32,000 nucleotides of DNA, taken from Candidatus Scalindua sediminis (lineage in GTDB: Bacteria > Planctomycetota > Brocadiia > Brocadiales > Scalinduaceae). The stretch spans positions 195,068 through 227,067 of the forward strand of contig VSDH01000001.1 of assembly GCA_008636105.1 (NCBI GenBank), in the 5' to 3' direction. Of the stretch, positions 1-32,000 are shown piece by piece. The notes under the pieces are model-generated. The model saw only the letters and a program-made list of their open reading frames with translations. It had not been told where the DNA came from and ran no database searches. The position numbers and the translations under genes are program-made. How positions within the stretch are numbered: position 1 is the first letter of the stretch; every line of letters starts with the position of its first letter.

Positions 1-1038
1 CTTCCCCTGGATGACGAAAAGGGTGGAGTCATCTGTGATTTTTGCCACTCCGTCAGGGCAACGACGGGGGTAGGTAATGCACCTTATATTCTAAACCCTG
101 GTAATGCCGCTGCAATGGAAGGAGGTACGAAATATGGCCCCTTTGACGATTCCCCCGATACGATACATAAAAATAAATTTTCTGAGTTACACACGCGCTC
201 TGAATTCTGCGGGGGATGTCACGATGTATCACACGCGGGAAATGACCTTCCTATCGAACAAACTTATACTGAATGGCGACAGGGACCGTATAATACAGGC
301 GATCCAAAGACATCTGTACATTGTCAGGACTGCCACATGAGACAGCGTCCAGGTTTCCCTTCCACCGGAAGCACTGAACGGCCTGATAATCCGGGGTTTG
401 CAACTCCTGAAATTCTCGGGGGTATAAAGCGCCCGCATATATGGACACACTATTTTGTAGGTGGAAGTGTTGTCCCAATCTCCCTGCCGCCTAACTCAAA
501 AGTACAACCACAGATGGCCGTTGAAAGACTTCAGAATGCCGCAACCCTTGCAATCCATGCTGTTTCTGATGTTCAAAGGATTGGTATGCTCAAATTCCAG
601 GTGGACATAATGAATACTGGTGCAGGACATTATCTGCCCACGGGTCTCACAGAGGTTAGGCAGATGTGGCTTGAGGTTTCTGTAACTGATTCAGAAGGTA
701 ATCTTTTATATCAAAGCGGTACAGTTGATGAGAAAGGAAAAATTGACTCTGAAGCTACAATATACAACACAGTATTTGGAGACGAAAAAGGAGAACCGAC
801 TTTATTAGTATGGGCTGCAACACACATTATCTCAGACAATCGCATTCCCCCAAAAGGGAAAAAGGAAGAACATTTCGCTTGTTTAGTACCGAATGATGTA
901 AAAACACCTATAAAGATAACGGCCGTATTAAATTATCGCAGCGCACCGCAGCATGTTGTGGATGAACTTCTGGGAGAAAAGTCAATAAAGTTCCCTATAA
1001 TTAAGATGACGGAGTTATCAACGGAAGTTGATTTATAG
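1..1038 (+). CDS. multiheme c-type cytochrome (5' end cut by the window edge)
   Basis: Frame 1 is open from nt 1 (LPLDDEKGGVICDFCH...) to TAG at 1036-1038, so the ORF-track Met at 115 is internal. There are three CXXCH haem motifs: CDFCH 34-48, CGGCH 208-222, CQDCH 322-336. The C-terminal ~230 aa carry no haem motif. Confidence 0.85.
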   Translation, partial: LPLDDEKGGVICDFCHSVRATTGVGNAPYILNPGNAAAMEGGTKYGPFDDSPDTIHKNKFSELHTRSEFCGGCHDVSHAGNDLPIEQTYTEWRQGPYNTGDPKTSVHCQDCHMRQRPGFPSTGSTERPDNPGFATPEILGGIKRPHIWTHYFVGGSVVPISLPPNSKVQPQMAVERLQNAATLAIHAVSDVQRIGMLKFQVDIMNTGAGHYLPTGLTEVRQMWLEVSVTDSEGNLLYQSGTVDEKGKIDSEATIYNTVFGDEKGEPTLLVWAATHIISDNRIPPKGKKEEHFACLVPNDVKTPIKITAVLNYRSAPQHVVDELLGEKSIKFPIIKMTELSTEVDL

Positions 1039-1095
1039 ATAGAGGTGTCCTGTGTTCAAGGATTATGGATAGGGTCAATATTGTTCGACCCAATT

Positions 1096-1584
1096 TCATT
1101 CACCCAGTTGTTTTAATTTCTGCACGATTTTCCCCAGATGATAAACATTATGATCTGCAACGAGTAGTACTTCCCTCAAATAGGTATGACCTTCTCCATG
1201 AGGAATTTTTGCCGTTAAATCAAACTTCGGATTTTTTACCAGTCTCATCAATTCCTTCAAATCTCTGAAGAATCTGGAAACGGCACTTTTCAAGATTTTT
1301 TGTGTTATTTCATCAGTATCCGATGGCCAATAACCATCCGGCCATTCGGGTGATTCCCAGGTGGGATCGAGTGTGTATCTTAAAATATCTTCCTGGGCGA
1401 TGCGCATATGCTCGATCTCTTCATATATAGAATGCACTCCTTTTTGAGGACGTACTTTGCAAAGTTCAGGCTTGAGGTCTTTTAGTACTTCTTCCAATGT
1501 AATATGTGCTTGACCACCTTTTAATAATTCAATTAAGTCCTTTCGTAATGCCTTATCAGGTATTGTTACATCCTTTTTCTTCAT
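1096..1584 (-). CDS. DinB-superfamily-like protein
   Basis: 162-aa ORF with spaced His residues (HMRIAQ..., HTYLREVLLVADHNVYHLGKIV) typical of the DinB/DinB_2 helical-bundle metal site. Its start overlaps the upstream gene stop by 4 bp (ATGA). Confidence 0.55.
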   Translation of the reverse strand: MKKKDVTIPDKALRKDLIELLKGGQAHITLEEVLKDLKPELCKVRPQKGVHSIYEEIEHMRIAQEDILRYTLDPTWESPEWPDGYWPSDTDEITQKILKSAVSRFFRDLKELMRLVKNPKFDLTAKIPHGEGHTYLREVLLVADHNVYHLGKIVQKLKQLGE

Positions 1585-2048
1585 TTTTTCTTTATGATTA
1601 AGTGCTTCTCTTTGTTTTTCCTGTATGTGTACTGTTTAAACTCCTGAATACACAACTCTGCATACTCTACTGCACGAGGAACGTCATCCCAGTTTGTACA
1701 ATAATATAAAGGCAAATCATACAATAAATATCGTTTTAACTGCTTACTTTTTATTTGCTTGGTATCCAGGTTGTTGATGATTTGATTTGATACTGATTTG
1801 ACCTTTTTGAAGGATTTTATTTCAATAATTCCGATCACGTATCCTTGATACAGGATGGCGACATCAGGAGACAACTCTCCATCGTATGCCTCACAAAAAA
1901 TCGGACAGCCAACCGTACATTGGATATCTTTCTCTCGTAAACGTTTATAAATTTCAGCCTGAATAAGTGGTTCCGGGAGTCTGGCAGGTGGCCTAAATTC
2001 TCTGTAGTTCCACTTTGGTTTTGTGAGAAATTCCAGTTTATTTACCAT
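1581..2048 (-). CDS. hypothetical protein, possible PD-(D/E)XK nuclease fold
   Basis: 155-aa ORF. The motif ...SPDVAILYQGYVIGIIEIKSFKK fits a D-x(n)-E-x-K core. It is translationally coupled to the DinB-like gene. Confidence 0.45.
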   Translation of the reverse strand: MVNKLEFLTKPKWNYREFRPPARLPEPLIQAEIYKRLREKDIQCTVGCPIFCEAYDGELSPDVAILYQGYVIGIIEIKSFKKVKSVSNQIINNLDTKQIKSKQLKRYLLYDLPLYYCTNWDDVPRAVEYAELCIQEFKQYTYRKNKEKHLIIKKK

Positions 2049-2131
2049 ATTCAGCCATAACGATCCTCTTTCTTCCTTCTAGCAATAACTATGTATCAGA
2101 AAAATTACAGATTTTAAAATTAGACAGAAAT

Positions 2132-2154
2132 GTAGCGGATGGCTTTAGCCTTCC
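2132..2154 (+). repeat. GTAG-footed REP-like hairpin (solitary, one stem mismatch)
   Basis: GTAGCGGATGGCTTTAGCCTTCC resembles GTAGCCGCAGGCTTTAGCCTGCG at 7987, 29280 and 29889. It lies in intergenic DNA. Confidence 0.5.
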
Positions 2155-2202
2155 ATTTAAAAGGGATGTCCCTATTAAGCTCCAGTTCTAGTTAAGTATA
2201 CT

Positions 2203-2463
2203 TCAACACGCTAGCACGCTTATGTTATGCCCTTCCAAAAACGATTTTGTTTTACCACAAACAGGTGCCGATGTTCTTAAGCTGACTTTCGCATTTGGAA
2301 CATGCTTTTTGATCTTGCCGGCCTTTGTTAATATACCTTTACCATCTTTCATGATGATTCGGCTTTTACGTTGAATGACTATGTCAAATTGAGCGGTGCC
2401 AATCTGTCTTAATTTCGTTGAAGAAGGCAATTTAAACAATTTAGGATCGATAAACTTATTCAT
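2203..2463 (-). CDS. hypothetical protein
   Basis: 86-aa ORF, Lys-rich, with no motif I recognise. It fits the minus-strand gene run. Confidence 0.4.
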   Translation of the reverse strand: MNKFIDPKLFKLPSSTKLRQIGTAQFDIVIQRKSRIIMKDGKGILTKAGKIKKHVPNAKVSLRTSAPVCGKTKSFLEGHNISVLAC

Positions 2464-2560
2464 GATATATATATTTCTTCGTCCACCTTACGTCCGCAAA
2501 TAACCGAAGCAAATGGAGCGACAGCGGAATACCAGTCAAATTCATCCTGTGGTTATGTGA

Positions 2561-2944
2561 TCAATTGTCATTGCTATTTAAAGCTTGTCTCGCGGAACCT
2601 TCTTCGATGTCCTTTATCTTCCCGATTCTGTAAGCGTCAACAACCCCAATGATCCAGCAGAGAATTACCAACAACAAGACGATATTGTATGTGAGGTTCC
2701 CGGAAGTAGCGGATGCCTGGGTGGCTGCGTTCGAGATGGTACTCATACTGATTGCCCCACCCTGCGACTCAATCTTCTCCAGGATGTCAAGGGCGTGTTG
2801 TACTGCTTTCACTATAAATACGGACATACAGACCAAAACCGTAAGCATTATGACAGCACCACGTTTATAGTGTTTTAGAACAATCTGACCCAGGCCTGGA
2901 AATATCAAACCCGACCAGAAGGCTCCCTTTAATGAGTTTTTCAT
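2561..2944 (-). CDS. small integral membrane protein
   Basis: 127-aa ORF with hydrophobic segments (FWSGLIFPGLGQIVL, GAVIMLTVLVCMSVFIV, YNIVLLLVILCWIIGVV). The opposite-strand ORFs at 2585-2878 and 2649-2870 are shadows. Confidence 0.6.
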   Translation of the reverse strand: MKNSLKGAFWSGLIFPGLGQIVLKHYKRGAVIMLTVLVCMSVFIVKAVQHALDILEKIESQGGAISMSTISNAATQASATSGNLTYNIVLLLVILCWIIGVVDAYRIGKIKDIEEGSARQALNSNDN

Positions 2945-3324
2945 TGTGCCTTTCTCTGATACCTCTCTCTATCTGTCAGAAATACATAAGATTGCGTAGC
3001 AATTATAGCCATGTGGACCATTCTTTATAATTATTACTTAAAACATTGTTTATAAATATTATCACCCAGATCTTTCCAATGACTTGATTTATATTCAAAT
3101 TTATCTGGAGTGAATTTTACTCTTAATTTTTTAAACCCAAACACATAACTATTAAAATCTGATAGTTTTTTTCTTTGATTAATTTGCGCATACAAAAAAT
3201 CAACCCATTAATTGTTGTCGTTGTCAAAGCCCTACTTACCTTTTTATCTAATGTCCACATCTTTTTTTCTTTTATTTCTTTCGCAAACGCTGAAATAAAG
3301 GTCCGAATTTCGGCATTGATTCGG

Positions 3325-3573
3325 TTAAGTTACCAGTGTTTCTTTAATTTTTAATTCAATCTTATCAACCACCGGAATACTTAAATTTTTATGAATTCGA
3401 AATAGAATCCATTCTTCTAATGTTTCTTCTAACTCTTTTCTACATTTTTCCAGACTTTTGGCATTTGCACATACACCACGGCAAACTGGAATTTCACCAT
3501 AAAAGCTTCCATCGTCACTTAGGATCTCATATTTCGCTTTTCCCATTGCTTTCTCTATATATTGTCTAATCAT
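3325..3573 (-). CDS. hicB: HicB-family (UPF0150-like) antitoxin
   Basis: 82 aa. The stretch YEILSDDGSFYGEIPVCRGVCANAKSLEKCRKELEETLEEWILFRI matches the recalled pattern of short HicB-like antitoxins (...GEIPxxxGVxAxAxTLEECRxELxExLEEWI...). Confidence 0.7.
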   Translation of the reverse strand: MIRQYIEKAMGKAKYEILSDDGSFYGEIPVCRGVCANAKSLEKCRKELEETLEEWILFRIHKNLSIPVVDKIELKIKETLVT

Positions 3574-3604
3574 TTTCTGATTCCTCCTTTTGTCTTTATA
3601 ACAT

Positions 3605-3916
3605 TCATTTCATAAGTGAATATATTCGTTTGACATCCGTCAAAGCCTTGTCTGTGGGGACGAGTGGTGTTACTTCTATATCGGTAAAGAAAGGAAATAG
3701 TGGGAGGTTTGTTACGATCTGGTCAAGCTCCTCGTTTGAATCAGCTTCAATAATGGCAGTAGCCCCTCTCCTGCCAGCTAATTTTCCACCCGCAAGGATT
3801 TTGCCTCTTTTTTGCATCCTGATAAAATATTCCCATTCCTTGACAACAAATCCAAGAAAATCCTTAACCGGGATATCAGGTAGTTTCTTTATTTCAACTT
3901 TTAATAAAAAGATCAT
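3605..3916 (-). CDS. muconolactone delta-isomerase-like protein
   Basis: 103 aa. The motif LPLFPFFTDIEVTPL resembles the MIase family motif LPLFPYMDIEVxPL, and size and ferredoxin-like layout are similar. Confidence 0.6.
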   Translation of the reverse strand: MIFLLKVEIKKLPDIPVKDFLGFVVKEWEYFIRMQKRGKILAGGKLAGRRGATAIIEADSNEELDQIVTNLPLFPFFTDIEVTPLVPTDKALTDVKRIYSLMK

Positions 3917-3998
3917 ATTCTTAATTAGCTCCTTTCATATTCATCGAGTGTGGTGAGTAATTTACAGGCTGTCCGAGAAAAGGGAAATGAGTATTTTT

Positions 3999-4023
3999 GT
4001 CATTCTGAATTTATTTCAGAATC
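3999..4023. repeat. GTCATTC...GAATC hairpin (variant stem)
   Basis: GTCATTCTGAATTTATTTCAGAATC has an 8-bp stem (4002-4009 / 4015-4022). Its flanks are the same as those of the hairpin at 8302-8325, but the stem sequence differs with compensating changes. Confidence 0.55.
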
Positions 4024-4053
4024 TAATAATTTCAATAACTTAGCAACATTAGA

Positions 4054-4098
4054 GATCCCGCCCCCATTCCTAGCTTACGCAAGGAAGCTATGGGGGGG
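4054..4098 (+). repeat. solitary REP-like palindromic module (degenerate GTAG foot)
   Basis: Nt 4058-4096 are identical (39/39) to the reverse complement of 8054-8092 inside MITE copy A. The foot here reads GATC instead of GTAG. Confidence 0.7.
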
Positions 4099-4271
4099 GA
4101 TGACAATTGTAACACAGTCTGCAAGTCCGCCCGCCTGTACCTATTCGGGTAGGTCCCCCAAGGGGAGAGGAAGTGGGATGGGAATTGCCCCCACAAAATA
4201 TCATCAAGCAATTTGCACAGCCATGTTCTCTTATACTCATACAGTATTACTATACATAACGTATATATAAT

Positions 4272-5009
4272 TTATATCGCCAATCCCCCGTCAACGGTCA
4301 GGACATGTCCTGTTATATATTTTGCATCGTCTGAAAGCAAGAACAATGCTATTTTCGCAACCTCCTCAGGTGTACCAAACCTCTTTAAGGAAGTCATATC
4401 TGTCATCTTTTTCTTGTATTCATCTGGGAGTGAAGAAGTCATATCTGTTTCTATAAATCCACATGCAATGGCATTCACATTAATATTTGCCTTGCCAACC
4501 TCTTTTGCAAGGGACTTTGTAAAGCCAATCATCCCTGCCTTTGATGATGAATAATTAACCTGCCCGGCCACACCAGCAATACCACTAACTGAAGTTATAT
4601 TAAGTATGTTTCCTCTTTTCTGTTTGATCATGGTCATTATCACAGCTTTAGAAAAATTATATACACTTTTAAGGTTTGTGTTAATCACATCGTCCCAATC
4701 GTTTTCTCCCATCAGGGCAAGAAGTTTATCCTTAGTGATACCCGCATTGTTTACTAAGTAATCAATTTGTCCGAATTCGTCTTTTACGTCTTTGACCATA
4801 TTCTTGGCCGCTTCAAAATCTGAGACGTCTACCTTCTTTGCCACTACCTTGACTCCGTGTGATTCTACCTCCTTTACCAGGGTATTTGCCAGTTCATCAC
4901 TCTTGGAATAATTAAAAACCACATTGCAACCGTTCCTTGCCAATTCAAGTACGATTGCTCTCCCGATACCTCTGGTACCACCTGTTACTATTGCCGTTTT
5001 GTCTTTCAT
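4272..5009 (-). CDS. fabG: 3-oxoacyl-ACP reductase (SDR)
   Basis: 245 aa with TGGTRGIGRAI (cofactor loop), NNAG, the Ser of NITSVSG, and the catalytic YSSSK (YxxxK). Length and order are classic for FabG. Confidence 0.92.
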   Translation of the reverse strand: MKDKTAIVTGGTRGIGRAIVLELARNGCNVVFNYSKSDELANTLVKEVESHGVKVVAKKVDVSDFEAAKNMVKDVKDEFGQIDYLVNNAGITKDKLLALMGENDWDDVINTNLKSVYNFSKAVIMTMIKQKRGNILNITSVSGIAGVAGQVNYSSSKAGMIGFTKSLAKEVGKANINVNAIACGFIETDMTSSLPDEYKKKMTDMTSLKRFGTPEEVAKIALFLLSDDAKYITGHVLTVDGGLAI

Positions 5010-5043
5010 TTACTTTGCCTCCAAAGGACATTTTGATAAAGAA

Positions 5044-5091
5044 AATCCCCCCTCCATTCCCCCCTTTAGGAAAGGGGGGTTAGGGGGGATT
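5044..5091. repeat. nested G5/C5 hairpin (terminator-like), family copy 1
   Basis: AATCCCCCC-TCCATT-CCCCCC-TTTAGGAAA-GGGGGG-TTA-GGGGGGATT. On the minus (sense) strand it is followed by TTTTCTTTATC. It overlaps the last codons of the crotonase gene (...SPLTPLS*). Confidence 0.6.
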
Positions 5092-5884
5092 CAACAAGCT
5101 TACGACGCATCATTTCAGCAAAGAGACCTACTTCATACTCGATTCCTTTTTTTGTGTCATTATCCATCGCATAATTTATACATTTCTTCATTGTATATAT
5201 TGCCGTATCGTTGTTCTCTGCCAACATACCTGCAAAATCTATTGCCTCTTTAAGAACTCCTTTAACCGGTGCAAGTTTGTTAACCAGACCCCACTGTAAG
5301 GCAGTCTCGGCACGAATCATCTTTCCAGAATATAACATCTCCTTGGCCCTGGCAGCACCTATCACTTTGGGCAGTCTTATCGTTCCACCAAGACCCGGAA
5401 TTATACTCAATTCGGGTTTTGCCTCAGGCAGACTGAAAAATGCAATTTCAGAAGCTATACGGATATCACACAATAAGGCAAGTTCAAGTCCAGCGCCTAT
5501 GGTAACACCGTTGAGAGCCGCAATCAGCGGTTTCTTACAATTTTCAATCTCCATATACATCTCGTGAGCCCTTACAAATCTATCATAATTCTTTTCGGCT
5601 ACTAACCCAGATATCCACGAACCGAACAATTCTTCTCTATCAGCGCCATCACAGAAAACGCCTCTTATACTACTTGTTATTATTATTGATGTTATCTTTT
5701 CGTCTTTCTCATAAGAATCTATCTTGTCATATATTGCATCTAATAACCAGGATCCTATAGAATTCCTCGGGGGTTTCTTCATCTTGATAATACCAGCATA
5801 TCTATTGTCTTGAAGTTTTACCTCTTCACATTCCAAGTGCTGGTATCCTGAATTGTCCCCTCTGTTCATTCGTATATCTTTCAT
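5066..5884 (-). CDS. enoyl-CoA hydratase/isomerase (crotonase) family protein
   Basis: 272 aa with FCDGAD, GVTIGAGLELALLCDIRIA and FSLPEAKPELSIIPGLGGTIRL. Both Glu positions expected for hydratase chemistry appear present (PE..., AETA). The start lies 3 bp after the upstream stop. Confidence 0.88.
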   Translation of the reverse strand: MKDIRMNRGDNSGYQHLECEEVKLQDNRYAGIIKMKKPPRNSIGSWLLDAIYDKIDSYEKDEKITSIIITSSIRGVFCDGADREELFGSWISGLVAEKNYDRFVRAHEMYMEIENCKKPLIAALNGVTIGAGLELALLCDIRIASEIAFFSLPEAKPELSIIPGLGGTIRLPKVIGAARAKEMLYSGKMIRAETALQWGLVNKLAPVKGVLKEAIDFAGMLAENNDTAIYTMKKCINYAMDNDTKKGIEYEVGLFAEMMRRKLVESPLTPLS

Positions 5885-5887
5885 AGT

Positions 5888-7942
5888 CTAAACCCTTAAG
5901 CCTGCTTCAAATCCTTCATGAATTGCTTCAAGTGCGGTTCTAACACTTACACAGTCACCTATTTTATATAACTCATCTATCTTTCCATCTAATCCTTTGA
6001 AAAGACTTTGATTGGATTTATATCCAGCCGCTATGACAACCGTATCCGCAAGAAGAAAATTATCTCTTTTATCTTTTTCATAGGTAATACGGATTTTCTC
6101 ATCTATATCCTTTGAATTAGATGAAGCCTTTAATTTGTTAATGTTATTAATATTTTTAAACTCTTTAACATTTACACCCGTTATACTATTAATTCCCGCA
6201 TCTTTTATTTGCTTTAAGATTATCCATCTGGTTGAGATACCAAACCTTCCTCCAATCTTGTTTTTCATTTCCAGGATAGTAATATTACGTTTACCCCGTG
6301 ACGTGAGTTCTACCAGCTCATCCCCTTTTATGACATTATTTTTTAAAAGAAAGCATGCAACATCCGGTTTCATTGCTCCCATTTTTGCAACGTGAAGGGC
6401 AATCTCACAACCTATCGTACCTCCGCCTATAATTACGACTTCCCTGCCAACTTTTACTTTATTGTCAAATACATCTTCGGCCACAACGACATTCCTTTCT
6501 TTCACACCCGGAATGCCAGGTACAATCGGAGTCCCCCCTACAGCCGCAATCACGGCATCCGGTTTTAGTTCTTTTATCGTTGCCATATCTGCTTTTTTGC
6601 ATAGCTGTATTTTTACGTTCAACTTCTTTATTTGGGTTTCTAAGAAATTGATAACATTTTCTATTTCTTCTCTTCCCGGAGGAATGTATGCATATCTTAA
6701 TTGCCCACCCAGGACATTAGTCTTCTCATATAAGTGCACTTCATGCCCTCTTAATGCAGCAACTCTCGCAGCTTCCAGACCTGCTGGTCCACCACCAATA
6801 ACCATTACCTTTTTCTTCTTTTTGGCTTTTTTAATTTTGTATTCTCTTTCTTTACCAGCTCTGACGTTATATAAGCAAGAAATAGATTTGAAGTTTAGCA
6901 GAGAATCGAAGCATCCTTGATTACAGGCAATACACCTCCTGATGTCGTCGAATTGCCTTTTCTTATACTTTTTTGGCAACTCTGGATCTGCTATTAAGGG
7001 TCTTCCTATCGATATTATATCTGACTGGCCATTATCTAAAATTTCTTCGGCTAATGCTAAATCATTTATCCTTACAGATCCGATTACGGGCACGTTTACA
7101 TTATCCTTAATCTTTTCCGATAAAAAGATATAAGACATCCTTGGGATGGCCATAAGCATTATGGGTGTGCGGCTCTCATGCCAACCGGGAGAAACATTAA
7201 ATGCATCAACACCCGCCTTTTCCAGCTCCTTTGCTATCTCAACACTCTCATCTATCTTGAGGCCATCAGCTATAAAATCGTCTCCGGACAGACGGAATAT
7301 TATTGGAAATTTCTTTCCCACTTTTTTCTTTGTTGCAATTACTATTTCTTTTGCAAAATTTATTCTATTTTTAAGACTTCCACCATATCTGTCTTTTCTC
7401 TTGTTAGTTGCCCTGGTGAGAAATTGATTGATCAGATAACCCATACCGCCGTGTATCTCTACTGCATCAAAGCCTGCCTTCTTTACCCTCACTGTTGCAT
7501 TTACAAAACCTTCTATTACCCTCTTAATCTCTGGTATAGTTAGTGCATGTGGTGCCTGCTTTATGTTAACGTGTGCTATACTTGATGCTGATACAGGCTG
7601 CATCTTTGTAAAAAAAGAAGATGCGCTCCTTCCTCCATGAAGTAATTGTGCGGCAACCTTGACATCATATTTATGGATCGTATCGGTTAATTTTTTTAGT
7701 CCCGGTATAAACTCATCCTTATCCAGGCCGATTATGCTCTTCCATACTTTGCCGGCCATTTCAGGATAGCATCCACCAACCACAATCAATCCTACTCCGC
7801 CACGAGCCCTTTCTATATAGAAATCAATAAAACGCTCGTTTATAAAACCGTCTGACGCAAAACCGAGGTCCATGGCCGACATGGCAAGCCGGTTCTTAAC
7901 TTCTATATTACCTATTTTTATTGGTTCATATAGTTTACTCAT
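5888..7942 (-). CDS. 2,4-dienoyl-CoA reductase-like flavoprotein (OYE TIM barrel + 4Fe-4S + FAD/NAD(P) domain)
   Basis: 684 aa. It has an N-terminal NADH:flavin oxidoreductase pattern, a Cys cluster CIACNQGC...SC, and then the Rossmann motif VMVIGGGPAGLEAA. This matches the architecture and length of FadH. Confidence 0.9.
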   Translation of the reverse strand: MSKLYEPIKIGNIEVKNRLAMSAMDLGFASDGFINERFIDFYIERARGGVGLIVVGGCYPEMAGKVWKSIIGLDKDEFIPGLKKLTDTIHKYDVKVAAQLLHGGRSASSFFTKMQPVSASSIAHVNIKQAPHALTIPEIKRVIEGFVNATVRVKKAGFDAVEIHGGMGYLINQFLTRATNKRKDRYGGSLKNRINFAKEIVIATKKKVGKKFPIIFRLSGDDFIADGLKIDESVEIAKELEKAGVDAFNVSPGWHESRTPIMLMAIPRMSYIFLSEKIKDNVNVPVIGSVRINDLALAEEILDNGQSDIISIGRPLIADPELPKKYKKRQFDDIRRCIACNQGCFDSLLNFKSISCLYNVRAGKEREYKIKKAKKKKKVMVIGGGPAGLEAARVAALRGHEVHLYEKTNVLGGQLRYAYIPPGREEIENVINFLETQIKKLNVKIQLCKKADMATIKELKPDAVIAAVGGTPIVPGIPGVKERNVVVAEDVFDNKVKVGREVVIIGGGTIGCEIALHVAKMGAMKPDVACFLLKNNVIKGDELVELTSRGKRNITILEMKNKIGGRFGISTRWIILKQIKDAGINSITGVNVKEFKNINNINKLKASSNSKDIDEKIRITYEKDKRDNFLLADTVVIAAGYKSNQSLFKGLDGKIDELYKIGDCVSVRTALEAIHEGFEAGLRV

Positions 7943-7954
7943 ATTTTTTAACAG

Positions 7955-8115
7955 CTAAATTGAGCGATTTTATATTTCATGTTACTGTAGCCGCAGGCTT
8001 TAGCCTGCGTTTCTCATCATCTGATGGGTATAAGAAATTTCACGTAAGTTACGCCCCCATAGCTTCCTTGCGTAAGCTAGGAATGGGGGCGGCTACACAA
8101 ATCGCTCAATTTAGG
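7955..8115 (+). mobile_element. MITE-like element, copy A (161 bp)
   Basis: Perfect 16-bp TIRs: CTAAATTGAGCGATTT (7955-7970) and AAATCGCTCAATTTAG (8099-8114). Identical 6-mers TAACAG flank it at 7949-7954 and 8116-8121. Inside are GTAG-REP hairpins at 7987-8009 (+) and 8052-8096 (-). It starts 13 bp upstream of the FadH-like start codon. Confidence 0.85.
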
Positions 8116-8301
8116 TAACAGCCATTATGTCACGTTAGTAATACCCTGAAAGCATGAAAATGCGTCAATGTCTATAGATTTCCGATCCCGACTGAGTCGG
8201 GTCTTGGAGTAGCTTCAAGGGGCGCCTCGGGCGACAAGTCGGAAATGACATTATTGGCTCTGGATAGCCTACATTTCGTTTTTGCAATTCCCGCTCTCTC
8301 T

Positions 8302-8325
8302 GTCATTCCTGCGAAGGCAGGAATC
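8302..8325. repeat. GTCATTC...GAATC hairpin
   Basis: GTCATTCCTGCGAAGGCAGGAATC has an 8-bp stem ATTCCTGC/GCAGGAAT with a GAAG loop. It lies inside the hairpin-rich spacer 8122-8390. Confidence 0.6.
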
Positions 8326-8390
8326 TATTCATTTAGCTCATTCCCTCCCCCGTCATGCTTTTTGGCGGACATAAGCGGGTATCTGTTTTG

Positions 8391-9614
8391 CTAAATTTTC
8401 ATAATAGTTAAACAGGAGTCATTCCCTGAATAATCAAACGAGTTTATGAGTACCGAGCTTATGTCTTTTTCCAGTTTTTCATTGATTATGTTTAAGTTAC
8501 ATCCAGGGGCCTTCTCTACATTAATAGTTGGAGGTATTAAATCATTATCTATGGAAAGTACAGAAGCTGCTGTTTGCATGGCGCCTGACGCACCATAACA
8601 TTCTCCCAAAATAGACTTGATAGCACAAACAGGTATTTCTTCACCCCTTTCTCCAAACAATTCTTTAATGGCTTTTGACTCAATCAGGTCCTGTAACTTG
8701 CTCGAATTACCATTCGCATTGATTAAGTCTATGTCATCAGGGGATAACTTAGCATCATCGATGCACATTTGCATCGCATTCTTGGCTTTTTTAACTCTTT
8801 TATCAATGTCATTTTTTTTGTTACCGGCAAAGATACTTCCATAACCGGAAATTTCAGCATAGACCTTTGCTTCACGATTTAAAGCATAATCAAGGTCTTC
8901 CAATATAAATACATAACTACCCTCACCCATAATAAAACCGTTTCTTCTTTCATCAAACGGCATGCTAGTCTCGCTTCCAGAACCATTAGCCCTTGCCAAT
9001 AATTTTCTCATATAAAATATGATGTATAAATCCAGTGAAATCTGCTCAATCCCACCTGCTATGATCACCTTTGCCTTACCACTCTGTATAAGTTTATAGG
9101 CATTACCTATCGCATCAGTGCCTGAGGTAAAGCCGGAAGAAATCGTCCTGGCAAAACCCTTTATCTTGAAAACAACTGAGGAATAATTTATGGATGAATT
9201 TAGTGCAACATCATAGCTAAGCATTGGCGAGAGTTCCGATGGATTTTCCCTGACAATATCATGAAAATAATCAGTGGTTTGAGAGAAATTCCCGAGTGAA
9301 GAACCAATAAGTATTCCAGTTTGATTTGATAACTCATCATCAATATTTAAGCCAGCATCATCAAGCGCTAATTTTATACTTGAAGCAAGAAATTTAGTCC
9401 CCTTATTAAGATATTTTAATCCTTTACGTCCTATAAATTCTTCAGCTTTTAAATCCTTTACTTCTGCTCCTTTTTTAGACTCATATTTTGATAAATCCAG
9501 ACATTCCATAGGGGCTATGCTTGAATTACCTGAAACAAGATTCTTCCAGAACTCCTGATGTCCAATACCTATTGGGGATACAACCCCAATACCAGTAATT
9601 ACTGTTTTTTTCAT
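8391..9614 (-). CDS. beta-ketoacyl synthase paralogue lacking the Cys-His-His triad (CLF/KS-beta-like)
   Basis: 407 aa that aligns without gaps to the neighbouring FabF across the active-site blocks. TISSGFTSGTDAIG replaces NACSSGNHAIA (Cys->Phe162, codon 9129-9131). INANGNSS replaces INAHGTGT (His->Asn301). SILGECYGASG replaces SMIGHTMGAAS (His->Glu338). Confidence 0.9.
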   Translation of the reverse strand: MKKTVITGIGVVSPIGIGHQEFWKNLVSGNSSIAPMECLDLSKYESKKGAEVKDLKAEEFIGRKGLKYLNKGTKFLASSIKLALDDAGLNIDDELSNQTGILIGSSLGNFSQTTDYFHDIVRENPSELSPMLSYDVALNSSINYSSVVFKIKGFARTISSGFTSGTDAIGNAYKLIQSGKAKVIIAGGIEQISLDLYIIFYMRKLLARANGSGSETSMPFDERRNGFIMGEGSYVFILEDLDYALNREAKVYAEISGYGSIFAGNKKNDIDKRVKKAKNAMQMCIDDAKLSPDDIDLINANGNSSKLQDLIESKAIKELFGERGEEIPVCAIKSILGECYGASGAMQTAASVLSIDNDLIPPTINVEKAPGCNLNIINEKLEKDISSVLINSFDYSGNDSCLTIMKI

Positions 9615-9821
9615 TTTAAAATGCTTTTACAACACCCACCAAACTATCCATTGGGCAGGCCCGCCTGCCATTTGTCGGGCAGGGAGGACACGGGGGAAAA
9701 TATTCTCATGACCACCAAAGCGATTCCGACAGACATTTTCTTTGTGACTTGTGGTCATGAATGTTTCATTATCAAAACCTAATGTAAATTACGCTCCATG
9801 TGTACGCTCATAATCACCATA

Positions 9822-10375
9822 GTAGCCGTCCGCCTAGGCGGACGTTTATTCAAACAATTGCACTTAAGATATCTTCTAAATCACATCCAATTGAACCCTT
9901 GAAACGGTACTCCTGCCAATGAGAAACAAGACCTTTCCTTACAGGGTTATCCAGTATATATCTGACTTGTGTTGGTAAATCTTCATTCTTTTTTATTATA
10001 TGGTCATAAAAGTCTTTCTGCCACCTGACACCTATTCTGTTTCTTGACATCCAGAAACCAGTCTTTTGTTTATATCCTGTGACTATTTTTAGTAAATCTA
10101 CATCTTCATGAGTACCTGTTATTATCATGTGCTGGTGGTCGGGCATGAAACAATATACAGGGATTATACATTTATTTTTTTTGGCAACGTTTTTAAGAAT
10201 ATTCGTAAAAATATTTATGACTTCTGTATCCGAAAAGAGACATACCTTATCTTTTATACACATAGTTAAGTAAACAGATACCTCTCCTATGTAAAATTCC
10301 CTTGGCAATCTGTGCTGCTTTTCTTTTATTTTTGTATTCATAGACTTTTTTTCGCAGGCTGAAGCCTGCGACTAC
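9822..10375 (-). mobile_element. RAYT unit: Y1 transposase gene flanked by inverted GTAG-REP hairpins
   Basis: Left REP: GTAGCCGTCCGCCTAGGCGGACG (9822-9844, +). Right REP: CGCAGGCTGAAGCCTGCGACTAC (10353-10375), the reverse complement of GTAGTCGCAGGCTTCAGCCTGCG. The feet point outward and the hairpins lie next to the gene. Confidence 0.75.
9850..10341 (-). CDS. IS200/IS605-type Y1 (HUH) transposase, REP-associated tyrosine transposase-like
   Basis: 163 aa with the HUH-type motif PDHQHMII and the C-terminal catalytic-Tyr block VRYILDNPVRKGLV. Size is typical of RAYTs. Confidence 0.82.
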   Translation of the reverse strand: MNTKIKEKQHRLPREFYIGEVSVYLTMCIKDKVCLFSDTEVINIFTNILKNVAKKNKCIIPVYCFMPDHQHMIITGTHEDVDLLKIVTGYKQKTGFWMSRNRIGVRWQKDFYDHIIKKNEDLPTQVRYILDNPVRKGLVSHWQEYRFKGSIGCDLEDILSAIV

Positions 10376-10387
10376 TATACACGGACA

Positions 10388-11596
10388 CTATAGCTTACTG
10401 AAAATATTTGTAACATTATTTCCACCAAAGGCAAATGAATTATTCAATACGCAATTAACTTCTAACTCACGTCCTTCATTTGGAACGTAATCCAAATCAC
10501 ACTCAGGGTCTGGAGTTTCATAGTGTATGGTGGGTGGAACTGCATTATTTTTAATCGCCAGGCAGCTCACAACAGATTCTATCGCACTTGCAGCGCCCAT
10601 TGTATGGCCGATCATAGATTTTATAGAACTAACAGGAATCTCTTTTGCACGCTCCTTAAAGACTGATTTTATGGCTAACGTTTCCATCCTGTCATTTAAG
10701 GGTGTTCCGGTACCATGTGCATTAATGTAGTCAATATCCTTGTAAGAAATCTTAGAAGCAGAAAGAGCATCTAACATAGCCTTTATTGCTCCGGCTCCCT
10801 CAGGATGTGGAGCCGTCATATGATGTCCGTCACAACTCATTCCGTAACCTTTCAATTCAGCATAAATATTAGCATTTCTCTTTGATGCAAAATCAAACGA
10901 CTCCATCACCATTATTCCTGCTCCTTCTCCAATTACGAGTCCCTTTCTATTTTTGTCAAAAGGCTGACATCTCTCAGGAGCTAAAGCCTTTAAATTGTGA
11001 AAATGTGTAAACTCAGTTTGTGGTATAAGTTCGCCTCCACCTACAAGCATCACATCAACCTTCCCTTCTGATAAAAGATCAAGGGCCCATGCAATAGCAT
11101 GGTTACCCGAAGAACATGCATTTAACGATACCATGTTTGGCCCTTCAAACCCAAAATCTTCAGAAAGCAAAGTTGTTATGGATGATGGTGGGTATGTTAA
11201 GGCAACGCCCATGTCGAATCCATTTGCTTTGTCCTCAGGTGCATTGCGTAGCAGGTATTCAAAGGGGGGTAGTTCACCAGCAAGAGTTCCAATTGCAATC
11301 CCAAACCTTTCACTATCATACCTGGTAATATCATTTAAACCACTATCTTCTAAAGCTTCCTTCGCAGCAGAATAGGTATATTTATGTATTGTGTTTGCTG
11401 TGGTCTCATTTTCAAAAGTAGTGTCAATTTTAAAATCCTTGACCTCACATACACGGTGTACCCTATACTTTGAGGTATCAAAGGATTTTATCTCTGCCGT
11501 ACCATCCTTACCATTAACGAGCGCATCCCATGCATTCTTAACACCAATACCATTGGCTATTACTAATCCCAAACCCGTAATAACAACTCTTGGCAT
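10388..11596 (-). CDS. fabF: beta-ketoacyl-ACP synthase II-type (active-site complete)
   Basis: NACSSGNHAIA (Cys), INAHGTGTPLND (His), SIKSMIGHTMGAASA (Lys/His), NNSFAFGGNN. I prefer the ATG at 11596 (MPRVVITGLGLV, preceded by AAAGGA) over the track's GTG at 11662, which adds 22 atypical residues. Confidence 0.9.
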   Translation of the reverse strand: MPRVVITGLGLVIANGIGVKNAWDALVNGKDGTAEIKSFDTSKYRVHRVCEVKDFKIDTTFENETTANTIHKYTYSAAKEALEDSGLNDITRYDSERFGIAIGTLAGELPPFEYLLRNAPEDKANGFDMGVALTYPPSSITTLLSEDFGFEGPNMVSLNACSSGNHAIAWALDLLSEGKVDVMLVGGGELIPQTEFTHFHNLKALAPERCQPFDKNRKGLVIGEGAGIMVMESFDFASKRNANIYAELKGYGMSCDGHHMTAPHPEGAGAIKAMLDALSASKISYKDIDYINAHGTGTPLNDRMETLAIKSVFKERAKEIPVSSIKSMIGHTMGAASAIESVVSCLAIKNNAVPPTIHYETPDPECDLDYVPNEGRELEVNCVLNNSFAFGGNNVTNIFSKL

Positions 11597-11770
11597 GTTT
11601 AATCCTTTAGAGATAGAACGAGATATGTTTGTTTTCCCAGAACTCAGGTTTCGATTTTTCACGCATTTTCTTTTGGAACGAGCCTGTATCTGGAAAAACC
11701 GTATTATGAAGCTTGTCTTTAATTTTTTTCGAAGACTTGTACCTGGATAGTTAAGAGGATAAAAAAGGGC

Positions 11771-11815
11771 AAATCCCCCAACCCCCCCCTTTCAAAGGGG
11801 GATTCAGGGGGATTT
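11771..11815. repeat. nested G5/C5 hairpin (terminator-like), family copy 2
   Basis: AAATCCCCC-AA-CCCCCCCC-TTTCAAA-GGGGG-ATTCA-GGGGGATTT has the same architecture as 5044-5091. T-rich tracts sit on both sides. It lies between the radical SAM stop and the fabF start. Confidence 0.6.
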
Positions 11816-11856
11816 ATTCTTTGTAACTTTTCGCAAAATGTTAAGCAATGACAGCT

Positions 11857-13326
11857 TTAAGCCTTAATACTTGCCAAATCCAGGGTTTTCCTATTTTTTA
11901 ATGTTTCGTATTGCTCCATGGCAACCTCGTAAGCTCCAGAAGTCTGAAGCTCTCTCAGATTAATTAACAAATGTTTGAAAACATCCTGCCAGTCAAGATT
12001 AACCCTGAAGGCAAACATTGCTGCATTGAGATTATTTAATTCTGTTTTTGCCCTCCTGAATTTTTCTCTTATCAGCTCAGTAGAATATATTTTTTCATAA
12101 ACGTACTCTAAACCATCAATAAACTCTTGAAGTGAAAGTTGCGTTAAAACATAAGTTAGATGATGTGATGTGTAATAAATCCAATCTTCAGGAAAATTTG
12201 TTCTGAACAGCCTATTCCCACTATTAAGTCTTTTATATAATGGAGTATTAATGAACGGGCACAAAATGCCACAAGTCATTATATCGATCTTTGCATCTAA
12301 TATAAAATCAACTACTTCTTTAAAGCTCTCAGTTGTATCACTGTCATTCCCAAAAACCATAGTCCCCCAAACAGCAAGCCCATGTTTTCTTATGTTTTTT
12401 ACGGCTTCTTTATATTTATCTATCGTTATTCGCAGGTTAACTCCCTTATTCATTGTCTTTAGCGCTTCCTCATTGATAGATTCTATACCAATAAGTACTC
12501 CAACACATCCACTCTTTACCATATAGTCTAGAGTTTCATCATCCTTATATATATTCAATGAGGTGAATCCAAACCAGTTCTGGTAAATGCCTCTTTCAAC
12601 CATCTTCTTAAAAAGATCTCGAACCCTTTCATTAGATTTCTTGCTATGGCCGTAGAAATTCTCATCTGTCAGGATGAGTCCCCTATACTGCCCTTTTATT
12701 TTTTCCAGCTCACCCAAAACATCATCTACAGGTCTCTCTCTATACTTTCTACCCTGAAACTGTGGTACTGAACAGAATTCACAACTGAAAGGGCATCCTG
12801 CGGTGGTGATTATGCCGGAATATCTATACTTATATTTATTCTTCAAAAACTCTCTATCAGAAAATATGTCCTTATACTTTTCCATAGGAGTTAAGCCACC
12901 ATCATACAATTTTTTTAGATTGTTATTTTCAAAATCAGAGATTATTTCTTCCCAAATCGAAACTGCTTCCCTTATAATTACAGAATCTACATATTTTGCT
13001 GCTTCATCGGGATGGCTAGTTGCATGCACTCCACCCATTATCACGGGAATTCCATTTTTTCTACACGCTGTAGCTATTTGATATGCCCTATTAGCCTGAT
13101 AACTTACAGACGTAATCCCTACCAGGTCTGGCTTATCAAAGAGCAAATTCTCACCCTTCTCATCTACTGCCAGTTCCTGCGTCTCATCTATTATGTCTAC
13201 TTCCCAATTGTTGGGTGTCAACGTCTTCAGGTAACCCAAATTTACAGGCATCTGATTTAATACCGAAACATTTTCCTCTCCAACATTGCCAATCGGATGG
13301 GGATTTATAAGTATCAATTTTCTCAT
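11857..13326 (-). CDS. B12-binding domain radical SAM enzyme (class B type)
   Basis: 489 aa. The N-terminal region looks like a cobalamin-binding Rossmann fold (ILINP..., DLVGITSV, GIPVIMGGVHAT). It is followed by the CX3CX2C cluster motif TTAGCPFSCEFCSV. Confidence 0.88.
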   Translation of the reverse strand: MRKLILINPHPIGNVGEENVSVLNQMPVNLGYLKTLTPNNWEVDIIDETQELAVDEKGENLLFDKPDLVGITSVSYQANRAYQIATACRKNGIPVIMGGVHATSHPDEAAKYVDSVIIREAVSIWEEIISDFENNNLKKLYDGGLTPMEKYKDIFSDREFLKNKYKYRYSGIITTAGCPFSCEFCSVPQFQGRKYRERPVDDVLGELEKIKGQYRGLILTDENFYGHSKKSNERVRDLFKKMVERGIYQNWFGFTSLNIYKDDETLDYMVKSGCVGVLIGIESINEEALKTMNKGVNLRITIDKYKEAVKNIRKHGLAVWGTMVFGNDSDTTESFKEVVDFILDAKIDIMTCGILCPFINTPLYKRLNSGNRLFRTNFPEDWIYYTSHHLTYVLTQLSLQEFIDGLEYVYEKIYSTELIREKFRRAKTELNNLNAAMFAFRVNLDWQDVFKHLLINLRELQTSGAYEVAMEQYETLKNRKTLDLASIKA

Positions 13327-13350
13327 TTTTTCCTCGACATAACATCTTCT

Positions 13351-13418
13351 GCAGGGTGGGCATTGCCACTAAAAAAACATTCGTTCGTGAATGGAACGGT
13401 GGGCAATACCCACCCTAC
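13351..13418. repeat. REP doublet (inverted pair) between acpS and the radical SAM gene
   Basis: 13398-13418 reverse-complements to GTAG-GGTGGG-TATTG-CCCACC. A degenerate partner, GCAGGGTGGGCATTGCCAC, sits at 13351-13369 in the opposite orientation. The GTAG foot overlaps the acpS TAG stop (13415-13417). Confidence 0.6.
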
Positions 13419-13813
13419 TCTTCTCTCTTGTTATACTCTGAATTAGCAGGTACTAATAATGCGTGCGCAATAGCATAATCCTTGCAATGTGATAATGAGA
13501 TTGTTATCTCACCAATGTTTTTCTCCTTTGCCAATTCTCTTGCTCTGCCATATAGATTTACGTAAGGTCTCCCCGATTCTTCGTTTAACGTTTCTATGTC
13601 AGTCCACTTCATCCTGTCTCTCAACCCTGTTCCAAATGCCTTAAGCACAGCTTCTTTTGAGGCAAAGCGTGCAGCGTAATGCTGAAAACAGTTTTTCTTG
13701 GATTGGCAATATTTTACTTCATCCTCTGTATATACTCGCCTAATAAAATTCTTGTGTGTACCGAAAACCTTCTCAATTCTTTTAACTTCAATAATGTCTA
13801 TTCCCGTATACAT
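13415..13813 (-). CDS. acpS: holo-ACP synthase (4'-phosphopantetheinyl transferase)
   Basis: 132 aa with MYTGIDIIEVKRI..., FASKEAVLKAFGTG and ISLSHCKDYAIA, the canonical AcpS blocks and size. Confidence 0.9.
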   Translation of the reverse strand: MYTGIDIIEVKRIEKVFGTHKNFIRRVYTEDEVKYCQSKKNCFQHYAARFASKEAVLKAFGTGLRDRMKWTDIETLNEESGRPYVNLYGRARELAKEKNIGEITISLSHCKDYAIAHALLVPANSEYNKREE

Positions 13814-14074
13814 TTGTAATTTATATAATTTTATCAGTCTTAAGAAATGTATTTATAAACCAATCACCACAATATTTATGCAATGAAAAGGATAGCTGTT
13901 AGGGGAAAAGTGTTTAAGGTAGGAACAGTTTTCAAAATTACTTTGCATAATAATTTGGTTTCTCTTATCATCTGTCAATTTAATACATTCTAAGTTTAAC
14001 TTTGCCAAAAACTTAAAGGATTTTAAACGTTGTATTAATGGTTGTCAACCATAATTTCGAGCTGGAAAAGGTTA

Positions 14075-15415
14075 ATGGAGTTAACAAAAAAAAACTTAAA
14101 TAAAAACATAATTCAGCTGGCACTTCCTGTTTTATTAGAGAATGTCTTACACATGGCAGTTTTCATCGTTGACATAATCATGGTCGGCAGATTAGGTACT
14201 ACGGCTGTAGCTGCTGTGGGATTAGCAGGCGCCTTAAACTTTGTCATTACAATGATTTTTTGTGCGCTCAATGCCGGAACAACAGCACTTGTGGCAAGGG
14301 ATTTTGGCGCTAAAGAAAAGGCTGAAGCACAAAAAGTCGTCGGGCAGTCTTTATTGTTAGCAATCATCTTAGGACTTATAATCAGCCCTTTCATATTTTA
14401 TTTTGCCAGTGACATTTTGATCTTAATGAGTGCAGAGGAAAGCGTTGTTACATTGGGATCTACCTATCTCAAGATAGTATTAAGTTTTCTCATGCTACGA
14501 TTAATAATATTAACTGGTACCGCAGCCTTTAGAGGAGCGGGCGATACTCGAACACCTATGATGATTACGCTTGTCATGAATTGTGTAAACATATTATTTA
14601 ACTGGCTACTCATATTCGGTATATGGGGTTTTCCACGTATGGAGGTGGAGGGAGCTGCCTGGGCAACATCTATCGCTTATACAGTAGGTGCATTTTTGAT
14701 TTTTTACAAACTCCTGAGCAAAAAAAGCATTTTGACAATAAATTTAAAGAGTATTATTGGCATAAATAAATCCATAATCCAAAGAATACTAAGGATTTCT
14801 TTGCCTGCTACACTGGATGCTTTTTTAACTCAGATTGGTTATCTTTTTTTCATTAAGATAGTTGCAATGCTTGGAACTGTTTCACTTGCTGCGCATCAAA
14901 TTGCCATCAGGATAGAGGCTCTATCATTTATGCTGGGCTATGCAATGGCAATAGCAACCGCCACACTTGTGGGACAAAGTCTTGGTGCAAAGAAAATCGA
15001 TCTGGCCAAGTTAAGTATGAAGAGAAATTGTCAAATTGCCCTTATGATGATGGGATTCTTTGCCTTTATATTTTTAATATTTGCTAAACCCATGGCAAAG
15101 GTATTCCATCCAGAACAAGATGTATTAGCTCTTAGTGCCCTTTGCGTAATGATTGCCGCCATTGAACAACCAGCATTAGCAATATACATGGTCTATGCCG
15201 GTGGTTTACGCGGTGCAGGGGATACCTTAAGCCCTATGATTGTTACGATAGTAGGCACATTGTGTTTTCATTTACCAGTTGCTTATATCTTCGGAATTGT
15301 GCTAGGATGGGGACTTGCAGGAATCTGGTTTGGTGCAGCACTCGATTGGATTCTTCGGGCAATTGCTGTATATGTCCTCTTTAGATTAGGAAGGTGGAAG
15401 AAAATAAAGGTATGA
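14075..15415 (+). CDS. MATE-family efflux transporter
   Basis: About 12 hydrophobic segments, with duplicated halves each carrying RGAGDT (FRGAGDTRTPM and LRGAGDTLSPM). I prefer the ATG at 14075 (MELTKKNLNKNIIQLALPVLLEN) over the track's TTG at 14042. Confidence 0.85.
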   Translation: MELTKKNLNKNIIQLALPVLLENVLHMAVFIVDIIMVGRLGTTAVAAVGLAGALNFVITMIFCALNAGTTALVARDFGAKEKAEAQKVVGQSLLLAIILGLIISPFIFYFASDILILMSAEESVVTLGSTYLKIVLSFLMLRLIILTGTAAFRGAGDTRTPMMITLVMNCVNILFNWLLIFGIWGFPRMEVEGAAWATSIAYTVGAFLIFYKLLSKKSILTINLKSIIGINKSIIQRILRISLPATLDAFLTQIGYLFFIKIVAMLGTVSLAAHQIAIRIEALSFMLGYAMAIATATLVGQSLGAKKIDLAKLSMKRNCQIALMMMGFFAFIFLIFAKPMAKVFHPEQDVLALSALCVMIAAIEQPALAIYMVYAGGLRGAGDTLSPMIVTIVGTLCFHLPVAYIFGIVLGWGLAGIWFGAALDWILRAIAVYVLFRLGRWKKIKV

Positions 15416-16170
15416 AAGTAACTTTCCTTGGCACAGGAACATCATACGGAGTGCCTATGATTGGTTGTGGTTGTAGTGTCTGTACGTCTGACAATCCAAA
15501 AAATTTCAGAACCCGCTCATCAATCCTAATATCTGAAGGAGAATACTGCATACTTATAGATGCGGCTACGGAGTTACGCATTCAGTGCCTAAAAAACAAA
15601 GTGAAGAAAGTAGATGCCGTGTTACTAACACATTCCCATGCAGACCATATCCTGGGGTTGGATGACTTAAGACATTTCAACAGAAATCAGAAAACAAATA
15701 TTCCCGTGTATGGATCCGTGGAAACGGTGAACAATATATACAAAATGTTTTCGTATGTATTTGAAGAAACATCTTCCAATGGCAGCAAACCAAAATTTAC
15801 TCTTAAGCCTATTAATGGGATGTTTAATCTCTTTGGTTTTGAAATAATCCCTGTTGATGTAATGCACGGAGGGGAAAAAGTTACTGCTTACAGGTTTGAT
15901 AAGTTCGCCTATGTAACAGACGTAAGTTTTATACCACCTGCCTCTATGGCCAAGCTAAAAGGACTCGACTTACTCATTCTCGATGCCCTCAGGATGTATC
16001 CTCATGAAAAACACTTTGGTATCGAACAGGCCATAGATATAGTAAACAAGTTAAAACCAAGGCAAACATTGTTTACGCATATAGCACATGACTTAGAGCA
16101 TGAAAAGACAAACAATAAATTACCAATGGGAATCAAATTAGCATATGACGGATTGTCAGTTGAGGCATAG
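15412..16170 (+). CDS. MBL-fold hydrolase, PhnP-like
   Basis: [24 protein letters not shown] (Cys-rich Zn loop as in PhnP) and [10 protein letters not shown] (the HxHxDH motif). The ATG at 15412 overlaps the MATE stop as ATGA. The track's GTG at 15394 is less likely. Confidence 0.82.
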   Translation: [252 protein letters not shown]

Positions 16171-16529
16171 AGATTATATTGATTCTTATAGCGGACTTCA
16201 CTAAGAAATCAATTCTTATTGGCCTCATATGTTACTAACTACAGGATACTTAATTCCAGATATTCAAAGACAAAAAATTTTTAATTTGTGGGAATATATC
16301 TTGTTTAAAATTTGTCTATAATATAAGAATGTAAGATTTAGTCAGCCACATGATAAGATAATAAGACAAAAATATCATTTCTATCTCTTTTTTCTTTGAA
16401 CCAATTATTCCGTCTTTACGGTACCATATTCCTCTGTCTTATATACGCCATCCAGTCAGAGATGCAGTAGTAAATCAATTATTATATTTAGGATATATCT
16501 CTTTACATTATAAGTAGTTATAAAATACA

Positions 16530-16558
16530 TTGACAAATATATACCCTTTTGATAACAT
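16530..16558 (+). promoter_or_regulatory. sigma70-like promoter candidate for the glycine-zipper lipoprotein gene
   Basis: TTGACA (16530-16535), a 17-nt spacer, then TAACAT (16553-16558), about 65 nt upstream of the ATG. The AT-rich context raises the chance of a false match. Confidence 0.3.
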
Positions 16559-16624
16559 CAAAATATATTGGTAGAAAATATTAAACTTATGCCTCGTAAA
16601 TATTTTAATTTGGAGGAAAAATGA

Positions 16625-17119
16625 ATGCATAAAATAATTACCACAGTTATGTGTGTTGCGGCTATTTCGATTTTTGCCTCTGGCTGTTTAACAACTACAC
16701 AAAAAGGAGCAGCCGTTGGGACGGGAGCAGGAGCAGCTATTGGTACGGGTATAGGTGCGTTAACAGGCCATGCCGGCATGGGTGCTATAATTGGTGCAGG
16801 TGCAGGCGCTGTGGGTGGAGCATTGGTTGGAGACCATTTGGATAAAAAAAGAGAAGAAGCTGAAAGAGCAGAGATGCAAAGACAACTCGAACTCGAAAGA
16901 AAAGCTGGCTCTGGCGAAGGGAAAAATTACATTGAGGCTCATTATGAGTACGTAAAGAAAAGAAAATGGGTTGATACATCCAAAAGAGAGAGAGTCTGGG
17001 TTGATGAGCGTTACGAAGGTGACCGAAGAATCGAAGGCCATTACGAGGAAAGAGTCGTACCTGGAGGCTACTGGCAGGAATACGAAGAGAAGGTATGGAT
17101 TCCGTCACATTACGAATAG
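16625..17119 (+). CDS. glycine-zipper lipoprotein
   Basis: GGAGG lies 8 nt upstream. The signal peptide has a lipobox (IFASGC). It is followed by the Gly-zipper GTGAGAAIGTGIGALTGHAGMGAIIGAGAGAVGGALVG and a charged C-terminus rich in Y/W/E. Confidence 0.75.
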   Translation: MHKIITTVMCVAAISIFASGCLTTTQKGAAVGTGAGAAIGTGIGALTGHAGMGAIIGAGAGAVGGALVGDHLDKKREEAERAEMQRQLELERKAGSGEGKNYIEAHYEYVKKRKWVDTSKRERVWVDERYEGDRRIEGHYEERVVPGGYWQEYEEKVWIPSHYE

Positions 17120-17667
17120 GTGTTAGGTAATTCATTAAAATAGAACCACTTAAACCAGCCAGATTTCTTACTTTTTCAATTGCCAGCACTTAATTATAGG
17201 GATTCGTCTTATACCTGAAAACAAAGAGCAAATTTTTTGTCTAATAGGGGCAAAATATAGAATTTTTGAGACATGTAAACCAAATTACCTTTGAAGTTGT
17301 AAGGCACCGTAATTACAGGACCTAGCCCTCGGGTAGACAAAACTTAAAAAAGTGCCATAAGATACTTTAATACCGTAGTTAACAATTTCTATCATTAAAC
17401 TCTCCGAGATCACCCCTTTTTGTACTAGCAACTCAAAATAACACTAACAATCCTAAACGATCTAGGTGGTAATACCATAGTTTGTTTCATTTTTTAAACT
17501 TGTAATGTCGAAGGTTTTATGAAAAAATAAATAGGGATGCAAGGTATAAATGATCGAATTTGGCGCCTTTTACTCACTTTATACCTGTATTACTGCGCAA
17601 GAGATATAACTTCACACGGTGGAACTCCCCAGATTTAGCTGCACAAGCAGTAGCCAAGGAGAAAAAT

Positions 17668-20403
17668 ATGCAAACCGATGATAAAGATGATGATATAAAA
17701 CATCAGAATTCTTACAAAGACAAAATCGAGGAAAAGTTAGAGAAGGTAAAGCTTAGGTATAATCTTTTCAGATGTGAAAATACATATCTAACTGTTTTTA
17801 CGATTGGACTGGCAATAGCTCTAATCACCATTATTGTCCAGAAATTCGTCGATATACCACCCTATACATATATTATCCTTATTTCCTTATTCTCAATTTA
17901 CTTCTTCCTGAATCTGGCAATAACAATTAAGAAATGGATTGGGAAGTCTGAGGCTGCAAAGATATTAGATGAGAAAATGCATTTTAAGGAAAGACTTGTC
18001 ACCGGCCTAGAATACGCCGAGCAGACAGAAAAGAATAAGTTCTTTGATATGCTTGTAGATGATATTACAAGTAAGCTTGACGGTAAAAGCATAAAGAATA
18101 CCCTCCCTCATAAGTTTCCAAAAGCAACAAAGTTTTTTATACCTGTATCCATACTACTTTTAATTCTTTTGCTTTTCCCTTATCTTTATCCTGAAAAGTT
18201 AGAGCAAATAATCACCGATATACAAGAATCAATTGTCGAGAAACCTGGTTTGCTAAATAATACTCTTGAAAAACCTGAAACCAAAGAGGCAGAAGACATT
18301 GTCGCTGAAAAAAAGGATGAAGAAAAATCAAAAGAACCTCAGGAGGAACAAAAAGACAAAAAACTGGCAGGAACAGAGACTGATAAAACTCAAAAAGAAC
18401 AACAGGCGCAAAAAACAACCAGTCCATTACAAAATGAAATCTCGAAGTTACTAAGTAAAATTAACTCAACATTTGATAAGCTTGAAAACAAGTCGAAAAC
18501 AGAAGACAAAGCAGAAGGTGGAAAATCTAAACTTTCTGATCTGAAAGCAGGAGAAAGCCAGAAGAAGGAAGATGAACCAAAACAGATAGCTAAAACAGAA
18601 AAAGAACAGTTAGAAGGCAAAGAAAAAGAGCCTACAAAAACTGCGGATGCATCTGATTCTGATGAAAAACCTCCTGAACAAGAACAAGCAAAGGATCAAA
18701 AGAGAAAACAAAGGCCCAAGATTCCCGAATCGAAACTATTGCAAAAGCTCGCAAAACTCCTCAAGTCTCAAAAAGACATGGAGAATTTCCCTCAGCCAAG
18801 TATTCCTTTGGGTGGAATGGATAAAGATCAGGCTGATTCATTAAAGGACAAATCAAGCCAGAGCAAACAATCAGCGTCTTCTGCTTCAAAAGATTCTTCC
18901 AGCTCACCTCAGCAAGAATTACCACAAGAAGAATTAAGTAAGGGAACTTCTCAACCTGACAAATCTGAAACTAAACCTTCTGGTTCGGGTGATAAAAATA
19001 TGCCAGAAACCCAACAACAAGAAACTAATGCAGGCACTGAAGACAAAGTTACAAAAAAACAAGGAGATGTAAAAAAGAGCGACAAAGCTTCCTCTCAAGT
19101 GCCTGAAGGAGCAGATACTCCAGCGAAAGGGCAAAAGGGATCCAGCGATGATCTTAAAGATAAATTAGCACAGGCAGACAAAAAAACAGGCGGAACAGGT
19201 TCGCAGACAACCCCTTCACCTTCTGCCAGAGAAGATACGGAACTACCACAAGAACAACAAATGAAAGACACCCCTGATACGGAGAAATTAGATAGCAAGT
19301 CAACGGGTGGTACTGAACAAGCAAAACAAGAAGGCGGTGGTGAACAAGGAGAATCTCAAGGTGCGGGTGGTACTAATGTTGCATCCGGTAAAGGTAAGGA
19401 GTCGGGATCAGGGGCGGAACAAAAAGGTGCAGGTAAGGAAGCAGGCGAAGGGCAGAAAGTAGCGGGTAAGGAACCAGGTGAAGGACAGAAAGGTACAGGC
19501 AAGGGATCAGGTACAGAACAGAAGGGTGCGGGTACTGAACCAGGTGAAGGGCAGAAAGTAGCGGGCAAGGAATCAGGTGCAGAACAGAAGGGTGCGGGTA
19601 AGGAAGCAGGCGAAGGGCAGAAAGTAGCTGGCAAGGAATCAGGAGAGGGACAGAAAGGTGCTGGCGAGAAATCAGGTACAGAACAGAAGGGTGCGGGTAA
19701 GGAAGCAGGTGAAGGGCAGAAAGTAGCGGGTAAGGAAGCAGGTGAAGGACAGAAGGGTGCGGGTACTGAACCAGGTGAAGGACAGAAAGTAGCGAGTAGG
19801 GGATCGGGTAGCCCTATAGGCTCGCCGCAAAGGCAAACGATGAATAATCAAGGAATGACTGGAGGTAGTAAGAGTAACGCACAAAGTAGTGCCGACTTGA
19901 AAAATAAAATCGCTAGTCAAATGGAAGATCTATTCAGGCAGATTTCGAATTTAGAAAAGAAAATGGGATTAGATGTTAGTGATAACATGAAAATGGAAAA
20001 AGGGTTGAATGATATAAGTAAACTAAAGCAAGAGGGCATTGATAAAGAAAAGCAAAGGGAATCAAATGAGTTAAGGAGAGATATTAGTGAGATTGCTGCA
20101 ATACCTGGAAGCGAACCAGGAAAGAAATTATACTCTTCTGAACCAGAAAAGATTGAAACACCTGAAAGTGCTGAAAAGTTTAAATTGAAATTAGAGGGAA
20201 TTAAAGACGAATCTGGAGCAAAAAGGGAAACCGTATCTACTGGCAAAGGAGAAGCTACGACAAAAAGAAGACTCCCAACAGTAGGTTACGACGATACTGT
20301 GGAACTAAGTAAGCAACAAGCAGAAGAAGACGCAATAAAAAAGACTTCAATACCATTAGAGTATGAGGAAATTATTAAGAAGATACATTCTGAAAAGGAG
20401 TAG
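17668..20403 (+). CDS. membrane-anchored low-complexity (E/K/Q/S/G-rich) protein, first gene of the MoxR operon
   Basis: I prefer the ATG at 17668, with AAGGAG 6 nt upstream, over the track's TTG at 17560. There are hydrophobic segments near the N-terminus (LTVFTIGLAIALITIIV, IILISLFSIYFFLNLAI, FFIPVSILLLILLLFPYL) and about 700 aa of low complexity, including 11-aa tandem repeats. The stop lies 3 nt before the MoxR start. Confidence 0.8.
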   Translation: MQTDDKDDDIKHQNSYKDKIEEKLEKVKLRYNLFRCENTYLTVFTIGLAIALITIIVQKFVDIPPYTYIILISLFSIYFFLNLAITIKKWIGKSEAAKILDEKMHFKERLVTGLEYAEQTEKNKFFDMLVDDITSKLDGKSIKNTLPHKFPKATKFFIPVSILLLILLLFPYLYPEKLEQIITDIQESIVEKPGLLNNTLEKPETKEAEDIVAEKKDEEKSKEPQEEQKDKKLAGTETDKTQKEQQAQKTTSPLQNEISKLLSKINSTFDKLENKSKTEDKAEGGKSKLSDLKAGESQKKEDEPKQIAKTEKEQLEGKEKEPTKTADASDSDEKPPEQEQAKDQKRKQRPKIPESKLLQKLAKLLKSQKDMENFPQPSIPLGGMDKDQADSLKDKSSQSKQSASSASKDSSSSPQQELPQEELSKGTSQPDKSETKPSGSGDKNMPETQQQETNAGTEDKVTKKQGDVKKSDKASSQVPEGADTPAKGQKGSSDDLKDKLAQADKKTGGTGSQTTPSPSAREDTELPQEQQMKDTPDTEKLDSKSTGGTEQAKQEGGGEQGESQGAGGTNVASGKGKESGSGAEQKGAGKEAGEGQKVAGKEPGEGQKGTGKGSGTEQKGAGTEPGEGQKVAGKESGAEQKGAGKEAGEGQKVAGKESGEGQKGAGEKSGTEQKGAGKEAGEGQKVAGKEAGEGQKGAGTEPGEGQKVASRGSGSPIGSPQRQTMNNQGMTGGSKSNAQSSADLKNKIASQMEDLFRQISNLEKKMGLDVSDNMKMEKGLNDISKLKQEGIDKEKQRESNELRRDISEIAAIPGSEPGKKLYSSEPEKIETPESAEKFKLKLEGIKDESGAKRETVSTGKGEATTKRRLPTVGYDDTVELSKQQAEEDAIKKTSIPLEYEEIIKKIHSEKE
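19387..19788 (+). repeat. in-frame 33-bp tandem repeat array (about 12 units)
   Basis: There are 11 exact-length 33-bp units at 19426-19788 encoding GAGKEAGEGQK / VAGKE(P/S/A)GEGQK / G(T/A)G..SGTEQK variants. One degenerate unit lies upstream, and a decayed unit lies downstream at 19789-19815. Confidence 0.9.
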
Positions 20404-20406
20404 AAT

Positions 20407-21465
20407 GTGCCCAATATTAATAAAAATAAAGAAGTAGATGATATAAAAGCAGAAACAGAAAGGTTCAGAAAGGATTTCAATGACCTAAAAGAAGAGATTG
20501 GCAAAGTAATAGTAGGACACAGAGACATTATAGAAGCGGTCTTAATTGCTTTTTTTGCCAATGGGCACGTGCTTCTTGAAGGTGTTCCAGGTCTGGGGAA
20601 GACCCTACTTGTTAAATCTTTAAGCAAGGCATTAGGTTTTGATTTTAAGAGAATACAATTCACTCCAGATTTGATGCCAGCTGACATAATAGGAACCCAG
20701 ATCGTCGTAGAAAGGAATAAAGGTATAAAGGAATTTGAGTTTTCTGCCGGTCCTGTTTTCTCTAACATCATTCTTGCCGATGAGATTAATCGTGCCACAC
20801 CAAAGACACAATCAGCTATGCTGGAAGCTATGGAGGAAAGGCAGGTAACAATTGCCGGAAAGACACACAAATTAAGTGAACCATTTTTCGTTTTGGCAAC
20901 TCAAAACCCTATAGAAATGGAAGGTACCTACCCCTTACCAGAAGCACAGATTGACAGGTTCTTTTTTAAGTTAGAATTGTCTTTTCCAAATTTTAGCGAA
21001 CTAAAGGATATCCTGAGACAGACAACAGTCAACGAAAAATATATGATTAAACCAGTTTTTAATTCTACCGACGCCTTAAAAAAGGTTACTGAAATGAGAA
21101 GATTAGTGCGAGATGTACTTGTTTCAACAAGTGTGGAGGACTATATCACAAACATTGTATTAGCTACACATCCAAATAGTAAAGATACGGGTAATCCAAA
21201 GTCTGATGGAGGTGATGCTATTGACTGCGTGAGCAGATATATAACTTACGGGTCAAGTCCTCGAGGGGCACAGGCCATAGTCTTAGCAGCAAAGGCAATG
21301 GCTCTTTTAGACAACAGGGCTAATATCAGTTATGATGATGTCGATAAGATTGCCGTATCAGCGCTGAACCATAGAGTGCTTTTAAATTTTGAAGCTGAGG
21401 CAGACAATATGAAATCTCGAGATATTATAGAGAAGGTATTAGAAAAAATAAGAAGAAATAGATAG
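20407..21465 (+). CDS. MoxR-family AAA+ ATPase
   Basis: GTG start with AAGGAG 6 nt upstream. Walker A is LLEGVPGLGKT and Walker B is ILADEINRATPKTQSAMLEAMEERQVT. The C-terminal lid region is typical of MoxR. Confidence 0.92.
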   Translation: MPNINKNKEVDDIKAETERFRKDFNDLKEEIGKVIVGHRDIIEAVLIAFFANGHVLLEGVPGLGKTLLVKSLSKALGFDFKRIQFTPDLMPADIIGTQIVVERNKGIKEFEFSAGPVFSNIILADEINRATPKTQSAMLEAMEERQVTIAGKTHKLSEPFFVLATQNPIEMEGTYPLPEAQIDRFFFKLELSFPNFSELKDILRQTTVNEKYMIKPVFNSTDALKKVTEMRRLVRDVLVSTSVEDYITNIVLATHPNSKDTGNPKSDGGDAIDCVSRYITYGSSPRGAQAIVLAAKAMALLDNRANISYDDVDKIAVSALNHRVLLNFEAEADNMKSRDIIEKVLEKIRRNR

Positions 21466-21591
21466 TTAATTAGTTCCTTCACCGTCTGAACGAAGTCGGG
21501 CAGGTAGTCGCTAATTTATAGCTGTACGACAAAAAGGAGCGAATGTTAGTCAAAGTGACCGTATGTAGGAAAGAACAGGAGTAAAATTGTA

Positions 21592-22497
21592 ATGCTTGGA
21601 GATATTTTTAACGCTAATTTTCTACGAAAACTTGAATCTTTATGTATTGAATGTAAGAGGACCTATTCTGGAACCAGGAAAGGCAGTTATGAGATGGTTA
21701 ACAAGAAGGGAACCAGTGTCGAATTTGCCGATTATCAAGCATACGTTCCTGGAGATGACTTCAGATACATAGATTGGAATATTTATGTGCGTTTGGATAA
21801 ATTATTAGTAAAGACATTTAAGGAAGAAGTAGAGCTATCTGTCCATATTTTACTAGATTCAAGTAAGTCGATGTTATTTCCTAAAGAAGATAAAAAGTTT
21901 GATTATGCTAAAGATCTAGTGATTGCATTGAGTTATATTGCATTGTCAAGCAAAAACAGTGTGAGCATCGCTACATTATCAGATGAAAACAAAACTTCCA
22001 GGAATAAAACTCCTTTCTTACAACAAAAGGAAAATATCTTTATGATGGCTGACTTTTTGAGAGGACTTACACCAGAAGGGGAATTAGACCTTGTTAATTC
22101 CATCTTAAAGTATGTATTCAAAGTAAAAGGAAGAAGAGGAACGGTTGTTGTTATATCCGATTTTATGATGAAGCCAGAGGTATATGTAAAGGCACTTAAT
22201 TTCTTACGCTTTAAGAATTTTGATATCAAAGTCATACAAATCCTGGGTGCTACCGAATTAGATCCATTTGCAAAGATAAAAAGAGGTCAAATAGTCGATG
22301 TAGAGACGAATGAAAAGAAAATAATAAATTTATCCGAATCAAATCGTAAACTATACAAAAATTATTTAGAAGAGCATAATAGACAACTAAGACACTTCTG
22401 TAGGACAAATAGAATTGTTTACTCGTTAGCTAAAACAAACGTAAATTTTGAGGATTTTATCTTACGTGAACTACCCAGAATAGGGTTTATAAGATAA
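21592..22497 (+). CDS. DUF58-family protein (MoxR partner)
   Basis: 301 aa with GTSVEFADYQAYVPGDDFRYIDWNIYVRLDKLLVKTFKEE, the signature DUF58 block. It sits directly after MoxR. Confidence 0.87.
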   Translation: MLGDIFNANFLRKLESLCIECKRTYSGTRKGSYEMVNKKGTSVEFADYQAYVPGDDFRYIDWNIYVRLDKLLVKTFKEEVELSVHILLDSSKSMLFPKEDKKFDYAKDLVIALSYIALSSKNSVSIATLSDENKTSRNKTPFLQQKENIFMMADFLRGLTPEGELDLVNSILKYVFKVKGRRGTVVVISDFMMKPEVYVKALNFLRFKNFDIKVIQILGATELDPFAKIKRGQIVDVETNEKKIINLSESNRKLYKNYLEEHNRQLRHFCRTNRIVYSLAKTNVNFEDFILRELPRIGFIR

Positions 22498-22504
22498 TGA
22501 AAGC

Positions 22505-24442
22505 ATGGGCTTTATAAATTTACTGGCTTTTGGATATTTATCTTTAATTTCGCTAGTAGTACTAATCTATTTTTTTAGTAAAAAAAGGAATGTAATTGAA
22601 GTACCAAGCATAATCCCCTGGAAAGTACTAAAAGAAGACGTAGTACGCAGTAGGCTGTTTAAGGTGGATTTTCTTTTTTTATTACAAATACTCTTAATAC
22701 TGCTTCTAATATTTTTCCTCGCACGCCCATACCTTAAATCCAGCATAATTAATTTATCCGGTAAGAATGTCATCCTCATCATAGACTCTTCTGCAAGTAT
22801 GCAAACCTCCGAAGATGATGGCTCACGTTTTGATCAAGCAAAGTCGCAAGCCCTTAAGATGGTTAGCAAGATGAACCCGTGGGACAAGATGATGGTTATT
22901 TCTGCAAATTCTTCTTCTAAGATTGTTTCTGAGTTTACTGGCGACAAGCACAAGTTAAATGAAGCAATTAACAAACTAAGACCCAAAGATACAGGGACAA
23001 ATCTGGAAGAAGGTGTAAGCCTTGGGGTTTCCCTTTTGAAAAATGTAGAAAGGGGCGAAATGTATGTGTTAACTGATCAGTCACCATCCTCAATAAGCCT
23101 TACTAAACTAAAAGCGGAAAACATAAACTTTATCAGATATGGGAAAAATTTTGCAAATGTCGCCATCACATCATTAGATGTATACCAGGATATGTTTAAA
23201 GATTACACAGAACGTGAGGCCTATGTAACAATCAAGAATTATTCAGATGATAATAAAAACGTTATATTGAATGTATTCTTAAACGATCAAAACATAGAGG
23301 AAAAGGAAATAGAATTAAAGGGTGACGAACAGAAGACATTAAAAGTAAAAAATTTTACTACATCCGGTATCTTAAAAGCCGAGATACAGACAGACGATTT
23401 TCTTTCTGTGGATAATACAGCTTATGCGATAATTAATAAAATAAAACCCATTAACATCTTATTGGTTTCTAATGATAACAAACTAAAAGGTGAATTGGAG
23501 AAGATACAGCGCAGTGCTCATCGAATAAAGCTTACAAGGGTTGAAGTACCTGATTACACACTGGAAACTATAAAGAATTATGATGTTGCAATCTTCCATA
23601 AATTTGTGCCTGATACTAACCCTGATATAAATTCATTATACGTATTTCCATCTACAAACACATTATATACCCAAACAAAAGATGCTGAAGAAGACCGCAG
23701 GTTCAGTAATTTGCTAGTCCCTAAGCAAAGGTTAGTTAAGAATGTCAAGGTACTTGACTGGGATAATACACATCCTACTATGAAGCATCTGGATAACCTG
23801 GATGAGTTAAGTATTGAGAGTTCACTCGAAATGGAACCCCCAGATTGGTCAACACCATTAATGAAAATAGCAGGTAATCTAGATGATGCTCCAATTGCCT
23901 TTGCTGGCAAATATGCAGGCAAAAGGATTATGGTGCTGGGTTTTGATATAAGCGAATTTGATTTCTCTAAATCGGACAACCTGCAGTTACTGATTATGAC
24001 TCTTAATATAATCCAATGGTTAAATCCGTACGAAATAGAAGGCCATAATAAAATATTAACTGGGGGGCAATACATTCCAAATTATAATGTAAGAGGTAGT
24101 ATAGAAATATTAAATCCTAAAGAAGAGATCTTTAAATACAATTTAAAGGATGACATTGAAGACCATTTCGTATTTAACAATATAGAATATGTAGGGGAAT
24201 ATAAGATTTCTGGTACCGATACTGAAGGGAGATTTGTGGCAAATCTCTTTGATGAAAAGGAATCTAAGATAGAACCAGACTCAACGGATAATGAAGACTT
24301 AGAATTTGAAAGAAAAGAAGCTATAATATCTATAGAAGACAAAAAAAACGAATTTAGCAAATACCTGCTCTTACTTGTACCGTTTATTCTTTTACTTGAA
24401 TGGTTACTTTACTATAGAAAAGTAAAGGCTGGTACTGCATAA
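22505..24442 (+). CDS. BatA_N + von Willebrand factor A domain membrane protein
   Basis: It has an N-terminal aerotolerance-regulator-type TM region, a MIDAS DxSxS motif in VILIIDSSASMQT, and a C-terminal TM (LLLLVPFILLLEWLLYY). Confidence 0.85.
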   Translation: MGFINLLAFGYLSLISLVVLIYFFSKKRNVIEVPSIIPWKVLKEDVVRSRLFKVDFLFLLQILLILLLIFFLARPYLKSSIINLSGKNVILIIDSSASMQTSEDDGSRFDQAKSQALKMVSKMNPWDKMMVISANSSSKIVSEFTGDKHKLNEAINKLRPKDTGTNLEEGVSLGVSLLKNVERGEMYVLTDQSPSSISLTKLKAENINFIRYGKNFANVAITSLDVYQDMFKDYTEREAYVTIKNYSDDNKNVILNVFLNDQNIEEKEIELKGDEQKTLKVKNFTTSGILKAEIQTDDFLSVDNTAYAIINKIKPINILLVSNDNKLKGELEKIQRSAHRIKLTRVEVPDYTLETIKNYDVAIFHKFVPDTNPDINSLYVFPSTNTLYTQTKDAEEDRRFSNLLVPKQRLVKNVKVLDWDNTHPTMKHLDNLDELSIESSLEMEPPDWSTPLMKIAGNLDDAPIAFAGKYAGKRIMVLGFDISEFDFSKSDNLQLLIMTLNIIQWLNPYEIEGHNKILTGGQYIPNYNVRGSIEILNPKEEIFKYNLKDDIEDHFVFNNIEYVGEYKISGTDTEGRFVANLFDEKESKIEPDSTDNEDLEFERKEAIISIEDKKNEFSKYLLLLVPFILLLEWLLYYRKVKAGTA

Positions 24443-24532
24443 GATCCTTAAGCAGCGTAGATGCAACCAGAATAAATACGATTAAAACGAAATACTTACA
24501 AAAAAAAGAGGTATTTACAAGGTAATACTACA

Positions 24533-27154
24533 ATGGAATACCAATTCACCAGTCCTGACTTTCTGAAACTTTTATATATATTGCCTGCTTTTTGGGTAAC
24601 GGCGATTATGGGGTTTCGTCGTTTATCATTCCTGAGGATTCTTCTTTCAATATTTCTACGTACTTTTGTGTTTCTTCTTGTGGTTTTTGTCCTGGCAGGA
24701 TTTAGCTGGAATGAAAAATCAAAGAATGAAATTAGTGCGGTATTTTTACTGGATATGTCGGGTAGTATCAACCAGGAAGGTAAGAAGTGGATGTGGGACT
24801 ATGTAAGAGATGTAGAAAAAAACCTGGATAAAAAAACTAAAAAAGGGTTAGTAGTTTTTGGCGGTGAATCCAAAGTTGTTACCCCAACACTCGTAGAAGA
24901 TTTAAAATTGGATGACATACATGAAAAAATTACAGATTCAAACATCAACCCCGATAGAACCGATGTCGCAAGTGGGATAATAGCTACCCTTGGTATCATA
25001 CCAGAAGACTCTTCAAAAATAGTCATTCTTCTTTCGGATGGAAATGAAAACTTAGGGGACGCCTTAAAGTCTGCTACAATGGCAGCAAAAAATGATGTCA
25101 AGATTTTTGTAGCAGCACCTCCCGACAGTAAAGAAAACGAAATCTTAGTAAAGAAAATCACTGTTCCAAAAGAAGTCAATGAGGGCGAAATGTTTAATGT
25201 AAAAGTAGTAATTGAAAATAAAAACGATAAAGCAATCGGAGGTAATTTAAAACTCTATCAAAGAGATAACCTTTTAAAAGAGTGGGATACCGAGTTTAGG
25301 AGTGGGATAAGTGTATTTGAAGTTCCGTATAAAAGTGAAGAAAAAGGGTTTGTTAAATTTGTGACAAATTTAAACGTTAAAGATACTGCTTCTGATAAGG
25401 ACGAAAGTAATAATAGTAAAACTACATTCGTAAATGTATCGGGAAAAGCAAGGATATTATATGTAAATGGAGCCAAACTACAAAGGACGTTTTTGCCCGA
25501 AGCGTTAAAAGATAAAACAATTACCGTTGATATTAAAAATCCAGACCAAATACCAAGGTCCTTACAAGAATATCTAAAATACGACTGCTTGATTTTTTCT
25601 AATGTCTCAAAAGATTTTTTGGACAATGAACAAATGAATCTAATCAAAAAGTACGTAAAAGATTTTGGTGGTGGTTTTGTCATGACGTCCGGCAACAACA
25701 TTTATGCCAAAGATGGATACTCAAATACAGCAATAGAAGAAATCCTGCCAGTTAAGATAATAGGTGGCGAACCACCAAAAAAGGAAAAGCGTACAAGACT
25801 CTCTCTAATCTTAATAATTGACAAATCAGGAAGTATGCTTGGAAAGAAGATGCTATTTGCCAAAAAGGCATCGATAGAATTAATCAAACAGCTAGAAGAA
25901 AATGATAAGTTTGGTATTGTGGCGTTTGATACCAGACCATATTCTATCGTTGACCTTAAACCTGTTGGAGAAGTTAAAAAAGAGATTATAAGAAAACTCA
26001 GCATGTTAAATGCAGATGGTGGGACAGATATATTTCCTGCCATGGGTATTGCTTATGACCAACTTGTAAAAAGTGGAGCAAAGAAAACCCATGTTATTTT
26101 ACTTTCTGATGGAAACACAAGGTCTGTATATTACTACTATAATGCATTAATGAGTAGATTTCAGCAAGCAAATATAACGGTTTCAACTGTTGCTCTTGGC
26201 TCATGGCTCGTTAATACAAAACTACTGAAAGATATAGCAAAGAAGACTAAGGGTCAGTTTTATCAAATAACAGATATAATAAAATTACCAAGATTAGTAA
26301 TACAGGATTCAGATATATTTGTATCACAATCAGACTTTCACGAAGAACATTTCTATCCAAGAATCAACCAGAAAAGCCAGATATTGAAGGGTATTTATGA
26401 AAAGCAATTCCCACCACTTAAAGGATACACCATAACCGAGGCGAAGGAAAAGGCTGAGGTTCCTCTAGTAACAGACATTATGGGGAAAACAGACCCCATC
26501 CTGGCAAATTGGAGATACGGCCTTGGCAAGGTAGTAATTTATACACCGGATGCAGATGCAAGATGGTCATCAAAGTGGATTAATTGGTTGAAATTTAACA
26601 AGTTCTGGTCTCAAGTTGTGCGCTGGTCTATGAAAGACATATCAAAAACCGATTATAATTTAAAGGTACAAGTAGAAAATAATACAGTTTCTCTATTAAT
26701 AGAATCATCCACAAGATTTGAAGATGACACGAAATTGAAGATTAGCTTATTGACACCCGAACTTGATAACGATAGCCAGGAACTTATACTAAAGCAAATT
26801 GCACCACAAAGATTTACTGCGGAATTAAGAGACATAAATCCAGGCGCTTATACTGTAAAAATATCAAGGATAAAGGACGAAAAAGTTGTAGATTTAAAGA
26901 CAAAGGGACTAATAGTCCCGGGGAGTACAATTGCAAAACCACTTGAGTATTCAGATCATGGTAACAATGTTTCTCTCCTTAAGAACATTGCAGAAATTAC
27001 AGGTGGAAAATATAATCCAAGCAAGGAGGAAATGGTAGTAGAGGAAAAAGAAACTACCAGGACCAGAGATCTTGCAAGTTACCTGATCCCCATGGCAATG
27101 GTCTTATTCATCTTCGACATCGCAATAAGGAAGTTTAATAGACAAAATGTATAA
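24533..27154 (+). CDS. large double-VWA domain membrane protein (BatA_N-like N-terminus)
   Basis: 873 aa with two MIDAS-type motifs (VFLLDMSGSIN and LILIIDKSGSMLG). An intervening region resembles a GATase1-like/DUF1355-type module (ARILYVNG...YDCLIFSNV). There is a C-terminal TM. Confidence 0.82.
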   Translation: MEYQFTSPDFLKLLYILPAFWVTAIMGFRRLSFLRILLSIFLRTFVFLLVVFVLAGFSWNEKSKNEISAVFLLDMSGSINQEGKKWMWDYVRDVEKNLDKKTKKGLVVFGGESKVVTPTLVEDLKLDDIHEKITDSNINPDRTDVASGIIATLGIIPEDSSKIVILLSDGNENLGDALKSATMAAKNDVKIFVAAPPDSKENEILVKKITVPKEVNEGEMFNVKVVIENKNDKAIGGNLKLYQRDNLLKEWDTEFRSGISVFEVPYKSEEKGFVKFVTNLNVKDTASDKDESNNSKTTFVNVSGKARILYVNGAKLQRTFLPEALKDKTITVDIKNPDQIPRSLQEYLKYDCLIFSNVSKDFLDNEQMNLIKKYVKDFGGGFVMTSGNNIYAKDGYSNTAIEEILPVKIIGGEPPKKEKRTRLSLILIIDKSGSMLGKKMLFAKKASIELIKQLEENDKFGIVAFDTRPYSIVDLKPVGEVKKEIIRKLSMLNADGGTDIFPAMGIAYDQLVKSGAKKTHVILLSDGNTRSVYYYYNALMSRFQQANITVSTVALGSWLVNTKLLKDIAKKTKGQFYQITDIIKLPRLVIQDSDIFVSQSDFHEEHFYPRINQKSQILKGIYEKQFPPLKGYTITEAKEKAEVPLVTDIMGKTDPILANWRYGLGKVVIYTPDADARWSSKWINWLKFNKFWSQVVRWSMKDISKTDYNLKVQVENNTVSLLIESSTRFEDDTKLKISLLTPELDNDSQELILKQIAPQRFTAELRDINPGAYTVKISRIKDEKVVDLKTKGLIVPGSTIAKPLEYSDHGNNVSLLKNIAEITGGKYNPSKEEMVVEEKETTRTRDLASYLIPMAMVLFIFDIAIRKFNRQNV

Positions 27155-27169
27155 TATTGGAGTGTTTAA

Positions 27170-28027
27170 ATGAAAATTGAAAATAGTGCTATAAGACTTT
27201 ATTTTCGTTTTTTAATAATAACTGTATCTTTGGGTATCTTTATCTCGCCTGCCCTTGCTCAATCAATCTTTTCCGGATTGATTTTGTCAGAAAAAAAAGA
27301 CGGGTTAAACATTGTTGACGTTCAAAAAGGAAGCCCCGGTTTTGATGCAGGATTAAGAATAAGTGATATAATCCTTGAAATAGACGGTAAAAAAATAGAA
27401 TCCTTAAACGATTATATAAGGATATCAAGAGAGTTAAGAGGTAAAAGGGTTGAGGCCACTTTAACAGTACTCAGGAAAGGTGTTCTTTACGAAGCTGTTA
27501 TTAGAATTTATAGTATTCCAGTTTATCAGCATTGGAACCAGAAAGTTACTAAACCAAAAGAACTTCCGCGGGGTTTAATAAATTCACCATACGAATATTG
27601 GGTTGGTAAAGGAAATAGGGCTTTAAAAAAATCAGAAAGAACAGCCCCATTTAAATCAAAGGCAGAAACTTACAACGAAGCCATAAACTATCTTTACTAT
27701 GGACTACATTATCAACCAGAATCAATAGATACAGCCCTCCAGATTGCCAAATCATACCATGAGCTTGGTAGCCTTTATTTGAACAAAGGAAATATAAAAG
27801 ATGGCATGAAAAATTATAAAAATTCCATTAAACTCTATACTAATTGCCTTAAAAAAACGCAGAAAGAAGATTATCTAAAACTCATCCTAGAAAACCTTCA
27901 AGAAATAGAGAAAGGATTGAGTAAGATAGATGTGGATAAGGTAAAACTATTCTCAGAAACAAAGAAGGAGCGAAACAATTCGCTAAAGAAAGACACGAAA
28001 CACCATATGACAATAATGGCTAACTAG
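27170..28027 (+). CDS. secreted PDZ-domain protein with TPR-like C-terminus
   Basis: Signal peptide (...ISPALAQS), PDZ core GLNIVDVQKGSPGFDAGLRISDIILEIDGKKI, and a helical-repeat-like tail (AKSYHELGSLYLNKGNIKDGMKNYKNSIKLY). Confidence 0.75.
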   Translation: MKIENSAIRLYFRFLIITVSLGIFISPALAQSIFSGLILSEKKDGLNIVDVQKGSPGFDAGLRISDIILEIDGKKIESLNDYIRISRELRGKRVEATLTVLRKGVLYEAVIRIYSIPVYQHWNQKVTKPKELPRGLINSPYEYWVGKGNRALKKSERTAPFKSKAETYNEAINYLYYGLHYQPESIDTALQIAKSYHELGSLYLNKGNIKDGMKNYKNSIKLYTNCLKKTQKEDYLKLILENLQEIEKGLSKIDVDKVKLFSETKKERNNSLKKDTKHHMTIMAN

Positions 28028-28198
28028 AAAACAAAGTAATAAAAAAGACAATAAATCGGAGAAAGAATGGGCCAAGTAGCAAATTCGAGGTTTACGCCGT
28101 TGGAGAAAATCACTGATAAAATCGGTAGTAAAAACAGGACAAATGTTGATTGCTGTTTAATACCGCCATCAGCATATCCCGTTAGAGAAAGATTTCTA

Positions 28199-29221
28199 AT
28201 GATGTTTATCTGTATACCCATAATAGTATCTTTAATGATTACTATGGGTTGTTATACTACAGACACCTCGCAAACTCCATATAAAAAGGAATACTCAAAG
28301 TACATAAATGATATGGCTATTTTATTTTATGCCGAGAACCCGGAAATGGACGTAAACATTAGAAATGATGAAATGTTTATTTCAAGACTGGTTGCAGGCC
28401 CGGTGATTATATCACAATTATTTATGCTATTAGCTCATAATTCTGCAAATCTAGAGGACAATATAGCCCTTAACGAGATAATATTTGATTTGAACATTGG
28501 TGAAGTGTTGTGTGAGAAACTAAATACCAAATTTCAACTGTGTTCCTATTTCCATGTTGTACCACAGAAAAATGTTACGAAAAACAAAGTCGTCTGGAAA
28601 CTAATGGAGAAGAAAGATAAAGATCCCAAAGACTATGAGAAGATAGGCAATGAACTAGAAGTTGATACAATACTTGAAATCGGCATAATATCATATGGTA
28701 TAAAAGACCCTGGAATTTTCTCTGATCCGTATGCCTTTCTCAAGATCGATGCGAAGATGACCACTGCATCAGAAGGAACGGTTATATGGAGAGACATTGT
28801 TCAGGCGAAGACGGCGGTAGGGATGAAAACGCAAGATTTTCTTGATTTTGTATATACAGTTCCAGATTTTCTTAAGAAACAGCTGGAAGAGGTTACAGAC
28901 GTTGTCTCAGAAAGGTGTATTGAAAAATTAGGTTTTGATACAAACTATACTTATCTGTTGGAAGAAGACTACATAAAGAAAACCGAACACAAGATAAATA
29001 TTGCTGAGAAACTTAATAAACTTAATGATTTGCGACACGAAGGCCTTATCACAGATATAGATTATGACGAAAAAAAACTAGACTTAATTAACAGGGCGAA
29101 AAGTAGAAAAAACATTCGCCACGAAAATACACAGATTACGGCTGTAAATGATGAGAATAAGCAAGTTATAGTAGAAGAAAAAAATAAGTCTAAACTCCCT
29201 CCTTTACCAAGGAGGTACTAA
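28199..29221 (+). CDS. putative lipoprotein with C-terminal SHOCT-like motif
   Basis: I prefer the ATG at 28199 (MMFICIPIIVSLMITMGC, a lipobox-like signal) over the track start at 28067. The C-terminal KLNKLNDLRHEGLITDIDYDEKKLDLI resembles a SHOCT domain. Confidence 0.6.
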   Translation: MMFICIPIIVSLMITMGCYTTDTSQTPYKKEYSKYINDMAILFYAENPEMDVNIRNDEMFISRLVAGPVIISQLFMLLAHNSANLEDNIALNEIIFDLNIGEVLCEKLNTKFQLCSYFHVVPQKNVTKNKVVWKLMEKKDKDPKDYEKIGNELEVDTILEIGIISYGIKDPGIFSDPYAFLKIDAKMTTASEGTVIWRDIVQAKTAVGMKTQDFLDFVYTVPDFLKKQLEEVTDVVSERCIEKLGFDTNYTYLLEEDYIKKTEHKINIAEKLNKLNDLRHEGLITDIDYDEKKLDLINRAKSRKNIRHENTQITAVNDENKQVIVEEKNKSKLPPLPRRY

Positions 29222-29247
29222 TTAAGATCTTTTAAATTATATAACAT

Positions 29248-29375
29248 CTAAATTGAGAGATTTTATATTATATGCCATTGTAGCCGCTGGCTTTAGCCTG
29301 CGTTTCTCATCATTTGATGGATCCACGTAAGTTACGCAACCTCAAGGTTGCGGCTACAAAATCGCTCAATTTAGA
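29248..29375 (+). mobile_element. MITE-like element, copy B (128 bp)
   Basis: TIRs are CTAAATTGAGAGATTT and AAATCGCTCAATTTAG(A). Identical 6-mers TAACAT flank it at 29242-29247 and 29376-29381. Internal GTAG-REPs lie at 29280-29302 (+) and 29335-29357 (-). It has a ~10-bp internal deletion relative to copy C. Confidence 0.85.
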
Positions 29376-29450
29376 TAACATTAAGGTTAAAGACTAAAAT
29401 CTCTACTTTATATCTTGTTCATTTGTTTACCACAGCAGACCAGGTCACAC

Positions 29451-29675
29451 TCAAATTCCAATAACCTGTACCTTTAAACCGCACCCATCATCAAACGTGC
29501 AGCCATAGGTGTCTCCCTTTTCTTTCTCCTCCGCACCTGTAGCAATGGTCATTTGCTCACCACAGCATTTCATATCGCAATCAACCTCACCACATACGTC
29601 AACCGCCTTTACCTTTATTGCACATCCTCCCTCAAAACTACATTCTAGGAGGTCTCCATTTTTAAGTGCTGGCAT
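29451..29675 (-). CDS. small cysteine-rich protein, desulforedoxin-like motif
   Basis: 74 aa with AGGAG 7 nt upstream of the ATG and 10 Cys. There is an internal repeat: GDLLECSFEGGCAIKVKAV and GDTYGCTFDDGCGLKVQVI. The central KCCGEQM recalls the desulforedoxin VCCGEDM. Confidence 0.68.
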   Translation of the reverse strand: MPALKNGDLLECSFEGGCAIKVKAVDVCGEVDCDMKCCGEQMTIATGAEEKEKGDTYGCTFDDGCGLKVQVIGI

Positions 29676-29856
29676 TTTATTACTCCTTTCTAAGTATTAC
29701 CGGCCTAAATTATCTTTTTATAATGACTGCTCAATATCTTATGGAAAACAGATTCACTCGCAAAGCTGCAGGGACGCTAAACAAAAATATTTGATGCCAA
29801 ACCTTTGTAAGCTTTACATCTTTGTAAGAATTCGTATTTTATTGAATATCTATTAC

Positions 29857-29995
29857 CTAAATTGAGCGATTTTATACCTTATATTATAGTAGCCGCAGGC
29901 TTTAGCCTGCGTTTCTCATCATCTAATGGGTATATGATAATCTCACGTAAGTTACGCAACCTGAAGGTTGCGGCTACACAAATCGTCAATTTAGG
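29857..29995 (+). mobile_element. MITE-like element, copy C (139 bp)
   Basis: TIRs are CTAAATTGAGCGATTT and AAATCG-TCAATTTAGG (one base missing). Identical 6-mers TATTAC flank it at 29851-29856 and 29996-30001. Internal GTAG-REPs lie at 29889-29911 (+) and 29955-29977 (-). Confidence 0.85.
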
Positions 29996-30029
29996 TATTA
30001 CTATATTATTTATATAATATCATAATTGT

Positions 30030-30095
30030 TTGTCAATGACTTAAATCTAAATTACAATTATTCAAATTGACAATACCTTTATAATGTACTATAAA
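30030..30095 (+). promoter_or_regulatory. two tandem sigma70-like promoter candidates upstream of the acyl-ACP/CoA synthetase gene
   Basis: TTGTCA (30030-35), 17 nt, TACAAT (30053-58). TTGACA (30067-72), 17 nt, TATAAA (30090-95). The second would place the transcription start about 3-5 nt before the ATG at 30106. Confidence 0.35.
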
Positions 30096-30105
30096 AATGT
30101 AAATT

Positions 30106-31635
30106 ATGATTTTAGAAAGTTTTATTAAGACTGCGAAAAAGAATTTTAATAAAATTGTCCTCGAGGACTCTACCGGGATGTCCCTTACCTTTGGGCAGAC
30201 ACTTACTGCCAGCATTTTACTGTCAAAGCAAATTCGAAACTTTGACGGTGAAAATATAGCCCTTTTGTTTCCCGCCTCCGTGGGTGGTGCATTGGCCTAT
30301 ATTGCGGCCGCTTTTGCCGGTAAAGTTCCTGTTGGCCTGAATTTTCTCGCAGGTAAAGAAGAACAGGATTGGGTAATGGATATCTGTGATATTAGGACAA
30401 TCTTTACTTCCAGAAGATTCATTCATAAGGCGGAAATTCCAGAAGACTCCAGAATGATTTTTATTGAAGATCTAGAGGATAAGACTTCAAAGCTACAGAA
30501 AATATTTACATATTTATCCTGTAAGATTAAGTCAAGACACTTCCTGATTCAAGAATTTAAAGAACATGATGCCCCTGATAAAACAGCCATTATACTCTTC
30601 ACCTCAGGTTCGGAATCTCGCCCAAAGGGTGTTCCTCTGACAAACAATAATATTTATGCAAGCGTTCAGAACTACAGTATCGTTTTTGAACCTACCACTG
30701 AAGACAAGGTTTTAGGCATTTTACCATTTTTTCATGTCTTTGGTTATGTTGCTTGTCTCTGGATGCCGTTGATAATTGGAATAGGAGTTGTTTTCCATCC
30801 TAATCCTACAGATTATGAAAGGATTGGCAAGATCGTCCAAAAATACCGAGCAACAATGCTGTTGGGAACCAGCACGCTTTATCGAGGTTTTATGAAGAGG
30901 TGGAAGAGAGAACAGGTCTCAAACGTCCGTTTGGCATTTGCAGGAGCAGAAAAGTTGAATGAAAACGTCAGAAAGAAATTCCATGAGAAACTGGGCGTAA
31001 ACATCTTTGAAGGCTATGGAGTTACCGAAAGCTGTTCATGCATTACGGTAAATTATCCGCATGACTTCTGTCATGGGAGCGTAGGAAAACCTTTACCAAA
31101 TGTTCAATGTAAGATCGTAGACCCTGAGACTTATGAAGAACTTCAATCAGGAGAAGAAGGCTTGATACTTGTCAAGGGACCAAACGTCATGAGTGAGTAT
31201 TATAAATCACCTGAACTGACAAGCCAGGCCTTTCACGATGGGTTTTATATCACCGGTGACATAGGAAAGTTCGATAAAGGATTTATGTATATTACTGACC
31301 GTTTAAAAAGATTTGCCAAGATAGGAGGGGAATCAATACCACTATCACCTATTGAAGACAAGTTATCCCATATCCTGGATGAAAATACTGATGATGAAAA
31401 AATAAAATGTGCAGTAGTGAACATCCCTCATACTCAGAAGGGAGAACAGCTCATAGTATTTGTTATAGAGAAAAATCCAGACAAACTATCAATTAACAAA
31501 AAACTGGATGACTTAGACCTGCCAAAGTTGTCACAGCCTGACCACTATGTATCGATTGATGCCATTCCTATCCTTACAACAGGGAAAGTAGACTATAAAC
31601 GTATCAAGAAAATGGCCATAGAAAAATTTACATAG
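30106..31635 (+). CDS. AMP-dependent acyl-ACP/acyl-CoA synthetase (Aas-like adenylating domain)
   Basis: 509 aa with [14 protein letters not shown] (AMP-binding core), [15 protein letters not shown] and GKVDYKRI. The N-terminal [11 protein letters not shown] resembles the Aas acyl-ACP synthetase block. Confidence 0.88.
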
Positions 31636-32000
31636 TTTTCTTGACGCAACGGAAACCAACATTGTTATCTTTACCGCCTGGAACACTACAACTTCTATAA
31701 GCACATCTTAAACTATACATATGGTTTATCCACGATCCCCCACGAACTACACGATATTTCCCGACTACATACCATTCTTGACACCATTCCCAAACATTCC
31801 CCGACATGTCGTGGCAACCATAAGGACTTGCTCCTGATGGATGTGTGCCAACATTAGTAGGAGCACCTTTATTAATATCCAGTTCAAAAACGGCAAGAGT
31901 CTTATCAGGTTTTACATTTCCCCATGGATATTCCCGTCCATCTATACCTCTAGATGCTTTTCCCCATTCTTTTTCTTCTGGTAATCTCTTTCCAGCCCAT
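31628..32000 (-). CDS. FGE/SUMF1-family (formylglycine-generating-enzyme-like) protein, 3' part only
   Basis: This ORF is not in the track because no start lies in the window. The reverse strand reads ...[28 protein letters not shown]...[17 protein letters not shown]...[41 protein letters not shown], with TAA at 31628-31630. The RGGSW...R...GFRC signature is present. Confidence 0.8.

Follow-up and report, generated by a model that had tools for sequence, protein, structure and literature searches.

The window analysed here, a 32,000-nucleotide stretch of a Candidatus Scalindua sediminis contig, holds three copies of a short repeat. Copy A, counted with its terminal bases (G...G), occupies positions 7954–8115 on the forward strand and is bordered by the duplication TAACA at 7949–7953 and 8116–8120. 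Copy B, which has T...A termini and the canonical length of 127+2 nt, lies at 29247–29375 (forward strand) between TAACA at 29242–29246 and TAACA at 29376–29380, and copy C, with C...G termini, at 29856–29995 (forward strand) between TATTA at 29851–29855 and TATTA at 29996–30000. All three repeats had been recognised, and correctly placed, in a first-pass annotation made from the letters of the window, which had also described copy A as the immediate 5′ region of a FadH-like gene; the end of the element is indeed 11 nt from the ATG of that gene, whose protein has no exact match on record. The copies are non-coding, as every ORF that overlaps them is 65 aa or shorter. Between the FadH-like gene and a ketoacyl-synthase gene, positions 7943–8390 of the window are 448 bp of accumulated repeats, copy A among them, and the C-terminus of the synthase differs from that encoded at locus L109, where the ketoacyl-synthase stop overlaps the FadH-like start (L109 2215–2270). 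Copies B and C have between them, on the minus strand, an ORF of 74 aa that is rich in cysteine and without a Pfam match (29451–29675).

Copies A, B and C can be aligned end to end. As described in the first-pass annotation, they have in common the termini CTAAATTGAGCGATTT and AAATCGCTCAATTTAG, a left hairpin, GTAGCCGCAGGCTTTAGCCTGCG, and a core, TTTCTCATCAT...CACGTAAGTTACG. Five matches to the terminal 16-mer with three mismatches or fewer are found in the window, against 0.7 expected by chance, and the sixth end, the right terminal inverted repeat (TIR) of copy C, carries a 1-nt deletion. The interior of all the copies is an inverted pair, GTAGCC-GCAGGCTTTAGCCTGC-G ... C-GCAACCTCAAGGTTGC-GGCTAC, in which each unit consists of GTAG and an imperfect palindrome, that is, of the elements of a REP. 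The left REP of copy A lies at 7987–8009 (forward strand), and its sequence is also found beside RAYT (REP-associated tyrosine transposase) genes in L104–L110, L239 and L240. A right hairpin ending in CGGCTAC, also claimed earlier, is present in each copy as far as that ending goes, but the one in copy A is a different hairpin: at its right REP position (8052–8096, minus strand) the CG...CGGCTAC frame is retained and the stem-loop is a 39-nt hairpin, CCCCCATAGC...GGGGG. Copy A belongs to a 139-nt subtype, made larger by this replacement hairpin.

The true ends of the element were established from 87 complete copies from other genomes, which we obtained by TIR pairing among the matches listed in the genome scan given below. 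Positions −6 to −2 on the left match positions +2 to +6 on the right in 79–87% of these copies, while the next position outward or inward matches in 18–24%, which is the chance level. Perfect flanking 5-mers surround 58 of the 87 copies, compared with 2.9 under shuffled pairing. The base abutting CTAAATT is C in 64/87 copies and its partner at the opposite end is G in 64/87; the TIR is therefore 17 nt long, and the element reads CCTAAATTGAGCGATTT...AAATCGCTCAATTTAGG, with a 5-bp duplication of a target whose consensus is T-N-N-N-A (also written T-W-N-W-A). In the window, the right ...TTTAG does not abut the right-hand repeat directly: one additional base intervenes, G in copy A, A in copy B and G in copy C, on which the first-pass annotation is silent. 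Two figures of the first-pass annotation change as a result: the TIR, given there as 16 bp, is 17 nt (CCTAAATTGAGCGATTT) on the evidence of the 87 copies, and, although TAACAG, TAACAT and TATTAC do stand on both sides of their respective copies, a 6-bp duplication is rejected by the position-wise statistics in favour of 5 bp, the sixth matching base in the window being a coincidence because neighbouring positions match at chance level. We also considered a 3-bp duplication combined with a longer TIR (ACC...GGT). At these outer positions, however, bases that deviate from the consensus T or A are the same on both sides (A/A, C/C, T/T four times), so that the outer bases are duplicated and do not belong to the TIR, and this arrangement was discarded. 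An attC-like or other site-specific recombination site was set aside as well, since the flanks, judged from the sequences, are repeats in direct orientation and of variable sequence, not core sites in inverted orientation.

We scanned one genome per species with the pattern TIR-N(0-30)-GTAGCC, which matched more than 103 genomic stretches. Among the matches listed, most are in Candidatus Scalindua, Scalinduaceae and Brocadiaceae MAGs, and the remaining ones in Desulfobacterales, Syntrophorhabdus, Syntrophaceae, Thermodesulfobacteriota and Nitrospirota MAGs. The family is thus abundant in Candidatus Scalindua and present in Desulfobacterota, Syntrophia-type and Nitrospirota MAGs. Many of the listed matches are at contig ends, as expected because a repeat of this kind breaks assemblies. 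A length of 127 nt between the 16-mers is the commonest (127+2 nt with the terminal bases), and the 87 complete copies divide into 45 in one orientation and 42 in the other.

Orthologous sites with and without the element were found in related genomes. In S. rubra (L041) an element has TTAAA on both sides, and the orthologous site in Scalindua OFTM1 (L038, 82% identity) has a single TTATA and no element, the gap corresponding to the element plus 5 bp. Copy A is common to the window and to L054 (FS_1_bin.16), at the same site and with the same flanks in a region of ~88% identity over 8 kb, and therefore predates the split of these two genomes. It is absent from the orthologous sites in L104 and L109; the latter has a single TGTCA where the window, read on the reverse strand, has TGTTA-element-TGTTA. 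These empty sites demonstrate insertion, and they confirm the earlier view of the repeat as a MITE of the transposition type, with TIRs and with genuine target-site duplications. In FS_1_bin.16, six sites (L010, L016, L033, L051, L068 and L069), each with a different 5-bp duplication, hold a 146-bp subvariant in which an identical hairpin is nested in the loop of the left REP. The element was thus amplified again after having been modified, and the different duplications indicate that it did so recently in this genome.

The insertion data also bear on whether the repeats could be structured RNAs (an sRNA, a terminator or an mRNA-stabilising element) conserved for an RNA function and not for mobility. 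The consensus of 21 copies does form nested stems, 93.8% of the cells being paired, and the left hairpin followed by TTTCTC gives a terminator-like pattern, a promoter and terminator scan of copy A being uninformative. Nevertheless, the window has no Rfam match at gathering score, covariation is weak, double changes appearing only as whole-hairpin swaps in 2/21 sequences, and the central stems decay, with the weakest pair kept in 9/21 and 13/21. Furthermore, the copies lie in both orientations (45 vs 42), and their duplications and empty sites reflect insertion and not vertical conservation. Selection for an RNA function is, on this evidence, a highly improbable account of the family.

The parentage of the ends was revealed by a scan of metagenome contigs for the 17-mer, with G at the canonical GTAG positions excluded. 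An identical 17-mer is found at both ends of elements of 1.7–1.8 kb (L131, L194, L198 and L233–L238), and in L131, L194 and L235–L238 the ends match CCTAAATTGAGCGATTT without a mismatch. The ORFs of these long elements (482 and 487 aa) score 241 and 256 bits on the NCBIfam model NF033539, IS1380 family transposase (cut-off 180), and match Pfam DDE_Tnp_1_4 as well; additional IS copies, recovered via protein homologues, bear the same ends. An autonomous element with the same TIRs and a DDE transposase gene, whose existence the first-pass annotation had raised, is therefore available, on metagenome contigs, in the form of 1.7–1.8 kb IS1380-family elements. The contigs that carry the IS are short metagenome contigs, and duplications round the full-length copies are clear in L131 (TTTTT, of low complexity) and L198 (4/5) only, the flanks in the remaining contigs appearing chimeric. 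The same 17-mer also delimits several MITE families, unrelated and REP-less, whose lengths include 159, 208 and 233 bp; these have the same 5-bp T..A duplications, perfect in 23/45. IS1380 elements have CC termini and AT-rich duplications of 4–5 bp, and the IR of ISEcp1 begins CCTAGATT; the MITE resembles the family in its CC termini and its 5-bp AT-rich duplications, and its 17-nt ends are identical to those of the NF033539-encoding elements. Among the known systems nearest to it are thus the IS1380 family, with ISEcp1 and ISPme1 as examples, and MITEs derived from DDE insertion sequences.

Similarity between the MITE and the IS is confined to the 17–18 nt of the TIR. The subterminal sequences are unrelated, so that an origin of the MITE by internal deletion of the IS is not supported, and the element is a TIR-only MITE with a foreign interior. 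It differs from IS1380 elements in having no transposase gene, the TIR alone being common to both, and in an interior that is the REPIN of a different, HUH-type transposase system. An IS1380 copy with these ends was found neither in the window nor in the ~740 kb of Scalindua and related MAG loci round the MITEs, in a class of assemblies, MAGs, that often lose IS copies, and an all-against-all BLASTP gave no multi-copy transposase ORFs in the MAG loci. The enzyme would nonetheless presumably be present in the host genome. Viral contigs matched the 17-mer twice only, and the one match inspected is an unrelated terminator hairpin.

The source of the interior lies in the window itself, 1.7 kb from copy A, in a RAYT gene overlooked in the first-pass annotation. 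This gene (9850–10341, minus strand) encodes a protein of 163 aa that matches Pfam PF01797 (E = 1e-9) and scores 88.8 bits on the NCBIfam RAYT equivalog NF047646 (cut-off 80), and it has both the HUH motif (HQH) and the Tyr motif (YILDNPVRKGLV). Five nucleotides beyond its stop codon lies the REP GTAGCCGTCCGCCTAGGCGGACG (9822–9844, forward strand), which is the left-hairpin variant of the MITE copies in L039 and L055, and 11 nt upstream of its ATG is a REP that reads GTAGTCGCAGGCTTCAGCCTGCG on the minus strand (10353–10375). These two GTAGCCG hairpins are inverted with respect to each other, and both are variants present within MITE copies. RAYT orthologues of 81–89% identity in other Scalindua assemblies occupy the same syntenic slot (KS-RAYT-KS-FadH-like) and have the same REPs and no TIR; orthologues of 59–66% identity in Desulfobaccales, Nitrospirae and a third genome likewise have the same REP, and those of Desulfobaccales and Nitrospirae no TIR. 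In the Nitrospirae locus (L240) we found TIR-less doublets of GCAACCT..AGGTTGC and GCAGGCT..AGCCTGC, which are the two hairpins of the MITE interior. The reading of the interior as an inverted pair of GTAG-type REPs is therefore borne out, by a RAYT gene with the same REPs and by TIR-less doublets. On the other hand, the earlier conclusion that the element could not be assigned to a known family no longer stands: its ends are exactly those of IS1380 insertion sequences and its REPs are those that flank the RAYT gene.

Two other candidates were examined. An autonomous element of the form TIR-REP-RAYT-REP-TIR was rejected, since eight RAYT loci have REPs and no TIR, and a RAYT-like protein in L009 was set aside because it is another protein of the Y1 type, 319 aa long, with no GTAGCC on its flanks. 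In L104–L110 the RAYT stands at the same KS-RAYT-KS-FadH position as in the window. The block 9617–10394, which contains the RAYT, its two REPs and other small hairpins, has no counterpart between the orthologous genes of L054 (FS_1_bin.16), and judging from the sequences it looks as if a RAYT that is syntenic as a rule had been lost, or gained, in a lineage-specific manner.

With both systems in the same window, the RAYT, a Y1 HUH enzyme, might itself move the whole element, TIRs included, as the REPIN of its clade and insert it with a 5-bp duplication. RAYT and MITE do occur together, in the window and in the same set of phyla, and the REP hairpins are kept in every subfamily. Also, most GTAGCCG hairpins of the Scalindua loci lie within MITEs (103 TIR-adjacent vs ~10 TIR-less), a count that is biased because the scan demanded GTAGCC beside a TIR. 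Transposition of the IS200/IS605 Y1 type, however, is not known to make a duplication, the REPs of the eight RAYT loci are TIR-less, and the same TIR and 5-bp duplication are found in REP-less MITEs and in the elements that encode an IS1380 DDE transposase. On these grounds we consider it very unlikely that the RAYT moved the whole unit.

The three copies are members of a non-autonomous MITE of ~129 bp that is very probably moved in trans by an IS1380 transposase and carries a REPIN as a passenger. The DDE transposase most likely binds both 17-nt ends, and would insert the element at T-N-N-N-A sites by a 5-bp staggered cut, giving rise to the 5-bp duplication. The interior is not derived from an IS but is a REPIN (GCAGGCT..AGCCTGC plus GCAACCT..AGGTTGC) of the kind that flanks the host RAYT gene. 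Such a REP doublet was probably captured once between two IS ends and afterwards spread as the passenger of the MITE, and the capture may reflect a tendency of IS1380 to mobilise adjacent DNA: members of this family, which the MITE would resemble in this respect, are reported to take up foreign DNA that lies next to them when IR-like sequences are misrecognised (PMC9330008). The orientation of the interior agrees with a single capture. Measured against the asymmetric frame, in which a 16-nt spacer is present on one side only, the interior has the canonical orientation in 51 copies, and the sole truly flipped interior, with a REP doublet that runs opposite to the frame of TIR and spacer, is that of L077 (1254–1381). 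The chimera therefore had a single origin, or few origins, and then spread as a unit. What the first-pass annotation had called a hybrid is one in substance, although it is the fusion of two known systems and not a new transposition mechanism. One finding counts against the passenger model: every subfamily and every phylum has kept both REP hairpins, a conservation stronger than would be expected of an inert passenger. That the doublet belongs to a RAYT system explains this conservation across phyla.

The hairpins are also exchanged. The right stem-loop of copy A is the 39-nt hairpin CCCCCATAGCTTCCTTGCGTAAGCTAGGAATGGGGG, while its orthologue in L054 has the canonical CGCAACCTGAAGGTTGCG (3640–3665), and essentially nothing but this precise replacement distinguishes the two orthologous copies. 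A lone copy of the 39-nt hairpin, inverted and 100% complementary to that of copy A, lies at 4058–4096 on the minus strand of the window, and the same hairpin takes the right REP position in three MITEs (copy A, L099 and L004) that represent two subtypes and three genomes. Some variants of the left hairpin, GTCCGCC..GGCGGAC among them, are the same as the REP that flanks the RAYT, and a minimal copy of 77 bp (L031 1949–2025) contains a single, perfectly palindromic REP. Together with the flipped interior of L077, these observations are what would be seen if the MITE frame and the REPs were independently active, with REPs or REPINs repeatedly entering, leaving and being swapped by the RAYT or by gene conversion, and without any single capture. 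But the 51:1 orientation and the shared core derive most copies from one chimeric ancestor, an empty frame without REPs was not seen among the copies, and short-tract gene conversion between copies could equally give the stem-loop replacement. We therefore think it unlikely that independent traffic of REPs accounts for the family as a whole, and the hairpin exchange itself could be due either to RAYT action or to short-tract gene conversion. Beside copy A, at 8183–8243, the window has ~60 nt of GC-rich palindromic sequence in place of which L054 has a different segment of ~85 nt, with conserved flanks on both sides; this looks like a second cassette-like swap.

The reading that we prefer can be taken one step further. 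It is conceivable, although we put it forward tentatively and hold it to be rather doubtful, that the REPINs of this RAYT clade, in Scalindua and several other anaerobic lineages, are propagated mainly by the foreign IS1380 transposase, their REP doublet being enclosed in a MITE, while the RAYT still works on the embedded hairpins and thereby gives rise to the precise stem-loop replacements and the rare inversion by which orthologous copies differ. If this were true, the IS, the MITE and the RAYT/REPIN system would form a three-way dependency, and there would be an exception to the view that REPINs duplicate by RAYT alone. REPINs are usually taken to depend on a single-copy RAYT for their duplication, an assumption that underlies models of RAYT-REPIN co-evolution.

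REP and REPIN elements are reportedly tied to RAYT (TnpA_REP) genes. The interior of the MITE resembles such elements in its 5′ GTAG and GC-rich palindrome, in the pairing of two inverted units and in being extragenic; these units also stand on both sides of a single RAYT gene whose product passes the NCBIfam equivalog, and TIR-less doublets of the same two hairpins exist in a Nitrospirae genome. We know of no terminal inverted repeats beyond the REPs, and of no target duplication, in classical REPINs, whereas here IS1380 ends enclose the doublet and it has spread with 5-bp duplications. A physical association of a DDE-type element with REPs is also a feature of IS1397, ISKpn1 and ISPpu9/10, which are said to insert inside REPs; here, by contrast, the REP pair is inside the IS-type ends and has been carried to non-REP T-N-N-N-A targets. 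Finally, the SDR elements of cyanobacteria are reportedly very small nested hairpin repeats. They share with the present family short GC-rich hairpins that are nested in the loops of other repeats and vary between orthologous sites, but lineage and sequences are different, and the likeness concerns the hairpin swaps and nested hairpins, not the MITE.

Both components are thus of known kinds, and their fusion, with a REPIN amplified by a DDE transposase, appears to be undescribed: our literature search, which was incomplete, found no published description of the family, of its TIR, of MITEs in Scalindua or other anammox bacteria, or of a REPIN with target-site duplication. Here IS1380 ends enclose a REP doublet, which has multiplied by another mechanism, of the cut-and-duplicate kind, and has copies in several phyla. 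Should the RAYT still recognise the embedded REPs, the system would allow a test, provided by nature, of how REPs and RAYTs serve one another and their host. There are practical consequences as well, as these MITEs break MAG assemblies, with many matches at contig ends, and remodel gene junctions, as in the case of the gene overlap of L109 against the 448 bp of the window. They should be annotated as IS1380-type MITEs instead of unexplained repeats.

Several other repeats were noted in the course of this work. Intergenic families of short GC-rich palindromes, CCTGCCCG...CGGGCAGG and TGTCATTCCTGCGAAGGCAGGAAT, are found at 9650–9690 and 8290–8330 of the window, and palindromes of this type also in L007, L021, L028, L030, L041, L066 and L093, as well as nested in the loops of MITE hairpins. 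A solo, degenerate, REP-like GTAG hairpin, GTAGCGGATGGCTTTAGCCTTCC, lies at 2132–2157 on the forward strand, without TIR and outside any MITE, and solo GTAG hairpins that resemble it are present in L078 and L100. A Desulfobacterales contig (L053) has at ~7740–7850 a tandem array of the REP head, GGTAGCCGCAACCTG. An unrelated repeat of the window consists of at least 11 tandem units of 33 nt at 19338–19832, inside a 947-aa ORF (17560–20403) with no Pfam match, in which it would encode an 11-residue protein repeat.

What the first reader, a model, noticed from the sequence alone, without database searches (positions are those of the whole stretch)
8391..9614. FabF paralogue with all three catalytic residues replaced (Cys->Phe, His->Asn, His->Glu): a chain-length-factor-like partner
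The active-site blocks align without gaps to the neighbouring intact KS:
- GFARTISSGFTSGTDAIG against the ...NACSSGNHAIA block, giving Phe162 (codon 9129-9131) at the nucleophile position.
- INANGNSSKLQD against INAHGTGTPLND, giving Asn301.
- IKSILGECYGASG against IKSMIGHTMGAAS, giving Glu338.

The fold-defining glycine-rich blocks and full length are retained. That argues for a maintained, non-catalytic structural role, as in the KS-beta/CLF of type II PKS and aryl-polyene systems. Those usually carry Gln at the Cys site. A Phe/Asn/Glu combination is not one I recognise.
Basis: seen in the sequence. Interest (0 to 1): 0.75.

Follow-up and report, generated by a model that had tools for sequence, protein, structure and literature searches.

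The report
Inactive ketosynthase partner in anammox bacterium
This gene encodes a catalytically dead copy of a fatty-acid chain-extending enzyme; it most likely pairs with the active copy encoded next to it in a marine anammox bacterium, its unusual residues were tabulated in a related species in 2009, and a sister pair was shown in 2026 to work as such a two-part enzyme.

Summary
ORF 8391-9614 (-) is a full-length ketosynthase (KS) fold with Phe162, Asn301 and Glu338 at the Cys/His/His positions.

The window comes from Candidatus Scalindua sediminis, an anammox bacterium.

This protein is not the published amxFabFmut of ladderane "Cluster I". It is the orthologue of its paralogue, Kuste2805 of Kuenenia stuttgartiensis:
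- Rattray et al. (2009) tabulated Kuste2805 as Phe163/Asn298/Asn300/Cys302/Lys328/Glu333/Gln342.
- Kuste2805 sits in the cluster AcpS, B12-radical-SAM, FabF, "non-canonical FabB". The window has the same gene order.

The gene is maintained:
- Phe/Asn/Glu is invariant in about 38 Scalindua orthologues and in two other anammox lineages.
- dN/dS is 0.06-0.11, like the neighbouring genes.
- The gene always follows an intact KS, with a 4-nt overlap in one relative.

The paralogous Cluster I pair was shown in a 2026 preprint to form a KS/chain-length-factor-like heterodimer. The same role is therefore the best reading here, by homology only.

The "unrecognised" Phe/Asn/Glu combination is already in the literature and is common in related KS partners. 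I rate this a new member of a known kind, of modest interest. The untested point is what this second pair does.

The parts
8391..9614 (-). KSmut: 407-aa ketosynthase-fold protein without a catalytic triad. It is the Scalindua orthologue of Kuste2805 ('non-canonical FabB') and the proposed non-catalytic partner subunit.
   Evidence: Searches give the ORF and the Pfam match. One search finds a 100% identical protein in a Ca. Scalindua sediminis MAG. One search gives the Kuste2805 residue pattern. Searches give the clade and the 56% identity to the Loosdrechtia orthologue.
9129..9131 (-). Codon TTT = Phe162, at the position of the nucleophilic Cys
8712..8714 (-). Codon AAT = Asn301, at the position of the first catalytic His
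8601..8603 (-). Codon GAA = Glu338, at the position of the second catalytic His. The conserved Lys333 lies at 8616-8618.
9204..9218 (-). Helix-loop-helix segment Ser133-Ala137. It aligns with the tunnel-lining Phe135/Thr138/Val139 of B. fulgida amxFabFmut; here the residues are Ser133/Val136/Ala137.
   Evidence: One search gives the alignment (register checked by hand against the motif MDFPNTVL). Searches give the role of these residues in the preprint and the conservation of the motif LSPMLSYDVALNSSINY.
10388..11596 (-). Intact KS partner (Kuste2804 type, 402 aa from the ATG at 11596) with Cys161/His294/His331 and gate Phe390
   Evidence: The type II KS clade has 100% bootstrap support. Orthologues are 402 aa long.
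11857..13326 (-). B12-binding radical SAM enzyme (Kuste2803 type), upstream in the same cluster
   Evidence: PF02310 + PF04055. Synteny. for Kuste2803.
13415..13813 (-). Holo-ACP synthase (AcpS, Kuste2802 type), first gene of the cluster
   Evidence: PF01648. for the cluster in other genera.
5888..7942 (-). OYE/FadH-like Fe-S flavoenzyme, a candidate enoyl reductase. It lies downstream of KSmut in Scalinduaceae and Subterrananammoxibius.
5066..5884 (-). Crotonase-family enoyl-CoA hydratase, a candidate dehydratase
   Evidence: An ECH gene also follows mut_II in L083.
4272..5009 (-). FabG 3-oxoacyl-ACP reductase
   Evidence: TIGR01830, 323.8 bits, above the cut-off of 297.75. Synteny.
3605..3916 (-). 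Muconolactone-isomerase-like small protein, conserved at the end of the Scalindua cluster
   Evidence: PF02426. Present at the same place in L001, L085 and L086.
9615..10387 (-). 773-nt spacer between KS and KSmut. It carries an IS200/Y1-type (REP-associated-like) transposase gene (9850-10341) and a REP-like hairpin (10354-10369). It is an insertion specific to this genome.
   Evidence: PF01797. for the hairpin. The two genes overlap by 4 nt in L085 and abut in L001 and L003.

Best explanation
The ORF is the Candidatus Scalindua sediminis orthologue of Kuste2805. It is the triad-less member of a second ketosynthase pair that anammox bacteria carry in addition to the Cluster I pair amxFabF2/amxFabFmut.

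Shown:
- It has a ketosynthase fold with Phe/Asn/Glu in place of Cys/His/His, so it can neither be acylated nor decarboxylate malonyl-ACP by the canonical mechanism.
- It is conserved under purifying selection.
- It is always encoded directly after a triad-intact KS, in the cluster AcpS, B12-radical-SAM, KS, KSmut.

Inferred from the paralogous, experimentally characterised pair:
- It forms a 1:1 heterodimer with the upstream KS.
- It stabilises that subunit and completes the acyl-binding tunnel at the dimer interface through its helix-loop-helix segment.
- It thereby acts like a chain-length factor, while all chemistry happens on Cys161/His294/His331 of the KS.

More speculative: the residues that narrow the tunnel in the Cluster I partner (Phe135, Val139) are Ser133 and Ala137 here. 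The pair may therefore accept a longer or bulkier acyl chain. In Scalindua it probably works with the co-clustered FabG, crotonase, OYE-type reductase and B12-radical-SAM enzyme on an ACP encoded elsewhere.
For: Fold and substitutions.

Source organism.

Identity with the Kuste2805 type:
- Rattray 2009, Table 2 gives Phe163/Asn298/Asn300/Cys302/Lys328/Glu333/Gln342 and the cluster kuste2802-2805.
- The window has F162/N301/N303/S305/K333/E338/Q347 and the same gene order.
- The Loosdrechtia orthologue P0450 has F/N/N/C/K/E/Q, 56% identity, an identical helix-loop-helix motif and the four-gene cluster.

Paralogy to Cluster I:
- The window protein is 39% identical to B. fulgida amxFabFmut. Scalindua has separate proteins 65-68% identical to it, for example S. 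rubra P0355/P0413 alongside P0027.
- One contig, L083, carries both pairs in tandem, and BLAST groups them reciprocally.
- The NJ tree gives 99% support for type I mut, 100% for KS type I and 100% for KS type II.

Selection: dN/dS is 0.058-0.110 for KSmut, 0.047-0.148 for KS, 0.08 for OYE and 0.045 for rSAM.

Coupling: 4-nt overlap in L085, and adjacency in 7 loci from at least 4 lineages.

Natural KS-KSmut fusion proteins of about 800 aa exist in the wider family.

Heterodimer, activity only when the two proteins are co-expressed, and the effect of Phe135/Val139 on chain-length preference are shown for the paralogue (bioRxiv 10.64898/2026.05.19.726425).
Against: - No experiment addresses this pair. 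Kuste2804/2805 were expressed in E. coli only as insoluble protein, with no new products (PMC4790861).
- S. brodae amxFabFmut alone crystallises as a homodimer, so heterodimer formation is not obligatory for the fold.
- In this genome the KS/KSmut junction is split by a 773-nt transposase insertion, so translational coupling is lost.
- The AlphaFold model is of low confidence at residues 108-162, the segment that would line the tunnel. No multimer prediction could be run.
- No ACP gene lies in the window.
- The tunnel-width argument rests on a sequence alignment only.
Confidence: 0.78

Rival explanations
1. It is simply the Scalindua copy of the published Cluster I amxFabFmut (orthologue of Kuste3606/Broful02170).
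For: The best PDB sequence hit is 9S5H chain C, B. fulgida amxFabFmut (E 1.8e-88). The neighbour's best hit is chain B.
Against: - Identity to B. fulgida amxFabFmut is only 39%, whereas Scalindua genomes hold a separate protein at 65-68%.
- Cluster I in S. brodae is Scabro02228-02231 and includes amxFabZ and amxACP. Neither is present in the window.
- The tree separates the two types, with 99-100% support for type I mut and both KS clades.
- L083 carries both pairs.
Confidence: 0.02
2. It is a decaying pseudogene or evolutionary relic of a duplicated fabF with no function.
For: All three catalytic residues are lost. In this genome a transposase has been inserted between it and the KS, and a 448-nt repeat-bearing spacer follows it.
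Against: - The reading frame is intact and full length in every orthologue.
- dN/dS is 0.06-0.11, equal to the neighbouring enzymes.
- The replaced residues themselves are invariant.
- Liao et al. [quoted passage not shown]
Confidence: 0.02
3. It is an enzyme or binding protein in its own right. For example, it could recruit or hold a non-canonical (ladderane-type) acyl group, or catalyse a different reaction with Glu338/Asn301, acting as a homodimer rather than as a passive partner.
For: - Rattray et al. proposed that the divergent paralogues might bring non-FAS moieties into fatty-acid synthesis.
- The substituted residues (Phe, Asn, Asn, Glu, Gln) are strictly conserved rather than free to vary, which hints at a specific role for the remodelled pocket.
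- The paralogous amxFabFmut can form homodimers in crystals.
Against: - There is no nucleophile at the acylation site.
- The paralogue alone had no detectable activity, and activity appeared only on co-expression.
- Strict adjacency and congruent trees with the KS, together with natural KS-KSmut fusions, argue for an obligate pair.
Confidence: 0.13
4. It pairs with a different ketosynthase, for example the Cluster I amxFabF2 or the housekeeping FabF, giving mixed heterodimers.
For: Anammox genomes hold up to seven FabB/F paralogues. In this genome the gene is physically separated from its neighbour KS by an insertion.
Against: - Adjacency to the type II KS is conserved in all loci examined.
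- The topologies of the type II KS and mut clades are parallel.
- The preprint reports an asymmetric electrostatic dimer interface in the Cluster I heterodimer and says the structure explains how homodimers are avoided.
Confidence: 0.05

Closest known systems
Kuste2805 of Kuenenia stuttgartiensis ('putative / non-canonical FabB', CAJ73556), in cluster kuste2802-2805 (Rattray et al. 2009, PMC2649909; Javidpour et al. 2016, PMC4790861)
   Same: - The active-site pattern matches: Phe/Asn/Asn/(Cys or Ser)/Lys/Glu/Gln.
- The gene order matches: AcpS, B12-radical-SAM, FabF, KSmut.
- Both are from anammox bacteria.
- The Loosdrechtia orthologue links the two by sequence, at 56% identity.
   Different: - The genus differs. 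Position 305 is Ser rather than Cys.
- In Scalinduaceae the cluster continues with an OYE-type reductase, a crotonase, FabG and a MIase-like gene. In Loosdrechtia it stops after KSmut, and Javidpour et al. describe kuste2802-2805 as a complete cluster.
- I did not hold the Kuste2805 sequence itself, only its published residues.
amxFabFmut / amxFabF2 heterodimer of ladderane Cluster I (Kuste3606/3605, Broful02170/02171; PDB 9S5H, 9S5I; bioRxiv 10.64898/2026.05.19.726425)
   Same: - Closest solved structures by sequence.
- Same architecture: an intact KS next to a triad-less KS.
- Asn and Glu at the two His positions, and Lys and Gln retained.
- A B12-radical-SAM gene 52% identical to the window's lies in the Cluster I-like locus L004.
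- This pair is the experimental basis for the heterodimer and chain-length-factor-like mechanism.
   Different: - It is a paralogue, not the orthologue (39% identity, separate clades).
- It has Val, not Phe, at the Cys site.
- Its helix-loop-helix motif differs: PMDFPNTVLNAPASRA against PMLSYDVALNSSINYS.
- The published Cluster I also has amxACP, amxFabZ and a phytoene-desaturase-like gene.
Ketosynthase / chain-length-factor pairs of highly reducing (polyene-type) type II PKS, e.g. Iga11/Iga12 of ishigamide (PDB 6KXD) and ApeO/ApeC of aryl polyenes
   Same: - A heterodimer of an active KS with an inactive homologue encoded next to it.
- The products are reduced chains rather than aromatic ones.
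- Per the preprint, Iga11 is the closest structural relative of amxFabF2.
- Related non-anammox pairs sit in NRPS/PKS-like clusters with ACP, acyl-CoA dehydrogenase and thioesterase genes (L005).
   Different: - Sequence relationship to these CLFs was not measured directly here.
- The cluster context differs: B12-radical-SAM, AcpS and no ACP.
- The product is unknown.
KS-beta / chain-length factor of aromatic type II PKS (e.g. actinorhodin ActI-ORF2, PDB 1TQY chain B)
   Same: An inactive KS homologue forming a heterodimer with KS-alpha. The genes are adjacent and often translationally coupled. The partner shapes the tunnel and so the chain length.
   Different: There are no cyclase or aromatase genes nearby. 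The nearest sequence and structure relatives are FabF, not KS-beta.

Membership tests
Kuste2805-type triad-less KS of anammox bacteria (type II pair) | Active-site pattern Phe(Cys163)/Asn(His298)/Asn(Thr300)/Cys(Thr302)/Lys328/Glu(His333)/Gln(Glu342), as tabulated by Rattray 2009 | tested here: met
   The window has F162/N301/N303/S305/K333/E338/Q347, compared with Table 2. The only difference is Ser for Cys at one position. Loosdrechtia P0450 has the exact pattern.
Kuste2805-type triad-less KS of anammox bacteria (type II pair) | Gene order AcpS, B12-binding radical SAM, intact FabF-type KS, triad-less KS | tested here: met
   Window genes 13813-8391 on the minus strand. The same order occurs in L001, L003, L085, L086 and L087. 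kuste2802-2805 is described.
Kuste2805-type triad-less KS of anammox bacteria (type II pair) | Sequence clade distinct from the Cluster I partner | tested here: met
   NJ tree with 100 bootstraps. The window clusters with Scalindua (100%), then Subterrananammoxibius (70%), then L083_mutII and relatives (65%). Type I forms a separate clade at 99%. Reciprocal BLAST gives the same grouping. The backbone between the clades is weakly supported.
amxFabFmut of ladderane Cluster I (Kuste3606 orthologues) | Orthology to Kuste3606/Broful02170 | tested here: not met
   Identity is 39%, against 65-68% for the true Scalindua orthologues. The clades are separate.
amxFabFmut of ladderane Cluster I (Kuste3606 orthologues) | Location beside amxACP, amxFabZ and the phytoene-desaturase-like gene | tested here: not met
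   No FabZ, ACP or amine-oxidase gene was found among the cluster genes and ORFs examined. A motif scan found no ACP-like ORF in the window. Compare Scabro02228-02231 and L083.
amxFabFmut of ladderane Cluster I (Kuste3606 orthologues) | Forms a heterodimer with the adjacent intact KS that is active only as a complex | not testable with these tools
   Shown only for Kuste3605/3606 and Broful02171/02170. The structure tool takes single chains.
Chain-length factor (KS-beta) of type II PKS | KS-fold protein lacking the catalytic Cys, encoded next to (often overlapping) the active KS | tested here: met
   There is a 4-nt overlap in L085. In the window itself the junction is interrupted by a 773-nt insertion.
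Chain-length factor (KS-beta) of type II PKS | Gln at the Cys position (aromatic type II PKS) | tested here: not met
   Phe162.
Chain-length factor (KS-beta) of type II PKS | Controls product chain length through residues at the dimer interface | not testable with these tools
   Only the alignment of Ser133/Val136/Ala137 with the tunnel residues Phe135/Thr138/Val139 of the paralogue is available.
[quoted passage not shown] | Cys-His-His triad and a score above the NCBIfam cut-off | tested here: not met
   The triad is replaced. TIGR03150 scores 322.4 bits against a cut-off of 493.75.

The most novel reading that the evidence does not exclude
The Kuste2804/2805-type pair is a second, functionally distinct KS/chain-length-factor-like heterodimer.

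Its partner subunit has small residues (Ser133, Ala137) where the Cluster I partner has the tunnel-constricting Phe135 and Val139. That would open a wider cavity for a bulky, possibly cyclobutane-bearing, acyl chain.

Together with the co-clustered B12-radical-SAM enzyme, FabG, crotonase and OYE-type reductase, it would form a self-contained elongation and ring-forming module of ladderane lipid synthesis. Cluster I would only prime or build the short linear part.
Probability: 0.2. Interest if true: 0.75.

Novelty: new member of a known kind. Interest (0 to 1): 0.3.

Why it matters
How ladderane lipids are made is a long-standing open question, and the candidate genes are few.

This analysis shows that anammox bacteria carry two paralogous modules of KS, dead KS and B12-radical-SAM. 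Only one of them (Cluster I) has been characterised.

The second module is conserved from Scalindua to the Brocadia-like genera. In Scalindua it is fused to a full set of reductive-cycle enzymes. That gives a concrete, testable target: co-express the window's two KS genes and compare chain-length and ACP preference with the Cluster I heterodimer.

Tried and rejected
- **Scan of genome contigs with an alignment of partner sequences.** Only L003, L004 and L005 were useful, and no Scalindua, Kuenenia or Brocadia locus was obtained this way.
- **Two cluster-member look-ups.** They gave almost no organism names. I could not identify the S. brodae protein or obtain the Kuste2805 sequence, so the link to Kuste2805 rests on its published residues and gene order plus the Loosdrechtia orthologue.
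- **The preprint's statement that S. brodae amxFabFmut has Thr at the Cys site.** I first thought this might be an alignment shift of the same protein (SSGFTSG). That idea is rejected, because Cluster I proteins of Scalindua are a different paralogue. In my alignment those from S. rubra and another Scalindua have Val followed by Thr. The S. brodae sequence itself was not checked.
- **First REP-hairpin pattern.** The loop length was wrong and it found nothing. It was corrected.
- **NCBIfam TIGR04072 'rSAM_ladder_B12'.** It scores only 73 bits (cut-off 360) on the window's radical SAM protein, so that model does not describe this enzyme.
- **Foldseek against PDB.** The library predates 9S5H, so it only confirms a FabF-like fold.
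Full report
**1. The observation**

ORF 8391-9614 on the minus strand encodes 407 aa. It matches both Pfam ketosynthase (KS) domains over their whole lengths.

Codon 9129-9131 is TTT (Phe162), 8712-8714 is AAT (Asn301) and 8601-8603 is GAA (Glu338).

BLASTP against the neighbouring KS gives 36% identity and E 7e-68. HMMER alignment to B. subtilis FabF and several MAFFT alignments agree with it. All place these residues opposite the Cys, His and His of active enzymes, with no gaps near the motifs. Lys333 is retained.

The neighbour (10388-11596) has Cys161, His294, His331 and the gate Phe390.

An AlphaFold2 model (pTM 0.82, mean pLDDT 73.7; low confidence at 108-162 and 209-225) superposes on FabF structures with TM 0.88.

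**2. Where the window comes from**

An identical protein is recorded for a Candidatus Scalindua sediminis MAG. The next 119 hits, down to 73% identity, are mostly unnamed metagenome proteins, and nearly all of those that carry a name are Scalindua or Scalinduaceae. The window is therefore from a marine anammox bacterium. Its GC content is 37.6%.

**3. The closest characterised relatives**

The best PDB sequence hits are the two chains of entry 9S5H: chain C for the triad-less protein (E 1.8e-88) and chain B for the neighbour (E 3.6e-124). These are B. fulgida amxFabFmut and amxFabF2.

A 2026 preprint (bioRxiv 10.64898/2026.05.19.726425) reports the following for this pair:
- The two proteins co-purify.
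- They are active (malonyl-ACP decarboxylation, acetoacetyl-ACP formation) only when co-expressed.
- They crystallise as a heterodimer resembling KS/chain-length-factor complexes.
- Phe135 and Val139 of the dead subunit line the substrate tunnel and influence chain-length preference.

**4. The window pair is a paralogue of that pair, not its orthologue**

- The published Cluster I in S. brodae is Scabro02228-02231 and includes amxFabZ and amxACP. The window has neither. Its order on the minus strand is AcpS, B12-radical-SAM, KS, [transposase], KSmut, OYE/FadH-like flavoenzyme, crotonase, FabG, MIase-like. A motif scan found no ACP-like ORF.
- Searching with the B. fulgida amxFabFmut sequence finds separate Scalindua proteins at 65-68% identity, including two from S. 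rubra. S. rubra also has the window-type protein at 88%. The window protein is only 39% identical to B. fulgida amxFabFmut.
- One metagenomic contig (L083) carries both modules in tandem: FabZ, KS, mut, amine oxidase, rSAM, then rSAM, rSAM, KS, mut, crotonase. BLAST sorts the four KS-like proteins cleanly into two types.
- An NJ tree with 100 bootstraps recovers type I mut (99%), KS type I (100%) and KS type II (100%). The window sits in a Scalindua clade (100%) that joins Subterrananammoxibius (70%) and L083_mutII and relatives (65%). Deeper branches among the dead partners are weakly supported.

**5. What it is an orthologue of**

Rattray et al. 2009 (PMC2649909) list three K. stuttgartiensis paralogues with deviant active sites. 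Kuste2805 is given as Phe163/Asn298/Asn300/Cys302/Lys328/Glu333/Gln342. Kuste2802 is AcpS and Kuste2803 is a radical SAM enzyme with a B12 domain. Javidpour et al. 2016 call kuste2804 FabF and kuste2805 'non-canonical FabB'.

The window has F162/N301/N303/S305/K333/E338/Q347 and the same gene order.

A Candidatus Loosdrechtia protein (P0450) is 56% identical to the window protein. It has exactly F/N/N/C/K/E/Q, an identical helix-loop-helix motif (LSPMLSYDVALNSSINY) and the four-gene cluster AcpS, rSAM, KS, KSmut.

I did not hold the Kuste2805 sequence itself. The assignment therefore rests on published residues, synteny and this intermediate.

Liao et al. [quoted passage not shown]

**6. Is it maintained?**

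- Phe/Asn/Glu is invariant in 38 sampled Scalindua orthologues, in Subterrananammoxibius (54% identity) and in Loosdrechtia.
- Nei-Gojobori dN/dS for KSmut is 0.058-0.110 in pairs with unsaturated dS. The KS gives 0.047-0.148, OYE about 0.08, rSAM about 0.045 and FabG 0.04-0.07.
- It is not a pseudogene.

**7. How it most likely works**

Shown:
- The protein cannot be acylated, because it has no nucleophile.
- It lacks both decarboxylation histidines.
- It is conserved and always follows an intact KS. The two genes overlap by 4 nt in L085 and are adjacent in L001, L003, L083 and L087; in L086 a roughly 430-nt spacer separates them.
- The KS and KSmut trees have the same branching order.
- In the wider family there are proteins of about 800 aa whose N-half is Cys/His/His and whose C-half is degenerate, for example P0139 with Tyr/Asn/Glu. 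These are natural fusions of the two partners.

Inferred from the paralogue:
- A 1:1 heterodimer forms in which the KS does the chemistry.
- KSmut contributes its helix-loop-helix to the acyl tunnel.

Speculative:
- The residues aligned with Phe135/Thr138/Val139 of B. fulgida amxFabFmut are Ser133/Val136/Ala137 (register checked against the motif MDFPNTVL).
- In the preprint, the Phe135Gly/Val139Gly double mutant of the Cluster I partner gave the same cross-linking kinetics with all chain-length probes.
- The type II tunnel may therefore be wider.

In Scalinduaceae the cluster supplies a ketoreductase (FabG, above the TIGR01830 cut-off), a crotonase and an OYE/FadH-type reductase. Together with the KS pair this would be a complete, non-canonical elongation set, plus a B12-radical-SAM enzyme. 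The ACP must be encoded elsewhere.

**8. Comparison with known systems**

The protein works like a chain-length factor, but it fails the act-type CLF criterion of Gln at the Cys position.

It is not the Cluster I amxFabFmut. It is a member of the Kuste2805 type.

Related pairs outside anammox bacteria occur in natural-product-like clusters. L005 from a Blastocatellia MAG has an NRPS module, KS, dead KS (Glu/Asn/Glu), ACP, acyl-CoA dehydrogenase, a third KS and a thioesterase. This fits the preprint's finding that amxFabF2 is structurally closest to the ishigamide KS Iga11.

Phe at the Cys site together with Glu at the second His site is frequent among 50%-identity cluster representatives. The combination is characteristic of this family rather than odd.

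**9. Novelty and score**

The residue pattern was published in 2009, and the partner role was demonstrated for the sister pair in 2026. This is a new member of a known kind.

What remains open is the function of the second pair and why anammox bacteria keep two paralogous modules of KS, dead KS and B12-radical-SAM. The window's radical SAM protein is 52% identical to the radical SAM gene of the Cluster I-like locus L004.

Interest is 0.3. The most novel reading that is not excluded has a probability of about 0.2.

**10. Caveats**

- There is no experimental or multimer-prediction evidence for this pair.
- The AlphaFold alignment was shallow (37 sequences).
- The NJ tree has a weakly supported backbone.
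- dS is saturated for the more distant comparisons.
- The Kuste2805 sequence was not examined directly.

Noticed in passing
window 9850-10341 (-), with hairpins at 10354-10369 and about 9835-9852: An IS200/Y1-type transposase gene (PF01797; HUH-like motif 'DHQHMI') sits between the KS and KSmut genes. These genes overlap by 4 nt in a 91%-identical relative (L085). The element is flanked by a REP-like hairpin, so it looks like a REP-associated tyrosine transposase that has split a translationally coupled pair.
   Followed up: partly
window 7993-8008, 10354-10369, 29286-29301, 29895-29910: The REP-like palindrome GCAGGCTnnAGCCTGC occurs four times, against 0.03 expected. All four copies lie between the listed ORFs.
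   Followed up: partly
window 7943-8390: A 448-nt spacer lies between KSmut and the OYE-type gene. It holds a REP hairpin, a perfect 16-nt inverted repeat (7955-7970 / 8099-8114) and another hairpin (8052-8091). In L086 (97% relative) and L001 the two genes overlap by 4 nt, while L085 and L084 also have spacers of about 450-480 nt. It is probably a mobile insertion.
   Followed up: partly
L083 1-12202 (Logan SRR13254584 contig): A single contig carries a Cluster I-like module (FabA/FabZ-like, KS, dead KS with Glu/Gly/Glu, amine oxidase, B12-rSAM) directly followed by two more B12-rSAM genes and the type II pair (Phe/Ala/Glu) plus a crotonase. That makes three B12-radical-SAM genes in 5 kb. The organism was not identified.
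   Followed up: partly
P0123, P0125, P0127-P0129, P0135-P0139 etc. (halves analysed): Many proteins of about 800 aa in public data are fusions of an intact KS (Cys/His/His) with a degenerate KS. The degenerate half can be N- or C-terminal by the HMMER coordinates, and its 'triad' residues are highly variable.
   Followed up: partly
window 3605-3916 (-); L001 15301-15612, L085 12172-12483, L086 11323-11634: A 103-aa muconolactone-isomerase-like protein (PF02426) is conserved just after FabG at the end of the Scalindua cluster. Its role is unknown. It could be an isomerase or cyclase of the pathway, or unrelated.
   Followed up: no
Scalindua Cluster I proteins P0355, P0420: The preprint says the Cys is replaced by Thr in S. 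brodae amxFabFmut. In my alignment the Cluster I proteins of S. rubra and another Scalindua have Val at that column, followed by Thr (TISTGVTSG), and Cys at the first His position. The S. brodae sequence itself was not available to me.
   Followed up: partly
window 11857-13326 (-): The B12-radical-SAM protein scores only 73 bits against NCBIfam TIGR04072 'rSAM_ladder_B12' (cut-off 360). Its best, still sub-threshold, hits are PhpK-type and BchE-type models. It is 52% identical to the radical SAM protein of the Cluster I-like locus L004.
   Followed up: partly
window 115-1038 (+) and 17560-27154 (+): At the left edge of the window lies a haem-binding-motif (CxxCH) protein with a weak match to the multihaem cytochrome ExtKL family. 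Further right, on the plus strand, is a run of large ORFs, two of them with weak, sub-threshold von Willebrand-A-domain matches. Neither was examined further.
   Followed up: no

Follow-up and report, generated by a model that had tools for sequence, protein, structure and literature searches.

To our knowledge, no enzyme has been tied to the making of the cyclobutane rings of ladderanes, a question that dates back to 2002. Kuste2803 of Kuenenia stuttgartiensis is listed as a candidate ladderane cyclase (PMC2649909, Rattray 2009; PMC9204698), and the cluster kuste2802-2805 was described in PMC2649909 (Rattray 2009) and PMC4790861 (Javidpour 2016). When kuste2802-2805 were expressed in E. coli, new fatty acids did not appear and the gene products were largely insoluble (PMC4790861); no experiment in the literature ties any protein of a cluster of this type to ladderanes. 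For the KS pair of a second cluster, Cluster I, a KS/CLF-like heterodimer that works on amxACP has been demonstrated (bioRxiv 10.64898/2026.05.19.726425). A sequence-similarity network put Kuste2803 into the main cluster together with BchE and HpnJ, and the base-off cobalamin motifs were defined as Gly-Gly on beta4, a GxSxL-like motif on beta3, and Gly-Glu at alpha5 (PMC9204698).

The gene analyzed here is located in a 32,000-nucleotide stretch of DNA from Candidatus Scalindua sediminis, termed the window, and is almost certainly the Scalinduaceae (marine-type anammox) ortholog of Kuste2803. It was assigned from its open reading frame, Pfam domains, orthology, and position in the tree as a Kuste2803-type class B radical SAM gene encoding 489 aa. 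The earlier note had placed it at positions 11857 to 13326, and these limits were exact, but the coding strand is the minus strand, since the plus-strand frame is riddled with stops. The start is the ATG at 13326, preceded at a distance of 7 nt by the ribosome-binding site GAGGA. Over the full length, the protein shared 75% identity with CAJ73554.1 (Kuste2803, UniRef100_Q1Q0N1); identity to the Cluster I paralog of its own genome was 50 to 51%. The protein was part of the 2803-type clade with an SH-aLRT support of 100. The gene is real because full-length orthologs with 70 to 98% identity were found in all but one of the 92 Brocadiales genomes. The earlier note did not recognize it as an ortholog of a published candidate; Kuste2803 has been a ladderane candidate since 2009, so that the observation was correct but already known.

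The protein has the three-domain architecture of class B enzymes with an intact [4Fe-4S]/SAM motif. The N-terminal Rossmann-type cobalamin-binding domain comprises residues 1 to 135 (12922 to 13326, minus strand), assigned by PF02310 (residues 27 to 127, 38.5 bits with a curated cutoff of 32.1) and by the strand order beta1 to beta5 in an AlphaFold2 model (mean pLDDT 94, pTM 0.91), in which this domain is a five-strand alpha/beta fold. It is followed by the radical SAM core, residues 168 to 360 (12247 to 12825, minus strand), assigned by PF04055 (residues 172 to 341, 73.4 bits with a curated cutoff of 29.5) and by PDB profile alignments to AprD4, MgmA, TsrM, CysS, and TokK. The C-terminal helical domain, residues 361 to 489 (11860 to 12246, minus strand), contains the helices modeled at 399 to 488, a region occupied in homologs by PF13282 (DUF4070). 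The motif CPFSCEFC (CX3CX2C), which the earlier note had read behind a B12-binding-like domain, was confirmed, as were both Pfam domains; its codons are at 12772 to 12795 on the minus strand, and C178, C182, and C185 did not vary in any of the 87 aligned homologs. The top-ranking full-length fold matches were all Rossmann-plus-radical-SAM proteins, namely the cobalamin-dependent TsrM, MgmA, OxsB, CysS, and TokK plus AprD4 and MiaB.

Within the N-terminal domain, the motifs N8-P-H10-P-x-G13, G70-I-T72-S-V74, G98-G99, and R119-E120 were found. G98-G99 was invariant in all 87 sequences, the GxTxV motif at positions 70 to 74 was kept, and E120 was invariant in the same alignment. The Gly residue before Glu120 is replaced by Arg, Lys, or Gln in the 2803 type, which alone departs from G119 and R/K176. 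The NPHPIG “His loop,” residues 8 to 13 (codons at 13288 to 13305, minus strand), is positioned right behind beta1. Its residues N8, P9, and H10 were invariant in 41 of 41 sequences of the Brocadiales clade and G13 in 38 of 38 sequences of the two main types; among the 46 homologs outside this clade, position 10 is mostly A, K, or G. One alignment left out the reference L033, a sequence with a stop codon. The cobalamin genes CobS and CbiB are encoded in the same genome. The enzyme may be cobalamin dependent, as predicted from its motifs only.

No cutoff of a characterized NCBIfam family was reached when the protein was scored against the curated cutoffs. Membership was rejected for PhpK (105 bits, cutoff 600), HpnR (65, cutoff 650), MgmA (75, cutoff 360), BchE (92, cutoff 481), HpnJ (87, cutoff 578), and the AprD4 family model (59.5, cutoff 500). 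A tight clustering with a characterized family, named by the earlier note as an argument against its reading, was consequently not seen. The class B family TIGR04072 (rSAM_ladder_B12, “lipid biosynthesis B12-binding/radical SAM”) is named for ladderane-candidate clusters and covers kuste3342/3343-type genes, which the anammox bacteria share with Deltaproteobacteria; the protein obtained 73.2 bits (cutoff 360) and does not belong there, and the top match of this genome was another gene on contig C59 with 322.7 bits, also below the cutoff. BchE, HpnJ, and OxsB have the same domain architecture, although OxsB was just the eighth among the fold matches. They catalyze ring formation or contraction, the kind of chemistry proposed here, but on a tetrapyrrole, a hopanoid, and a nucleoside, unlike the proposed carrier-bound acyl chains. 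The top match among solved structures was the radical SAM 1,2-diol dehydratase AprD4 (PDB 6FD2) with a profile E value of 5.6e-31 and a fold TMq of 0.66, at 16 to 17% identity and with a profile alignment spanning the radical SAM core only. AprD4 does not bind cobalamin (PMC12931638), whereas the protein in question retains the cobalamin motifs. A fold match to an enzyme that does without cobalamin means that class B architecture alone is no proof of cobalamin binding.

Just as the earlier note had stated, the gene is embedded between acpS and a KS pair. The acpS gene for a holo-ACP synthase of 132 aa (13415 to 13813, minus strand) is directly upstream and heads the operon. Downstream follow the gene for an active beta-ketoacyl synthase of the Kuste2804 type with an intact Cys-His-His triad (10388 to 11662, minus strand) and that for a dead KS or chain-length-factor-like partner of the Kuste2805 type, in which Phe, Asn, and Glu replace Cys, His, and His (8391 to 9614, minus strand). 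Only in this genome is the KS pair interrupted, by a RAYT transposase gene (10341-9850). The order acpS, radical SAM gene, active KS, dead KS agrees with kuste2802-2805 of Kuenenia, and the dead KS shares its three replacements with Kuste2805 (PMC2649909, Table 2). The cluster runs on into genes that do not lie next to it in the Kuenenia-like genome G049 (L105), all on the minus strand: a FadH/OYE-type FMN plus FAD/NAD(P)H reductase, a lineage-variable extension assigned by Pfam (5888 to 7942); a crotonase of the enoyl-CoA hydratase/isomerase family, also assigned by Pfam (5066 to 5884); a FabG 3-oxoacyl-ACP reductase, assigned by synteny and by TIGR01830 with 323.8 bits (cutoff 297.75) (4272 to 5009); and, as the last conserved gene, one for a muconolactone-isomerase-like small protein with PF02426 (3605 to 3916).

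The association with the active and dead KS genes was conserved in other genomes, which had been the second question raised by the earlier note: the three genes lay next to one another in all 22 loci sampled from five Brocadiales families. The acpS gene was directly upstream in 20 of these loci; in the two loci of family f2 (L096, L097) acpS is not adjacent, yet the triad stays together. The FadH-type reductase gene follows the dead KS gene in 15 of 22 loci, the crotonase gene was found in the Scalinduaceae loci and some Brocadiaceae loci, and the muconolactone-isomerase-like gene is kept at the cluster end in families f1, f3, and part of f4. The overall reading of the earlier note was supported. 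The operon contains no ACP gene, amxACP being encoded 16 kb away, and acpS is the sole PF01648 gene and the sole PPTase found in the genome; adjacency to acpS therefore says less about an acyl-ACP substrate than it seems to. The usual substrates of crotonases and FadH-type enzymes are CoA thioesters.

The gene belongs to a clade restricted to anammox bacteria of the order Brocadiales. This distribution rests on searches across the order (92 Brocadiales genomes) and the phylum (379 other Planctomycetota). Orthologs with at least 70% identity were present in 91 of the 92 Brocadiales genomes, including 59 of 59 high-quality genomes and 27 of 27 genera, and the best match in the other Planctomycetota did not exceed 38% identity. 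In the genomes of all species, identity outside the anammox bacteria was at most 37% among the matches listed, and all named matches with at least 50% identity in 5.8 billion proteins came from the Brocadiales. The Brocadiales-only clade had a support of 100 and a stem of 0.94. Hydrazine synthase was found by a Pfam search in each of the five families, and also in this genome; the search overlooked several complete genomes and was used solely for presence per family. All sampled Brocadiales appear to be anammox bacteria, so that the phyletic pattern cannot distinguish ladderanes from other order-specific traits. Three sets of more distant homologs were considered and set aside. The nearest one outside the anammox bacteria (L015, 37% identity, support 91) is surrounded by genes for a methyltransferase, an Na/H exchanger, and MgsA, which is uninformative with respect to lipids. 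A third paralog in this genome (contig C8, 36% identity) has housekeeping surroundings (DNA polymerase III delta', RNase Y, MnmG). A few homologs from other bacteria near KS or FabG genes (Geobacter L033 and L038; L055; L026) fall outside the anammox clade and match separate clusters of the kuste3335-3352 type.

A Cluster I radical SAM paralog of the Kuste3608 type is encoded 21 kb from the gene. Like the gene studied here, it is positioned beside an active and a dead KS gene (amxACP-amxFabZ-FabF2-FabFmut-PDH-rSAM; PMC10139942; bioRxiv 10.64898/2026.05.19.726425), and it has the NPHPxG loop and every radical SAM motif in common. In the respective trees, the 2803 type was sister to the 3608 type, the active KS grouped with FabF2 of Cluster I with a support of 97, and the dead KS with FabFmut with a support of 100. 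Because each of the three proteins pairs with its Cluster I counterpart, the duplication took in the whole triad and preceded the diversification of the order; the triad is an ancient duplicate of the ladderane Cluster I triad kuste3605, kuste3606, and kuste3608. Of 197 co-conserved positions, 42 show fixed differences between the two radical SAM types, for example, A176 versus K, F180 versus N, and I359 versus P; R/K119 versus G is an additional clade difference slightly below the 90% conservation cutoff. Membership in the 3608-type clade was ruled out by the level of identity, the sister position, and different neighbors, which are ACP, FabZ, and a phytoene-desaturase-like gene in Cluster I versus acpS, FabG, FadH, and crotonase here. 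The gene contents of both clusters are complementary.

The radical SAM enzyme and its KS pair probably serve a dedicated anammox lipid pathway, and the balance is slightly in favor of this pathway being that of the ladderanes. In the best explanation as a whole, which has about an even chance of being right, the class B enzyme and its active and dead KS are a unit that forms C-C bonds toward a ladderane precursor. The enzyme and the KS/CLF-like heterodimer that belongs to it would act jointly, the substrate being a short acyl or enoyl chain bound to a carrier, most likely amxACP, which would be loaded by the AcpS that heads the operon. A 5'-deoxyadenosyl radical would take a hydrogen from an unactivated carbon, and the resulting substrate radical would, with assistance by cobalamin, form a new C-C bond by ring closure or coupling instead of just being methylated. 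Reduction, dehydration, and desaturation between elongations might be performed by FabG, the FadH-type reductase, the crotonase, and the isomerase-like protein of this cluster and by the FabZ and phytoene-desaturase-like enzymes of Cluster I, and the final product would be a ladderane lipid precursor. That the chemistry is C-C bond formation and not methylation is the more tentative part, somewhat short of even.

Alternatively, the enzyme may be a cobalamin-dependent radical SAM C-methyltransferase that methylates an unactivated carbon of the acyl chain, leading to mid-chain methyl-branched fatty acids or to methyl groups later turned into rings (cyclopropane, then rearrangement). This appears unlikely but is the strongest competitor. 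Most characterized class B enzymes are methyltransferases, methylation being the commonest activity of the class, the cobalamin motifs are conserved, and the top NCBIfam and PDB sequence matches include PhpK, HpnR, MgmA, TsrM, TokK, and CysS, albeit with methyltransferase-family scores 5- to 10-fold under the cutoffs. In 2005, Sinninghe Damste reportedly described 10-methylhexadecanoic acid and related branched acids in anammox bacteria. Such 10-methyl C16 acids are also known from bacteria outside the Brocadiales, however, and these producers would be without the clade discussed here. A route via installed methyl or cyclopropyl groups has been discussed (PMC10139942), but two published sequence-similarity networks put Kuste2803 into the non-methylating or unknown group of BchE and HpnJ (PMC9204698), and a simple tailoring methylase would not be expected to be so closely coupled to a KS/CLF pair in both paralogous triads.

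An improbable explanation is that the enzyme is unrelated to ladderanes, the triad making another Brocadiales-specific acyl product, or that it has a non-lipid target and merely shares its operon with the essential acpS. Every sampled Brocadiales genome has many order-specific traits, the cluster and ladderanes are not connected by experiment in the literature, and acpS as the only PPTase gene makes the head of the operon housekeeping. On the other hand, the adjacency of the triad persists in family f2 away from acpS, the triad duplicates that of the amxACP/amxFabZ cluster, and the downstream genes all encode acyl-chain enzymes. It is very improbable that the Rossmann domain lost cobalamin binding and that the enzyme catalyzes a cofactor-independent dehydration, isomerization, or desaturation of a lipid intermediate: AprD4 is the best match in sequence profile and fold, and the Gly-Glu motif of the 2803 type has lost its Gly, but PF02310 exceeded its curated cutoff, Gly98-Gly99, GxTxV, and Glu120 are kept, the NxHxxG loop does not vary within the clade, the AprD4 family score was low, the sequence alignment to AprD4 is limited to the core, and CobS and CbiB are encoded.

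Since the gene is already a known candidate, finding it in one more anammox genome adds nothing by itself. It is one of two cobalamin-type radical SAM candidates for ladderane rings. A more speculative idea, which is rather doubtful at present, extends the preferred reading of a C-C bond-forming unit: radical SAM enzyme, active KS, and dead KS may be one catalytic module in which the radical step takes place on a chain that is being held or lengthened by the KS/CLF-like heterodimer; two such modules may have been kept since before the order diversified, one per ladderane stage or ring system, and the NPHPxG loop might make them the first His-on class B enzymes. The enzyme is inseparable from its KS pair throughout the order and was duplicated jointly with it, and is therefore best expressed and assayed in the company of this pair, holo-amxACP, and the accessory reductases, not alone as in 2016. 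The conserved His10 and positions 119 and 176, at which the 2803 type is changed, are concrete targets for mutagenesis.

The radical SAM gene encodes a protein of 489 amino acids on the minus strand at 11857-13326, starting with the ATG at 13326 with a GAGGA motif 7 nt upstream, and stop codons occurred throughout the plus-strand reading. The product contains a PF02310 B12-binding domain (residues 27-127, 38.5 bits against the Pfam cut-off of 32.1) and a PF04055 radical SAM core (residues 172-341, 73.4 bits against 29.5), with C178, C182, and C185 forming the motif CPFSCEFC. The earlier note had described the gene, its domains, motif, and neighbors correctly and at the right coordinates, leaving only the strand unstated. 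Directly before the gene is acpS (13813-13415). It is followed by an active beta-ketoacyl synthase (KS, 11662-10388), a RAYT transposase gene (10341-9850), a KS paralog without the Cys-His-His triad (“dead KS,” 9614-8391), and genes for a FadH/OYE-type reductase (7942-5888), a crotonase (5884-5066), FabG (5009-4272), and a muconolactone-isomerase-like protein (3916-3605), all on the minus strand. KS and dead KS are 773 bp apart, with the RAYT (REP-associated tyrosine transposase) gene between them, compared with only 10 to 75 bp in several other sampled loci, and a palindromic REP-like pair is present in the acpS/radical SAM spacer (13351-13418). Two stems lie in the spacer that separates the radical SAM stop from the KS start (11760-11810, minus strand): a G/C-rich hairpin, CCCCC-TTTGAAA-GGGGG, and another short one with a T-run after it. 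By their sequence, they look like an intrinsic terminator or attenuator within the operon. An open-ended reading frame at 1-1038 (plus strand) with several CxxCH heme-binding motifs encodes a multiheme cytochrome c; such cytochromes are typical of anammox genomes.

The closest named relatives of the window protein came from Candidatus Scalindua and other Brocadiales, and the window genome encodes hydrazine synthase alpha; the host is accordingly a member of the Scalindua family of anammox bacteria. P0124, which belongs to one of the hit clusters, is CAJ73554.1 of Kuenenia stuttgartiensis. Since Kuste2805 is CAJ73556 (Rattray et al., PMC2649909) and the numbering is consecutive, CAJ73554 is Kuste2803. 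It was 75% identical to the window protein over the full length but only 50% identical to its nearest paralog in the window genome. The window feature is the already known Kuste2803, a candidate without a proven role. Rattray et al. (2009) listed kuste2802 as acpS, kuste2803 as a radical SAM gene that includes a B12 domain, kuste2804 as FabF, and kuste2805 as a noncanonical KS, and suggested that Kuste2803 might catalyze ladderane cyclization (PMC2649909). Escherichia coli with kuste2802-2805 formed no new fatty acids, and the protein was mostly insoluble (Javidpour et al., 2016, PMC4790861); a 2026 review considers the ladderane ring-forming enzyme still unknown (PMC13459092).

The main rival explanation is that the enzyme is a methyltransferase. 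The public record of Kuste2803 carries the similarity-derived name “putative bacteriochlorophyllide d C-8(2)-methyltransferase,” which is implausible for an anammox protein. With scores far below each curated NCBIfam cut-off, the window protein did not belong to PhpK (105 bits, cut-off 600), BchE (92, 481), HpnJ (87, 578), MgmA (75, 360), TIGR04072 “rSAM_ladder_B12” (73, 360), HpnR (65, 650), or AprD4 (59.5, 500). Tight clustering with a characterized family of another function, which would have spoken against a role in acyl chain chemistry, was not found, and this reading survives. Sequence-similarity networks in two reviews grouped Kuste2803 with class B enzymes that do not methylate or whose function is unknown (PMC9204698; PMC12931638). 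The best TIGR04072 match in the window genome was another gene, on contig C59, with 322.7 bits just below the cut-off. About 20 class-B-like radical SAM genes of this genome matched the window protein or TIGR04072 with E < 1e-5, unusually many for 3 Mb.

A lesser rival is an AprD4-like enzyme working without cobalamin. An AlphaFold2 model calculated from a 55-sequence alignment (mean pLDDT 94, pTM 0.91) contained a five-strand Rossmann domain, the radical SAM barrel, and, at the C terminus, a domain of helices. Its top Foldseek match was AprD4 (TMq 0.66), followed by TsrM, MgmA, OxsB, MiaB, CysS, and TokK. Because AprD4 does not bind cobalamin (PMC12931638), the fold alone is no proof of cobalamin use. 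The cobalamin motifs as defined in PMC9204698 were scored on the homolog alignment. G98-G99 at the end of beta4 was invariant in 87/87 sequences; on beta3, G70-I-T72-S-V74 is similar to GxSxL; and E120 was invariant throughout the Brocadiales clade and also occurred in 42 of the 46 homologs outside it. Directly after beta1 follows N8-P9-H10-P11-x-G13, with N8, P9, and H10 unchanged across the 41 sequences of the Brocadiales clade and G13 across the 38 sequences of the two main types, while Ala, Lys, or Gly mostly replace H10 in the 46 outside homologs. The spacing matches the His-on loop DxHxxG in methionine synthase, and the class B structures of OxsB, TsrM, and TokK are His-off (PMC9204698), so that His-on cobalamin in the anammox-clade enzyme is a specific prediction. 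The window genome also encodes CobS and CbiB.

Orthologs with at least 70% identity were present in 91 of 92 Brocadiales genomes, among them 59/59 high-quality genomes and 27/27 genera. Identities to the window protein fell into three separate bands, 70 to 100% for the orthologs, 50 to 57% for a paralog found in nearly every Brocadiales genome, and at most 38% for all others, which covers 379 other Planctomycetota plus the matches listed from a scan of all species' genomes. The association with the KS pair expected in the earlier note was conserved: radical SAM, KS, and dead KS were adjacent and codirectional in 22/22 loci from five families. The acpS gene was directly upstream in 20 of these loci, both exceptions belonging to one family (f2), and the FadH-type reductase came next in 15. 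Crotonase, FabG, and isomerase-like genes follow in Scalinduaceae and some Brocadiaceae loci, FabG and the isomerase-like gene without crotonase in family f3, whereas the cluster of a complete Kuenenia-like genome (G049) is limited to the four core genes. In family f2 (L096, L097, L116, L123; genomes of 5.9 to 7.6 Mb), acpS does not adjoin the triad. In a Brocadiaceae genome (G045, L103:10482-11847), an insertion widens the gap between the radical SAM gene and KS to about 1.3 kb, compared to 40 to 270 bp elsewhere.

The paralog in the window genome (C14:184345-185748) is located on the same strand about 21 kb from the window gene, as last gene in the order ACP, FabZ, active KS, dead KS, phytoene-desaturase-like, radical SAM, the arrangement of the published ladderane “Cluster I” (kuste3603-3608). 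The whole cluster (amxACP, amxFabZ, FabF2, FabFmut, phytoene-desaturase-like, radical SAM) spans C14:184345-190565, about 5 to 11 kb before window base 1 (L009:9209-15528). In other genomes with both clusters on one contig, these were often 9 to 220 kb apart (e.g., G008, G068, G045, G049, G051, and G021); in G020, G023, G066, and G067, the distance exceeded 0.7 Mb. In family f2, the Kuste3608-type radical SAM gene is separated from the other Cluster I genes, and a different contig carries the phytoene-desaturase-like gene.

In a maximum-likelihood tree of 87 radical SAM homologs, 41 sequences formed a Brocadiales-only clade (SH-aLRT 100, stem of 0.94 changes per site). The 23 sequences of the window gene's ortholog group, the 2803 type (support 100), were sister to the Cluster I group (3608 type) plus a third copy from family f3 (support 95). 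The KS tree had the same shape: the active KS was joined with FabF2 (support 97), the genome's other FabF falling outside this pair, and the dead KS with FabFmut (support 100); these are exclusive sisters within the sampled set, since the KS tree contains one outgroup sequence. The same sister relationship of three linked genes shows, at the level of these trees, a duplication of the triad as a block before the Brocadiales diversified. The third copy of family f3 (L114:8076-9509, L115, and L119 in G016, G005, and G008; genomes of 1.5 to 2.5 Mb) is 54 to 56% identical to both main types and not located beside KS genes; in G016, it adjoins menaquinone-biosynthesis (MqnC-like) and MlaD genes. The 2803 and 3608 types differed by 42 fixed differences among 197 positions conserved in both. 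At several positions that are conserved elsewhere, the 2803 type departs from its sister type and from nearly all homologs outside the clade: it has R/K/Q instead of G119 of the Gly-Glu motif, A instead of R/K176 two residues before the first cluster cysteine, and I instead of P359, and therefore looks like the more derived copy.

The window operon provides acpS, the sole PF01648 gene of this 94%-complete genome, FabG, FadH-type reductase, and crotonase, and Cluster I provides ACP, FabZ, and the desaturase-like enzyme; none of the three ACP genes of the genome is within the window operon. With this complementary content, the two clusters look like halves of one pathway with two KS/CLF (chain-length-factor)/radical SAM modules. 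The Cluster I KS pair is a functional KS/CLF-like heterodimer acting on amxACP, in a study that did not treat the kuste2804/2805 pair (bioRxiv 10.64898/2026.05.19.726425). Most likely, the cobalamin-type radical SAM enzyme would take a carrier-bound chain as its substrate, acting in concert with its KS/CLF-like pair and possibly forming C-C bonds, in an anammox-specific lipid pathway, as far as sequences reach in agreement with the earlier note. This pathway probably leads to the ladderanes. The sequence data show the architecture, orthology, phyletic restriction, synteny, and block duplication; the nature of carrier and substrate, the C-C bond-forming chemistry, and the tie to ladderanes are inferred. 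As a lesser rival, the pathway may have nothing to do with ladderanes. Hydrazine synthase occurs in every sampled Brocadiales family, so that comparative genomics cannot tell ladderane formation apart from other traits shared by the whole order. The modest new contributions are the order-wide synteny of the triad, its block duplication with Cluster I, the clade-specific His loop, and the 2803-specific substitutions, and with these comparative points, experiments can be designed better than the expressions of one or four genes used so far.
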